A stretch of 62,180 nucleotides of DNA, the filler included. It is 10 parts of 10 records of this genome, joined end to end, with 100 filler letters (N's around TTAATTAATTAA, not from the genome) between each part and the next. Parts side by side here need not be neighbours in the genome. Positions count along the whole stretch, not along the records: positions 1 to 9,442 come from SRR15195285_2622; 9 more parts are not named here. One strand, written 5' to 3'. Below, one piece after another: positions 1 to 62,180 of this stretch. The notes beneath the pieces are model-generated. The model did no database searches. It was given only the letters and a program-made list of their open reading frames with translations, and was not told the DNA's origin. How positions within the stretch are numbered: position 1 is the stretch's first letter; every line of letters begins with the position of its first letter. The translations under genes were made by a program, and so were the position numbers.

Positions 1-3000
1 CGACCTCACCGAGGTATTTGACCTTGCGCTCATTCGTCCAGAGCCACGGGTGTGCCAGTATCTGCTCAGGGGTCGGGCGGGCATACGGTGACCCAGACAG
101 CATCGCGGATAGCACACTGACTTGTTCTGGCGACAGGCTTGCATCGTCTAGAGCTGTGTTGCCATCCAGTGTGTTCTGCTCCACTGTTTCGGCGCTGGTT
201 CCATCGACGGCAAACGGCTCACGACCTTCACTCAGGATAAAGAACAGCGTGCATCCCATCGAGAATATGTCAACTGCAATCGCGTCTTGCACTTGCACAA
301 AGACATCAACCTTCCGTCCATGGACAATTTCTGGCGAACGATAGCCCAATGTTGTGCCTGCAGTGTTGATTCTGGTTGCGACCGCATCCACATTGAGCAA
401 TGTGGCGCAACCGAATCCACACAGCACAGGGATCTGATCATAGCTGAGGAGCACATTATCTGGAGTGATATTGCAGTGCACAAATCCTGCGTCATGGAGC
501 CCTTGAACACCATCAACTATACCACGGCACAGCTTGTCCATCGCGCTTTCACCACTGGTGTAGGAGGAGAGATCGCTGAGAGACCTGTTCACCATAGCAG
601 CACGTACCGAGCATTCGCACGGCGCCATCGCCAAATAATACGTATGTCCATCTTCGTGTGCATGGAACAGATTGATGACATTCGGATGACGGCAGTAAGT
701 CATGATGCTGTCCTCAACGGAAATCAGCTCCCAGTCTGTCTTTCGAATCTTTACAACGCATGGCCTCGGCTCAGCACTTGAGTGGGCTTTGAACTCGCCG
801 CGATAGATCTTGCAGGTGCTACCCTCAGATGCGACGTCGTCACCAGGCTTGTAGAATATACCGACAAGCTGCGTTGTTCGGTACAGACTCAAAGCTCGTG
901 AGACAGCCTCGATTACCACTGCTAGCCCCAGAACAACGACGTTCAATACGATCAGAATGATTCCTACCTCCCGCTCGCGAATCAACTCGCACGAGTCCAC
1001 GAAACCAGTTTTGATCGCCAAGATGCACTGCATAGTGAAAAATAGGCTAGTATCTGCTAGCATGCGCATCTGGTTTGCACGTTGGTCTGCATAGGGCCGC
1101 ACAATAGCATTGACCACTGTGAAGAAGAATGCGATCACCACGCCGGCCAGGATCTGTGTCACACTACCCGCCGGCAACACTGTCAGCAGCGCTGAAAGGC
1201 ACAGTTTTCTCACGAAGTCCACTACCTCGAACCAAAAGTAGGCCGGTTTGTAGTCACGGATCATGAATTGAAATGTGTCTCGATCACCATACCACCAAGG
1301 CTTTCGATTATTCGAATCGGAGCTTTTTGCAGCCGACCAGATTGACGTCGGCTGTTCATCTTCCTGCGCAAGCTCGGTTTGTCCGTGGAGGCGAAGCGAG
1401 CTGTCCATCAGTCGCTTTTTGTTTAGACGAAACACCCACAGTGAACCCACAGGGATCCCAATGGGATACAGCACAAAACACATACACGCTAGGTACCAAT
1501 GGAGCACGTATCTGCCGTTGTCGCAGTCAATTCCATAGTCGTACCGCTGCAGTTCCATTGCAGAGTCGTAGCCAACTTTGTATGACACGCAATTGAGCAT
1601 GTGTACCACGCGTGTGATCAAAAATGGGTAGAAACAGAACAACACGATGAACGCTCTGTTCAGCAAGTTGTTGCTCTGAATTTGTGAGGTAGAATCTAGC
1701 GACGCAGCCGATCCAGACTGCATGCCATGCGCTTCACCGTGGTGGTCTGACACCGATCCCCCAAAAGATTCGGTCAAAGCGGCACTATTTGCATCACTGC
1801 GATTTCGAGGTACTAACTTGTTTGTTAGCTGTCGTACTTTCAAGGACATATCAGTTTTTTCGTACAATATGAGCCCTGCAAGCAATATCGGCACGCACAA
1901 CATAGCGAGTTGGAACTCGGCGAACAAATCTAGTGGATACATGCACTTCACATGCAGGTAACCGAGAATATCGCCTTTCAGGATACGTAGCTTGTCCAGC
2001 ACCAGTTCAAAGCTCGCAGGAAACGTCACAGACATGATGACCGGAAACTGCATTATCACCTGAAAATGAGAAACGATGATCTTGACGTAAACCTGCGCAG
2101 ATGCTTTTTCATCTGCATTTGCACTTGCCGAAACATATCCATGGCGCTCTGCGCTCTTGGACTTTTCACGCCGCTTCTGCTCTGCGATTTTCACGAGCTT
2201 CATCGGCAGGTACAACAGGACCGCGCATCCCAAAAACACAAGTCCTACCAGAACAAGCGCTTGCTCTCCCACGCTTTCTTGTGCGCAAGAGATGCAGAAT
2301 TTAGTGGTTCCACCGACGTAGTCATCCTTTTCAGAACTGCCGGTACATTCGGCGCACAATGGACTCGATGAGCTGTGCCCGTCTCGACAAAGGTAGCGAA
2401 CCGTACTGGAGTTGGATGGCACAAGCCCGGACCAAGAAACCATCATTCCGTCAGTAATCACTGCACTACCTGTGTGATCAAACTTTGTAGATTCGGCAGG
2501 CTTGTAATACTCTTCAAGACGGGACGCAGGTGTCGCACTGGCATCTTTGCGAAGGACAATATCCTGCCTCTCTCGGGACCCGCCACCATATCCTGATGCC
2601 ACTACTGCGTCTAAAAGCACGCTGGCATCATCATTTGCGACAATTGCAGAGCCTTCGTCTTCTTGCATTGCATGGTGCAGCTTCTCGACTGCATGCACTA
2701 GTTCTGCATCAGCTGGTAGAGCGTCTCTGTCGATAGCGAACCACTCACCGAGACACATCCGCGGCATCGGGCACTGGTAAATGTGAACACGTGTACGAAT
2801 ACCGGCTTCGCGTGTCATCATGTCGTACAGACTGCGTTGTTGGAAGTCGACCCTGCCGTAACCAGGCTGTATCAACGGAACTGAAGAGATGCCGTCCGGC
2901 CCTTCAGGGCAGCGCACGCAAGGCTGAAGAGTCGTGTTTGAAACTGGGCACGGTAGGCAGAAAGTTTTTGAAATGTCTGGGCTTATGTCCTCCGGCTCGT

Positions 3001-6000
3001 CCAAACACGAACTATCACACGACAGCTCGATGCGTCTTGCGTCGTAGTAGCCTGGCGCGCACTTGCACACACCATGTACAGCAACCTGCGTGTTCGGGCA
3101 CGGTGCACACCCTGAGTGTTCCGTATTGATAACCTGGTCGCTAGAACACTCGTGGCACTGCTCGCCTCCTACTGAAAATGTACGCCCCGTGCACGCCGTG
3201 CATGCTGTGCAATTATTGGCTGGCTCTGATCCAGCGGGGCAAGGCACGCATGCAGTCTGGTCCGGATTGGCGATATGTCCGTCAGGGCAGACTGTACAAG
3301 ACAGAGAAAAGCCCTGTGCCATAGTACACACGAGACCATGCGGACAGCGGTTTTCTGAACATCCTCCTATTCCAGCTCGAATGCCACCGCCCATATAGAC
3401 CGCGCCATCACTGAACGCAGCGTAAGAGACATGGTACAGGCGAAGAGACTGGAGAGTGTCAAAGTAGATGTCTCGCCCGACGAGATCAACGTTAGTAGCT
3501 GCATTTGCCTGAAACTGCGCGCCCGCAACAGAGACCTGCACAGACGCATCACCGCCAGTGTAAATCCCTCCTCCGTACTGAGCAATTCCCGCGCTGAAAC
3601 TTGCGTTGTTTATGTCAAGGGTTGAGTTGCCGACCAGGCCCAAGGCTCCGCCCGATGTATGTGCCTGGTTGCGCTCAAAGTGTACCTGCTGTGCTACCAG
3701 ATGTGTGCTCTCAATCCATATGCCGCCGCCCATTTCGGCACCATTATCAGAAAAGCGCACGTGCTGTAGCTCCATTAGCTGAGTTTCACAGTGCCAGCGG
3801 CATGACGAGAATATAGCGCCACCTTTGTTGGCCCGATTTCTGATGAACTCTACGTTTTCAATTGTTGCCTCGGTATCGTGAACAAACAAGGCCCCTCCAT
3901 ACTCGGCAGGATTTCCGACAAAGCTCAGAAAACGGATTACCACCCGAACAACGTCTTGCATATGTATTCGACCAGGCGCCCGTACATAAACTGTGTCGTT
4001 GTGCATCAAGTGGCCCTGGATCACTGCTGAGTCACGTGGTTCTGGTACCAACGCGTGTGATGGCACGTAGCTCAAAAGCCAGGCCGAGCTTGTGTCTATG
4101 CTATTCACTGGTAGCAATCCAGATGCTAAGCTGGAGGGAAGGAGTGTGGGCCATGAAGATGTACCGTGATTATATACGTAGGAGCAACTGCGACCTGTTG
4201 GCTCGTCATCTGTGTGTGTGTTCAGTGCGCGAAAACTGTACAAATGAATCATGCACGTGCCATCGGACCCATCTTGGGTAATGGTCAGACTGTCGGAGGG
4301 GCCGTACGTGAATCGCAACGTCTGTCTAGCCGCAGCATGATACTGCGAATATAATACTCGTGTGCTGACAGCCACTGTGATAAGACAAACGGCATTGTCA
4401 TGATGCATTCCGAAATTGATCTCGGCTGTGTTGTATCCAGATGGCAACGATGCCAAAGTCAATGAGCTCATGCAGTCTCCGTGGCACCCAAAGCCAGCTG
4501 CGATGTCCATTGCAGGCACGGGTCAGTCACGCGGTTTAAACTGCGGTGATCACAGAAGGAAGCTGAGCAAGCGCACTAGGTTAGACTCACCAAATGGACC
4601 TTCCGCAGATATACCTGTAGAGCACGTTTGACACAGCCCTCCGTCACACGCACTCGACAGTCCTTGTGTGTAGCAAACTTCGAAGCTATCGATCCTATCT
4701 AGCGTCCAACCGTTCTCCGCAAGCGATCGACACGGCCCAGCTTCATGATGCAGTGCACCACAGTCGTTGTGCGACGGAGTGTTGATTCCATTGCGGCCAA
4801 AATGAGCAACTACGATCGGTGGCGCGTCAACTTCCTCGCAATCCACATGGGTGTGTCGAACCAGTGTCGCTGCATCATACTCGCACGATTCTACACCATT
4901 TGCCATTGGGCTGTAGTTGTTAGCGAGACTGTCAGAACATGCAGCGCGAACACAACTAGTCACATCCACACCTTCGCCGTCACGGATCGATCGTCGTCCC
5001 GCTGGACACTGCAAACATTGTTCAGCAGCATCAGTCCCGCCGCGGTATGTTCCCGCTGGACAAGGCGCACAGATTCTCGACGAAACTTCGACTCCGTTTG
5101 TCAGGTCGTGCGCAATCTCTTCGTACCGCCCTGCAACACACTGTGTGCACTCTGTTGGTGCCACTGAGCCTGTACGCGCAGTGGACCCGGACGGACAGAT
5201 TTCGCAAGTTGTTGCCATCGAGCTCTCTACATCGAGACTGGAAAAGGTGCCGATTGGACACGCAATGCAAGCAGTGCTCGCGTCCTCATCATGATCAAAG
5301 TAGCCCGCAGCACAAGGTCGGCATGTGTCCGATCGGCGCACCGATACAGCGTCAATTAACACAGAATACCCGTATGGTGGGCGCAGAAACTGTTCCACTT
5401 GTTGGTGTGATGTCACGTCTTGACCAGACTGGTACGGTGAAGTGTTTTGAAATCTTATCACCGATGCTGTGGCCACAGCCTCGAATCGCACACTGATCGT
5501 GCTGAAACGATTTTGCAGTTGTCCCGGCCCCCAGATAGGACGGCCGTCGGCATACACGGACAACCGCTCAGCAGCGTCTTCACTTGCTTGCAGCGGCACT
5601 GCAGCGGAAAAGGTGAGCACGTACTGCGACCGTACGTTCAGGCCAGCAACGTTCTGCTCCAGATAGCCGCCCCCGCCAGCGATGGCGACGTAGTAGCTGC
5701 CACTCGGGGCTGTTTGAGCAGGTCGCTCCGCACTGCCCCAAGCGTTGTTGTGCTCGCCCACCGGACTGTACACGAGTACAGCTCCCCAATGCTTCAGCTG
5801 GCTCGACACTCCGCTCCATCCATCAGGTAGCGAAAATGTACCAGCGGTTCGACAGTCGACGTCTGTACACGCATTGCTTTCAAAGTCGCCGTTCACGACC
5901 ACACCCTCGGTCACCTCAGAACCAGGTGGACAAACGAGGCACGCCACCGCACCGATCTCTGTGGTGAATTGGCCAGGCGGGCAGGGAACGCACGCAGTTG

Positions 6001-9000
6001 CTGCGCTACTATCAGCATCATATAGACCAGCCTTGCACGGTGAGCAAGCTGAGTCTGCTTCGGCATCTCCAAGCGCGCTTCCTGCGATGATGACAGCACC
6101 GTTCACAACACCTAGTGTTAACAGCGCGGAAGCATCAGCCACTGAAGGCTCTGGCGCAAGGACCTGTCTGGTTCCTATCGGATTAGTTAGCGTCGCTCCG
6201 GCGCGAATCTGAAGGTTGGCAAGTGCACCCCATGGCTTCGTGCCGTTGTCGGCACTGCCAATTGCGTCGATGGAGAAAGCGCAGCCTAGACTAGGATCAA
6301 TTGTACGTCCAACTAGCTCGCCGTCCACGAAATGAGTGTACTCAGTTCCCGAGCGCGATATTGCCAATTGCCGCCAGGCGGATGCGACACGGGGCTGAAA
6401 TATTGTGATCGAAGTAGCTGGCGCTGCGGCACAAGTCTCAGCTGATTCGCCAGTCAGCTGCAGTCCTGGCAGCACATGACCGCACCGACACTCCTGCTGT
6501 CCACCACCAACATTGCTAGTCGCTGCTGATGAAATACTATCTACCTGTAGCTCATCCTCCGGAATGCAGCAGGTGTTCCCGCAAACATTCCACCCATCGT
6601 CACAGTCTTGATCAAATCCGAGGAACATTGTCGCAATGTGCTTGAGCTGGCCTGCATGATAGAACCCACTTCGGCATGAACTCCCTTCACAAGAGGTACA
6701 GCAGTTATCGTCGGTGTCGGTGCCTCCAAACGGCGATCGCTGTCGGCATGCAGCATGACGGCCGCCTGCGGCACACGGAAGAACATCCCAGCAGCGTGCA
6801 CCAGGGCTATCTGGAAGCCAGAAGCTACAGCCTGCAGCTTGCAAGCAGCTCTGCTCGTCTTCGCATCCGTTGCAATTGTCTGCGCTGCAGTCTGTCGCGA
6901 TTGAATTAGGCTGAGTCCACCCAGTCACACCGTAGTAAGTACCCGGCCCTCTGGCTTCACAGTGCTCGGCACACTCACCAATCGATTCGACTACGATTGG
7001 CGGATAATTACTCGCGCCGTCCCACACGCCATCGCCGGCGGGAACACGGGCAACCGTGATGCTGTAGGCGTTGCCGTGTGCACTCAGTGAATAGATGCCG
7101 CTATCTGGTGCGTTCCAAACATCCGCATTCCACCCCAACATGTCGCCCTGTTCGCTGTAGAGCGGACCAAATCTGCCGCCGCGCTGCTGCGTGGGTGTCC
7201 GCAGATTCGCTGCACCGGTCTGGTTGCGGTCGTCAAACATCCAGAACCGCGGCTGACTCGAGTCGACAGCGAAGATATTCACGTTGCCGATGGCCCAGGC
7301 TTCGTTGTTTGCAGCCTCGTTGACGGTCGATGTCACCCGCAGCACGAGCGAGGCGCCGCTGTACGTGTGCGTCACGTCAACCACAGCCTGACGACTGCCG
7401 CTGTATGTGTCGCTCCACACAAGGTCCTCGCCGATGAAAACCTGAGCGGTCTCTTGGTCCCACGAGCCCCGCGCGTAAAACGTCAGGGACACGTGTACCG
7501 CTGCGGTATGTCCATCGGCGAGGCCAGTGTCGAGCTCGTACTGTGCGGCCCCGCCTCGACCAAACCATCCGAGAACGGCGGATCTCTCAAAGCTAGCCAA
7601 GGTCAAGCTACCACTAGCCAAGGTCAAGCTACCACTGTCTTGCATGCCGCCGGTCCAACCTGCAACAGAGCCGCTGGCAAACGCGTCTGTATATGCGAAT
7701 CCACGCACACATGCAGCGTCAGACCAGGATGCAGCGTCAAACCAGGAGCAACCACTTTGCTGGTTACACTGAGCTCTGTGGGCACAGCTTGGGCAGTACT
7801 CTGAGCATGCCAGTGCCTCGTCGCTGCTTTCGTAGCTGTACATAAATGCATGTGAAACGGAATTGTAGTACGCCGTGCTGCTCGGCCCCCAGCGAGCAAA
7901 CGGCGCGTACCGACCATTGTACTTTGTGTCGGGATGATCCGAGATAAGCACCTCCGCCCAGTCCGACAGATAGCACCCGAGGCTGCTTGACTGTAGCAAG
8001 AAGCTGTCGATAGTACCGTGGTTCCATGCGGAGGTTCCATCACCCTGCACGCACGCTGTTTGCACTTCGACTGTGTAACCTTGTGCATCGCCTCCCCAGC
8101 CACATGAATTTCTGCAGTTGCCCTGTTCATCGGCGTTGCTGCTGCCCGGACAGATGCATCTCCTCTCAGACAGCTTGAAGTTGAATCGTGGCGATCCGTT
8201 GCAGCGCGCGTCACTTAAAACCTGGCGTGCGCACTGTAGTAAATCGGTTGTCTGGTCAAGCTCTGTATAGCCCTCGCAGCAGTACGTTCCTGGGGCGCCT
8301 ATCTGTGTTAAGCAGACGCCATCGTCGCTTGCGACGTCACAAGTGGATGTATCGCATCGATCGTGGCTGTTCCCGGATGCGACACCGCCACCGCCACTGG
8401 ACGTAGCAGTCCTGGACGTAGCAGGTGCTTGCGCAACGCGGCACACTGATGGCATCGATGTAGGGAATCTCGGGTTGACAGTTTCAAGATCCGAATCGTC
8501 CCAACCGCCCCACATACTTCCAGCAAATCCGCCTACGAATTCTGGTAGCGGCGTGATTGAGACATAGTCCTGGCGGCCACCAGAATCATTTGTTCTAGTG
8601 CCACTCGGTTCACCAGTGCACCAGTCAGAATAATCGAATTCGCTCGAGTCAGTGTACATCCAGGTGCCTTCCTCCTCCGCGTCATTTAATCCGATCCAAA
8701 AGCCGAAGCTCCCATCGTACCCCGCCACAGCCTCGATCTCGTCCTGCTGTTCGCGGCTGTGAATGCTCACCAGGTGCCCTCCCAACGATACACACCTCGC
8801 CTCAGCGTCGGGCCAGTTCAAATGATCCGCTGTAAAAACGTAACTGGATTGTCCAGAAACTCGAGCTGGAACATCGAACAACATCCCGTCGGCGTGCCCC
8901 GGCGAGCGGAACCAGCCCTGCAGAGTAAAATCGCCCTGCACTTGCAGGCCCCACTTGCCTAACCGCAATGCATCGCCGACGCCAAACAGAAGTCCGGCCA

Positions 9001-9442
9001 TGCCTTTGTCCGGACCCTCAATGATCGTCGGGTTGCCAATGAGGGACGGTGCCACGGTGGCCTCGGTTCCAGCGATGCACACCCCACAACTACTGGATTC
9101 CGGAGTTGGAGTAAAACCAACTGAGCACGGGCCTGCCTGGTAAACGCTGTTGTGAATGACGGGCGCTCCGTCGTCACCTTCGGATTCACCGCCACACAAG
9201 AACGCAGAGTTGCCCCTGCATGGTTGACTGCAGGCGTCATCGGATCTTGCCCCCCACCGTTCTGGGCTGCAAACACATCTGTCGCCCGGCTGCAACCCAA
9301 AGTGTGTGTGGTCCCGCCCACATGCGGATGCACAGCTCCACGGGTTGGTGATCCCGGAGATGATGACGCGTGCTTCCGGCGCAGCGCCAAGCTCTGCCAG
9401 TTCATGCACTTCGTCGACGCCCGTGCAAACGAAGCCGATCTC
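1..9442 (-). CDS. Giant multipass membrane receptor (>3,100 aa, partial at both ends): WSC, C-type lectin, LamG-like, Cys-rich GCC2/GCC3-type repeats, galactose-binding-like domain, Pmp-like GGAI/FxxN repeats, multipass TM region, IRE1/RNase L-like pseudokinase
   Basis: ORF 4550..9409 is open to the contig end at 9442. An in-frame 93-nt intron at 4498-4590 (GTGAGT...CTGAC...CGCAG) joins it to a stop-free frame running from 4497 to base 1, which the ORF track omits, presumably because it has no stop in the window. Motifs: WSC (CASAC...CRGNSAFLCGG), CTL (NWPDAEARCVSLGGHLVSIHS...FWIGLND), GGALF/GGAIF/GGGIW repeats at ~3520-3950, TM motif DYKPAYFWFEVVDFVRKL at ~1200-1260, and a kinase fold at ~40-840. 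Confidence 0.88.
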
Positions 9443-9542
9443 NNNNNNNNNNNNNNNNNNNNNNNNNNNNNNNNNNNNNNNNNNNNTTAATTAATTAANN
9501 NNNNNNNNNNNNNNNNNNNNNNNNNNNNNNNNNNNNNNNNNN
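9443..9542. other. Artificial contig linker (N44-TTAATTAATTAA-N44). Identical linkers at 12571-12670, 18619-18718, 24827-24926, 33938-34037, 37820-37919, 43860-43959, 47079-47178 and 54162-54261
   Basis: The same 100-bp N/all-frame-stop spacer occurs nine times, and genes are cut at several of them. Confidence 0.99.
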
Positions 9543-10811
9543 CCACCACCGCCGCCGCTGCTGCTGCTGCTACTGCTCGGTGCACTCGAGTTGTCAGCTC
9601 GAGGCAGCAGTGCGTCTCTTCACCCCGAGTCGCGGTACGGCCATTGCAGCGTGCTGGTGGACGACCAACTGTGGGTGATCGGCGGCAGCCAGCGGCTGAC
9701 CGGCACCCTTGACAGTCGCGTTCTGGTGTTCGACCCTGTCTCTAGACAGTACACGCACGCGATGGACGTTGGCTTGCCTGGCCTCGAAGGACATAGCTGC
9801 AGTGTGACACCAGGTGGTTTTGCCGGTGGGTATATGGTCTACATCGTTGGTGGGTGGTCAAATGAGACCGGGATTCCTGCTCCGACGAGAAAGGCATGGA
9901 TGATTCACGCGACGAATGCCCACACTTCAACCACCATGCTGTTGCCCCAGCTTCCCGCACCACTACGTCGTCACAGCGCTGTCGTAACTCAAATGACAGA
10001 GGCGATTTACGTGTGGGGCGGAAGCCATGGCGGCCCTGACAACAGCAACAACACCAACCAACTGCTACGATTGGGACTCAACCCGCGCAGCTCGGCGTGG
10101 GAAATTGTCCTTACCACCGGGACGCCGCCAAGCCCTCGCTATGGCCACACGGCCACGTTGAACAGCTTTGTGTGGCAGCACTTCGAAGGCTACATGGCTG
10201 TTGTGGGGGGGAGGGACTGCAATGCCGGCCCGAACTGCGCAGAGCGTAGTCGGGACGGCTATTTGTCTGACGTCTACGTACTTGACCTTGACAAGTTGAG
10301 CTGGCTTGCCGCCACTCCGGAGATGGGTCCGGGGGGTAAAACAAATGGTCTTGAGGCAAGATACGGGCATACCGCAGTGTTGATTGGCGATGCTGGCACA
10401 GCTCAGCTGTGTGTGCTGGCAGGAACAACCCTCAACAGCAGCTGTGCCGAGCGACACGGTGGAGACGTCAGTGGCTGTGTGTATCACAGTGACGAAATCT
10501 TGTGCACTCATTCGGGTTGGCAGACGGGCAATGCACACTGGAGTACGGTCCCAGCTGTAACTGGTCACGGTCCAATATCCCGCGACCGACACACAACAAC
10601 CCTTGTCTCGCGGCCAAGCGCGCCGTGTGTCGACTGCGGTCACGGTGAGCCTAGACCGGTCACCCATGAATATCGCTGGCTAGACGCAGGTGGCTTTCAT
10701 AGCGGCAGCCCGATCAGCACCAAAAAAATATATGGATATGGTGTGCACGAACTGCACTTTGCACCTGGGGTTGTAAACCCGTGGAGTTGGACACCTGTAT
10801 GGCCGGAGTAA
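9543..10811 (+). CDS. Secreted Kelch-repeat beta-propeller protein, 5' truncated
   Basis: About six Kelch repeats (RYGHCSV...LWVIGG, RRHSAV...IYVWGG, PSPRYGHTA...AVVGG). The frame is open to the contig start through a poly-Leu, signal-peptide-like stretch. Confidence 0.85.
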   Translation, partial: PPPPPLLLLLLLGALELSARGSSASLHPESRYGHCSVLVDDQLWVIGGSQRLTGTLDSRVLVFDPVSRQYTHAMDVGLPGLEGHSCSVTPGGFAGGYMVYIVGGWSNETGIPAPTRKAWMIHATNAHTSTTMLLPQLPAPLRRHSAVVTQMTEAIYVWGGSHGGPDNSNNTNQLLRLGLNPRSSAWEIVLTTGTPPSPRYGHTATLNSFVWQHFEGYMAVVGGRDCNAGPNCAERSRDGYLSDVYVLDLDKLSWLAATPEMGPGGKTNGLEARYGHTAVLIGDAGTAQLCVLAGTTLNSSCAERHGGDVSGCVYHSDEILCTHSGWQTGNAHWSTVPAVTGHGPISRDRHTTTLVSRPSAPCVDCGHGEPRPVTHEYRWLDAGGFHSGSPISTKKIYGYGVHELHFAPGVVNPWSWTPVWPE

Positions 10812-11294
10812 AAGCACTCGTGCCAGTGGGCGCGCGTTGTCCGCGCTGATCACTCGACGACTTGACCTACAAAACAATAAACTAAAGCGACAAATGAAGC
10901 GTTTCAATCTCACAGCTGCCTCCGAATGGCAGACCGAGTACGGTGCTACTGAACTGTCACACACCAGGTTGTTGGGTACCCAGTCTACGAGTCGGGCGGG
11001 GCCAGCTTAGATCTGTTGAAGGCGAGCTCGTCCACGTCGTCACTGAGCTTAGCTGGGCATCTAGCGTGCGTTTGTCGGCAGGCAGTAGTTGCTCCTCTTT
11101 GAGTTGACTGGTTGTCCCTATCAGGTGCTAGCATCCCCACTTGATGCTCTCAGCATATGGATGACCGCTAGAGTTCATCGAGATCATCCTGTTGCAGACA
11201 TTGCTGCCGCAACATTGTGTAATAATATAACGATTGTTGTCGTGGTTCGACAGTGCATAAAAAAACGGTGTTGCAAGCAACGTGCTTATCATTG

Positions 11295-12332
11295 CTATAA
11301 ACTCGCCAGTGGTTGTGGAGGACCAAAGCTTGTGCTGACCACCTCACCCAAACAGAACTGACGTAGGCTTGTCAAGAAAATTTTGCGGCATCTCCGAGCA
11401 TTTCCAGTGGAATACCACCCATCGTGCGGGGACATGAGCAAGTTTGGAGCTTGCCAAAGCGAAGAGGACACAGGCAACGGTTCCTCGCTGAACACGTCCA
11501 AGTAGGCGCAACCGAGCTGCCCTGTGCGTAGTGCCGCATTCACCGCAGCTTCATCGACGACTGCCCCTCTCCCGACGTTGATCAGGCCTGCTCCCACTGG
11601 CATCGCGTCAATGATCTGCGAGTTGACCACACGCTCCGTCTGTGGCGTGTGTGGCACTGTAACAATCAGCCAGTCCGCGTGTGCTACCTTCTTCTGCAGC
11701 TCTGTCGGTGGTGCAATCTCGTCCACACAGCCTTCGTCCTCTGGCTCTGTGCTTGCGGTCCGCCTCACACCGATTACCCGCAGGCCAATTGCTCGCAGGA
11801 GCCTGCCTATTTCTCTACCGATACTCCCAAACCCAAACACGACCGCCGTCTGATCGCCCAGCTCCTTCTTATTGTTTGGCGTGTTGACCCACCGGTGCTG
11901 TCGCTGATGTTCAAGATACGTTGGGATTCGAGCCCAGAGCGCAAGCAGCCCTGCCACAGCGTGCTGTGCAACAGGAATTGCGTTGTATCCTGGGGCGTAA
12001 CTTAGTACGCAGCCGCGCTCGTAGAGGTCACGCAGTCCCGAGATGGCTCCGAACGCCCAGTCAGTTCCAACGAGAGGCAGCGAGAAGAATCTCAGCCGCG
12101 GCATCTTGTGAATTTGCTCATAGACCTTCATGTCCAGCAAAGGTCCCGATAGCTCCGGCGTGACACCCACCAGGGTGATCTCTTGCAGCTGCTCCTCCGT
12201 CAGGACACCGTCTGGAGGTACACCCAACAGGTCGATTGCCAGGCCCGCTTCACCGGCGATGGCATGTATTGCAGCGCTCTCCTCTTCCAGCACTTCTCGA
12301 GCCACCAGCAGAACGTGACGGTGCTTTTCCAT
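11295..12332 (-). CDS. D-isomer-specific 2-hydroxyacid dehydrogenase (NAD-binding)
   Basis: GFGSIG Rossmann motif, INVGRGAVVDE, LDVFSEEPLP and catalytic SPH. The start at the first ATG (MEKHRH, 12332) is a best guess. Confidence 0.9.
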   Translation of the reverse strand: MEKHRHVLLVAREVLEEESAAIHAIAGEAGLAIDLLGVPPDGVLTEEQLQEITLVGVTPELSGPLLDMKVYEQIHKMPRLRFFSLPLVGTDWAFGAISGLRDLYERGCVLSYAPGYNAIPVAQHAVAGLLALWARIPTYLEHQRQHRWVNTPNNKKELGDQTAVVFGFGSIGREIGRLLRAIGLRVIGVRRTASTEPEDEGCVDEIAPPTELQKKVAHADWLIVTVPHTPQTERVVNSQIIDAMPVGAGLINVGRGAVVDEAAVNAALRTGQLGCAYLDVFSEEPLPVSSSLWQAPNLLMSPHDGWYSTGNARRCRKIFLTSLRQFCLGEVVSTSFGPPQPLASL

Positions 12333-12796
12333 TCTCCGAAGGATCCACGGACACAGATGACAACGCCGGAGCCCCACTAGGTGGCTCGATAGGGAGCGTA
12401 CCGCCTCGCTAACGCCGGTATCGAGGCAGGCGGCAGCGAGGTAGCCCGCGTCCCGCGCCGCGGCGCCGGGAGCGAGCGAGATCCGGGAATTTCTGTCTAC
12501 CGGAATCTGATACTGACGGTAGGAAGACCATAGGAATTCCTACCGTGACTTTCGAGCTAACTTCACAGTCNNNNNNNNNNNNNNNNNNNNNNNNNNNNNN
12601 NNNNNNNNNNNNNNTTAATTAATTAANNNNNNNNNNNNNNNNNNNNNNNNNNNNNNNNNNNNNNNNNNNNTGTACACGGGACTGGATTTTCCGTGTTTGA
12701 CTACAGGGTGCGGCCTCCCCGCCGGCGGCGCCGGGGCACTGCTATACTGTCGATCAGCACCCGGCGCACGCCGTTGCATCGCCCCGTTCAGTTTTG

Positions 12797-15700
12797 ATGC
12801 GTGGTGCACTCTTCCTACTACTGCCCTGCACGGTCACAGTCACCGCCACCGTCACCCCCGCACGGCCAGCTCTGCATGGCTCCTCCTCCTCGGACACCGC
12901 CACGAGGAGCACGGCCACGGGGCTGCAGGAGCAGCTCGACAGACTCATCTTCATGTGCGTTGAAGATAACTTTTTGAAGGATGAAATGCTGCTCCAGCGC
13001 GCAGCCCCGGCAGGCTGCCTTGCACGAGGGCACACGTTGCTCATAAGTCCTGACCCTTGCGAGGTGCGACCGTGCGCTTTTGCAGGAACAATGGCACGGT
13101 GCAGAAGAGCGACCAGTTCGTGTACGTGGCGCAGAAGATCAGCTACAACGAGCCGGACAACGTGACCTGCTCGGAGTGCGGCTGGGCAGTGCACAGCCCG
13201 TGGCATTACCTGCATCAGCTCGACCCGCACGCTCCCCCACCGCCCCCGCCGCCACCAGCACCCAAAACGCACAACCTCACCCAGGTCTGCGCGGCAGAAT
13301 GCTGCCGTCAGCAGAATTGCGTCGGCTTTCTCTTTGAGTCCCACGCCGACGCCTCCCCAGGGCCGTGCGTGAAAGGCGGGCCTTGCTGCTGGTTCAAGTC
13401 TCATATCGATGCGACGGGCAAAAAGCCCGCGTCGGTCGGCGCGACCATCTACAAAGTCGCCGACAAATGGGGCGAGTGTACCACCTCTGTTGTTTGCACC
13501 GACTGCGACTCACCTGGGCAGGACTCGGGGGCGCCGATGACTCCCCTCGGCCCGGGGCCACCACCTACGGACGACCATGACAAAGTTCCGCCGCCAATGG
13601 GAATTCGCTCCTCGCCAGCACTCGGTGGCGTGAGTACGGGGTCGACAGAGCTGCGCTCGGATGGTAGCTTCCGCGAATGGACCATCTTCAACCAGGTACA
13701 CTGCGTGCATGGAACAATTGCAGCAAAACCCTTCTGGCTACAGCGTGCACGGGCTGAGTTAGATGCGTGTTTGTCAGGGGCCTGCTGGATCCGGCAAGTA
13801 CGGCCTAGTTGACGACGTGTGGATGGCCGCGAGGGTGGGCACGTCGGCAAAGATGTTGCGCACGCACCCTCCGTCCTATGCGAGCGCCGCGGCTGTGGAC
13901 GCACTAACGTTTAGTGGCACGTATCCCGTGACGCGGCTAAATGTTGGGGATGCGAGTCTCGGCGCAAAAATGAGCGTCTACGGTTACAGCACCCTGAAGC
14001 CGACCGATCTGAAGGTGCAGTGCTCCCCAGCTCTCGTTTTGTCAACGTTTCTTTTGGCGGAGAGAACCTGCTGTGCACTAACTGTGATATGATGCACAGG
14101 CGTCAGCGTTCCCTGCTGTCGTGTTGACGCTGGCCGTTGAAAATACGGCGGCGACCGCGCAAAATGCATCATTCATGTTCAACCTTCCGATGGGTGCCTG
14201 GACTGACTGCAGCCGTGCCTCTGCGAACTCCACCAAGATGCCGGCCGCCACTACTCACATCGCATGCATGAAGTCCTGCGAGACCTCTGCAAGCTGCGCC
14301 TCTTGGCAGTTTACAGCGAGCACTTCATCCTGTGTGCTCAACAAAGATGTGCCGCTCACATCACACCTCGTCGGCTCATGGTGTGGAATCAAATCGAAGG
14401 ATGGTTGGCAGCTTAAGGATGGTGGGCTCACCCGCAGCACTCGGCCCCTTACCTCTGGACCGTCTATGGGCGACATGACCCTCCGCCCCGTCTTGGGCTC
14501 ACCTGGCACTGTCACGGCCTCTTTCGGGAGTGCGAACGATCCGGCCATGCTGTATAAGACATTTGCAGAGCACGGCTCATTCCCTACCGGCTCCCTGGTG
14601 CAGAACGGAGATGCTGCCCATGGTGCAGTGTCGGTGTCTACGGAGCTGGAGGCCGGGGCAAAGACAACGCTTTCGCTAGTGTTCAGCTGGCACTTCCCCG
14701 ATCGCGACTTTTCCCACATTATCCTCGGGAATATGTGCGCACTGTCCCTGCGCTACTCGCACTTAAGCAGTTTTCCTACGCTACTTCTGTAGCATGCTTG
14801 TCCCATTGCTGCTCGCTACCCAGCTGCTAGCCTCTGCTCTCCGCAGTCTCATCACCACCAGGCGTGTCTCTGTGGTTGTGGCGTCCATACAGGTACACCG
14901 AGTTGTGGCCGGACAGCGCTGCAGTAGCTGAGGAGCTTGCCTCAGAAACAAAGCTCAGTTCTGTAGTGGCGGACATTAACAGTCATCACTATGCGGTTGC
15001 CTCGCCTAACAACCCCACGCCGGTATGGCTTAAGGATCAGTTGCTTAATCAGTGGAGCCACTTTCATATGCTCATGTGGTACAAAGACGGCCGACTACGT
15101 GAGTACGAGGCCTGGAGCTGTGACGACGTCGACAGGTAAGCAAACACAGAATTCTTCGCCTGCAAAAGGTATTCTGTAGCAGTCTGAGCATGTGCCTGAG
15201 TGAGATCTCAGTCAGCTGTGTTTGGCAGCGTGCACAATGACTACCAGCGTCATCTGCTCTACCTCTGGGCCTACCCTGAATTTGAGCTCAACAAGATGGA
15301 CGCCTGGTCAACCTTCGCCCAGGATCCAAAGGATGGCCACATTTGGGAATCGTTGGGCTACACAGGCAGGCCGATGGATCAAGGCGGGGGCCGATTGATG
15401 GGCGACACCACGAGTCTGTACCTGCTAGAGATGTATGAAATTTATCGCCATAACGGCAACAAGACCTTCATTGAACATCAGTGGGACTCTGCAAAACGGG
15501 CAGTCAGCTGGATGATCGGGAATGCACAGAGCATCAAATCAAACGAGAGCAGCTTCGGTCTGCCCCAGAAACTAGCGACGACATACGACCATTTCGGTTT
15601 TCACACGCACAACACGGTGGCATATAATGGGCATATCTACCTGACAGCCCTCAAGGCGGTGGAGGAAATGGCGAAGACGGTGGATGACACGACGACCGCT

Positions 15701-16684
15701 GCTGCTGCCTCGAAGGCCTTTGCGCTGGGGAAGAGCAAGCTGATGCAGCCGACCTCGAGCGGCGGCCCATTGTGGGATGGAGACAAGAAGTTCTGGCGCT
15801 GCCACTCTGACACCGAGACCCAAATCTTTACCGACACGCTCTATGGCCAGATGCTCGCCCACCACCACCTGCAAAACTATACAGTCCGTGCCAAGATTGC
15901 ATTCCGTTCACACATATGTTTGGCTTTCTGTGTCCTGAAAACGCTTTCCGGTGTGACATGTAGCTTCCAGCTGAGATGCTTGAGGCTCATCTTGAGTACG
16001 AATGGTCGAAGAATCAGGACAAATACGGTATGCGCGTCTTGAACGACCCTGTCCAAGAGGATTCCATCTGGATGAACGGACCGCCAACGATTTCTTATAT
16101 ACAGCTGCAGATGGGCAAGAAGTCGTTCGTTGATGCGATTGAGCCATTTTATCGCATGTCAGAAAACTTTAGGAGCCGACTGCGGGATCAGTGGAACCTG
16201 CGAGCACTCACGCACACAGACGGAAGTGTCGCTCCAGCGGAAACAAACCGGGCGCTTGAGCTCGGTGCTCCGCGCGAGCAGGGGCACTACGGCTTCATGC
16301 TCACCGACCTCTTCCTACTGCCGCTGCTTTCGGGACAGGTGCGTGCCTAACATCGTCGTTTTGTCACCTGGAAGATGCTGCTTACACGCGTGCTTGCGCT
16401 GTGCACGACATGATTACATCATCGCAATGGGGCAGGTTGTCGACATGGCGGAGGGAAAACTCTCACTTTCGCCCATGTTCTCTGCCCCCTACACCATGCC
16501 GTTGCTCATTTCCAACTGCGAGGGCAGCATCAGTCAAGCCAAAGCCAACGGCAAGATCACACTCGACATTGCATTTGGCTCGCTCAAGCTGCCGGCAGGA
16601 GGACTGAGCGTGGGAGGCGTCACCTACGACAAATCAGTCGATCTTGCGGCAGGCGGCTCGATCAGCTGGGGTGGTACCCAGTAG
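12797..16684 (+). CDS. Secreted GH116 (GBA2-like beta-glucosidase/glucosylceramidase family) protein with PAN/Apple-like Cys modules, 8 exons
   Basis: GH116 N-terminal motif [26 protein letters not shown], plus [16 protein letters not shown] and ATTYDH in the catalytic region. Frame-restoring GT-AG introns at 12955-13085, 13696-13777, 14015-14099, 14735-14892, 15136-15228, 15884-15963 and 16339-16435. Signal peptide [10 protein letters not shown]. Confidence 0.8.
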
Positions 16685-16941
16685 TGGAGCAGTCGCTTGC
16701 TGGACTGGTACCCACTCGGGAGCTGGTCCATTCGAGTGCGCCAAACAGAGACACGAATGCACCCAGCTTTGCGTGCTGCTCAGCAACACCTTCCCCCTCA
16801 GCACCGGCCCTGGTGGAACCGGAGAGAGTCTATCCTACAGACAAGCAGGTGTTGCGAGCTTGAGAGAGAGAGGGGGGAGCGGCGGGAGGCCAGTTGGAGT
16901 TCATTGTCGCCAGCTAGTCCACAGCGGCATCCTGTCGCTTG

Positions 16942-17954
16942 TCAAGTTGCTCGCACGCGCTGATGTTGCTTCAGCTGTGGCTCCTGGGTGTCTGCTGGGA
17001 CGAAGACCACGCGGTGTTCTATCTCCTTCCCCTCGGCGGTCGCAGCAGCGGCGCGAGCATTTGCCTCTACGTCAGCGCCGATCCGTTCCAGACGTTGGCG
17101 CAGCGCCTCGATATCGGCGTTGGTCTGTGCCTGCACTTTTGCCAGCTGCTCCACCTGCCCGGTGAGCGCGTCCACAGCTGCGGATGGGTTGCCCTGCTCC
17201 AGAGCAGCTACTTTCTGCAGGAGCGCTTCGACGGCGGCCGACTGCGCGCTCTGCGCGCTCTCTATCGCGGCCGTCTGTGCGGCTGTCGCTCCCGCTGCGG
17301 ACGCAGCCGCCGCAGCCACCGCCTCCAAGCGCCCGAGCTCGCTGGCACGCGCCTCAGCACCCACGTCACCCATCTGCGCATTCACGCTGGCGAGCTCTGC
17401 CCGCACGTCTGCCAGGCCACCAGGCAGCGCCAGGAGCCCCTGCAGCGTCGCGTCGGTGTCGTTCAGCCGCTGCTCCTGCTGGGCGATGACGAGCTCGAGC
17501 TGCTCGATCTGCGTCCGGTGGCGCGAGCCGGCGCGACCCATCGCGCGCTCCTGCGCGTCCAGCCGCGCGGCGATGTCGTTCTCGTGCGAATCTGCCGCGC
17601 CGCTGCTCGCGCACGTAGCCTCCAGCGCCGCGAGCCGCTGCTCCAGCACCGCGACCGCCGCCACCGCCGCGCCCTCCTCCTCCTGCGCCTGCACAAGCCC
17701 GTCACGCCGTTTTACGGTTAGCAGCAGCACAGGGATGGAGAGACGCGCAGAGAGGAGAGAGACGAGTGAGAGAGCGAGAGCTTGGGCGCGAATGTTGTTT
17801 GGACGGCTCTGTCCCGCAGCAGCGTGCAGCGGCAGCAGCGTGCAGCGGCAGCGCCCACTTGCCACCAGGGCCAGAGTGTGGCGCGTGGGTTGTCCCTCAC
17901 CGCCGCAGCCACCCCAGCGCCCAGCAGCACCACCACCCTCAGCAGCCGCCACAT
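16942..17954 (-). CDS. Signal-peptide-bearing Ala-rich coiled-coil protein of unknown function; 3' end uncertain and probably includes a short further exon near 16800-16840
   Basis: Exon 1 MWRLLRVVVLLGAGVAAA...WWQ|GT is spliced to GTGCAG|AQEEEG, followed by heptad-like LEQRLAALE, LEAVAAA and VEALLQKVAALE. Confidence 0.55.
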
Positions 17955-18937
17955 CGCATCGCCATTCCACCGAGCAGCAGCATTAGATCCAGCGGCAGTG
18001 GGCGGCCGCGTCGTGTGTCGACACAGGGGGCCGTTCATAGTCATCGCCGCCACACAGTAGCCACACAGTAGCCCCACTCTCGGGCTCGGTAAGACCAAGT
18101 ACAGTGTAGCAGTCCCTGCCCTGTGCACACGGCGCGGTGTGCTCAGCTCAGCTCACGCGGCCGATGGCGCATATCAATATGTACACCACGAGCACGCCAC
18201 TGAAGGGGGCAGGGCGTCGGCAGCACACCGTCCACGAGTCTCGCCCTGTCCCGCAGCGCCGGCTCCTCTACTCTCTATCGGGGCACTATGGTACTACAGT
18301 AGATCTACTGCAGTGTGTGTACACTACAGTGTAGCCTATAGTGACACTATCGGCTGGTGGTGCAGCTCCTTGTCCCTGTTCCCGTTCTGGTTCTGGTTGT
18401 ACGTACTAGTAGCCCAGCTGTGCCGACCGTCGGTGTGCCGACCGTACGTGGCGCTGCATGCCCAAGTGCCAATTGGAATTGCTTGTATGCGCCCAACGGC
18501 CAATTTGGGCGGTTGCTGCCGCATGCGCCGGGATGCTTTTTAGACAATCCCCAGCAAGCAGGCAGGGTTATCACGAATTTCTCGCTACAGGGGCCGCCCG
18601 TTCTCCGCGGAGGGTTATNNNNNNNNNNNNNNNNNNNNNNNNNNNNNNNNNNNNNNNNNNNNTTAATTAATTAANNNNNNNNNNNNNNNNNNNNNNNNNN
18701 NNNNNNNNNNNNNNNNNNCACGTGCTCAGGCACAGGACAAGGGCGTTTGCTGAGGGGCGGCCGACTCGTCTGGATCAGAGGACGAGCGCCTTCCTTCGCA
18801 CCGGCTGCTCGCTCGCTGCTCCCGCACAGCTTCCTTGGGGGCCCCAAGGTACGCTTGAGACGGCCCTTGCAAGGACCCTTGCTGTTCTGGTGGTGCGCGG
18901 CTCAGGCCCGTCGTGCAGTGCCCCGGGGAGGGGGGGG

Positions 18938-21900
18938 ATGGCTCGTGATGTCACGAGCCACGCACCGGATTCATCAGAGAAAGGCAGTGAGGGCGTGGCG
19001 CCGGGCACCATCGTCAAGTGCACAGCCAACCCGGTGGACACCCCTAGCCCTGGAGGAAAGACTCGGAGATCTAGCAAAGGCAGGGGTGGGCGCGGTGGGA
19101 GGGGAGGGAGGGGAGGAAAAGCGAAAGGGCGCGCCCCCTCGCGCGTAGCCACTGCCGCCGCTGAAACAGGCGCAGCGACGGCCACTGTGGCGCAGCCTCA
19201 GGCGCTCTCGCCGCGTCGCACGCACCGCGTGGAATACCTCGACCCTCCATCCCAAATTTCGACCACGCCGCAGGAGATGCCAGCGCAGTGCGGCACGATA
19301 GAGACGGAGGCTGCGCAGGAAAGTACAGAAGTGCCAGCGGTGGTGCCCGAGGCTGACACCAGCGCCGCCACCTCCGAAGGTTCCAGCAGTCACGAGGACG
19401 ACGGTGACAGTCAAGTGCCACAGACGCCAGCGCGGGAGGTCGGGGTGACGTCGGTATCTCCGCCGGTAGAAACGCCTTCAGGTTCCGCTGGAGAAGCAGG
19501 TGAGGGGTGCGCAGCCGACATGGGCGACCAATGGGTCACTAAACTCTCAGGGAAGTGGCGGGCGTTCGGTTGGGACGAAAACGGTCCCGGCCTGGAGGAG
19601 CTGCTCATGCTCGAGGTCACGGCCGATGGCACCATATCAGGAATCGTTGACGATGGCGACGGAGTCATGGGTGGTGATGCAGGCGACTGCAAAATTGAGA
19701 ACGGCCACGCCGACACTGCGACGCGGTGCGTGGCCTTCGACCAAGTCTACGACGACGGTGCCGTGACCCGGTGGGAGGCGACATACGACGCGGAGAAGGA
19801 CCAGCTGAAAGCAGGAATATGGACAGGAGAATGCGTCGGTGGCTTTGAGGCCAACCGAGATACCGGCGAGCAGATGCATTCGCTGCACGGCTACCGCGCC
19901 TGTTCGCCACGAGTTGTTGTGTATGTTGCCCCGAGCTCGACTATCGAGCCCACCGGACAGCTTGGGCTGGGAGTCACAGCGGTGAGCAGCATGACGCACC
20001 ACGACGAGTCCAGCGGGACGCAGTGGGTGCAGCTGCTGGTCAAAGAAGATCCGCAGGCAAAGATCCAGAAGGTCTGGGCCATGGTACGCGACGGTGCAGG
20101 TGCCGTGCAGCTCTGCCGGGCGCCAGAAGTCGACGGAACGGGCATCGACGCGATCATTTCACCTCTAGGACCAACGGCGGAGGACCTGACGGAGCAGTTG
20201 CTGTCAGAGCGCGAACAACGCGAGGTAGAACTCGAGCAGATGCGTACACGTCACCGCGAAGAGCTAGAGACTCACCAAGAACAGCTGCACTCAGAGAACA
20301 TGGCACACGAAGCTGCGGTGCATGAGCTTACGCAGCAGAAGGATGCAGAGCTGGCTGCGAGGCGCGAGGAGCACGAAGCTGCATCACGGCGAATAACAGA
20401 GACCTTGACCGAACAGCTGCGTGCTGAGACCGAGGCTCGAACAATTGCACAGAATCGTCTAATCGCCATGACTCAGAGAAAGGACGAGCTGAGTTGGTCT
20501 TTGAGTAGGGCGGATGCTCTAAGCGCACGCTTGCAAGCACAGCTCGAGGAGGTGAATTCTGAGGCCGCGCGGGAGAACTCAGATCCAACCCACGAACCGC
20601 TGCTGGCGCAGGCCGCTTTTGAGCTTGCTGACACTGACAACGATGGGGTTGTTGATGCTGCTGACATCCTGGCCTGGCACAGGGCAGAGTTGGCACTGCC
20701 TGACGATACACCGAAATCTACCGAATCGATCCTCGCATTAATTGAAGAATACGGCTGGGAGTTCGACGACAGCGAAGTGAAAAGCCCGAGTGGCGAGGCA
20801 GCAGTAGGACCATCAGCGTTTGCACAGATCAGGAAGCACTTAATTGCAGAAGTTGATCGCGGCAAAGCTACTGCTGCTGCCAAGCTTTTGCAGCAACATC
20901 GTGAGAAGTATGAGGCGCGTCTAGCGCAAGCTGCGTTTCATCGTGCTGACCAAGATGACGACGGCGCTGTCGATGCCGCGGACATTGTCAAATGGTATGC
21001 AGCAGAGCTAGCGCTACCCGGCGACCCCCCGAAGCTTCTGGATGAGTTGGAGGGTATGATTGCAGAAATAGGCTGGGAGTTTGATGACGAGGAGGTACAG
21101 AGCTCGCGAGGCAATAAGGCAGTCGGGCTTCAGGCTTTCATAGAAATTCGGAGGCAACTGAAAGCTGAAACAGATGCGCGCGCATCGGCCCTAGAAAAGA
21201 ATCTCCACGAACAGCGAAAGGAGCGCGGTGTCGCGGTGGAGCACACTGTGCTCGTTGATGCATTGGAAGAGATGGCAGCAATAGAGGACGCGAACATGGA
21301 GAAAGATGCCACTATAACTGAATTGCGACAAGAGTTGGAACAGACTATCAGTGACAAGGATGCTGAGCGTGCGGACGCACTATCTACAATGCAACAGTTC
21401 ATGGACGAGGACAAGTATGAGACTAGTCAGGTTATGCAGCAGCAGATCGATGGTCAGCTCGGGATCCTGCTAGAAAGCATCAATAAGGTAGGCAACAAAT
21501 CTGCAGCTGGTGTCGACGAGACGAAATCTGAGGTGATCAACTTCTTACGAAAGTCCAACAACGAGAAAGCCGACTCAATCGTGCAGCTGCAAAAGCTGGT
21601 AGCCGATCTCGAAGCAGCGATCAAGGCTGGGGAGCAACACCAGCGCGACATGTTCGAGCGCGGCTGGACTGCAGCCCGAGTCGAACAATCGAAAGGACCT
21701 GCCCCTGAGCAATCAGAACCACTGGGGTCAGACGCAATTAGTACCAATGACCAGATGCTCCAGGAGATGACTGCAAAGGACGGGGAAGAAGCGCAACGGC
21801 AGATCCTTACGCTTGAGGAGAAGCTCGCAAGGGCCGAGGAGACGCTAGCGAATGCGCTAGCGCGAGAACAGGAGCTGGAAGACGCGCTCGCCGAAGCAGT

Positions 21901-22264
21901 TTTGACAAGTCAGAAGCCGACTGGTGAGCTGGAGCACCAGAAGCCTCCACCGGAGGAAGCGCAGCCACAGCTGGAGCTTTCACAGCCCGAAACGAGTGTT
22001 GAACGTGCAGCTCGGCTGATTTTCGAACGTTTCGACAACGATGGCGATGGATTCCATAGCCTGAAGGAGACTGAAGCCCTTGCGCTTGTATTGCACGATG
22101 TACGCGTGAGCAAATCTGATTTCATTGCGCTGTGCGAAGACCTCGGCGCCGATGATGAGAAGGGGATTTCCATCAATGAGTTCAAGCTGATCTACACTGA
22201 TCCGAGCTTTGAGGCTGATGCGGAGGCAGATTATCGACGGGTGTTTGGGGCGGCACTGAGATAA
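18938..22264 (+). CDS. Large coiled-coil EF-hand protein with an RGG stretch and a duplicated EF-hand module
   Basis: 1180-aa ORF with first ATG at 18938. EF loops DTDNDGVVDAAD, DQDDDGAVDAAD and DNDGDGFHSLKE; GRGGRGGRGGRGGK; long E/Q/K-rich heptads. Confidence 0.8.
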   Translation: MARDVTSHAPDSSEKGSEGVAPGTIVKCTANPVDTPSPGGKTRRSSKGRGGRGGRGGRGGKAKGRAPSRVATAAAETGAATATVAQPQALSPRRTHRVEYLDPPSQISTTPQEMPAQCGTIETEAAQESTEVPAVVPEADTSAATSEGSSSHEDDGDSQVPQTPAREVGVTSVSPPVETPSGSAGEAGEGCAADMGDQWVTKLSGKWRAFGWDENGPGLEELLMLEVTADGTISGIVDDGDGVMGGDAGDCKIENGHADTATRCVAFDQVYDDGAVTRWEATYDAEKDQLKAGIWTGECVGGFEANRDTGEQMHSLHGYRACSPRVVVYVAPSSTIEPTGQLGLGVTAVSSMTHHDESSGTQWVQLLVKEDPQAKIQKVWAMVRDGAGAVQLCRAPEVDGTGIDAIISPLGPTAEDLTEQLLSEREQREVELEQMRTRHREELETHQEQLHSENMAHEAAVHELTQQKDAELAARREEHEAASRRITETLTEQLRAETEARTIAQNRLIAMTQRKDELSWSLSRADALSARLQAQLEEVNSEAARENSDPTHEPLLAQAAFELADTDNDGVVDAADILAWHRAELALPDDTPKSTESILALIEEYGWEFDDSEVKSPSGEAAVGPSAFAQIRKHLIAEVDRGKATAAAKLLQQHREKYEARLAQAAFHRADQDDDGAVDAADIVKWYAAELALPGDPPKLLDELEGMIAEIGWEFDDEEVQSSRGNKAVGLQAFIEIRRQLKAETDARASALEKNLHEQRKERGVAVEHTVLVDALEEMAAIEDANMEKDATITELRQELEQTISDKDAERADALSTMQQFMDEDKYETSQVMQQQIDGQLGILLESINKVGNKSAAGVDETKSEVINFLRKSNNEKADSIVQLQKLVADLEAAIKAGEQHQRDMFERGWTAARVEQSKGPAPEQSEPLGSDAISTNDQMLQEMTAKDGEEAQRQILTLEEKLARAEETLANALAREQELEDALAEAVLTSQKPTGELEHQKPPPEEAQPQLELSQPETSVERAARLIFERFDNDGDGFHSLKETEALALVLHDVRVSKSDFIALCEDLGADDEKGISINEFKLIYTDPSFEADAEADYRRVFGAALR

Positions 22265-23020
22265 CAGTGCGCCATGATGCTGGTAGGCTCGGTTGCTCTT
22301 GCCCCGCGCTGTCAAATTGCCGGGCGTTGTCAGCACGATGTATTCGACGTTTGCCATTAAATGTTCTGTCTACGTCCCTCCCTCTCGCTCCGGTTGATTC
22401 TAGAATTCGTTGGGTCGGAGAACTCACTACCGTAAAAAATCGAGTGGACCCCTCAGACCACACCTCGTGTCGCTGCTTTTCTCACGCATCAGAACTGAAA
22501 TGAAGCTTCTTTGACTCCGCTGTGAATCGAAGGATTCCTACGATCATCTGGAGATCACCATCTTCAGTACGTACTAGTACCGCCACTACAGTACTCTCTA
22601 GATCTCTCCGTCTCTCGCTCTCTTAGCTAGAGCTACCAGGTAGTCCGAGTACCTGAAGGTACGGTATGTACCAGCTCGTCGTACCTCTGCAGGGATCCTA
22701 CTAGGAATTTCCTCAATGGTACCTGTACTCGAGTGCTAGCAGTGCTGAAATTTGAGTCGTTCTCAAGGTGTCATCCCGTTGTGATTGGGTGAAGCGGTCT
22801 CGCAAGGAACTGGGGATGCGGGGCCATTATTGGGACTCGCCATGCCGCCTCAGTCTACCCTGCGCCTACGAACAGCCCGAGCTCAGTAAGGTAATCGAAA
22901 GATGAGTGAAAAAAAGCATCTGTAGAGCTTTTATTGGACGCCATCTGGACATTGTTTTGCGACACTCGCTAATGCAGCGCAGTCGCAAGTTTCTTGTTCA
23001 ACGCAGCGCTAATTGGCGCT

Positions 23021-24826
23021 TTACCAAGACCACGAGACAGGGGTCTGGAAGTCTTCGCCGCCTCCGGACGAGCGCCCTTGGATGACAGCAGCAGCCGAGC
23101 CAGTGCCAGAGTTGGTGACTTGGGCCAAGACGACGGTGCCAGTCGGGCCATCGGCAGGGTTCATCCAGAAGATGGCGCCATTGTCCGTGCTGAACGCGGA
23201 CGAGTCCGTCCACTGGTCGAGGCCAAGGCCTGGCGATGCGGAAATCGCAGCACCGGCAGTACCATCAGTAGGGCCAACGGTCAACCACGAGTCGAACTCG
23301 GCGGCGGAGTTGATAGCGAAGAAGGCCGGGGCGACGCCTCCGATGTCAGTCCCGAAGGGAGCAGCTACCTGGAAGGCGGCAGGGAAGGTCATGGTGGTGT
23401 CTGCAGTGCCAGCCAAAGCGTAGACATTGCTCTGAGTCCCTTCGAGCGTGACGGTCAGTTGCACGGTGGTGCCGCTAGCGCCGGTGCTCACTTGGACAAC
23501 ACCATCGCTGCTGCCACCACCTCCTCCTCCGCCTCCGCCCCCGCTGCTCAAAGCATCGGCACGGACGACCTCGCCTGCAGCTGTGATGCCACGGCTGCAG
23601 TCGGGCATGGTCTCAGCGGTGCCAGCAAGTGCGCATGCGCATGTTCCTTCACCCATATTGCAGTCACCGGCCCCCTCGCAATATGCAAGGTCGGCGCCGC
23701 TGAACGAGCCTCCGCTCAGCGGTGTCACCTGGAAGTTGTCGAATTTGGCCGTGTGAGCATATACAAACAGACCAATCCTTCCCGGTGTGTAGGTGCTGGT
23801 CTTGCCCGTCAGCCGCTGCACTCCCTCCACTTCGCCACTGGTAGAGTGGCGAGACGAGAGGAATGTGACGATGCTGTTTCCATCTCCGTCACAGCATTCG
23901 ACCTTGAGCGCCATGTTCATCACTGTTGATCCACGGTAGGGGACGTAGTTTTGCTTGGCCACAGAAACACCGTCGTCACCGTCGTCTGAGTCAAGCAGGG
24001 AGTACACGTTATTGTCAGCATTCATGGACGGGAGTGCCGCGCCGCTACGTTGACGCAGTTTCATGTGCGGGCCGCCATATCCATCGGCCGGCGGGTTGGG
24101 CCACTGGTCGTTGATCTCCGTAGCGGTAAAATGCTCGTTGATTTCGTGGTAACCGAACAAGAAGCCAAGACCGTCGTTATCATCCGAGTATACTTCGAAT
24201 TCTGCGATGAACTGGTCGTAGTAATCTCCGTTCATCAAGTACGAGCCTGTCAGTTGGTTATCACCAGGGTAGTTGCCCCAGATGTTGGACGCCTCGTAGG
24301 CAGCCCATCCATCATTCGCCAGCGCAGCTCCAGTGTTGTCAATGACATACCAGTTGCCTGGCTCACTGATTGGATCGTCGTCAACAGCTGTCCAGCCGTC
24401 AGGCAACGCTGCCGATCCCGTTTCGAAGTCCTGACGGACGGTATCGTCGCTGTAGGCACCGAAGCAAAAGTCGTAGCTTGGACCGGCTCCACAGCTGTGG
24501 TCAGTGACATCACAGATTGTGCACGTCGTCCACGGGCCCAGGTGCTCGGCTCCTTCGATGGCATCTGCAAACGTTACAGCATCAAGCGTCATGCAGCCGC
24601 ACCAGCCGTCTTCGTTGTACTGCATGGAGGTCGCCTCTGGATGGCAGCCACAAAGGGCTTGGCATTCATCGATGGTGTCAAATTCGCCGAAGTCAACCTC
24701 GACCCAATGGCCATCGTTGTGGCAGGTCTCCGGATGGCAATTGAGGCCGTTGATATCGACTCCCTCGCCGCTGCCACAGAGGCCGCAAGTGTCGCCACAG
24801 AACCATTCGATGGGCTCCTCCGGCCA
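23021..24826 (-). CDS. Extracellular protein, 5' truncated: Cys-rich region, thrombospondin C-terminal/L-lectin-like domain, EGF-like module, Gly linker and an unnamed C-terminal beta domain
   Basis: The frame is open to the contig end. DDNDGLGFLFGY and GRIGLFVY resemble the TSP_C motifs; CEGAGDC...CAC is EGF-like; poly-Gly linker. Confidence 0.7.
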   Translation of the reverse strand, partial: WPEEPIEWFCGDTCGLCGSGEGVDINGLNCHPETCHNDGHWVEVDFGEFDTIDECQALCGCHPEATSMQYNEDGWCGCMTLDAVTFADAIEGAEHLGPWTTCTICDVTDHSCGAGPSYDFCFGAYSDDTVRQDFETGSAALPDGWTAVDDDPISEPGNWYVIDNTGAALANDGWAAYEASNIWGNYPGDNQLTGSYLMNGDYYDQFIAEFEVYSDDNDGLGFLFGYHEINEHFTATEINDQWPNPPADGYGGPHMKLRQRSGAALPSMNADNNVYSLLDSDDGDDGVSVAKQNYVPYRGSTVMNMALKVECCDGDGNSIVTFLSSRHSTSGEVEGVQRLTGKTSTYTPGRIGLFVYAHTAKFDNFQVTPLSGGSFSGADLAYCEGAGDCNMGEGTCACALAGTAETMPDCSRGITAAGEVVRADALSSGGGGGGGGGGSSDGVVQVSTGASGTTVQLTVTLEGTQSNVYALAGTADTTMTFPAAFQVAAPFGTDIGGVAPAFFAINSAAEFDSWLTVGPTDGTAGAAISASPGLGLDQWTDSSAFSTDNGAIFWMNPADGPTGTVVLAQVTNSGTGSAAAVIQGRSSGGGEDFQTPVSWSW

Positions 24827-24926
24827 NNNNNNNNNNNNNNNNNNNNNNNNNNNNNNNNNNNNNNNNNNNNTTAATTAATTAANNNNNNNNNNNNNNNNNN
24901 NNNNNNNNNNNNNNNNNNNNNNNNNN

Positions 24927-27721
24927 TCGACTGAGCGAAGCTTGAACGTGTTAATCTGGCCTCGATTGAAAGCGTCTGACGCTATCTTTGAAGTAAGGTC
25001 ACGCTTGCCGGTGTCTCCATCTTCGCCAAATAGAGTGATGTGGACAGTAGCGTCAGTGCCTCCCTCCGGGTGCCCACCTGTGTGAATGTGGACGGTATAC
25101 AGGGGAGGGTCGTCGTCTTCCAGTTCCGCTGCGGATGGTACATACTTCTCCAGATCCAAGGCCCGTATGAGTCCGGCCAGCTCATCGCGGTCGATGGCGC
25201 CGTTGTTGTTTGAGTCGAATGCCGTGAACTTTTCCTGTGACTGCCTGAGCACGTCGTCGGACAGCGTGGCCTGTCCGTGGTGCTCTTCCTTGTCCTTCGT
25301 CTTCCACCACTTGATGAACTCCATGTAGGATATGGAGTGGTCGTGGTTGCTATCTATCTCTTCGAACAAAGCCCAGCACCGAGCCCTCATCTCATCTTCA
25401 GGGTCGATGTATCTGTCGGGATGGTAGGCGACGCCGTCGATGTGGCGAGCGTCTGCAAACTGAGCCATCATAGCAGCCAGCTTCGAGCCCGAGACCAGGC
25501 TGCCAGTAAATTTATCCTTCCAAAACTTGGCAAACTCAGCAGCCGACACAGAACCGTTTCCATCTGAGTCTAGTTCTTCCATCATCTGAGCCAGCTCTGC
25601 TGGCGTTAGGTTCTTGCCGAGCTGTTTGGCCACTGCGTTTAGTTCGCCCGCGTCCAGACTCCCGCTGTGGTCCTGCGGGAAGTTGCACCAGGGACGTTAG
25701 CACATAATGCAAGCTGCCTTGCTTGGGCTACACGTGGAAACTACTCACTGTATCAAACGCGGCGAACGCGGCCTTGATCTGTGCCTCAAGTTCTTCTTCG
25801 GTGACCTTGTGCGCTGCTTGCTTATTGTGCGATTTTGGCTTGATTTGGTGGTGTACCTCTGACACAATGGTCTGCTTGAGGCTGTCCATCCACTCCTCGC
25901 GCTCCTCCTCCGAGTCAGCTGCGAACATATAGACGACGGGCGTATCGTTGACAAGCGTACGCAGCGCTATCTCGAACGCAAATGTTCCCGCATCCTCCGC
26001 AGCTGCCGAGGGGCTCACGCGTTTGATTTCGGCCAGCTCAATTTTTCCGCTAGACCCTAGAGCGTCTTCGCTCGCTGGGTCAAGCCAGGTGAGCGATTTC
26101 GTCGTCAGCGTCACCTCACGAGCCAGCCAGTCACCGGCTAGCTTTTGCTTTTTCTTTTTCCCGCCAACATTCGGCACCTCTGAGCCAGCGATCGCCCCAA
26201 CGCCAGTTTTGACCATCCCCATGAGCTGTTTTGATTTACTCGTGTTTACTACAAGCTGCGACAAAACGCCCTCGACGATGGCCTCCTCAGCGTCGGAGGC
26301 CACAGCTGCCTTGAGCGCAGCTACGTCCCCAGGCGCCTGCGAAGGAAGCTTTGGGGGACCACCCTGCTTTGCCTCAATCTCCTCCGCCGAGGGCACATAC
26401 TTTTCCAGGTTCAACGCGCGAAGTAGACCTGCTAGCTCATCCCTGTCAATTGTGCCGTTCCCGTTGGTATCGTACTGGCGAAACTTCTCGCGTGTTGACA
26501 TCAGCACCTCATCGCTGATTGAGACGTGCCCATCGTGCGCCTCTTTGTCCTTCCTTTTCCACCAGCTGCGCGCAGTGCAAGCACTCAGTCAGTCAACAGC
26601 CGATGGGGCAACAAACCCACGACCTACTGCTCGTCGGGGCGTACTTGATGAACTCGATGTAGTTTCTGCAGAGGCAGGCAGTGCACGCATCGGTGAGCGT
26701 GCAACACGGCGAAGACGAGCCACGCCAGGCAGCGGGGTGGTGTGGTGGTGGGCAGCAGGCGACTCACATGTGGTGGTCTTGGTTCGCGTCGATCTCTTCA
26801 AAGAGGACCCAGCATCGGGCACGCATCTCGTCGTCTTCGTCCATGTAGCGGTCCGGGTGGTAGGCGACACCCTCGATGTGGTTGGCGTCCGCAAATTGCG
26901 CCATGATGGCGGCCATCTTCTCCCCGTGCACGTACTCACCGCTGAACATCTCATCCCAGTACGCCTGGAAGGCCTCGTAGCCCACCTCCCCGGATTTTGT
27001 CTTGTCCAGGCGGTCCAGCGCCTCGGTCAGCTCCTTCTGCGTAAACGACTTGCCCAGATTCGTCGCGACCTGTACGAACTCCGCGCGGCTGATGGTTCCG
27101 CTCCCATCCTGCGACGCAAGCACAGCCACGGCTGAGCAGACTGACTGGTGCGCACACCACCCCCGAGGCTTGCGGGGGGTAGAAGAGGAGGGGTGGGGCG
27201 GGCGTTGGCGATGGCGATGGCCAGCTGTGCCGTCATCATCCCTTGCGACAGGCTCACACAGAGACCCACAGAGGCAAGAGAGAACTGCACAAGGCGGTTG
27301 TGGGGCGTTCGCCAGAGGGGACTCAAGGAAGTACGCTACCGAGAGACCCGACACCAGGACCAGGCACCGACGAAAGACGGGTACAGCGAGTGAGCGAGAT
27401 GAGGAGGAGGGGAGGGGGGAGGCAAAGGAGGGAGGGACAGATATCCGCAAACAGAGACCCTTGGGGGCAAGCGGGGTGAGGGGGGAGGCGGGGCATGACT
27501 ATCATGTCATGGGTACTTGCGTGACCCTTGCTGCACTTAGACAGACAGAGGGACCGATAGTGGGGCAGACAGAGCGAGCGAGTACGGGCAGAGGGGCGGC
27601 GCCCGAGGACCCTTGTGGGGCAGCGCCTGCGAGACCGACCGCAAGCCCTGCCACCTGTTGCCTCTCTGCGCACCTTATCCAACAGATCGAACGCCCGCCG
27701 CACGTCCGCGGGCGTCGGCAT
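24927..27721 (-). CDS. [4xEF-hand]-PH-[4xEF-hand]-PLAT/LH2 calcium- and membrane-binding protein, 3' truncated
   Basis: Exons 27721-27674, 27108-26768, 26665-26645, 26565-25749 and 25672-24927. EF loops DKDGSGTISRAE, DTNGNGTIDRDE and DSDGNGSVSAAE; PH helix FAADSEEEREEWM; PLAT YTVHIHTG...GGTDATVHITLFGEDGDTG. Confidence 0.85.
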
Positions 27722-27760
27722 ACCGCACCCCTCACTCACCGCCCTCTCCAGTTACACGAA

Positions 27761-28771
27761 CCCAGGGTTTAAACGGGCCGTTACGCCCGTTGCAAGGGGG
27801 GATTGCCCCTTGCCGTCCCCCGTCCCCTATGGGCACAGTGTGTCCCCAACGAATGGAATGAATTCCCTCGGTGACACCTCAGCAAAAAATCCCAATTTCA
27901 CCAACAGCACAGTATACCAGCCTACCGCCGGGCCCTCTGTCAGCGCCAAACTTGACATTTAGTAGAAGGGTTAGTAGAAACAACGGTGAGTAATGAACAG
28001 TATGAAATTCGGCACAGTTGTTTTGTCCAGATTAGATGACATTTGCGAATTTCAGCCAGAATTCCGGCCCTGAGACAACATGGACTGGGTGATTTGTATG
28101 AAGAACTCACCGTGAGTTTTTGCGCTGATGCAACGCCGGTCGGCTGGGTGTACCAGTACGGCCACAGCCTGGGTTGGACCGGTCGCTTGGAACAAGGAGA
28201 ACTCATTGAGAAATACAGTTGGCTCCCGTTGACCACGGCTCGAGTCGCTGCATTTTCCCGAAGATTAAGACTGAATCATTGTGTGGAGTGAATTCTGACC
28301 CAGCCCGTGAAGTATTGGATCCTGGGGGGGTTTCAGCATGGCGCAGTTTTTCCCTTCGAGAGGTTGGGGTCTGAGTGGATTCAGTATGGGGTTCTGACTG
28401 GTTGTGTCTCAGCGAGCTCATCAAGAACTACCGCAGTACATCGGGTTGCACAAGATACATTCACAATGCGCGTTCATTACCGTGGATTACTCATAGAGTG
28501 CAGAATTCCAACTGGGTATTTCCCAGGGATTGTTCGCCTGTCGTCACTCCGAGAGTCCAGCTGGACGCCACCAGTGTCCGCGCCGATACACGCCGGTACC
28601 GTGTGGCTGATCGCTGACGTGTCTGGCGGACCCATGTCTGCGAAGTACATGCGCCGGGTGATACAAATACATGCAATGTAAAGAACGGTGAATGCTATCC
28701 TATAACTAACGTCACCGTATTAATCACTGAAATTGCACAACGGGAAGATTCTCCAGGATCGTACCCCAGGG
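27761..28771. mobile_element. Non-autonomous DNA-transposon-like insertion (1,011 bp) with 9-bp target-site duplication
   Basis: TTACACGAA at 27752-27760 and 28772-28780 directly flanks a segment that begins and ends with CCCAGGG (CCCWGGG near-palindrome). The interior has lower GC, hairpins at the left end and no convincing ORF. Confidence 0.65.
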
Positions 28772-29472
28772 TTACACGAATCGCTGATGGACACGCTGTG
28801 CAATTGTCATTCCGACGCGCATTTTACCTCGCTTGTCAATATGAATTTCTTGACAATCATCGAGGCTCCGTGCAGGGAACTTCCGGCGTGTTGATTTGAC
28901 GCACGCAGGCTGCAAAATTCTGATCCGGCGTGCGTTGACCCGGTGTGCGGTGATCGACGCGACAGGTGTCTGTCTGGAGCACCGCAGATCTCGGGGAGAT
29001 CAGAATCACTCGCGATCATCAGTCTCAGGGGTACTGTACAGTACTATTATCATAGTACTATACTAGTACTAGATCTAGTACCTCTAGCTAGCTAGCTAGA
29101 TACATGTAGAGGTACCGGTAGTACCGTACACTATCAAAATCATGGGGGTTGAATGAGATTGAGAAAGATCACGAACAAAATGAATCGCGTTGATGCGCCG
29201 GGACGATTCTAGTTTTGAGTCAGCACAGGCAACATCGCGAGATCGCGGTGGTCTGCACGACAGCGCTAATCTGGCAGATGCTGCCTCGCGCGGGTCGCCA
29301 CGCGGCTCCCCTTTCGCGCCGCCAGCGCTGGTGGAGGGCGGGACTGCGACGAGAGCGCTCGCGGAAACAATCATTCGCGGTCTGCTGGGGAAACGGTCCG
29401 AAAAAATGGCATCGAAAGCCGCGGCCCGTAGAAGTTGCGGCGTACCCCGCCAAAGAAGTGCCCACGCTTCTG

Positions 29473-32400
29473 TCACGGCGGAAGCAGTGTCTGCGTCCTC
29501 TCGACCCGGTAGCCATCGCCCCCAGATGATGTGCGCATCTTTTGGTAGTCACCATCTGCCCACGTTGGGAGCGTGTTGTCGTACCATTCGCTTAGCGCGT
29601 TGCCCGACTGCCCTGGCGCCGATACGAATAAGCTTTTCCCGCCTGCCGGCTCGTCGAAATCAAGTACCTGGCGATAGATCCCACCGGCACCAACAGAGAA
29701 TTGACTGCCACCCAGCTGCTCTGTGCGGTCACCTATGCACGAGAGGGCGAATTCATCAAGCCCAAGCCCTCTGAAGTCTGCCGCTGCACGCAGCAAGTGA
29801 TGCAACAGCCAGCATCGATCAGCAGTGGCACAGCTTAGTGGGACCGAAGAAAGCAATGATGGAAGGCCATCGGCGGCGTACCGTGCACGTCCACGCCCCA
29901 ATGTTTGCTGCCAGAGCCTAGCGTCGACACTGCTTTTTCGAACGCCTTGGCCGCAGCCGTCGCGCAGGTACTGGCGCTGCCCCCACAGCTTGGATCTCCA
30001 CGCAGGTAAGCTGTGCGCAGGAAGCCCCAGTCATGCCACGATGGCTCCCTGTCCAACACAAACACATAGCGATAGCTGAGCTCTCGGTGTGCAGCCAGTC
30101 GGTCAGGAATCGAATCGAATCGAATCGAGTGAATGAAGTACTACATGATGTGTGCCAACAACGCCAGGAGAAGCCAGTGCAAGAATTACCCTGTCTCTGC
30201 AGCGACTAGCTTTGCGAGTTCGTCTGTCCAGGCTGAAAACATTGCTGCCGGCAAAGATCCAGCATCCTGGTGGCACGCAGTGTGTTAGTCACCGGCCTAG
30301 ACAGCACTCGGACAGGCGCGAGGACGGCGGGCAAATGCTCACCATGGCCAGGTCCCATGCAATCAGCTGTTGAATCCATTTCACACCGTCAGCACTAAGC
30401 GCAGATTGTGGCAGCGTTTCCAACAGGGGCTTCAGATCTCTGGCAAGCTCCGACACGGTGTCGAGCTGGATTGCTTTCATGTCCTCAGGCGAGACCTTCG
30501 CAGAGGCAGAGATCTTATCCGTGATCAGCTGGGTAATCCGCTTTGCACGGTATCCGTTTGACCCACTCGCCCAGTCGTGTGTGATGAGCAGCGGGTAGTT
30601 CGCGGGAGAGACACGGTTGTTCGCAGACACAATGAAGCCTTCAGGTGGGGCAAGCGACCGCGGCAGTTGCTCCGCAGAGATGAAACCAGACCAGGCGTAG
30701 GCGGTCGACGACGTCCCAGGCACTGGCACCTGTCCGGTGTGGGCCGGGTTGGCTCGCGTGGGCACTTTGCCACTCAGAGCGTAGCCGATGTCACCGGTCG
30801 TGCCATCAGCGAACAGAAAATTCTGGCTCGGTGCCACAACGTGTGCGAGAGCTGCACGGAAACCTGTCCAGTCCGAGGCGTTGCCGAGCAATCTGAAAGC
30901 ATTCAGCGTTGTGTCTTGCAGCTCGCTGTCGATTGCACTCCAGCGTAACGCCAACGGTGGGCCTCTGTACTCGGATTTATCCACCACATCGGTGACAACG
31001 GGCCCAAACACCGAGGTGCGAACCGAGAGTTCCACTGAGCGCTGGCCCTTCACCTTGATGGTCTCTTTTCCTGCAAGCAGCATGCGAAAATTGTCAAACA
31101 TCAGTATTCGGGGTCTCATATATGCTCAGGAAAGTGACACAGCGCGCGACAGCTACGTTGCGCTACATCCAACGCACGTGTTTCAAACGCCTTCGTCGAA
31201 CTATCTAGCGTGTAGCCATCTCCGCTCTTCGTGAGAACGTACAGATCCTGAACATCCGAGCCAGCCTGGGTCATTCCCCATCCGATCTTCTGGTTGTGTC
31301 CAACAAAAATGAAGGGGAGCCCAGCAAACGCAGTTCCAATTGCGTTGTACCTGTAGGCAACAATCCCATGGCAAAAGTGAGCCGAGTAGCAGTGGATCAA
31401 GTCTACGGCAGCGATGACAATTTTGCAACAGCATCTGGAACAAAAACGCACGTCGGGCACGCCAAATGCATGAGAAGAGAAGAAGACGGCGCAGTGAATG
31501 CGAGATGCAGGTCATTCGCAAGCAGGGGCTTCCCAGTCGTCGTGAAACGCCCATCTACCACCCAGCCATTTTGCTGCGCATCGCCCGCGCGTAGCCGACG
31601 GCCAAGCACGCCAAAATTGCTTGGGGAGCCTGATGCGGCTACACTGGCAAGGTCCCAATTCTGGTGCATCATCTGCCAAACGTGTGACATCGGTTGCTGT
31701 TCTGATCGCGGTGGGGGCTGTTGCCACGGTGGGCAGCACGCTCCGCCACATTGCGGGCAGTCTGCTGGACGAAGAACCGTTGGGAAGTACGTGCCGCGAT
31801 CAGAGCAGGTAGCGTTTGCGCCGCTGCCAGCGGGACATTCTGAGTTGTACGGCGGGAGCAACTCCAAGATTCTGCCGGGGTTAACCTGCCGTTGGGCTAA
31901 GGCGAAGCGCTGCAGCTCGTCAGGTAGATTGCCACTCAAATCCCATTGCAGGACCTTGAGCCATCCGACCGTATCGGCATCTGTCCACTGCTCCAGCGGG
32001 ACACTGTACAAGAAGTACTCTACCGGCTGCCGGCGTTGGCCCTTGCGAATTGTCTCCAGGTATGCGTTCACACCTTTCGTGTACGCCGAGACCGCGGCCC
32101 GTGTGCCCTGGTCAAGATGACTCAGCATGGCTGCTGCCGCCGCAGGTAAGCCCAGTGTGCGCACGAGCTTGTCAGTCTGCACCGCATCACTCCCTCCTAT
32201 CAGCCCGGCAAGCTGACCCGACGCCAGCTTGCGCTGGTACTCCATCTGCCACAGTCGCAGTTGCGCGGCGACGTAGCCTTGTCCGAAAAACAAGTCCGGC
32301 TCCGACTGAGCGCGCACGTGCACCATGCCATCGCGCTCCTGCACCGCCGGTGTGTGAGCGCATGCCAGCGGATCGCAATGACGGAGCGATGGGCATGGTT

Positions 32401-33192
32401 AGATTTGCACGGGCGCTTGTAGATGGTGGAAGTTGCGTACCCATTCTACCGTGACTTTGTCGGTGATACCGCCGAAGGACAGCGAGGCTGGCTCAGCTGG
32501 ATCGGTGGGCAGTGTTCCCAGATCAACGACCGTTGTCGCCCACAGCAGCAGAGCGAACGCCACAATGTGCCATACGCCCAAGAGCGCGAGCGGGACTGTG
32601 AGCCAGCAGGTCACAGAGCAGCGGGTGCAATTGCTGCCCTCCTCCCCCACGCTCTCCGGCACGCCAAACACCGACGTCGGGTCGGCCTGTCCCCAGAGGG
32701 AGCCGATCAGCCCGTCCGACGGCACGGCCTTGTAATCCGCCGCGAACACCGTGCTGTCGCCAGCGCTGCGGCTGTAGCGCCTGTTGCGCCCGCGCACCTC
32801 TCCCATCCAGGCGCGCGTGCGCTGCGCCGCCATCACAATGCCCACCAGCAGCCCGCTGCCCACCAGCGCCAGGTGCACGACCACCGCGGTGCATTCCGAT
32901 GCCGCCAGCAACACCGACTCGTCCAGCACCTGCTCCGTGCAACACCAGTGTAAAACCCTGCCTGCCTGCCTGCCTCTCTCTCTCTCTCTCTCTATGTCGC
33001 ATCTCTGTCTCTCAGGTGGGGCACCTGCACCCTAACGTTGCGCGGAGTCGGTACCTCGTACACCAGCAAGCCCAGTGCCCCCAGCAAGCCGCACCACAGC
33101 CCCGCGAACTGGCAGGCCTGGCACGCCGGCCACGGCAGCTCCTCGGGCGCCTCGCCGACGTAGGCGTTCACCCCGACGTAACGGTCGTGCAT
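29473..33192 (-). CDS. Membrane-anchored penicillin acylase / AHL-acylase-like Ntn-hydrolase homologue (peptidase S45), multi-exon
   Basis: DGMVHVRAQSEPDLFFGQGYVAAQLRLWQME; GKPLLANDLHL; GHNQKIGWGMT; RTSVFGPVV; QNFLFAD...GDIGY; GYRAKRI; YRQVLDF...APGQSGN. Introns include 32930-33054 and 32339-32440; downstream intron edges are less certain. Three N-terminal hydrophobic segments. Confidence 0.85.
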
Positions 33193-33229
33193 CGCGGGCG
33201 ACCACTCTGATGTTTGAATATGGGGCGAC

Positions 33230-33937
33230 CAATCCGCCCCCAGTCAATAGTATGGGGGAGAGCGAGTTGGTCAGAACCAGAGGGTTTTCAGTAGTGAAAG
33301 TTGACGAAAACTGAGCCGAAATTTAGGTGGTCAGAGGTGCCCGGTATTTCTCAGTGAGTTCTCAATACTGTCAGGTCCCGATTCTTGATCAGTGATTCCG
33401 ACACGCGTTTGAACGTGCACACAACAGAATCGTACTATTTTCCAATACACTATACAGACTGCATTGAACAGAAAAGTACATGTACCCCGGCGCTCCTTCC
33501 CATCCGGTACCCAGGTAAACACTGAACAAAACACCATAGGACACCTCTCGATCACCTGGGAAACAGGATCCATACTGTATGATGGGCTGGGTCAGACAGA
33601 ATTCAGTCGACAGACGGAGTCAGAATTCCAACAATTCCAATGGTGATCCGTCGGGAAAATGCAGCGACTCGAGGTGGTCACTGGGAGTCAACTGTATTTT
33701 TCAGTGAGCTCTCCAAATTCCAAGCCGGAGAATCCAATCCAACCCAGCCTGTGCCTTTTCCCACTCCATCAGTCTCGAACTCCTGAACCGAAGGCTACTT
33801 GAATTAATAGCCATTTCCGTATTTCCGGATTTCGGGAGAGGGCAGATGTTCGCGATCGCAAAACAAAATGACGCAGATGGCGCGAATGCCGAAAGCGAAA
33901 CAACCTTTCAATCTCGTAATTATTTACGGAACGTGGC
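33230..33937. repeat. Low-GC non-coding segment containing a dispersed-repeat core (probable transposon remnant)
   Basis: GGGCTGGGTCAG(ACAG)AATTCA-TC-ACAGACGGAGT at ~33583-33620 matches the reverse complement of 34038-34068 and of ~28281-28306. Confidence 0.5.
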
Positions 33938-34112
33938 NNNNNNNNNNNNNNNNNNNNNNNNNNNNNNNNNNNNNNNNNNNNTTAATTAATTAANNNNNNN
34001 NNNNNNNNNNNNNNNNNNNNNNNNNNNNNNNNNNNNNACTCCGTCTGTGGATTGAATTCTGACCCAGGGAGGGGGCCCGTGACCAACAGCGTGAACTGAG
34101 CCGTTTTCCCGG

Positions 34113-34290
34113 ACAGACGCCCAAGTTCAAACTCGTACTTATTTTTGGAAGGTGGCTCTATTTTCACAAATACATTTACATTGATTAATGCAAGATTATC
34201 CCACAGACGCCCAAGTACAATCTCGTATTCATGTATGGAAGGTGGGTAATTTTATATATATGAATTCACAGTGATTAATGCAGAATTGTA
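34113..34290. repeat. Two-copy imperfect 90-bp AT-rich tandem repeat
   Basis: ACAGACGCCCAAGT.CAA.CTCGTA...TGGAAGGTGG...TGATTAATGCA starts at both 34113 and 34203. Confidence 0.85.
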
Positions 34291-34686
34291 ATACGGCGAC
34301 GGTTGGCGTGACGCCGCGCGTGCACACACGGACACTGTGGAGGACGGCCTCATCAAGACCGATACGCTGCAGTTTGACGGCGCAGAGAGAACAGGACGGG
34401 CTGACTGGCGGCGGTGGCGCGTGAAGACCGACCGGATTGGAGGGAGCACCGTGCCGTACGGGCGCTGTGGAGCCTCAGGCACTGCAATTTGACGGAGCAG
34501 AGACTGTAGGACGGGCTGACTGGCGGTGGGCGGGATCGGACCAGCGCACGTGTATGTGCGGATGGTTTAGCGAGGTTGGGGCGTGATCGGCTTTTGCTGC
34601 GAGGGAGCGAACGAGCTCACTGAGCGTGGCTCTCGCTGGGAGGTGGTCGTCGAGGAAGAGAGAGGCAGAGGGGCGGGTGGTTAAGC

Positions 34687-35903
34687 ATGGGGTGCGGCGC
34701 GTCGACGAGCAATCCGCCGCTGTCGGCCACGAAGATGCGGCTGATTAGCGAGATGCCGGAGGACAAGCGGCGCGCGTGCGAGCAGGTCTTCTCCAGCCTC
34801 GACAAGGATGGCAATGGCTCCATCACGCTCGAGGATTCGATTTGGGCGAAACCGTTCTTGGACGCGCACGACATTGACGGCGACGGCCGGGTGACTCTGG
34901 TGCGCTCGATACCGCCCGCGCTATTGTCGTGCCATGCCTCGCTGCTTAGCTATGGCCGGACACCCAACGCGCAGACCGCTCGGTTCTGCAGAGCGTGGAG
35001 GGCCTCGCGCCGCTCGCACCATCACGCCTACTCACCGCTGCACCTGCGTGCCGCCAACCGCAGAACGAGTACCTCTACGCCTGCTGTAGGCGGCTTCGCG
35101 ACGACGCGGACTGGAATCCGACGGAGTCCGCGCTTGAGCAGCGGAGAGGCGCCATGGGCACGGAGGGCAAATACCTCATCCTTGGCTTAGCGGACGCGGG
35201 CAAGCGAACGCTGCTCAAGCACCTCGCAATCGGGGATTTGGAGACATCGGATGATGGAAAGGTGACGAGCATCACGTATAAGGGCATTCAGCTGCTCGTG
35301 AGTAGCTGCCACCGCAGAGCTGCCGCAGCCGCTGCCGAGCTGCACCTCTTGCAGCCGGCGCACCTCGACTCGGTGTGGCCGTCAGGTGCTACTCGGAATC
35401 TCCTCACCACTTCTGTTCGCTGCTCCGCAGGCTTGGAATCTGGGTGGGAAGGATTACCGTGGAGATCTGGGCTACGAGGAGGAGACGGCAGGAGTGACCG
35501 GGATCATGTTTATGGTGGACTCGGCAGGCGGCGCGAGCCGGGGCTCTGCTTATCCCAAGGTGCAGAAGCAGCTTTTCCAGATGCTGGAGACTGACTGGTG
35601 CCGGAAGCTCAGCAATTTGAAGATAATTATCATGGCCAACAAGCAGGACTTTGTAAGCTAGATCAAGCTCAAATGCCACGCAGCCAACCATCTCTGCATT
35701 CTCGCCGCCTGCCTATGCTGCCTTTGGTGTCGCTGACCACCACTGGCTCGTAGGGCGACGCTTCCACTATCGGCGAGGTGACCCACGAGTTAGATCTCGA
35801 AACGGCTGAGAGTCGCTTTCCCAACATCCAATTTAGCATTCAGGGCTGCTCGTGTGAGCTCGGAAACGGGATCTTCGAGGCGTTTACTTGGTTGACGCAG
35901 TGA
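34687..35903 (+). CDS. Putatively N-acylated EF-hand + divergent Arf/Arl-like GTPase fusion, 4 exons
   Basis: Exons 34687-34899, 35064-35297, 35431-35652 and 35754-35903. MGCGAS start; EF loops DKDGNGSITLED and DIDGDGRVTLNE; GLADAGKRT, AWNLGGK, FMVDSA, ANKQD and GIFEAFTWL. Confidence 0.8.
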
Positions 35904-36122
35904 ACGGGGATAACATCTATCCCTGCGCTTCTCACTGAGTGATAGAGATGCATCAATGAAGAGAAGCTCCCGGCGGGCTTCGCAATGTAGCCAGATTCTC
36001 GAAACAATCACATTGGCTAACAGATGTATAATCTCCAAGGTACAGCTAGATGCTTCAGGCGCTCAACGTTGATGGCGTTAACTTTAGATAAGCAGTGCCC
36101 GCAACTGCGGCCAAGTTGCTGC

Positions 36123-37629
36123 TCACGAGCTGTGTCTCACCGTCAACCTTGATTGCTTTGCCACCGAACAAGTCTGCTTGTGCCCAGACGTCACGAACCA
36201 TGTAGCTTCCATGCGCAATTTTCGCCGACTCGAGACAAGCATCGTTGCACGCTGCTCACCAACCAAAGAAATCAGCGTCAGCAACATCGCCCACAACTCA
36301 GCGGCTCGTTGCAAACCGAGCCGGCTAGCGCTTCACGAAACGGCTATGTATGGGTGGCCGCCAGCGTACCTCCGCAGTTCTTGTCCATCTTCGGGTCGCA
36401 GGCTGTCGTGTTGGCGTTGAGGAACAGCAGTGCGGTGGCACCCTTCTGCTTAGGGTCCTTCAGGTTCCGTGCCCAAATGGACATACCACCTCCCATGCTT
36501 GCCTCAGGGAGGTCGGCGCCGTAGACGCGTCGTCCGCCGAAAGAGCCACGCCCTGTCTCCACCGCACCAAACCGTGAGAGCAACTGTCTGGAACCGCACG
36601 CTGGTATCCGCTGATAACATGGCAGAAGAGCGACTCATTGGAAGCACACCATCGATTGTGCTGTCTTGGTTGATAGCGATGATCTCAGGGTTGGCATATG
36701 TAGCTTTTAATCGCGAATCGGTGTGCAGCAGCCGTACGTCGAAGGAGAGCAGAAGTGGCGCGCCGAGGATCGACCAGAGGGCGTACTGTGCGCGAGAATT
36801 CTCCGGCTCTGGGTCACAAAACGAGCCAGTGCAGTACGCCAACACACCAGCACCCTTGCACTTGGGCTCATTGTCGCCGCCGACGGCGGCGTAGGAGAAC
36901 AGCAGGTCTGGGTCGGGCCAGGCTCCTGCGACCGAGTAGTTGCCGCCGTACTCGGCCATCAGATTAATGGCCTTGGCAGTACCGAAGGTGCCGTTGCCCC
37001 ACTGACGGACGTCGCTCGCGATGCGGCAGGCGTTGGCGAGATCCGCACACGCGGGACCCACCCAGGGCATCTTGTTGCCAATGCCACCACCAGGCGGTGA
37101 ATGACCGCAGGTCGAAAAAAATATTGGGCGGCCGGTTGCGTTGAGAGCGTCACGAATCTTCGCATAATCTGCGGCGGCACCAGCGGCGGTCTTGGGCGTA
37201 CCCGACATGTCGTCGACCTTGAGATAGTCTGCGCCAACGCTGGCCAGGTACTTCGCGTCGTCAACTTCGTGGCCCTTCATTCCGAGCCCAGCGCCGGAAA
37301 AGTCGTGAGTTCCACGATCCGAATACAATCCGAGTTTCAGGCCGCGAGCGTGGAGCCAGTCAGCAAGCACCTTCATGCCGGACGCTGCGCAGTGGACCGC
37401 GGCCCCTCAGTGGCAGCTCGCAGCAGTAAGACAGAGCACGAGCAAGAGCCGAGACTCACGGAACTTAGTTGGGCTCTCGTAGAGCGTGCCGTTCGGGTGG
37501 CGCCCGCCCATCCAGCCACAGTCGGAGTTGACGTACACGAAGCCCAGCTTCTGCAGGCCCGTGTCAATCAGCGCCTGGCCCTGCTCCTTCATCGTCGTCT
37601 CGTTGGCGCAGCAGCCGACGTGGTCGTAC
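36123..37629 (-). CDS. GH27 alpha-galactosidase/alpha-N-acetylgalactosaminidase, multi-exon, 5' truncated
   Basis: YVNSDCGW, GMKVLADWLHARGLKLGLYSDRG, DYLKVD (nucleophile), RIASD (acid/base), WPDPDLL, APLLLSFD and NPEIIAINQD. Confidence 0.9.
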
Positions 37630-37709
37630 CTGCAGTCCGTCCACCGCACAGACAGCAGTTCTCCCGGTCAAACCACAGCACGTGCGACGTCGGGCAAGAT
37701 CAAACTAAG

Positions 37710-37819
37710 CACACACACAGACAGCAAGACAGGCAGGCAGGCAGGCAGCCAGGCAGGCAGCCAGACAGCCAGCCAGACCGACCGACAGGCAGCCAGCCAG
37801 GCAGGCAGGCAGGCAGGCA
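37710..37819. repeat. Imperfect (GCAG/CCAG)n microsatellite in an intron at the contig end
   Basis: Directly visible tetranucleotide repeats. Confidence 0.85.
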
Positions 37820-37920
37820 NNNNNNNNNNNNNNNNNNNNNNNNNNNNNNNNNNNNNNNNNNNNTTAATTAATTAANNNNNNNNNNNNNNNNNNNNNNNNN
37901 NNNNNNNNNNNNNNNNNNNT

Positions 37921-39750
37921 AGAGTCAGCGCGGGCGCGGTGCAGCAGCAGCAGCAGCCAGCCACCAGCTGCGGCACAGGTGGGGCTCTGAAGCATGTGGC
38001 TGTGCACATCTTCAGCGATATGGAGCAGGCTGACTTGCTTGGAGAGTCGTTCCGGACAGATCAGCAGGTGGTTGCTGAGCTGGAACCGCACAGCTCTTTG
38101 CAGACTGCCAGCGTTGTGCTGGATCTCGAGGGATCTAACAGCAATCGGGCAAATGACAACTGCAGGAACCTCGCTACAGACGCATCGCAGGCCGAAGTTG
38201 TGGATCGCTTCAGGGCCGTGAGAATTTGGGCGCCACACCGTGTCTTGTCACAGTTCGTGATAGACACTTGCCGCGCGTGCCTTCCACTAACTCCTGCGCC
38301 CGAGCCACGCGAGCAACACGACCGGCACTGCTCAGTATCGTCTGCGGCACTCGATAATGGCCGACCAGGTGTCGTGTTAGGAGCCAACAGCACCATTCTC
38401 GATCTCAATGCTGGAACAGGCGTGTGTGGCGTGTTTGCTTCGCACGCATTAGCAGCGATGGGTAACGACGGTCACGTGTACCTGGCCGACCGTTGCACGG
38501 CTACACTTCCACTGCTTGAGCTCAACACCGGGCTGAACAAATACAGACGACGCACAAGCGTTTGCAAGCTCGGCTTAGCGCCTCTTGCCAAGCCATCGGC
38601 ACGTTTTGAGTTGCAAGGTGTTGGTGGGGTAGTTGCCCCCAAAGATGCGTCTATTGATGCGATCATTTCTGTGCTCGACTCATTTGACGATGATGACGGC
38701 AGAGGCACCAAAGTAAATCAGCTTTGGAGTGTAATTCATCGGTACCTGTCCACGTCTCCGAGTGCTTGGGTAGCATTGGCGTGTGTTGAAGCTAGTACCT
38801 TGCATATGTGCGAGGATGGTGAGGTTGTTGGCATCAAGCGGAAGTCGCGGCCCGAGTGTGACAGTACGAACATTTGCGGGCACGAGTCGCTGTCAGAGGT
38901 TGCGAGGTGGGTGCTTGGGGAGGCCAGCCCCCATGGATTCGAGTTGCACCACTCCCAGCCAACAGTTCGTTGTTTACCTGGCGCACACCGAGAACGGAGT
39001 ATTAGGGTGCTTGTGTTCATCAGGAAGCGATCACATCAGCCACAGCCAACAGACAGTGTGCTTGCTCCAGCCTTTGCCGCTGTAGCATCGCGGTTGTCGT
39101 CACTCTCGCGTGCACTGTTGCTTGACCGCTGCGATCCCTCACATGTCAGGGCGGACGAATTGCTCGACAGCATCGATGCAATTTCTCCGTCGGACAGGGC
39201 TGCAGCACGCCTTGTGCTCCACGGCTCTGTCAATCGGGCAGTTCACCGAGTGATGGCGCTGGACGCAACACAGTGTGAAGTGCTTTGCGATTACTGTCGG
39301 GGTCATCTTCAGATGGAGCCAGATAGTGTCGACGGCGCACCAGATTCTCAGGTGCAGCTGACATTAGCGGAACTTCGAAAATTGCTCGGCTCTGAGACTA
39401 CGCGAGACCTATTGCGGCTCCCTGCTGTGGCAGGCCTGATGGAGGAAGCTCAGTGGAGTGGCGCAGTTGACTGCTTTCTCCGTCGGTACACTGCACGAAC
39501 TCGACCATTCATTCCCTTCCACTGCGATGGTGCAGCTGCAACAGTGAACGTCGCATTAACCCCCAGTGGGATTGGGGGAGAGCTGTTGTGTTTGCATTCG
39601 GGCAGGGTGATTGTCGAGCAGCGGTGTCAAGGGGAGGCGACTGTGCACCCTGCAGGGCTACTCCACGGGGTGACGCGACTGGAAACCAGCGCGCAAGAAC
39701 GCTTCACTATGATACTTTTCTTTGAGCCACCACCGGTGCAGGCCAAGTAA
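37921..39750 (+). CDS. Class I SAM methyltransferase (family-16-like) fused to a 2OG-Fe(II) oxygenase; 5' end uncertain or truncated
   Basis: RIWAP...ILDLNAGTGVCG...VYLAD...LLELN in the N-terminal half. FLRRY...FHCD...TVNVAL...GGEL...LLHGVT...RFTMILFF in the C-terminal half (HxD...H...R). Confidence 0.75.
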   Translation, partial: RVSAGAVQQQQQPATSCGTGGALKHVAVHIFSDMEQADLLGESFRTDQQVVAELEPHSSLQTASVVLDLEGSNSNRANDNCRNLATDASQAEVVDRFRAVRIWAPHRVLSQFVIDTCRACLPLTPAPEPREQHDRHCSVSSAALDNGRPGVVLGANSTILDLNAGTGVCGVFASHALAAMGNDGHVYLADRCTATLPLLELNTGLNKYRRRTSVCKLGLAPLAKPSARFELQGVGGVVAPKDASIDAIISVLDSFDDDDGRGTKVNQLWSVIHRYLSTSPSAWVALACVEASTLHMCEDGEVVGIKRKSRPECDSTNICGHESLSEVARWVLGEASPHGFELHHSQPTVRCLPGAHRERSIRVLVFIRKRSHQPQPTDSVLAPAFAAVASRLSSLSRALLLDRCDPSHVRADELLDSIDAISPSDRAAARLVLHGSVNRAVHRVMALDATQCEVLCDYCRGHLQMEPDSVDGAPDSQVQLTLAELRKLLGSETTRDLLRLPAVAGLMEEAQWSGAVDCFLRRYTARTRPFIPFHCDGAAATVNVALTPSGIGGELLCLHSGRVIVEQRCQGEATVHPAGLLHGVTRLETSAQERFTMILFFEPPPVQAK

Positions 39751-39885
39751 GGACAACAATAGGGAACGAACATGCTATCTATATCTTAGGTGGGGGGGAG
39801 TGCTCATGTTGGGTGCGCGGAAGAAGATGGCAGGAATTAAATGCTGCAAATGGGCTGCTCACTCCTTTCTCTAGAATTGAATTCA

Positions 39886-42800
39886 TTATAGCTCTACCTG
39901 GTACGCCTCACACCAGGTGTTTAACACCTGCTCACCTAGAAGCCATGATGCATTATTGAGCCGCAGTCTCACCACGGCGACATAGACTACTTCGACGACT
40001 GTCGGCTGTACCACCTCATGGCAGGCTGGTATTGTCCTCTTTCCTCTTCTTGCAGTGTGCCTGCATGTCGCCGAATGTGCCCTGAGGCCCAATGAATGCC
40101 AACGCTGGCATGTAGAACAGCATCGCGATCCCTGTGCATAGCAACGCCGTTTCAGAGTTCGTTTGTAAAAGAGTGCTGGAGTCGGAAACGAGGTGATTGA
40201 CATGCCGCGCACGCACCAATAGACGACGCGATCGTCACCATGATGAGGACACTGAATTTCACGAAAAATATGAGCTGAGTGAAAACGAGGAACAACCCAG
40301 ATCCGAACGTCGTAACGGCGCCGGAGAAAACAGTTCCACCCATGGACTTCAAAGCGAAAGTCACACGCTCCTCGCGGGTGTTGAGTGGCGGGTCACGGTG
40401 ACCAGCCTCAACGTAGACGTGTGAGAGGTGGACCACATAGTCAACGGAGAATCCGATCACGATCACCGCAGCGATCGATTCGGCAATACCAAGACCCCAG
40501 CCCATTGCCCAGTGGCAGAATCCAAGAACAGATGCAACGATACCCATCACGGCAACGATGGCGATCGTCGCCAGCCACAAGTTGCGCGTCGCAACAAGCA
40601 ACACCACATAGGCACACGGGAAGCAGATTGCGAACCCGACGAAGACATTGGTAACAAGTTGCGCCTCTGTGAAGGTCCAGGTCCAGAAGACTCCACCGGA
40701 GTGGATGATTGTGCCAATGCTCAAATTAGCTTCCGTCGCACTGGCTTCCAAACGTTCACATAGCTCGTCGAACGCCCAGAAGACTGGCTCAGTGATTGCA
40801 TTTGGTTGGAACTCCTGCAGCGTCGACCGAACTGAGATCTGTGCATACTTGAGCTTGACACCGCCGTCGTTGATCAGGCCGATCATGCTCATCGCGCTAT
40901 TCCCTGCAGGAGTGGTGTCACGGAAGCTCGTCACGTCAGCCAGGAATGAGCTCCCGGTGCATGCCTTGCCTTCGTCGGCACAGTACTCCTTGAACTGCTG
41001 CATCCAACACATGCCGTCTTTCCACACGTCGCGCCGAGTGCATGTGTTTTCCGCAGGATTCCATTTGCATGCCCCAGCCCCCTCACACGCATCTTGGCTG
41101 GCAGACGCACTACTGCATGCATTTTCGGCCCCGATGCACGTTTGTCCGTCAGGGGCACCACAAATCTCGTCCGATGTCAGGGGCATCACAAGGGTGTCAC
41201 CCAGACAACCCTCGAGAGTACATTTCTCGGCGATCAATGCATCGCAAGCATCCAAGAAGAATCGCTGTGCTGCTGGCGAGGAGAGATCGAAACTCTCGTC
41301 GAATTCAGTATAACCACGGTCTGACGCGTCCCAGAAGATTTTGTCTGAACGATCCATACCTTTCAGACCGAGAGCGATTTTTACAGGAATATACTGGTCT
41401 TCCGCAGCGGATGCAAATGTGGCCATACTGTCGACAATCTTTTGGTACATGTGGTCTTCAGGGAACCACTTCTCTTGCTCGGTCGGTGGCTCCAGTTGCA
41501 GTGCCATGGCGATGCAGAAGATGATGTAGATTAAACCAGAGATGCTCATGCAGCCGGCCACTGGCCGCTTGGTGATGCAAGGGGCGTACTTGTCCTTGAA
41601 AAAACGGTCCATCCCTCTCAGAATTTCCTCATCCTCCGCACCTTGTGCCGTTTGGTCTTTGCCTTCGACAAAGTTGTTCGTCTGTGCTGTGACCACAGCC
41701 GGCAGGCTGTACGGCTGCTGACAGCAGCAGACAGCTTCGTCGCGCTTGTGGCAAGCTGGGATGGAGATCAGGTTGATGCACTGCTCGACACCGCCGGGCA
41801 GTCGCGCACAGCAGCCGTAGAGCTTGTAGTGCCAGATCATCAGCACACACGGGAACAGAGTGATGGCGAGAATGTAATTCAAGAAGACCCCCAACGCAGC
41901 GTAGATCCCGAAGCTCGCGATCGGCATAATCGGCGAGACAGCTGTAGCCATGAAGGCCACGCAGGTAGTGCTTGATGTGGCACCCATAGCGTACACAGCG
42001 CGCTTGAAGGTCGCGTCGAGGCGGTCGGCCGTGTTCTTGTACTGGTTGATGGACTGGTTCCAGCCATCCATGAACACGAAAATGTCGTCCGCACCGATGC
42101 CAAGCACGAGGTAAATTGCCAGCACGTGCAGTTGGTTGAAGAATGTCACCTGGAAGACTCCGCGGTAAAAGAACAGTGCGAGGGGGAGAGTGAGCATAAT
42201 CTGCAACATTCCCAGACTACCGATGAAGAGTGTGCCCGTGTAAAATGCAATGTAGTAGTAGACAAACAAGATGGACGCCATGGTGAACGAGAGGTCTTGA
42301 TAGGAGATGCGGGTGAACTCCAGGTCCTGCATCGCGAAACCCCACCACATGACTTCAACGCACCCATCGCCTTTGCACGCCTCAGGTGGCATCAACGCTT
42401 CGGCACGCATTGCTGACGAAATGGCGCTGCCAGTTTGATCGAGGCCATAATAGCTGAAGAGCGCGCCCTCGAGATCATAGTAGAAGGTGCTGATCTTCTT
42501 CTGCTGCTCGTCTCCTTGCAGTGGACGGTCCGTGTATCCTTGCAGGGGCCAAGCCATGTAAATCAGCTCGCGAGTTTTCTTGACGTCCGGCGGAGCGGCG
42601 ATGGAGTCTGTCTCTGTGAACCGATCGCAGCGAAAGGGGCAGAGATCCTCCAGTTTTGTTCCGGTGGGTATTGTGTCAGGTTGGACTCCAGCGAGGCTGT
42701 TCAGCGCTGTAGCATCCGCGCTACAATCGAGTGCACCCAAGTCCACACTGTCCACAGCGACAGTAGACTCTGAGATGAATTTTACAGCTGCGTAACAGCC

Positions 42801-43794
42801 CTCAGTGAGTGCATTCTTCAAGTCACCCGGCGTGGTCATTGCTCCTCCGAGTTGTTTTACCAGGTGTGCGTGTTCTTCGCACCCTTGCGGCATTACGAGC
42901 TCAGTCTTGCCTTCCGGTGGCGACAGGTAGAATGTCATTGGCGAGGTTGGATCGGCAGCTGCTGCGCAGAGCAGATCGTGGGCGTAGTACTCCACGCGGT
43001 CCGCGTCGAGCAGCGTGCAGCGCGACGCCCCTCCTGCTGGGCACGTGTAGGATAGACCACGGGAGCCAGGTTGAGCGTCCATGTCAATGTGCTCGTCCCA
43101 GCGGAGCTCCTTCGTCGTGCCAGGGTCGGCGTGGGTGCAGGACTGCAAGTTGCCAGCCATGGTGGTTTGATCGAACGGGTAGAAGAGATCGCTGACCAGC
43201 GGCAGAGGACCGGTGGTGCAGTCGTCCTCAAAAGAGCCAGTGGGTTCGGCGGATGGGTTTTTGAGGAGGCACATTCCTGGGTACGCGTCTGTTCGCTTCG
43301 CCCCCACCGTGCCGGCGTAATCTGGCCGCCCGGCCGCGAATTGGTCCGCTTCGATCAGAAGGGCTTCGGCCTTGCATATGCTCTGGATATTCGCTGCGGT
43401 GAACACGTTCGGGCCGTCTGCTGTGAAAACCTGAAAGAACTTGTTGCGCTCCCCGAGGTTCGAGCGCTCCGGGACCTCTGTGGCGGCGGCGCCGCCGGGC
43501 TTTTCGATCATTTTCTCCGAGCTTGTGATCGCGTCCACCATGTTGGACGCCTGTGTCGACGAGATCGTGAAGTCGTAGTCTGAATTCGGTGTGAGCTCTG
43601 CCCACTGGCCGGCGATCATCACGAGCACCAGAATCACGAACATGTTGATCGCGAACATCTGCAGAGACAGCATCCGATCAGGCGGTACTGGCACTGGCAG
43701 ACGAGGCCGCGCGAGGGTGCGGCATACGAGAGGACAAGCGGTGCCACTCACGACGCAGGGGCGCGTGGCGACCAGCTCCGGGTATTTCCACATC
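39886..43794 (-). CDS. Dispatched/Patched/NPC1-family RND-type sterol-sensing-domain membrane protein, 5' truncated
   Basis: Two TM clusters with GIGADDIFV and GFSVDYVVH motifs and two large Cys-containing loops. Introns at 43659-43751 and ~40135-40216; last exon ends at 39886. Confidence 0.9.
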
Positions 43795-44292
43795 CTGCAG
43801 CAGCAACAAGCCAGCGAGCAGCAAGCCAGCGAGCAGCAGCAGCAGCAGCAGCAGCAGCANNNNNNNNNNNNNNNNNNNNNNNNNNNNNNNNNNNNNNNNN
43901 NNNTTAATTAATTAANNNNNNNNNNNNNNNNNNNNNNNNNNNNNNNNNNNNNNNNNNNNTGCCGGCGTCACTTAACATGCAATCGGCAGCGGATACTAGT
44001 ACGCGCGCGCTTTCGACGCTTGGATCCGGAGCGCACGCGTGCATGTGCGCGCGTGCGCGGGGACGCGCGGAGCAGGCCGCGCCGGCGGCGGCGCCGCGGG
44101 CGAGCTCCGTCTGCTACGGCGACGCGCACCAGGGAAGCAGGGTGCAGAGACGCAGGGTAGAGCAGAGAGCGAGGGACATAATCAATGTCACGGCGGTCTC
44201 TGCTCGGCCACCACGGTGGGCTTGCTGTCGCGTTTCTTAGGGGAGGAGCCTCAGCCTCCCATCGGCTGCCGCGCTCCACAGCACGCGCAAAT

Positions 44293-45093
44293 ATGGCACG
44301 CGCCAGTAGCGCGTGGCCGCGGCGCCCAGCTTGCCGTCTCTACAGCTTCGACCCCGCGGCAGCGCTGAGCACGACCGACAAGAGCGCAGCGGGAGCGGCA
44401 GAGCTGTGCGACCGGAAATTGCTCTACAAACTTGTACTTGTTCACATATAGTTGCCTAATGATGAAGTATGTATGATGGATGCCGAGTTCAGGTACGATG
44501 CGTGGGCGCTGACATACGACCAGACGCTGAGAGAATGGGGGTATGAGGCGCCAGAAAAGATCGCGGAGCTGCTTGCCGATCACCGTAGCGGCAGCAGTAT
44601 CCCGCTGCGCGCCCCGGTGCTTGATTGTGGCTGCGGCACGGGGCTGAGCAGCGAGGCACTCTCTGCCAATGGCTTCGAATCGATGTACGGTGTGGATGTC
44701 AGCGACGAATCGCTGGCGCTTTGCAAAACGAAAGGTCTCCATGAGGTGCTTGAGTTGTGCGAGCTGGACACTGAACCGCTACCATTTTCAACCGATATCT
44801 TTGGTGCGGTCGTGTGCGTGGGCGTTCTCTCATACGTCAAAGAGTTCGAGCACATCTTTGGAGAGTGGTGTCGGGCCACGCGGCCTGGAGGGCTGTGCGC
44901 TTTCACCACAAGAACTTGGGATGAGGACACAAACGGCATCCGGACAGCCGCAGAGCGCCTAGTGAGCCGCGGGAAGTGGAGGCAGCGCTATATGAGCGAT
45001 CCTTCACCGTACATGCCCAACAACCCCCTACCGGACGAGAGCTCGAAGCGTATCCGCTACCTCATCTATGAGGTGCTCAACGAGCAGAGCTGA
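44293..45093 (+). CDS. SAM-dependent methyltransferase, METTL27/WBSCR27-like, 2 exons
   Basis: Intron 44406-44492 gives ELYDAWALTYD; VLDCGCGTG, GVDVS and RATRPGG. Confidence 0.85.
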
Positions 45094-45225
45094 CTACATG
45101 TACAGTAGCCATGGGGTGAACGACCGCCGAACAAGCGTCGCCGGAAATTGGACGTTGAGGTGGTGCGACGCGGTAGCAACTGTAGTAGCAACTGCACGCT
45201 GAAGCGGTTTAAATTCCATGTTGCA

Positions 45226-47078
45226 CTAAAAGCCAGCAAATAGACGCTGAAACGACGCTGAGTCAGTACCTTCTAGTGTCTGCTTGTCTCTCTCACCAAT
45301 CGCAATTTCCATGCTCTGCATCGCACGGATGTAGTCCTGATGGTCGTACAACGCGTGCGCGTGATCCAGCTCCGCCTCCTGCCAGCTCCCACGACCAGTG
45401 TCCTTGATCGTCACCTCTGCCGCAGGCAACTGCGCATCAAACCGTTCCTTTGCTGCGTTGGACGCGGCCCGCTCGTCGCTTTTAGGCTTGAACTTGTTCT
45501 CGGCGTAGTTCGAGACGTCTTCGTCGTCCAAAACTGTCGGCACGCGATCTTTTGGCACAGCAGACCCTCGACGCTGCTCAAGATCTTCCCATGGGACCCC
45601 CTCGTAGAACGGCTCAGCCTTCAGTGCAGAGATCCCATCAGCTCCGCAGCCTCTTCGTAAGCTTGGCTCTTTGGCAAGAAGGCCGCCAATGAACTCCTGC
45701 GTCTGTGCAGGGACTACCACCTTAAGGCCCTCGCCCGCCTTGCTGAACACCGGTTTCTTCTTGAGAATTTCTTCAAAAATCTTTTCGGCATCATTCGCGT
45801 ACCTTTTACTACGTGGCTCGAATGGGAATTTTCGCTGAAGCATCCGGTACAAGCAGATGCCTAGGGCCCATATATCTGCTTCCAGCCCATGACCTTGCCC
45901 TTGGATAACCTCTGGCGCCATGTACTTGGGAGTACCACACACAGTAAAGGTGCGCTCGCCCGGGTGGAGGAGCTTCGCACAACCAAAGTCTACGAGTTTG
46001 ATGTGGCCAGCTTCATCCAGGACGACGTTGCTCAAATTGAGGTCGCGGTACACAATGCTGGTCTTGTGCAGGTATTCAAGCGCAAGGAGAAGCTCAGCGT
46101 GATAGAACCTCGCCTCAATCGAAAAACCAGCGGGGCAACGGAGTCCTGAGTCAGTAGTTGTTTCGAAAGCGTTTGATTTGATCGGCACGCGATCAATCTT
46201 AGCATATAGCTCGCCTCCACTCACGTACTCGAGCACGAAATAAAGGTTGTCAGAGTCCTGAAAGGTGCCATGCAGGTTCGCTATGAATGGGTTGTGCACG
46301 TGCTGTAGCAGGTGCTTTTCTGTCAGCGTACGCTCATAGCCATACTTCAATTTGCTTTGTCGCGAGGCGTTAGCCTGCGCCACCAGGCCATGCTTTGGAA
46401 TTCGCTTAATCGCGTAACGTTTTTTCGTGGTCTTGTGCTGTGCGTGGCGGACGCAAGCAAGCGTGCCTCTGCCAAGCACTGCGTCCAATTTAAAGTCAGA
46501 GAGGGTTGGTGCTGCTTCCGCAAAATCCATCATCTTGTCTACCGGCACCACGAGCTCGCTAAGCTCGGCTGCAATAGACTGCTGCTGCTGCTCTTGCTGC
46601 TGTGCACGCAAGGGCTCATCTTCAGATGTGGGAGCCACGTTTTCCGCGGGTTGCAGCTCTACCTCTGCTCGGGAGGAGGCATCTTCGTGTTCTGCAGGTC
46701 CTGCAGCTGCACCTGACAAGCTGTCCGAGGTTTGTGAGTGCACCTCTGCCTCAAGAGAAGCATCCTTGTGTTCTGCAGGTGCAGCAGCTGTAATTGGCGG
46801 ATCCATGCCCGGAAGGCACCAGACAGTGACCTGTGTCGCTTCGTTGTAGTAGTACGGGTTGCCAGTGCTCTCATCTAAATACTCCTGGTATATATCTCCT
46901 GTCTCGGAATTCTTGCAGTATGAACTGGAGCCGTCCGGGTAACGGCGCCAGACGGTGCTACCAGGTATGGCCTCACTGCTGGTGGTCATTTCGGCCAGAG
47001 CTATTTTCTCTGCAGTGGCTCGTTGTTTCGCTATTGCTGCTGCGTTTGCTGTGTCCACTGTGTCTGTTGCTGCTGCTG
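45226..47078 (-). CDS. WW-domain AGC (PKA-like) Ser/Thr kinase, 5' truncated
   Basis: WW-like YQEYLDESTGNPYYYNEATQVTVW; LGRGT, YAIK, YRDL, DFG, TVCGTPKYMAPE and DIWALG; C-terminal FAGF hydrophobic motif. Confidence 0.9.
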
Positions 47079-47178
47079 NNNNNNNNNNNNNNNNNNNNNN
47101 NNNNNNNNNNNNNNNNNNNNNNTTAATTAATTAANNNNNNNNNNNNNNNNNNNNNNNNNNNNNNNNNNNNNNNNNNNN

Positions 47179-47637
47179 GCAGCAGCAGCAGCGGCGGCGG
47201 CAGCAGCATCGCCAGCGCCGCCATTATCACAATACCAGCAGCGCTAGTACGGGTGCGTACCTCATCATCATTATGGCCCACAACTCGCGCGGCGACTCGA
47301 TCAGCCCGTGCATATCTTCCTTGAAGCCGGCCACCTGCCAAACGGACAGCACTTAGTCCTCTCCTTCCACCCCAGGCATCGCTCGCCGTTAGCATCACTG
47401 CTCAGGTATCGTCAGCAGTCTCACTGCGCCCCGACAAGAATTTCCCCGGGAGCAGCGCAGCATGGACGGAGCAGCGAAAATGGCGTTGGCTCCCTCCTCC
47501 CTGAACATGCAGATGGAATGACGTGAATCAAGATGGCTTGTACTCACCCCCTTCCGCACCGCCTCCACCAACCCGCCCACCTGCGGCTTCGTCCCATCGC
47601 CGTCCCCAGTGGTCAGTCCCACCTCGCCGTCCGCCAT
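47179..47637 (-). CDS. 5' fragment of a spliced gene, possibly a membrane transporter; 3' truncated
   Basis: ATG at 47637 with a GTGAGT donor at ~47548; a downstream exon reads EDMHGLIESPRELWAIMMM|GTACGC. The exon joining is unresolved. Confidence 0.3.
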
Positions 47638-48841
47638 CCCGCAGCTCAGGCGCCGCCGCCACGTCTGGTGCGCCGCACCCTGTAACGCTACCAGTGTACA
47701 CGCACGCGTATCCGACTGCGCACTGGAGTACTCAAGCTACGTATAGATCTCGTACTGCGTGCGTAACTGCGTGAGTACTCGAAGTACGAGTACAGCCAGC
47801 ACCACGCGGCCTGTGCCTGTTGGTGTTGCTTTTCAGGGCGATCTGTGGGGCCGTCCGGCGAACGGGGCGCGAACAACAATGAGGCGGTCCGTGCGAGGCA
47901 CTCGGGCAGCTACTAGTACGTAGCGAGACGTACTAGTAGGCGCGCGCGGTGCGCGCGCGCGTGTATCACTACAGTACAGCACACGATGATCGGGGGATGA
48001 TGAGCTCATTCCCGGACTCGCCGTTTGCACACACACCCGTCTCAGAATTCGGCAATTAGGCCCTACGAGTGTTGATCAGTTCTGATGTGGATGAATCGCT
48101 GAGCTGCATTGAATTCTGACTGAGAAATGACCGAACTCATTTGTTCATCCGTACGGTCTCTAGACCGGTGATCGATCGCGCCGATCATACCTGGCTACTG
48201 AATCCGGATTACTGTAGAGTCCAAATCGGGATATCCGGCCCGAGTGGTTCACGTTCAGCCAGGTTCACAGTTCGCGCGGTTCCCGAATCGAGTCAAGTTA
48301 CAACGGAGTGCAAGGTGGCGAGCCGTCTCCCGGAAATTCCCACTCGACACACTGTTGAATCGGCGGAACCGTCAACCCGGTAGACTCAGCTGGGTTAACG
48401 TTGGTCACTCCCAGAATTCTGACCAACCCAGTTGAGTCTACCCTTGGAACCGTACTGTATCTATCTGGATGAGTACCGTAGTAGGATTTTCTTCTCGAGA
48501 AGTTCAGACAGGGCTGGGAAGTGCACCTCCATCCACGACGCCCGCCGCCGCCAGTAGAAAAGAAAATCCCCGGTCGTCTCAGGAAGTACTAGTAAGTACC
48601 GGTACCTCAGTGTACTAGTACAGTACAGTACTCTAGTACTGCGGTAGTACACACTGTACGGAACAGCGCTCAGCACAAGCAAACCGCGAAGCGCATCGAG
48701 AACAGGACCGTACCTGCTGGGCAGCACGCACCACGCCACTGGGTACTAGTACACGCTGGGTACGCTGTGGAAGGCGCTTGAGGCACTTCCAGCTGCTTGC
48801 TACGTTTGCACGAGCGAACGGTGTACTGTGCACTGGGAGCG

Positions 48842-51387
48842 ATGGCCACCGCACAGCGCGTCTCCGCCGCGATGGCGCACCTCGGTGCGATCAAGCCGCT
48901 GGGCGACCAGACCAACTCGCAGCCGGCGTTTAACTTTGGCGTCGGCAAGGTGGCGACGGCGGCGACGGCGGCTGTGGCACCGTCGACCGATCACTTCCAG
49001 GTGAGAGTGTACCAGAAACCACCCAGTCAGCTGCCCGCTGTGTTCCCGTTGCCTAAACCAAGATGCTGTGACCGTAGGCGAAGAAGCGCAGCTCGGAGCT
49101 CGGCGACCGAATCGACAACCGCAACGGTGGCGACTCGCGATTTGAGGACGAGGACTGGGATCCCACGGGTCCGATGGAGAAGGCATCCGCCGCAGAGCTC
49201 GCCAACCGCAAGATTGTGCGTCGCGCGCGCCGCAAGAAGTCTGCAGCGCCCGCAGCCCCGCAGGTCAAGGGCCTGTTCGGAGGCGTAGCTGACAACACAG
49301 CTGCGAAACCACCCGCTCCAGCTGCTACGAGCGCCCCGAGCTTCAAGTTCGGCGCTGCTACACACCAACAGGCGGAGTCTCCATCTGCTACGAACGCTCC
49401 GAGCTTCAAGTTCGGTGGTGCGGGGCCTGTGGCTTCTGTTCCAGCTGCTGCGCCAGCATTTGGTTTCAAGTTCAACACCGGCAGTGGAGATGCCACAGCA
49501 GCCGAAACCCAGCCAAAAGAATCGCCAGCAGCGAAGCCAGCATTCAAGTTCGGCACAGATGCAGCTGCACCCGCAGCCTTTGCGTTCAAGATCGATGCTC
49601 CTGCAAAGTCCGCAGAGCCGGCTGCTGTCGCGCCGAAAGCTGGGTTCAGCTTCAACGTGGCCCCGCCAGCTAACACTGACGACGCAGAGAGTGAAGATGA
49701 ACAGCCCGAGCAAGAGACCGGCACCATTGTCGCGGGTGCAGGAGAAGAAGCTGAGACCACCGAACGTGAGCACAAGGCGAAGTTGTATCGCCTTCGGGAC
49801 GGAGAGTGGGTCGAGCAAGGCATGGGTCAGCTGAAGCTCAATCGTGACAACAAAAGCGGCAAACGCCGACTGCTGATGCGTGCTGGTCTCCGCGTTGTGC
49901 TCAATACCCCACTGTTCGAAGGTCAAATGGTCAAGGTGCAAGGCGCTGGAATTCTGTTGACTGCAGCTGAGGTCGTGGAGGGAGTCCAGAGCACTGCCAG
50001 CTTCTTGCTCAAGGTCAACAAAGAGCAGCTTCAAACTCTCGCCGACGCTATAGCAGCAGGCCATGGTGCCCCAAGCAAGGACATCGAGACGCCAAAACAA
50101 GCTGAAGTGGTTAGTCCAGTCGCCCAGCAGAATTCCGAACAGCCGAAACAAGAGCAGAGCAAACCAGTAGCTAACGATGCCACACCCGCCGCAGCACCGA
50201 AACCGTTCATTTTCAAAGCACCAGATGCCGCAGCTGTTATGCCGGCGACGTCGAACCAGCCTGTGTTCACATTTGGCGGTCCAACGAAGCTAGTACAGCC
50301 AACCGACGAGGAAATGGACGAGCAGGAAGACTCTGATAATGAAGGGACATCAGATGAGAGCTTTGCCGAAGAAGAAGTTAGTGATGGGGAGGAGGATGAT
50401 GAAGCTGACGAGGAGGAGGGGGAGCAGGAGGATCCGGAGGAAGAGGAGGAGGAGCAGGAGGAGGAGCAATATGACAGCACGACGAATGAAGGTGGAGACT
50501 TCACAGCGAGTGGACTGGGCGCTGGCCTTGCCATGCATGTGGCGGAAAAGGAAGCCGCTGCCGCTGTCACTGCCGAGTCTTCCCAACTAGCATCGCTACC
50601 AGACCAGTCCACCTACCGTGCTCAACTGGAGGACTACCAGAATGCGCTCGAAGACTGGGTTCAGATTGCGCAACGTGAAGAAAAGCAGCGACGCGCACTT
50701 GAGGAACAGCTTGCAAATGCTGCAGCCGGCGGGGTGCCAGTCACTCCTCGAAAGCAGCAGGCCACTGACAACGAGGCAGCAGCGGTTGCAGAGCTGCAGG
50801 CACAGCTTGCACAGGTCAAGGCAGACGCAGAGAAAAAACTTGGAGATTTGCGTACTGAGCTAGAAACTCAACAGGCCGCGGCTACTCGCACCTCTGCTGA
50901 AGCGGAGCAACTGCGCCAGCAGAACGAAGCTGCGCAAGCAGAGATAACAAAGCTCAAAACCCCAACCAAGGCTCTTGTCCCAGTACCCAAGCAGGAGGGC
51001 GAGGAGTCCGACAAGATTGCTGCGCTATCCCAAGAGGTTGACATCCTGAAGAAGCTGTTCCTTGCATCGGCAAGTGCCTCACCGGCGGCATCAGAGATGC
51101 GAGCACAGCAGCAGCAGCAGCAGATTATGCCAATCCCGAGCCCAAGCAAGGTTCTGGCCACACCAACAGCTGTACGCGGCTCGCCCCACGCCATTGGCAG
51201 CGCCACCAAGGCAGCTAACCACAGTCAGCACATGCACGCACTGAATAAGCAGATCGCAAGCTGGGTGAACAGTAGCTTGTCTGACAACCCAGATGCAGAC
51301 CTGACACCGCAACTGAAGGACTATATGAACCACGTCAGTGGCTGGCAACAGGTGCATAACAAATGGTTCCGCCCATCATCGAACTAG
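48842..51387 (+). CDS. NUP50: Nup50/Nup2-like nucleoporin (FxFG repeats, Ran-binding domain), 2 exons
   Basis: Intron 49001-49077; KASAAELANRKIVRRARR N-terminal motif; FKFG repeats; RanBD (KAKLYR...WVEQGMGQLKL...RLLMR); LNKQIASWV...NPDADLTPQLKDY motif. Confidence 0.8.
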
Positions 51388-51647
51388 GAGCGCCAAATTA
51401 GGCACCCAACAACGTCGTGCGCAGTGGAGTGAGAGCTACTAGTAGTCTAGGCCACCTTCTCTGTCTGTTTTTGTCCGAAGGAGGCGAATTGTCAAATGAA
51501 CGATGTCTTCGTCAAGTGGCATTACTCCATGGCTTCGTCAAGTGGCATTACTCCATGCCATCAATGACATTTACGCGTACAGACTGCGCGTGTGTGGTCG
51601 CTACCGGCAGAACAAGAAAGGCAGCTGCCACTCATAAATGCGCATCG

Positions 51648-54161
51648 CTATCCGCGCGGCAAGTGGTGTCCTTGCTGGACCATCCATCGAATGTCAGCAT
51701 CAGCCATACCCATCGAACGCAGCTCACTCAGAGCGTTGGCTGTGCGTCGACCTCGCCACTGTGCCTGAATTGAAATTGCAGCGCCCTCTTCCACTAGTGC
51801 CTGCAGGCTTGCGTCTCCAGCACCTGAATAACCAGCATTTCCTGCCGTCGCTGCGACAGTCGTGTTCTTCTCGAACGGCATTGCCTCAGGCGGGCGTGAA
51901 ATCACAAGTTGGTCCGTCCCCGATGCAGTTGCCGAAGTCGGCATACTAAGCGTCGCAGGCGCTTCTTGCACATTTACCTCAACAGCTCCATCTCCAGTGT
52001 CGACCTGGCTGTGGTCTCTGAAATCCTGTGAGTCATACACGTCCTCTTCTTCCGTCTCCGAGCAGAATGATGAGTTTGTCATCGTCTGAGCACTAGAAAA
52101 CTCTGAGTCATAATCCGCACGATCGTAATGCTGCGCGCCACTGCCCGTGATGTGGTCCCACATTGCGCAAAATGCGTCGATATCCAGGCCGATAACCACC
52201 TCAGTTGCAGGAAGATTACTGTCGGCAATCCGATATCGCTTTCCAAACGCTTGCAGCAAGTCAGATATAAAAGCCTCATCGCTTGGAGGTGCTGCCCGAC
52301 CAAGCTCAGGCGCTGCATCTAGCAAGACTTCCCGCACCTGACTCGCAATGAGCACACCATCGCCAGCGATGTCTGCGTCTGCAAACAGGTCTTCTGGGCA
52401 GACCGTGCCAAAAGTCGATTCTGTCGTCTGTGAGCCAGAACCAACCGTGAAAGAATGGTATTCATCACTAGTATGGGATGATCTGACTTCCATGTCGTTT
52501 TGTGAGGTAGTGCCGACAAGGACGGACCCCCCAGCGCTGTTTCCCACTCGAAGGAACTGATTTCGTCTCGCGAGCTGTGTGCGCGGCGACACAGCTTGTT
52601 GGGCAGCGTACGATCCTCCACGCCCGCTGCCCCCGAACAGTGCCCACGCCTTCTCTCGCGGCGACTCGTCCTGCATGAGTGTCATTTCCCTACGTGTAGT
52701 GCTTCCACGCCATGCTGCCTGTAGCTTCGTCGCAGCCTCGTCTTCTTCTTGCTGCTCTAACAGCAGCTGTTCATAATATGCATCCGCAGACTGCCGGCCT
52801 CGATAGCCACGATATGTCTTCTGCAGCAACACCGCAGCCTTCTCCTCATTTTGCTGTCTCTTCAGTTGATACTCTCTAGACATGCCCTGTGGCTGGTAAT
52901 GCTGTTGGCGCTGGGTCGATGCCGACGCACGTACTGGTTGCAGCGCATGCTCAGGCTTAGGCTCGGGCTCAGGCTCGGGCTCGGGCTCAGCCGCACGGGC
53001 GGACTGCAGCGGCATCGTATACAGGTTTGATCCGTCCTTGGCAGCAGTGCCCTGCTTGTTCACATGTTGACGCCGATGCTCGTGCTGTTTATGCTGTAGC
53101 GACGGACTCGGTGATGTCAGCAAATCTGTCACCTGCGAAAACTGCTGCTCGAGAGATGAAATTCGACTCTCCACTGCAGGCGAAGACGGCGGCACACCTT
53201 CAGTTGGCGGCCACGTGGCCCCGTTTCCCGCCGCAGTCTCGACTGAATGTGCTACCTCTAACGTCAGATCACCCATTGGGCGGTATTCGGTCCTTTCCAA
53301 CGAAGGGCGGATAGTCTGCTGCTTCGCCACAGCAAGCTTTTGTCGCTGCTCTGATAGCATTTGGCGTTCCGTGGCTAGTGCCTGCCGCTCAGCTGTCAGC
53401 TTGACCTGTTGTAGATGTACAAACTCTCTTTCCACTTCCGCCGCTTCCTCCCTGACGCGTCGCCGCTGATCCATAATACGTCGCTGCACTTCCGTACGCT
53501 CGCGCTGCACCTCCGCGCGCCGCATGCGCTCCACCCGCTGCTCTTGCTCTTCTTGCTGCTGCTGCCAGCGCAGTTGTTCCCGCATCGCGGCTTGCTCTTC
53601 CTCTTCTTGTTCTCTCCACATTTGTTCCTCCTCTTGCAACGCAAGCTGCCGGCCTCGGTACCCGCGATAGTTCTTCTGAACCAGGACCGCCGCCTCAGTT
53701 TCCATGTCGTCCCACATCGCGTCATATTGTGCCTTGGTGCGGGCAAGCTGAGCCGATTCGTGCTTTAGCCTAGCACGCGTCGCTTCTACATGAAAAGATT
53801 GTGCGGAGGCCGCTGTGCGGGAGTGCTGCTCTCCATGCCAGCCATGTCGCCCTCGGGTAGTGGTCGGCAGACCATCTTCCACTAGTGGTATGGAAACCGC
53901 TGACGAACTGTCTGCATCGCCCAACCTGCCTTTACTATGTTGAACGGCCGCGTGTGGGTCAGGATAAGCACCCGCCCGGCCCGGGGTGGTTGCTTTGCTC
54001 CTACCGCTCGATTCGGTTCGACGGCGCCGCGTGCTGCTGGCAGAACCGTAGTGGTCTGGTTGGTGCTCCGGGGCTCTCTGCTGGCTGGCCCCACTCTCAC
54101 CTCGGCCCGGGCTCGCCCTCATCTCGTTCCATTCCTGCCTCATGCTCGCGTCGTAGTGCTC
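51648..54161 (-). CDS. IQ-motif coiled-coil protein with degenerate EF-hand, 5' truncated
   Basis: Four IQ motifs (VQKNYRGYRGR, LQKTYRGYRGR, LQAAWRG, IQAQWRG), DADIAGDG loop and PEPEPE linker. Confidence 0.8.
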   Translation of the reverse strand, partial: EHYDASMRQEWNEMRASPGRGESGASQQRAPEHQPDHYGSASSTRRRRTESSGRSKATTPGRAGAYPDPHAAVQHSKGRLGDADSSSAVSIPLVEDGLPTTTRGRHGWHGEQHSRTAASAQSFHVEATRARLKHESAQLARTKAQYDAMWDDMETEAAVLVQKNYRGYRGRQLALQEEEQMWREQEEEEQAAMREQLRWQQQQEEQEQRVERMRRAEVQRERTEVQRRIMDQRRRVREEAAEVEREFVHLQQVKLTAERQALATERQMLSEQRQKLAVAKQQTIRPSLERTEYRPMGDLTLEVAHSVETAAGNGATWPPTEGVPPSSPAVESRISSLEQQFSQVTDLLTSPSPSLQHKQHEHRRQHVNKQGTAAKDGSNLYTMPLQSARAAEPEPEPEPEPKPEHALQPVRASASTQRQQHYQPQGMSREYQLKRQQNEEKAAVLLQKTYRGYRGRQSADAYYEQLLLEQQEEDEAATKLQAAWRGSTTRREMTLMQDESPREKAWALFGGSGRGGSYAAQQAVSPRTQLARRNQFLRVGNSAGGSVLVGTTSQNDMEVRSSHTSDEYHSFTVGSGSQTTESTFGTVCPEDLFADADIAGDGVLIASQVREVLLDAAPELGRAAPPSDEAFISDLLQAFGKRYRIADSNLPATEVVIGLDIDAFCAMWDHITGSGAQHYDRADYDSEFSSAQTMTNSSFCSETEEEDVYDSQDFRDHSQVDTGDGAVEVNVQEAPATLSMPTSATASGTDQLVISRPPEAMPFEKNTTVAATAGNAGYSGAGDASLQALVEEGAAISIQAQWRGRRTANALSELRSMGMADADIRWMVQQGHHLPRG

Positions 54162-54290
54162 NNNNNNNNNNNNNNNNNNNNNNNNNNNNNNNNNNNNNNN
54201 NNNNNTTAATTAATTAANNNNNNNNNNNNNNNNNNNNNNNNNNNNNNNNNNNNNNNNNNNNCATTCCAATGAATTTCTGATTCTGATTCT

Positions 54291-54304
54291 GTAGGAATTC
54301 CTAC
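54291..54304. promoter_or_regulatory. Perfect 14-bp palindrome GTAGGAATTCCTAC, a recurrent intergenic motif
   Basis: The core TAGGAATTCCTA also occurs at 12531-12542, with variants at 22531-22541 and 22691-22713. The regulatory role is inferred only. Confidence 0.35.
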
Positions 54305-54712
54305 TTCGCGCTCACGGCGAGCAATCATGCGTGCACGCGCATGCATGCGCGCACGCATGCCGCGGCGCGCGCGATGCACGCGCGTCCGTCCGATGGGGCG
54401 ATGCGTGCGTGGCGGGGCTGCTAGTGCGATGGGGGTGCTGCAAGTTGCCCCCTGCTGCCGCTGCTAGCGCCGCTCATATTGCCCTGTTTCTGCTGGAGAT
54501 GCCGTGATATTACTGCTGGAGCTGCGCAGACCCCACTGGCTACCGTGCCTCTCGCCGGCGCCTCTGCCAGCAACTTGCAGCAAAGTTTGCAGCGATGCAG
54601 CCACTGCTTTGTCTTCCGCTGCAGGGATGGTGACGCGGCGAGAGGCGCGGTAGCCAGTGGGCAGCATCCCCGACATAGAGCGTAGCTGTGGGACGATCCG
54701 GGTCTTCGTCCA

Positions 54713-57700
54713 ATGGAGATCGATGCGGTGGACCTGGACGGGATCGCGGATATGATCGAGGGGATCGCCGAGGAGACTGAATCATCACTGCTGACTGAGC
54801 AGCAGCTCGCCGCCGTGCCCGTCGATTTCGAGAAGACCAGAGTTGGTGGACCAGAGCTGGTGGACGGTTCACAGTCTCCTGCATACATCGTGGACGAGGG
54901 TGTGCTGGTGAAGGAGCTGCGTCAGGACCATGGCGCGAGCGACTGGGGCACCGGGGAATGGCCGGGCGCGCAGACCCTCGAACACGTCGAGCTCAGGGCG
55001 AAGGAGTTCAGGCATGCCCACGACGAATACGCTGTCGGTCATTTCGACATCATTGCTGCGATCGTGTACCTACTCCGCTGAGTGTTGAAAACTTCGCTGC
55101 TGGTTATTTTTGCATTCGAATGCTATACTAGTACTGCTTGGCCGTTGCTCAAGGTTCTTTGTCGCCGGAGCAGGTATACAGACAACAAGAATAAGGTCTA
55201 CAGAAACCTCAACCAGTCCTGCCTGCACGAGATGGTTGAGCCGGATAAGCCGCCCTCCAGGTTCCGGTGGACGTACTATCATCTGCGGAATGCTGTACGC
55301 TCCCTCGACGGAGCGAAAGAAGGCCAAAAGCTCTGGCGCGGTCAAGGGCGATTCTACGATGCGGAGGAAGGGCAGGAGGAAGGGCACTCGTACCAGAAGG
55401 GCGCTCTGGTTGTGTGGAAGGAATTTGTCTCCACAGCCACAAGCAGGGAGCCGGCGGTCAAGTACGCAGCGAACGGTGGGGCACGGAACAGCCACCGCTG
55501 GACTGGCGTGCTTTTCGAGATTCAGGGTGCTCATGCAAACCTCGGCGCGTCCTTTCAGCAGCTGTCGATCTACCCTGACGAGGACGAGATTCTTCTTCCA
55601 CCCGGCACCTCCTTTCAGGTGCTCGAGCGCTTCAACGAGGGTGGGCTCGAGCTGGTCACCCTCAAATATGTGGGCACGTGGGTCTCCCCGCTGACGTTGC
55701 AAGGGCCGAAACCAGCACAGCCACTGCGCAAGCCGCAAGATTACCTCGAGATCTTTGTCCAAACCAAGTGCGGCTTGGAGATTGAGTCGCGGTGGCCTCA
55801 TGACGTGGAAGGGCACGCCGGCACGTATACTATCACTGGCGAGCGGCAGGTTGAGATATTGGTCAGGAAGTTTAAGATGAGACAGCATGAGATTCAGGGT
55901 CGCCTTTCACCGAAGAGCGCCATTCCAGTACCAGAAGACAAGCGCGAGGGTGCAGGCATTCCGACGCACGCGGAAACGTTCTGCTACATCCATCCGCTGC
56001 AGACGCTCGCCAACATGCTGTGGCCACGAGCAGCCGACGAACTGCGGAAGATGCGCGCTGAATCAGGTGAAGGCTTTGAAAACACGGAGGACGCAAAGTG
56101 GATCGATGCGGTGATGGAGGGAGGCTTCGCCTACTTTGACGCTGCCGGGGAAACGATCAGGGTCAACGCGATCAGTCTTCAACCGACGGAGACCGAGATG
56201 GTGTTTCGTGGGTTCCGGGTGGAGGCACAGCACGTCGTGACTGAAATGGATCGATTGCGTCGGCTTGCGGACATCGCGGAGGAGAGTGAATTCACTGCAG
56301 GTTTCAGAAAGGTGGGCTGGATCCATTCGATGGAAACTTTTGGTCAGCGTCATCAGTTGGTCAGTGATGAGCACGACTACTCAGATGGTGCGTTTCTCGT
56401 GCTCCATGCACCCGAGACAGAGGGGGGACCAGACGTCACATGGTTCTACATCATGATAGACCCGAACGACGCGACGTATGCGGACTCCAAAAGAGTGGCA
56501 CAGGAGCATCTGAGCAATCAGGCGGAGACACATGGGCTCTTCTCTGACGCTTACAACGAAGCCGTTCGTGCGCACACACACCACGTTAGCCACGTCAAAT
56601 ACAAGGACCACCTTCCGATCAGTATCGCGCAAGACGTTGATCTCAAGATTGAGCCACATTGGGACGATGCGATGCACGCGGGAGTGTACAGGATCGCAGG
56701 TCTGCCACTTCAGTATCCAGTCGTCAACAAAGTGCTGGAAACCCAGCTTGAGTTAACTTTGGGCCAGCTGCGAGGTTCGTTATCGCCGAAGCACGTGGTC
56801 ACAGTACCACCGGAGGTCCGAGCAAACGCTGGAATCCCCCCTGCAGCGGTAAGAAAGCCCACAAGTTGCGGTCTGCTTCGATTCACGCAGAAAATGCACT
56901 CAAATGGGTGGTCGACTTGCAGGTGAAGTTTTGCTTCCTCTCGCCGCTTCTAGATCCCGACGCACTCGCAAAGCTCAGCAAGCTACCGCTCCTGCAGCTC
57001 GCTCGCAATCCTTGGACTTCTGCGCTTCTGGCCGGGGGCTTCACCTACCTTGGTGAGAAGCTCCGACGAGTCGCATACTGCTGTAATGTGTTGCCTTAAT
57101 TCACTTGTGAGCGAGTGCATGATTGTGGCGGTGATGGTGGTTGTAGATGACAAGGACAATGTGCTGGCCATTAATGCGATATCATTCGCCCCGTCCGCCA
57201 CAGGATTGCGGCTGATGGGCAATGAGGTGAAGGCTGATTTCGCTAAAAATGGACTGGAGGAAGAAGGACGGCTCGTGCACATTCACGAGCCAAGAGAACT
57301 CAGTGATCGTGGCTGGGAGAGCTTCGGCTGGGTTAATCCCAACGAAACATTCGGCGCTAAGAAATTGTCCAAAAAGCATCGATACGAGAACGGTGGTTTC
57401 CTCTACATCCGCCGCTTTAAGAGTGGTGGACACAAAACTTATTTGTACTCGCTGGCGACCTCCATGTTGACGGAAGAGACTCAGGAATTGCAAATATCTG
57501 AAGAAGATCGCCTCTCATGTGGGTATATCGCAGCGGTCAACCGCGCAATCGCTGCCCAGAAGCAGAATGAGGAGGCCACGAATCTGCTGGAAATGGCGTT
57601 CAAACCACCGAAAGAGGATCGCACTTACAAGCTTTGGGATTTTTCGGACGGGGCTAGAAGAGCTTCTAAGGTCAAGGAGGATCTCTGTCAGAATCTCTGG

Positions 57701-62180: not shown

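Follow-up and report, generated by a model that had tools for sequence, protein, structure and literature searches.

The first 9442 positions of the window, by which we mean the whole stretch of 62,180 nucleotides analysed, carry on the minus strand what appears to be most of one marine protist gene whose product, a membrane protein longer than 3100 residues, we think rather likely to be a receptor-coupled ribonuclease that operates independently of phosphorylation. Read from the N-terminal side, the predicted modules are WSC-like, C-type lectin, Ephrin-receptor-like/TNFR-like and PMP repeats, followed by a TRP-like membrane block and an IRE1-type pseudokinase; left of base 1, judging from its relatives, the protein very probably goes on for about 200 more residues that form a diverged KEN (HEPN) ribonuclease domain. 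An earlier note, made from the letters alone, had proposed a lectin-studded multipass receptor coupled to an IRE1/RNase L-type pseudokinase; what it observed is confirmed, and its interpretation is partly supported.

The pseudokinase domain

The kinase-like domain (38..868, minus strand) scores 99.4 bits against the Pfam Pkinase profile, and when the last 300 residues of the window frame are compared with the PDB, yeast IRE1 tops 663 sequences (2.8e-25, 92.5 bits) with an alignment that reaches into the kinase/KEN junction, the best match other than IRE1 being a CDPK (1.6e-20). Likewise, a profile built from 12 family sequences places IRE1 on top (16/16, 3.9e-44 to 1.4e-35), followed by PLK4 (2.1e-27); RNase L was not among the best 60 PDB sequence matches of either query. 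These rankings uphold the IRE1-type kinase fold that had been proposed, and every string quoted in its favour is present: VASEGSTCKIY at 803-835, CVVK at 749-760, HPNVI at 674-688, DIFSMGCTLFFILSEGREPF at 212-271 and, across the kinase-to-KEN junction (2..52, minus strand), HPWLW at 38-52 and TNERKVKYLGEV at 2-37. The junction aligns to that of IRE1 and corresponds to the first helix of the RNase tail in the relatives.

The motif census speaks for a pseudokinase, as had also been supposed. The window copy has HCN in place of HRD (within 455-481, minus strand) and GFG in place of DFG (within 404-421, minus strand), and in all 18 family kinases the HRD Asp is replaced by Asn and the DFG Asp by Gly; in the canonical KEN-bearing kinases (n=51) each of the two Asp residues is kept in 50. 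The beta3 Lys, which lies at 749-751 (minus strand) in the window, and the alphaC Glu are both retained by 16 of 16 family kinases, two of the 18 rows being gapped at these positions. Judged by these residues, the window kinase is catalytically dead, with its Lys-Glu pair retained. The Gly-rich loop is degenerate in the family kinases, which, together with the loss of the DFG Asp, makes nucleotide binding doubtful. Nucleotide binding supports dimerisation in both IRE1 and RNase L.

In the kinase tree the family forms a separate clade on a long stem (0.83), which adjoins the canonical KEN kinases and does not fall inside them, all 51 canonical KEN-bearing kinases grouping together and apart from the family. 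The branch joining the two is weak and very short (SH-aLRT 82, branch length 0.031), in a tree that includes no named RNase L.

The membrane block and the relatives

The multipass block previously placed at about 910-2260 is recovered by hydropathy as eight hydrophobic peaks, possibly with a ninth, at 911..2257 (minus strand; residues 756-1204 of the downstream frame). A block of just the eight clear peaks would put the two ends of the protein on one side of the membrane, which counts against an outer region joined to a cytosolic kinase. The block is best read as 8-9 helices of the PF06011 TRP-like type, with the pseudokinase predicted to be cytosolic. Its C-terminal half (884-1345, minus strand; residues 1060-1213) matches the Pfam TRP profile PF06011 at 37.3 bits, above the cut-off of 28.5, relatives scoring 16-26.5 bits with the same profile. 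The block is further supported by the relative P0032, which aligns at 34.6% identity over 1009 residues.

An exhaustive HMMER search returned 21 matches at or below 1e-30 and brought out a family with the same membrane block and pseudokinase. Word-based protein searches in the 'near' and 'longer' length ranges yielded no protein of the same locus; they came closest with P0045, at 68% identity, and with P0033, which is 80% identical but only along a quarter of the query. The outer domains differ between paralogues, P0044 for example carrying CUB and LRR modules, while the membrane block, the pseudokinase and the KEN tail are constant; such a constant core with varied outer domains is what one sees in recognition-receptor families that have diversified. 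One named EukProt set contains three paralogues. A fusion produced by chimeric assembly was also considered and is unlikely, for P0032, P0041, P0044 and P0003, which come from independent assemblies, share the order of membrane block, pseudokinase and tail.

The KEN-type tail

The expectation that a KEN-type domain follows the kinase is borne out in the relatives, where a common tail is seen in all 15 that extend at least 150 residues past the kinase; the tail of the window copy would lie left of base 1. The motif R-N-x3-7-H is present in 13 of the 15 tails, and in an alignment of 13 sequences, whose pairwise identity is only 35-41%, its Arg and Asn are invariant and its His nearly so. The HEPN RNase motif, given as Rx4-6H in the available excerpt of the HEPN survey (PMC3710099), is fitted by 12 of these 13, the exception being P0034 with Rx7H. 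When 11 family tails are aligned with 7 canonical IRE1 tails by hhalign, the probability is 97.4 and E 9e-12 over 123 columns; without the junction the probability is 88.3 and E 2.9e-6, with a score of 44.2, where 21 reversed or shuffled controls reach 17.4 at most. The Pfam KEN profile PF06479 matches five of the ten proteins scanned, at profile positions 58-116 and with 17.4-21.6 bits, below its cut-off of 23.3; it gives no match at E <=0.01 in the other five and none in the C-terminal 30 or 50 residues encoded in the window, and no relative reaches the cut-off. That this cut-off misses every member among the ten proteins scanned is a caution for annotation.

Predicted structures point in the same direction. 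The AF2 model of P0077 (pLDDT 79.7) aligns over residues 2-288 to residues 732-963 of human IRE1 (Z 16.8, rmsd 3.6, 220 residues), other kinases aligning to it only over residues 1-108, and the modelled KEN-fold tail packs on the C-lobe in relatives as it does in IRE1. A tail-only AF2 model of P0180, compared with 48,161 PDB representatives, matches Ire1 (3fbv_A, Z 10.2) and RNase L (4o1o_A, Z 9.1), with nothing else above Z 5 and the third best at Z 3.8. Foldseek gave no match to the tail-only model at E <=0.001 (best 5.4e-3), and its ranks 1-47 are all IRE1.

Whether such a tail cuts RNA bears directly on the reading offered here, for the pseudokinase-KEN tail could instead serve a TRP-like channel as a scaffold or gating module without catalysis; the protein would then act chiefly in ion conduction or adhesion and keep the RNase fold only for dimerisation or RNA binding. 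We consider this unlikely. It would suit a dead kinase and a membrane block that passes the TRP cut-off, and giant proteins with an outer region and a TRP block and no kinase do exist, for example in Triparma (P0028); the hhalign alignment puts Ala in the family at the position of the active-site Tyr of IRE1, and in two of the 15 tails the motif is not intact. The retention of R-N-x3-7-H in 13 of the 15, at such low pairwise identity, is nevertheless the level of conservation expected of an active site.

Single copies of the tail can be degenerate, as two aberrant cases indicate. P0045, the closest tail-bearing relative (68% identity over the last 114 residues), has Cys at the position of the motif Arg and a tail that diverges towards its end; the tail of P0003 looks disturbed after 'IRNG', its phmmer alignment to PDB sequences ending at the junction and Pfam giving no KEN match at E up to 10. 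With this tail the ESM Atlas returns PF06479-bearing clusters at 0.87-0.89, below the 0.9 mark and hence no more than a lead. The KEN of the window copy might correspondingly have been lost or truncated, whether in a pseudogene or by assembly, and the patchwork of short contigs with its inverted joint at 6572/6626 would be in keeping with this, as would the state of the tail in P0045. We regard such a loss as improbable, however, because the frame stays open up to the window edge, where its final eight residues, KVKYLGEV, are identical in P0029, which continues into a KEN-like tail, because the tail occurs in every extended relative, and because a seawater metagenome contig of 902 nt (run X2) reaches 481 nt beyond base 1. 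A scan of metagenome contigs with an alignment query did not find the sequence left of base 1 and gave 11 loci at 23-36% identity; nine of them are ordinary kinases with HRD intact in the matched ORF, mostly bacterial-looking, in L010 the match falls in a short ORF of just 115 aa, and L007 is a TRP-like fragment.

Gene structure

Two open minus frames underlie the proposed gene, one at 2..4522 (1507 codons), which runs off the window edge, and one at 4550..9490 (1646 codons). Their joining in frame, as had been claimed, is borne out: with a putative intron of 93 nt at 4498..4590 (minus strand, phase 1, GTGAGT...TCGCAG) removed, 9442-4591 and 4497-2 together give 9348 nt, or 3116 codons free of stops; the in-frame stop triplet 4550-4552 lies inside the intron. 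The upstream exon (4591..9442, minus strand, about 1617 codons) would encode the outer region, and the downstream exon (2..4497, minus strand) the PMP-repeat/Cys-rich region, the multipass block and the pseudokinase. The gene is incomplete on both sides, at the 5' end by a contig end and at the 3' end, where the frame is still open, by the window edge. At 9443-9541 the upstream frame meets a run of N's with a TTAATTAATTAA linker, placed between unrelated contigs, so that the true N-terminus is missing and the start of the frame is not that of the gene. Short contigs are pieced together in the window, and one inverted joint among them, at 6572/6626, was seen.

That the sequence is coding draws support from seawater metagenome contigs, in which the net length differences between population variants (3, 9, 3, 3, 3, 18, 18 and 3) are all multiples of 3, one of the 18-nt differences being composed of 8+7+3 at 7607-7625. 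Contigs of the poly-A metatranscriptome run X18, in which DNA carry-over is possible, lie at 585-843, 1005-1160, 1565-2016, 2669-2871 and 5937-6260. No RNA contig lies over the putative intron, the interval 4411-4725 being uncovered, and protein searches found no homologue spanning the proposed junction. Both observations would be compatible with an unreal intron and two genes, one for a secreted lectin protein that would terminate at 4550-4552 and another for the membrane block and pseudokinase. We judge the chance of this to be small, given the canonical GTGAGT..CAG ends and the exactness of the in-frame join; moreover, the downstream frame lacks both a plausible start and a signal peptide, its first modules being Cys-rich ones of the outer region, and therefore needs an upstream exon.

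The outer region

The outer modules listed in the earlier note fared differently. The C-type lectin domain (8588..8821, minus strand; PF00059, E 3e-12) scores 44.8-47.7 bits against a cut-off of 22.6, its sugar binding being a prediction only, and the Chlamydia-PMP-type repeat (3803..3856, minus strand; PF02415) scores 23.8-25.2 bits against 20.6, so that both pass. The WSC-like module (9188..9346, minus strand; PF01822, E 7.4e-6), which is truncated by the contig end and covers profile positions 26-82 of 82, remains just under its cut-off (26.5 versus 27.8 bits), and LamG was not confirmed, the concanavalin-like profile PF13385 (Laminin_G_3) giving 14.7 bits and E 0.034, below the cut-off of 27.6. 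Cys-rich repeats of Ephrin-receptor-like and TNFR-ELAPOR1-like type occupy 4994..6055 (minus strand), with PF07699 at 57.1 bits in five stretches and PF23091 at 33.1 bits against a cut-off of 33.2. Residues about 190-380 of the downstream frame, which flank the PMP repeat, resemble the same repeat. Pfam detected no ankyrin family in the window's frames, where the N-terminus of the gene is missing, or in the relatives scanned.

That the protein is simply the usual IRE1 of its lineage, sensing unfolded proteins from the ER by means of a luminal part of unusual size, is very unlikely even though IRE1 is its nearest solved relative, since the PQQ-type luminal domains PF13360/PF13570, which are annotated in animal IRE1s, were not found by Pfam in the window's frames at the thresholds used, the protein is multipass and not single-pass, both catalytic Asp residues are gone throughout the family, organisms have several paralogues with differing outer domains, and the family clade lies apart from the canonical KEN-bearing kinases.

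Proposed mechanism and significance

On the reading as a receptor-coupled ribonuclease, a ligand or a mechanical stimulus would cluster or rearrange the membrane part of the protein and thereby bring the pseudokinase-KEN modules together, by analogy with IRE1 and RNase L. The composite RNase site could then turn on without phosphotransfer, as that of RNase L does, and cytosolic RNA would be cleaved as a signalling or a shut-down output. Taken whole, from stimulus to RNA cleavage, we would give this sequence of events slightly less than an even chance. That the protein is located at the cell surface, senses glycans and serves immunity, prey sensing or cell death we only infer, as the earlier note did.

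A wider and speculative proposal, which we hold to be doubtful as it stands, is that picozoan-like marine protists possess lineage-expanded 'receptor ribonucleases', in which variable outer domains (lectin, WSC, CUB, LRR, Cys-rich) on a TRP-like multipass core would switch a cytosolic KEN RNase via a nucleotide-independent pseudokinase, as a membrane-receptor counterpart of RNase L that might sense prey, viruses or self/non-self. If this wider proposal is true, the output module of IRE1 and RNase L would have been recruited to the cell surface outside animals. A family with this module behind a multipass receptor would show that pseudokinase-gated activation of KEN arose, or was kept, outside vertebrates. 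It would also offer a testable candidate by which an uncultured lineage of heterotrophic picoeukaryotes might link outside recognition to responses at the level of RNA.

Comparison with known systems

KEN ribonucleases are the output of two sensors, the single-pass IRE1, which responds to ER stress, and the soluble, antiviral RNase L. If the family does attach a pseudokinase-KEN module to a channel-like multipass receptor whose lectin, LRR or CUB outer domains are interchangeable, this would be a third wiring of this RNase. The architecture is best read as new and the module as known. In the main text of open-access papers and bioRxiv, no KEN protein with a multipass block or a lectin domain turned up in the searches, in agreement with the earlier note, which knew of no described protein with this architecture, and the KEN fusions given in the available excerpt of the HEPN survey are only those with kinase, ankyrin, CCCH, ubiquitin-like and BRCT domains, plus solo forms (PMC3710099).

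Among proteins with other front ends, the Exaiptasia protein P0056 (1992 aa), an invertebrate ankyrin-kinase-KEN protein, resembles the family in being a KEN-bearing kinase with a front end that is not that of IRE1, but has an intact HRD and falls in the canonical KEN group. Plant lectin receptor kinases, so far as the partial sources available describe them, are a functional analogue only: they too belong to expanded families and couple an outer lectin domain to a kinase fold as cytosolic output, yet are single-pass, with an active kinase of an unrelated family and no RNase. The PF06011 TRP-like membrane proteins, of the fungal Flc/Pkd2 type, share the membrane block, and giant protist proteins such as Triparma P0028 have in addition an outer region, in P0028 with Cys-rich and lectin-like modules, whereas none of these proteins has a kinase or KEN tail.

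IRE1 is the nearest solved relative of the window kinase and has the same kinase-to-KEN junction, and the R-N-x3-H motif and FP.LL helix of IRE1 are common to the tails of the relatives. The differences from IRE1 extend over the whole length of the protein, for in place of the IRE1 luminal sensor there is a lectin and Cys-rich outer region, in place of one transmembrane helix a multipass TRP-like block, and in place of an active kinase one that has lost both catalytic Asp residues, while the KEN of the family has an insert of about 30-35 residues as well as Ala at the Tyr position, and the family itself is multi-copy and forms its own clade. RNase L, by contrast, is soluble and binds 2-5A through N-terminal ankyrin repeats, of which none were found in the window's frames or the relatives scanned, whereas the window protein would be embedded in the membrane. 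It is nonetheless RNase L, whose KEN the tail-only model matches, that the family resembles in the fusion of a pseudokinase to a KEN domain, the latter seen in the relatives, and with such a fusion activation would have to be independent of phosphotransfer.

The pseudokinase and its affinity to IRE1

The earlier note had read the end of the minus-strand gene in 1-9442 as an IRE1/RNase L-type pseudokinase, and the domain concerned gives a Pkinase match of 99.4 bits (Pfam). Among all PDB sequences the best match of the last 300 residues is yeast IRE1 (2.8e-25, 92.5 bits), the best match other than IRE1 being a CDPK (1.6e-20); human IRE1 reaches 62-64 bits, and the PDB alignment passes through HPWLW..KVKYLG, the kinase/KEN junction of IRE1. 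A profile of 12 sequences of the family, that is, of proteins with a membrane block and pseudokinase like the window's, gives a sharper IRE1 result than the window sequence alone: its top PDB matches are 16 of 16 distinct IRE1 sequences (3.9e-44 to 1.4e-35), followed by PLK4 at 2.1e-27.

With HCN for HRD and GFG for DFG, the kinase-fold domain of the window is, judged by its residues, a pseudokinase. The HRD Asp is replaced by Asn and the DFG Asp by Gly in 18/18 family kinases, across which the Gly-rich loop is degenerate, and the beta3 Lys and the alphaC Glu are each kept in 16/16 (2 further rows are gapped). Canonical kinases that bear a KEN domain are different: of 51 examined, 50 retain the HRD Asp and 50 the DFG Asp.

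Outer region and membrane block

Pfam scans of both frames, taken from the N-terminal side, support most of the receptor modules proposed earlier. A partial, WSC-like domain, cut by the contig end, scores just under its cut-off (26.5 bits, cut-off 27.8) and is followed by a C-type lectin domain (44.8-47.7 bits) and then by about 500 residues without family match; the 500 outer-region residues at 6503-8002 (minus strand) gave no Pfam match at E up to 5. LamG is not confirmed, the LamG-like match being weak (14.7 bits) and under the Pfam cut-off. There follow five Cys-rich repeats, Ephrin-receptor-like and TNFR-like, and, downstream of the putative intron, the expected PMP-type repeat (25.2 bits), further Cys-rich modules and a TRP match (PF06011, 37.3 bits, cut-off 28.5). 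The multipass block is borne out by 8 clear hydropathy peaks at residues 756-1204 of the downstream frame (window 911-2257); placement of outer region and kinase on opposite sides would need a ninth, weaker helix.

The tail of the relatives

One conserved tail is found in 15/15 relatives that reach at least 150 residues past the junction, and 13 of the 15 carry R-N-x3-7-H about 113-141 residues past it, then a PFPWLL helix. The HEPN RNase motif is Rx4-6H in the accessible part of a HEPN survey, and 12 of these 13 tails fit it, the exception being the homologue P0034 with Rx7H (PMC3710099). P0045, the closest tail-bearing relative (a cluster of 4 members), has Cys for the motif Arg (CNFDAH), and its end diverges after '...KAGR', perhaps because the gene caller read through an intron left unspliced, perhaps because the copy is degenerate; the tail of P0003 is disturbed after 'IRNG'. 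In a Pfam scan of 10 proteins, 5 match PF06479, each time over profile positions 58-116 and at 17.4-21.6 bits, under the Pfam cut-off of 23.3. Aligned by hhalign, 11 family tails and 7 canonical IRE1 tails give a probability of 97.4 (E 9e-12, 123 columns) and, without the shared junction, of 88.3 (E 2.9e-6, score 44.2), the controls (1 reversed and 20 column-shuffled) scoring at most 17.4.

AlphaFold2 training included IRE1 structures, so that the models, unlike the sequence-level tests, are not wholly independent of those structures. A model of the family member P0077 (kinase C-lobe and tail; no templates, 14-row family alignment) has a pLDDT of 79.7, most blocks of the tail reaching 85-97; all Foldseek matches listed, to rank 50, are IRE1 structures (best E 2.8e-6). 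By VIA-align, residues 2-288 of the model superpose on positions 732-963 of human IRE1 (Z 16.8, rmsd 3.6 Å, 220 residues), other kinases reaching only model residues 1-108. A tail-only model of a second relative, P0180 (pLDDT 78.9), gave no Foldseek match at E 0.001 or better, ranks 1-47 being all IRE1 (E 5.4e-3 to 0.1). When this model was scanned independently of Foldseek against 48,161 PDB representatives, no more than two chains exceeded Z 5: yeast Ire1 (3fbv_A, Z 10.2, over 147 residues within chain positions 957-1108) and RNase L (4o1o_A, Z 9.1, over 125 residues within 571-722). The third-ranked chain reached 3.8. The rival explanation of a non-catalytic tail on a channel or adhesion protein may draw on the TRP match and the Cys of P0045, and has to be weighed against the motif in 13 tails.

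Relatives and kinase phylogeny

An exhaustive HMMER search with the last 508 residues over 1.84 billion representatives returned 21 matches at or below 1e-30. The best matches share the last membrane helices and pseudokinase (37-51% identity, full-length), and short-fragment relatives reach 68-70%. Sources are the EukProt set Picozoa sp. COSAG02, with three paralogues (P0003, P0029, P0030), and marine metagenome contigs (JGI, ENA, Logan, NCBI). Of the 150 matches listed, at least 57 are canonical KEN-bearing kinases according to an HMM built from 7 canonical tails.

A quick maximum-likelihood tree was built from 102 kinase domains. One of its clades (SH-aLRT 95, stem 0.83) unites the window with 13 relatives that bear the tail and 5 further rows, namely 4 fragments and the window's own frame, P0001; 51 canonical KEN kinases with 4 others make up a second group (support 94). 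Both, with two small pairs, are set apart from 23 other kinases by a short, weak branch (support 82, length 0.031). IRE1 affinity is compatible with this tree, which is no proof of it; the set includes no named RNase L. That the protein is the lineage's own IRE1 is a rival explanation that shares this affinity and has to accommodate the separate clade and the three paralogues of one Picozoa set.

A pseudokinase-tail protein of near-constant length, P0049 (a 16-member cluster, mostly 515 aa), occurs on at least 12 metagenome contigs, with no hydrophobic stretch at its N-terminus; this is perhaps a soluble form, perhaps only one exon. Two large invertebrate proteins, P0056 (Exaiptasia, 1992 aa) and P0063 (Styela, 1524 aa), one of them named as an ankyrin-repeat protein, combine a kinase with a canonical KEN domain, a sign that architectures like that of RNase L are not confined to vertebrates.

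Gene structure and the window's own copy

Two long frames without stops lie on the minus strand of 1-9490. They are 2..4522, which has 1507 codons and runs off the window edge without closing, and 4550..9490, and their translations contain all strings quoted in the earlier note. Joining 9442-4591 to 4497-2 across a putative intron of 93 nt (4498-4590, minus strand; ends GTGAGT...TCGCAG) yields 9348 nt, 3116 codons and 0 stops, to be set against the rival explanation of two separate genes, one per frame. No start codon is reached by the upstream frame, which runs at 9443-9541 into N-runs around the TTAATTAATTAA linker. Since this linker occurs 9 times, against 0 expected, the window is a chain of unrelated short contigs (3-9 kb), and the 5' end of the gene is lost at a contig end. 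The joints, N-runs around this six-frame-stop linker, lie at 9443-9541, 12615, 18663, 24871, 33982, 37864, 43904, 47123 and 54206, and neighbouring genes are therefore not genome neighbours.

These include a sterol-sensing/Patched-type frame (40155-43907, minus; 1251 codons; PF12349 51.5 bits, PF02460 48.7 bits), a frame with a WW domain and a high-scoring ordinary protein kinase (45229-47130, minus; Pkinase 190.5 bits), and eukaryote-type frames for a Kelch propeller (9498-10808, plus), an EF-hand protein (18674-22261, plus), RanBP1/NUP50 (49078-51384, plus), an IQ-motif protein (51651-54209, minus) and an Ion_trans_2 channel (57923-60898, plus); the family scan of frame 37876-39747 gave no match. 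Seawater metagenome contigs of 90-100% identity to the window cover 27-28 of 30 bins, and every one of their net length differences (3, 9, 3, 3, 3, 8+7+3, 18, 3) is divisible by three, which is what coding sequence would show. In the best-covering metagenome run, X1, a contig joint of the 'opposite strands' type at 6572/6626, and loose ends resembling library adapter sequence at 107 and 5826, suggest that its data contain artefacts of amplification or assembly.

At base 2, where the window protein breaks off with its frame open, its last residues are ...KVKYLGEV; P0029 (51% identity, 390 residues) has KVKYLGEV at the matching place and runs on into the tail, so that a KEN-type domain very probably lies directly left of base 1. 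A degenerate window copy, a rival to which the divergent end of P0045 might lend colour, sits poorly with this open frame. The earlier observation is confirmed and its interpretation supported in its core; the KEN domain of the window copy, the single transcript and the functional roles remain putative.

A possible mechanism

KEN RNases such as IRE1 and RNase L are activated by the pairing of kinase or pseudokinase domains, in RNase L without phosphotransfer. By analogy, a membrane receptor that clusters upon ligand binding or mechanical input could pair its pseudokinase domains without phosphotransfer, as in RNase L, and so switch on the KEN RNase. What the sequences themselves show is the order in which the domains follow one another, catalytic residues that are lost beside a retained Lys-Glu pair, and, in the relatives, the KEN fold and R-N-H motif. 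Several paralogues differ in their outer domains (CUB and LRR in P0044; WSC-like, C-type lectin and PMP in the window). Nucleotide-supported pairing is uncertain because the DFG Asp and Gly-rich loop are lost, and the predicted RNase may cut with a changed specificity or, in some copies, not at all.

Comparison with known KEN proteins

Unlike the canonical KEN domain, the family tail has an extra insert of about 30-35 residues, and it has Ala where IRE1 has its active-site Tyr. In full-text searches of open-access papers and bioRxiv preprints, main text only (architecture tables may stand in supplements), no multipass or lectin-bearing protein was found described as carrying a module of the KEN or IRE1 type, and the HEPN survey, in its accessible part, gives KEN fused to kinase, ankyrin, CCCH, ubiquitin-like and BRCT modules, plus solo forms (PMC3710099). 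The effector module is already known; new are its membrane context, the pseudokinase state outside RNase L and the expansion.

What the first reader, a model, noticed from the sequence alone, without database searches (positions are those of the whole stretch)
40..840. The receptor's kinase domain lacks both catalytic aspartates
Seen: the catalytic loop reads HCNITPDN instead of HRDLKPxN (~455-481), the Mg-binding motif reads GFG instead of DFG (~410-418), and the Gly loop is degenerate. The beta3 Lys (VVK), GYRSPE and DIFSMG are kept. Known: loss of the HRD-Asp and DFG-Asp defines pseudokinases, and RNase L uses a pseudokinase as a dimerisation scaffold for KEN. Inference: convergent or shared RNase L-like allosteric control.
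Basis: partly seen in the sequence, partly recalled or inferred. Interest (0 to 1): 0.7.

Follow-up and report, generated by a model that had tools for sequence, protein, structure and literature searches.

The report
Receptor-linked IRE1-like pseudokinase in marine protist
A huge membrane receptor gene of an uncultured marine protist ends in a kinase-like domain related to the stress sensor IRE1 that has lost every residue needed to phosphorylate; its relatives share these losses and carry an RNA-cutting domain behind it, so the dead kinase probably serves as a switch or scaffold for that nuclease.

Summary
The minus-strand ORF 2..4519 ends in a protein-kinase domain whose catalytic loop reads HCNITPDN (455-478) and whose DFG motif reads GFG (410-418). 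The Gly-loop is degenerate, while the beta3 Lys, alphaC Glu, catalytic-loop Asn and APE Glu are kept.

It is not an assembly error. All 22 relatives that cover these motifs carry H[G/C/N]N and GF[S/N], and they form one clade (support 100/100) apart from canonical IRE1 sequences, which keep HRD and DxG. An independent seawater metagenome contig has the same GFG codons.

The nearest solved relatives are yeast and human IRE1, not RNase L. The window stops exactly at the HPxxW linker that leads into IRE1's KEN RNase domain. Full-length relatives continue into a divergent KEN domain with R-N-x3-H mostly intact.

Unlike RNase L, which keeps canonical nucleotide-binding residues, this clade lost all phosphotransfer residues, so the loss is independent. 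The module sits on a multi-pass TRP-like membrane domain below a large Cys-rich ectodomain.

The KEN of this gene is off-window, and its closest relative lacks the KEN arginine. Dimerisation could not be tested. I rate it a new variant of a known kind, interest about 0.6.

The parts
2..4519 (-). Receptor ORF, 1506 codons, open at its 3' end (runs off window position 1). It is probably 5'-incomplete too, as there is no signal peptide at its start.
2258..4519 (-). Ectodomain (residues 1-754): Chlam_PMP-type beta-helix repeats and Cys-rich TNFR/NCD3G-like repeats; 36 Cys in residues 1-760.
   Evidence: Pfam; Cys count
878..2257 (-). Multi-pass membrane domain (residues 755-1214). There are 8 hydrophobic segments above threshold plus one just below. 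Pfam TRP (PF06011) matches residues 1059-1212.
   Evidence: Pfam (37.3 bits, cut-off 28.5); hydropathy
2..877 (-). IRE1-like pseudokinase domain (residues 1215-1506).
812..829 (-). Degenerate Gly-rich loop SEGSTC; IRE1 has GxGxxG here.
749..757 (-). VVK: the beta3 Lys (K1257, codon 749-751) is kept.
   Evidence: K in 17/17 family rows
713..715 (-). AlphaC Glu (E1269) is kept.
455..478 (-). Catalytic loop HCNITPDN: HRD Arg->Cys, Asp->Asn, Lys->Thr; the last Asn is kept.
410..418 (-). GFG in place of DFG (Mg-binding Asp -> Gly).
329..346 (-). GYRSPE (APE motif; Glu kept).
254..271 (-). DIFSMG (subdomain IX, kept).
2..52 (-). HPWLWTNERKVKYLGEV: the linker that in IRE1 and in the relatives leads into the KEN RNase domain. 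The window ends here.
4550..9409 (-). Upstream ORF on the same strand (C-type lectin, ephrin-receptor-like repeats), 30 nt from the receptor ORF. It is possibly an upstream exon of the same gene; this is not shown.

Best explanation
The C-terminal cytosolic domain of this giant multi-pass receptor is a true, evolutionarily fixed pseudokinase derived from the IRE1-type kinase. It kept the residues that hold a kinase in its closed, active-like shape. These are the beta3 Lys-alphaC Glu pair, the HxN His, the DFG Phe, hydrophobic R-spine positions, the catalytic-loop Asn, and the APE and subdomain IX/XI residues. It lost every residue specific to phosphotransfer and Mg-ATP handling: three Gly-loop glycines, the HRD Arg and Asp, the catalytic-loop Lys, the DFG Asp, and the activation-loop Ser that is conserved in IRE1. 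In full-length relatives the domain is followed directly by a KEN (HEPN-type) RNase domain with R-N-x3-H mostly intact. The window gene ends in the same linker, so it most likely carries one too (inferred). The proposed mechanism is inferred. The pseudokinase no longer autophosphorylates. It acts as a rigid coupling and oligomerisation scaffold, joined to the last transmembrane helix by a short helical linker. It passes ligand- or clustering-induced rearrangement of the ectodomain and membrane domain to the KEN domains, which cut RNA when juxtaposed, as in IRE1 and RNase L. Whether the degenerate pocket still binds a nucleotide without metal is open. The domain shares the PK-KEN design of RNase L but lost its catalytic residues independently.
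For: Shown:
- Motifs and coordinates.
- Conservation. 20/20 family rows in A1 have H[G/C/N]N + GF[S/N], plus P0177 and P0178. Of 27 IRE1-like rows, 26 have HRD and 27 have D at DFG.
- Divergence by site (one row per 90% cluster, 20 family rows including the window against 27 IRE1-like rows). Of 21 sites where IRE1 is >=85% conserved and the family differs, 9 are the Gly-loop glycines, HRD R/D, catalytic-loop K, DFG D/G and the residue after it, and a tenth is the activation-loop Ser. K1257, E1269, H1348, P1353, N1355, E1397, D1417, G1422 and R1481 stay invariant in both groups.
- One origin. The family is one side of a branch with support 100/100, with the trait columns removed.
- IRE1 affinity. 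phmmer to yeast Ire1 gives 2.6e-25. The family profile gives yeast Ire1 2.8e-45 and human IRE1 1.6e-40, against 3.6e-30 for the next kinase. 12 of 13 word-search hits carry PF06479.
- Fold. The AF2 model of the window domain has pLDDT 93.9 and pTM 0.92. The top Foldseek hit is human IRE1 6w3c, E 6.6e-18.
- KEN in relatives. hhalign of the family C-termini against IRE1 KEN gives 93.9% probability, E 1.6e-7, 121 columns. The P0018 model (51% identical to the window domain) aligns to IRE1 kinase+RNase over residues 108-567, Z 29.5, 374 residues, rmsd 3.8, while other kinases stop near residue 384. RN is kept in 14 of 15 rows and His in 13 of 15.
- Functional gene. The frame is open for 1506 codons. 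20 of 39 listed strain differences are synonymous, and all five listed indels are multiples of 3. Contigs of a poly(A) RNA library cover 585-843 and four other parts.
- Tether. In the P0018 model one helix (70-106) runs from the last membrane segment to beta1 of the pseudokinase.
Against: - The KEN domain of this very gene is outside the window and could not be fetched.
- The closest relative cluster (P0036/P0174/P0175, 68% identical) has Cys in place of the KEN/HEPN Arg and diverges soon after. The nuclease may therefore be dead in this sub-lineage.
- Pfam's own Ribonuc_2-5A model stays under its cut-off in all relatives scanned: best 21.6 bits against 23.3, hits in 4 of 25 proteins.
- The AF2 model of P0018 was built on an alignment that contains 27 IRE1-like rows, so its KEN fold leans on them.
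- The hhalign score includes the shared HPxFW linker.
- The residues of the human IRE1 N-lobe dimer salt bridges (Arg594, Asp620) are not conserved in the family.
- Dimerisation, nucleotide binding, RNase activity and lack of kinase activity are all untested.
Confidence: 0.6

Rival explanations
1. Fully non-enzymatic tail. In this gene both the kinase and the KEN domain are dead or absent. The cytosolic part would then be only a docking or adaptor module of the receptor, for example recruiting partners through an active-like pseudokinase surface or a C-terminal PDZ-type ligand.
For: The nearest relative cluster has Cys instead of the HEPN Arg in the R-N-x3-H motif. The KEN of the window gene is unseen. 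Several relatives end in ...[V/I]TAL.
Against: 14 of 15 family rows keep RN and 13 of 15 keep the His. P0018 and P0178, in the same sub-clade as the window, keep IRNFDAH and FPWL. The window keeps the KEN linker KYLGEV exactly as they do.
Confidence: 0.2
2. Atypical but active kinase. It would phosphorylate by a non-canonical mechanism despite the missing motifs, as WNK, Haspin or CASK do.
For: The beta3 Lys, alphaC Glu and catalytic-loop Asn are invariant. The review PMC4718504 (passages) notes that some predicted pseudokinases turned out to be active.
Against: Both the catalytic base and the metal-binding Asp are gone. So are the catalytic-loop Lys, all three Gly-loop glycines and the activation-loop Ser. 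No compensating acidic residue is conserved at neighbouring positions in the family table.
Confidence: 0.05
3. Artefact or decaying gene: an assembly or sequencing error at the two motifs, or a pseudogene.
For: The window is a low-coverage, fragmented assembly joined by N44-TTAATTAATTAA-N44 spacers. Contig word depths are about 2-8.
Against: The same substitutions occur in 22 independent relatives. The GFG codons are identical in an independent metagenome contig. The frame is open for 1506 codons, with an excess of synonymous differences and in-frame indels.
Confidence: 0.02

Closest known systems
IRE1 / Ire1p (ERN1): ER-stress sensor kinase-endoribonuclease
   Same: It is the nearest relative by sequence and fold. 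It has the same order of membrane anchor, kinase fold, HPxFW linker and KEN RNase. Relatives keep the R-N-x3-H and FPxLL motifs of KEN.
   Different: - IRE1 is an active kinase with HRD, DFG, GxGxxG and an activation-loop Ser. All are lost here.
- IRE1 has one membrane span and a luminal sensor domain. This protein has 8-9 hydrophobic segments with a TRP-like Pfam match and a beta-helix/Cys-rich ectodomain.
- The family's KEN has an insert of about 25-35 residues.
- The family is a separate clade.
RNase L (2-5A-dependent ribonuclease)
   Same: A pseudokinase directly followed by KEN. The pseudokinase serves as a homodimerisation scaffold and nucleotide binding tunes the RNase (review PMC4718504, passages read).
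   Different: - RNase L keeps canonical two-cation ATP binding with conserved kinase residues (same passages). This clade lost them.
- RNase L is soluble, with N-terminal ankyrin repeats that bind 2-5A, and the ankyrin-bearing homologues form one monophyletic group (PMC10400998, passages). No ankyrin repeats were found here.
- The resemblance is therefore convergent.
STRADalpha (and similar nucleotide-binding pseudokinases)
   Same: The DFG Asp is replaced (GLR in STRADalpha). It still adopts an active-like conformation and binds ATP without cations, acting as an allosteric activator (PMC4718504 passages).
   Different: It belongs to an unrelated kinase group, has no nuclease attached and is not membrane-bound. 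Nucleotide binding is untested here.
Fungal TRP-like / Flc membrane proteins (Pfam PF06011)
   Same: The last part of the membrane domain (residues 1059-1212) passes the Pfam TRP cut-off. Relatives give weaker matches.
   Different: The Pfam scans here returned no PF06011 protein with a kinase or KEN tail (only). No wider search for such a fusion was made.

Membership tests
Eukaryotic protein kinase fold (Pkinase, PF00069) | Score above the Pfam gathering cut-off; bilobal kinase fold | tested here: met
   99.4 bits against a cut-off of 31.7. AF2 pLDDT 93.9; the top Foldseek and VIA matches are kinases.
Catalytically competent protein kinase | HRD catalytic Asp | tested here: not met
   HCN at 470-478; Asn in 18/18 family rows.
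Catalytically competent protein kinase | DFG metal-binding Asp | tested here: not met
   GFG at 410-418; Gly in 18/18 family rows.
Catalytically competent protein kinase | GxGxxG Gly-rich loop | tested here: not met
   SEGSTC. The three IRE1 glycines (24/26, 25/26, 26/26) are not conserved in the family.
Catalytically competent protein kinase | VAIK beta3 Lys and alphaC Glu | tested here: met
   K1257 and E1269, each 17/17 in the family.
Pseudokinase (sequence definition: lacks beta3 Lys, HRD Asp or DFG Asp; definition quoted in PMC4718504) | At least one of the three residues is missing | tested here: met
   Two of three are missing.
Pseudokinase (functional definition) | No phosphotransfer activity | not testable with these tools
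   Needs an in vitro kinase assay.
IRE1 family | Kinase domain of the IRE1 type | tested here: met
   IRE1 chains are the best PDB matches by sequence (2.6e-25; profile 2.8e-45) and by fold. In trees, however, the family is a separate clade outside the sampled IRE1-like group.
IRE1 family | Active, autophosphorylating kinase | tested here: not met
   Catalytic residues are lost. The activity itself was not assayed.
IRE1 family | Single-pass membrane anchor with a luminal stress-sensing domain (PQQ-like Pfam families in the IRE1 hits) | tested here: not met
   Pfam finds Chlam_PMP, TNFR/NCD3G-like and TRP, and no PQQ-type family. There are 8-9 hydrophobic segments.
IRE1 / RNase L (KEN, PF06479; HEPN superfamily) | C-terminal KEN domain with the Rx4-6H motif (PMC3710099) in this gene | not testable with these tools
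   The ORF leaves the window at the linker. No genome is held and no close relative was found in the metagenome contig scan.
IRE1 / RNase L (KEN, PF06479; HEPN superfamily) | KEN domain in the relatives of the clade | tested here: met
   hhalign gives 93.9% probability, E 1.6e-7. The VIA alignment covers IRE1 kinase+RNase, Z 29.5. RN is kept in 14/15 rows and His in 13/15. Caveat: the Pfam model stays below its cut-off, best 21.6 against 23.3 bits. An ESM Atlas lead scores 0.89 to PF06479 clusters.
RNase L | N-terminal ankyrin repeats (2-5A sensor) | tested here: not met
   No ankyrin family in the Pfam scan of the 1506 residues.
RNase L | Canonical nucleotide-binding residues retained in the pseudokinase (PMC4718504) | tested here: not met
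   The DFG Asp and the Gly-loop are lost.
TRP-like membrane domain (PF06011) | Score above the Pfam gathering cut-off | tested here: met
   37.3 bits against 28.5, residues 1059-1212, profile positions 250-406 of 426. Only the C-terminal part of the profile is matched.

The most novel reading that the evidence does not exclude
This clade is a second, independently evolved pseudokinase-KEN system. Here an IRE1-type RNase module has been moved from the ER stress sensor onto a cell-surface-type, multi-pass (TRP-like) receptor with a giant adhesion/lectin-like ectodomain. Binding or clustering outside the cell would then be converted directly, without phosphorylation, into cytosolic RNA cleavage. 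That would be a receptor-gated RNA-decay pathway of marine protists, for example for prey, symbiont, mate or virus recognition.
Probability: 0.3. Interest if true: 0.8.

Novelty: new variant of a known kind. Interest (0 to 1): 0.6.

Why it matters
IRE1 and RNase L are the only studied cases where a kinase fold controls a KEN nuclease, and RNase L is the only known pseudokinase version.

A second lineage that lost all phosphotransfer residues, yet keeps the Lys-Glu pair and the structural core, is a natural experiment. It shows which parts of the kinase fold are needed to switch the RNase, and so bears on the long debate over phosphorylation versus conformation or oligomerisation in IRE1 activation.

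The fusion to a multi-pass receptor with a large ectodomain suggests that RNA cleavage can be wired to sensing at a membrane other than the ER stress pathway.

The family comes from uncultured marine protists and is annotated, where at all, only as 'serine/threonine protein kinase'. Such annotation would be misleading.

Tried and rejected
- **Whole-genome look-up.** No genome is held for this window, so the sequence left of position 1 could not be read.
- **Metagenome contig scan for close relatives.** The single-protein scan gave 32 loci with at most 33% identity and no orthologue. I did not use these loci further.
- **Dimer prediction.** I asked for two copies of P0018 residues 105-570 in complex prediction. 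The job never entered the queue or got no usable answer. There is no result of any kind.
- **Direct comparison with RNase L sequences.** No RNase L chain was among the 60 rows shown or the 50 rows. I had no RNase L sequence from a tool, so RNase L is not in my trees. The statement that the loss is independent rests on the IRE1-nearest placement and on the literature passages.
- **Earlier notes of this scan.** There are none for this genome or for look-alike sequences. The word search gave only other kinase-HEPN cases.
- **Word-based homologue search with the family profile.** It returned 8 proteins, two of them new family members, and no named organism.
- **Literature.** Five full-text searches found no paper describing an IRE1-like pseudokinase-KEN module on a multi-pass receptor. 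The library lacks most subscription journals, so this is not proof that it is unpublished.
- **Read laying.** Parts without contig cover, and the 51 differences and 19 pieces not listed, leave the HCN codons only partly checked at the read level.
- **Upstream ORF.** I looked for a session protein spanning both the upstream ORF and the receptor ORF and found none.
Full report
**What is in the window.**
The minus strand carries an open frame from 4519 down to position 2. It is still open where the window begins (1506 codons). Pfam finds four elements in order:
- Chlam_PMP-type beta-helix repeats.
- Cys-rich TNFR/NCD3G-like repeats.
- A TRP-like membrane domain (PF06011) at residues 1059-1212, 37.3 bits against a cut-off of 28.5.
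- A protein-kinase domain at residues 1258-1493, E 3e-28.

Hydropathy gives eight segments above threshold between residues 755 and 1203 and one just below. With a Cys-rich N-terminal part of about 750 residues (36 Cys), the expected topology is ectodomain outside and kinase-like domain in the cytosol. That topology is inferred, not shown.

The other ORFs are eukaryotic: Kelch, Patched/SSD, RanBP1, IQ, and a penicillin amidase split by an intron. However, the window is a chain of at least ten contigs joined by N44-TTAATTAATTAA-N44 spacers. Only 1..9442 is physically linked to the finding.

**Check of the observation.**

| Motif | Window coordinates |
|---|---|
| SEGSTC (Gly-loop) | 812-829 |
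| VVK | 749-757 |
| HCNITPDN | 455-478 |
| GFG | 410-418 |
| GYRSPE | 329-346 |
| DIFSMG | 254-271 |

The assignment to kinase motifs is not guesswork. phmmer against all PDB chains puts yeast Ire1 first (2rio, E 2.6e-25). The printed alignment pairs HRDLKPQN with HCNITPDN, DFG with GFG and the beta3 VAVK with VVVK. It then runs on to HPLFWPKSKKLEFL / HPWLWTNERKVKYLG, the start of Ire1's KEN domain.

**Error, accident or design?**
An exhaustive HMMER search with the membrane plus kinase part (window:2-2242, minus strand) found 31 proteins below 1e-30. They come from marine metagenomes and from a EukProt single-cell assembly labelled Picozoa sp. COSAG02 by its source.

I aligned 22 family rows and 27 IRE1-like rows to the window domain (A1):
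- All 20 family rows that cover the sites read H[G/C/N]N (16 HGN, 3 HCN, 1 HNN).
- The same 20 rows read GF[S/N] (19 GFS, 1 GFN). The window alone has GFG.
- Two more relatives found later are HNN/GFS and HCN/GFS.
- Of the 27 IRE1-like rows, 26 read HRD and all 27 have Asp at DFG.

With the Gly-loop, HRD and DFG columns removed, the 18 family rows long enough for a tree form one side of a branch with ultrafast bootstrap 100 and SH-aLRT 100 (the bootstrap had not fully settled). Five fragment rows were dropped for these trees. A quick tree agrees, although I mislabelled P0032 and P0168 there; both are HGN.

With five clearly non-IRE1 kinases as root, the family is a clade outside the sampled IRE1-like clade. 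Two of my eight intended outgroup rows turned out to be IRE1-like. One loss in a common ancestor is the simplest history.

**Read-level evidence.**
- Nineteen public runs hold part of the stretch.
- Contigs of two independent seawater metagenomes are 95-99% alike. One of them covers 1-421 with four differences, none in the GFG codons.
- The HCN codons lie at a contig end in the rows shown, and many rows were not listed.
- Of 39 listed differences inside the ORF, 20 are synonymous.
- All five listed indels are multiples of three.
- Contigs of a poly(A) cDNA library cover 585-843 and four further parts. This hints at expression but does not prove it.

An assembly error or a decaying pseudogene is therefore very unlikely.

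**What kind of pseudokinase.**
I compared one row per 90% cluster: 20 family rows including the window, against 27 IRE1-like rows. There are 21 positions where IRE1 is at least 85% conserved and the family differs.

Nine of them are the machinery of Mg-ATP handling and phosphotransfer:
- Three Gly-loop glycines.
- The HRD Arg and Asp.
- The catalytic-loop Lys.
- The DFG Asp and Gly, and the residue after DFG.

A tenth is a Ser in the activation loop, present in 25 of 26 IRE1 rows. It lies 13 residues after the DFG Asp. Counting from Phe712 as given in PMC4536996, this is Ser724 of human IRE1. That this is an autophosphorylation site is my recollection. It is Ala in the window and in 9 of 17 family rows.

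In contrast, these residues are invariant in both groups: K1257, E1269, H1348, P1353, N1355, the APE Glu, D1417, G1422, R1481 and the HP..W linker.

The R-spine positions that PMC4536996 lists for human IRE1 (Leu616, Tyr628, Phe712, His686) are M1273, L1284, F1369 and H1348 here, by my reading of the alignment.

The AF2 model of the window domain is a confident kinase fold (pLDDT 93.9, pTM 0.92). Its best Foldseek match is human IRE1 (6w3c, E 6.6e-18, TM 0.77), closely followed by other kinases.

The pattern is selective removal of chemistry with retention of the closed-conformation scaffold. That argues for a conformational role.

**The nuclease.**
The window stops at KYLGEV. Relatives continue from there. 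P0018 is 51% identical to the window domain, P0178 is 80% identical to P0018, and P0015, P0017, P0019 and others also continue.

Behind the same linker comes a conserved region of about 190 residues containing ...VGLLKFIRNxxAH... and ...PFPWLL....
- Pfam's Ribonuc_2-5A model sees it only below threshold: 19.7-21.6 bits against 23.3, in 4 of the 25 relatives scanned.
- Profile-profile comparison with the KEN region of 23 IRE1-like proteins gives 93.9% probability, E 1.6e-7, over 121 columns. It places IRNFDAH on LRNKKHH and FPWLL on FPLLL. The shared HPxFW linker contributes to this score.
- The AF2 model of P0018 (pLDDT above 90 for most of residues 130-560) aligns to the whole kinase+RNase region of human and yeast IRE1: Z 29.5, 374 residues, rmsd 3.8, model 108-567 on chain 568-963. 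Other kinases align only to about residue 384. That model used an alignment containing IRE1 rows, which favours this outcome.
- An ESM Atlas look-up of the region gave PF06479 clusters as nearest (0.89, a lead only).

By PMC3710099 (passages) the Rx4-6H motif is the HEPN/KEN active site. It is intact in most family rows: RN in 14 of 15 and His in 13 of 15. The family KEN has an extra insert of about 25-35 residues between the conserved Tyr/Phe position and the RN..H helix.

One important caveat applies. The cluster closest to the window (P0036/P0174/P0175, 68% identity over the C-lobe) reads TCN instead of IRN and departs from the family soon after. I cannot say whether the window gene's KEN is catalytic, or formally that it exists.

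**How it most likely works.**
In IRE1, back-to-back dimers and oligomers of the kinase domain in its active-like conformation bring the KEN domains together. This holds even when kinase activity is blocked by some ATP-site ligands (PMC4536996, abstract and passages). In RNase L a pseudokinase is the dimerisation scaffold and ATP binding enhances RNase activity (PMC4718504, passages).

Here the phosphorylation step has been deleted while the conformation-defining residues remain. In the P0018 model a single helix (70-106) leads from the last membrane segment straight into beta1 of the pseudokinase.

My best reading (confidence 0.6) is a phosphorylation-independent coupling device. Rearrangement or clustering of the receptor's membrane and ectodomain parts is passed through a permanently active-like pseudokinase to a KEN RNase.

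Several points are not shown:
- Dimerisation. The complex prediction never ran.
- Nucleotide binding. Loss of the DFG Asp and the Gly-loop argues against canonical Mg-ATP binding. A cation-independent mode as in STRADalpha is possible.
- RNase activity.

There is also evidence against a simple copy of the IRE1 interface. IRE1's conserved Arg before beta3 (25/27) and the Ser-Asp at the end of alphaC (Ser 24/27) correspond to the Arg594/Asp620 salt-bridge region of the human back-to-back dimer. In the family they are replaced by Val and Cys, with a one-residue deletion.

**Comparison with what is known, and novelty.**
The domain is IRE1-like by descent and RNase L-like by design. It is a member of neither family.
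- It fails IRE1's defining active kinase, single span and luminal sensor.
- It fails RNase L's ankyrin repeats and canonical nucleotide site (membership table).

RNase L did not lose these residues, so the similarity is convergent.

Five full-text searches and the passages I read (PMC3710099, PMC10463195, PMC10400998) did not show a description of a pseudokinase-KEN module on a multi-pass receptor. The library is incomplete, so this is no proof.

I rate it a new variant of a known kind, with interest 0.6.

Noticed in passing
window 9443-9542, 12571-12670, 18619-18718, 24827-24926, 33938-34037, 37820-37919, 43860-43959, 47079-47178, 54162-54261: All 792 N of the window are nine spacers of the form N44-TTAATTAATTAA-N44 (six-frame stop linkers). 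The window is an artificial chain of at least ten contigs, and gene neighbourhood beyond 9442 means nothing for this gene.
   Followed up: yes
window 4550-9409 (-): A 1619-codon ORF with a C-type lectin domain and five ephrin-receptor-like repeats lies 30 nt upstream on the same strand and runs to the contig end. Neither ORF starts with a signal peptide, so both may be exons of one giant receptor gene of more than 3100 residues. GT..AG candidates exist, but I could not find a frame-preserving splice by eye.
   Followed up: partly
relatives P0036, P0174, P0175: The cluster closest to the window gene has Cys in place of the KEN/HEPN catalytic Arg (TCNFDAH) and diverges from the family after ...HVKAGR. 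This is either an unspliced intron in the gene calls or a degenerate nuclease.
   Followed up: partly
relatives P0017, P0019, P0095, P0176: Several family members end in ...[V/I]TAL, which looks like a class I PDZ-binding tail (my recollection of the motif class).
   Followed up: no
window 1346, 1385, 1563-1564, 1740: Strain variants in independent metagenomes differ by in-frame indels of 3 or 9 nt in loops of the membrane domain.
   Followed up: no
representative hits P0058, P0078, P0090, P0108: Other unusual kinase-KEN proteins turned up. Three have two R-N-x3-H motifs in one chain. P0108 is an IRE1-like row with HCN but DFG kept, and it lacks the beta3 Lys, so it may be yet another independent pseudokinase-KEN.
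   Followed up: no
P0038 (4821 aa), P0034 (2364 aa), P0029: The same Cys-rich ectodomain and membrane module is combined with very different N-terminal parts in relatives: filamin repeats, and CUB plus LRR. P0038 ends right after the membrane domain in the match, so it may lack the pseudokinase-KEN tail.
   Followed up: no
window 55082-56926 (+), on a different contig of the chain: An ORF with an NAD:arginine ADP-ribosyltransferase (ART) domain.
   Followed up: no
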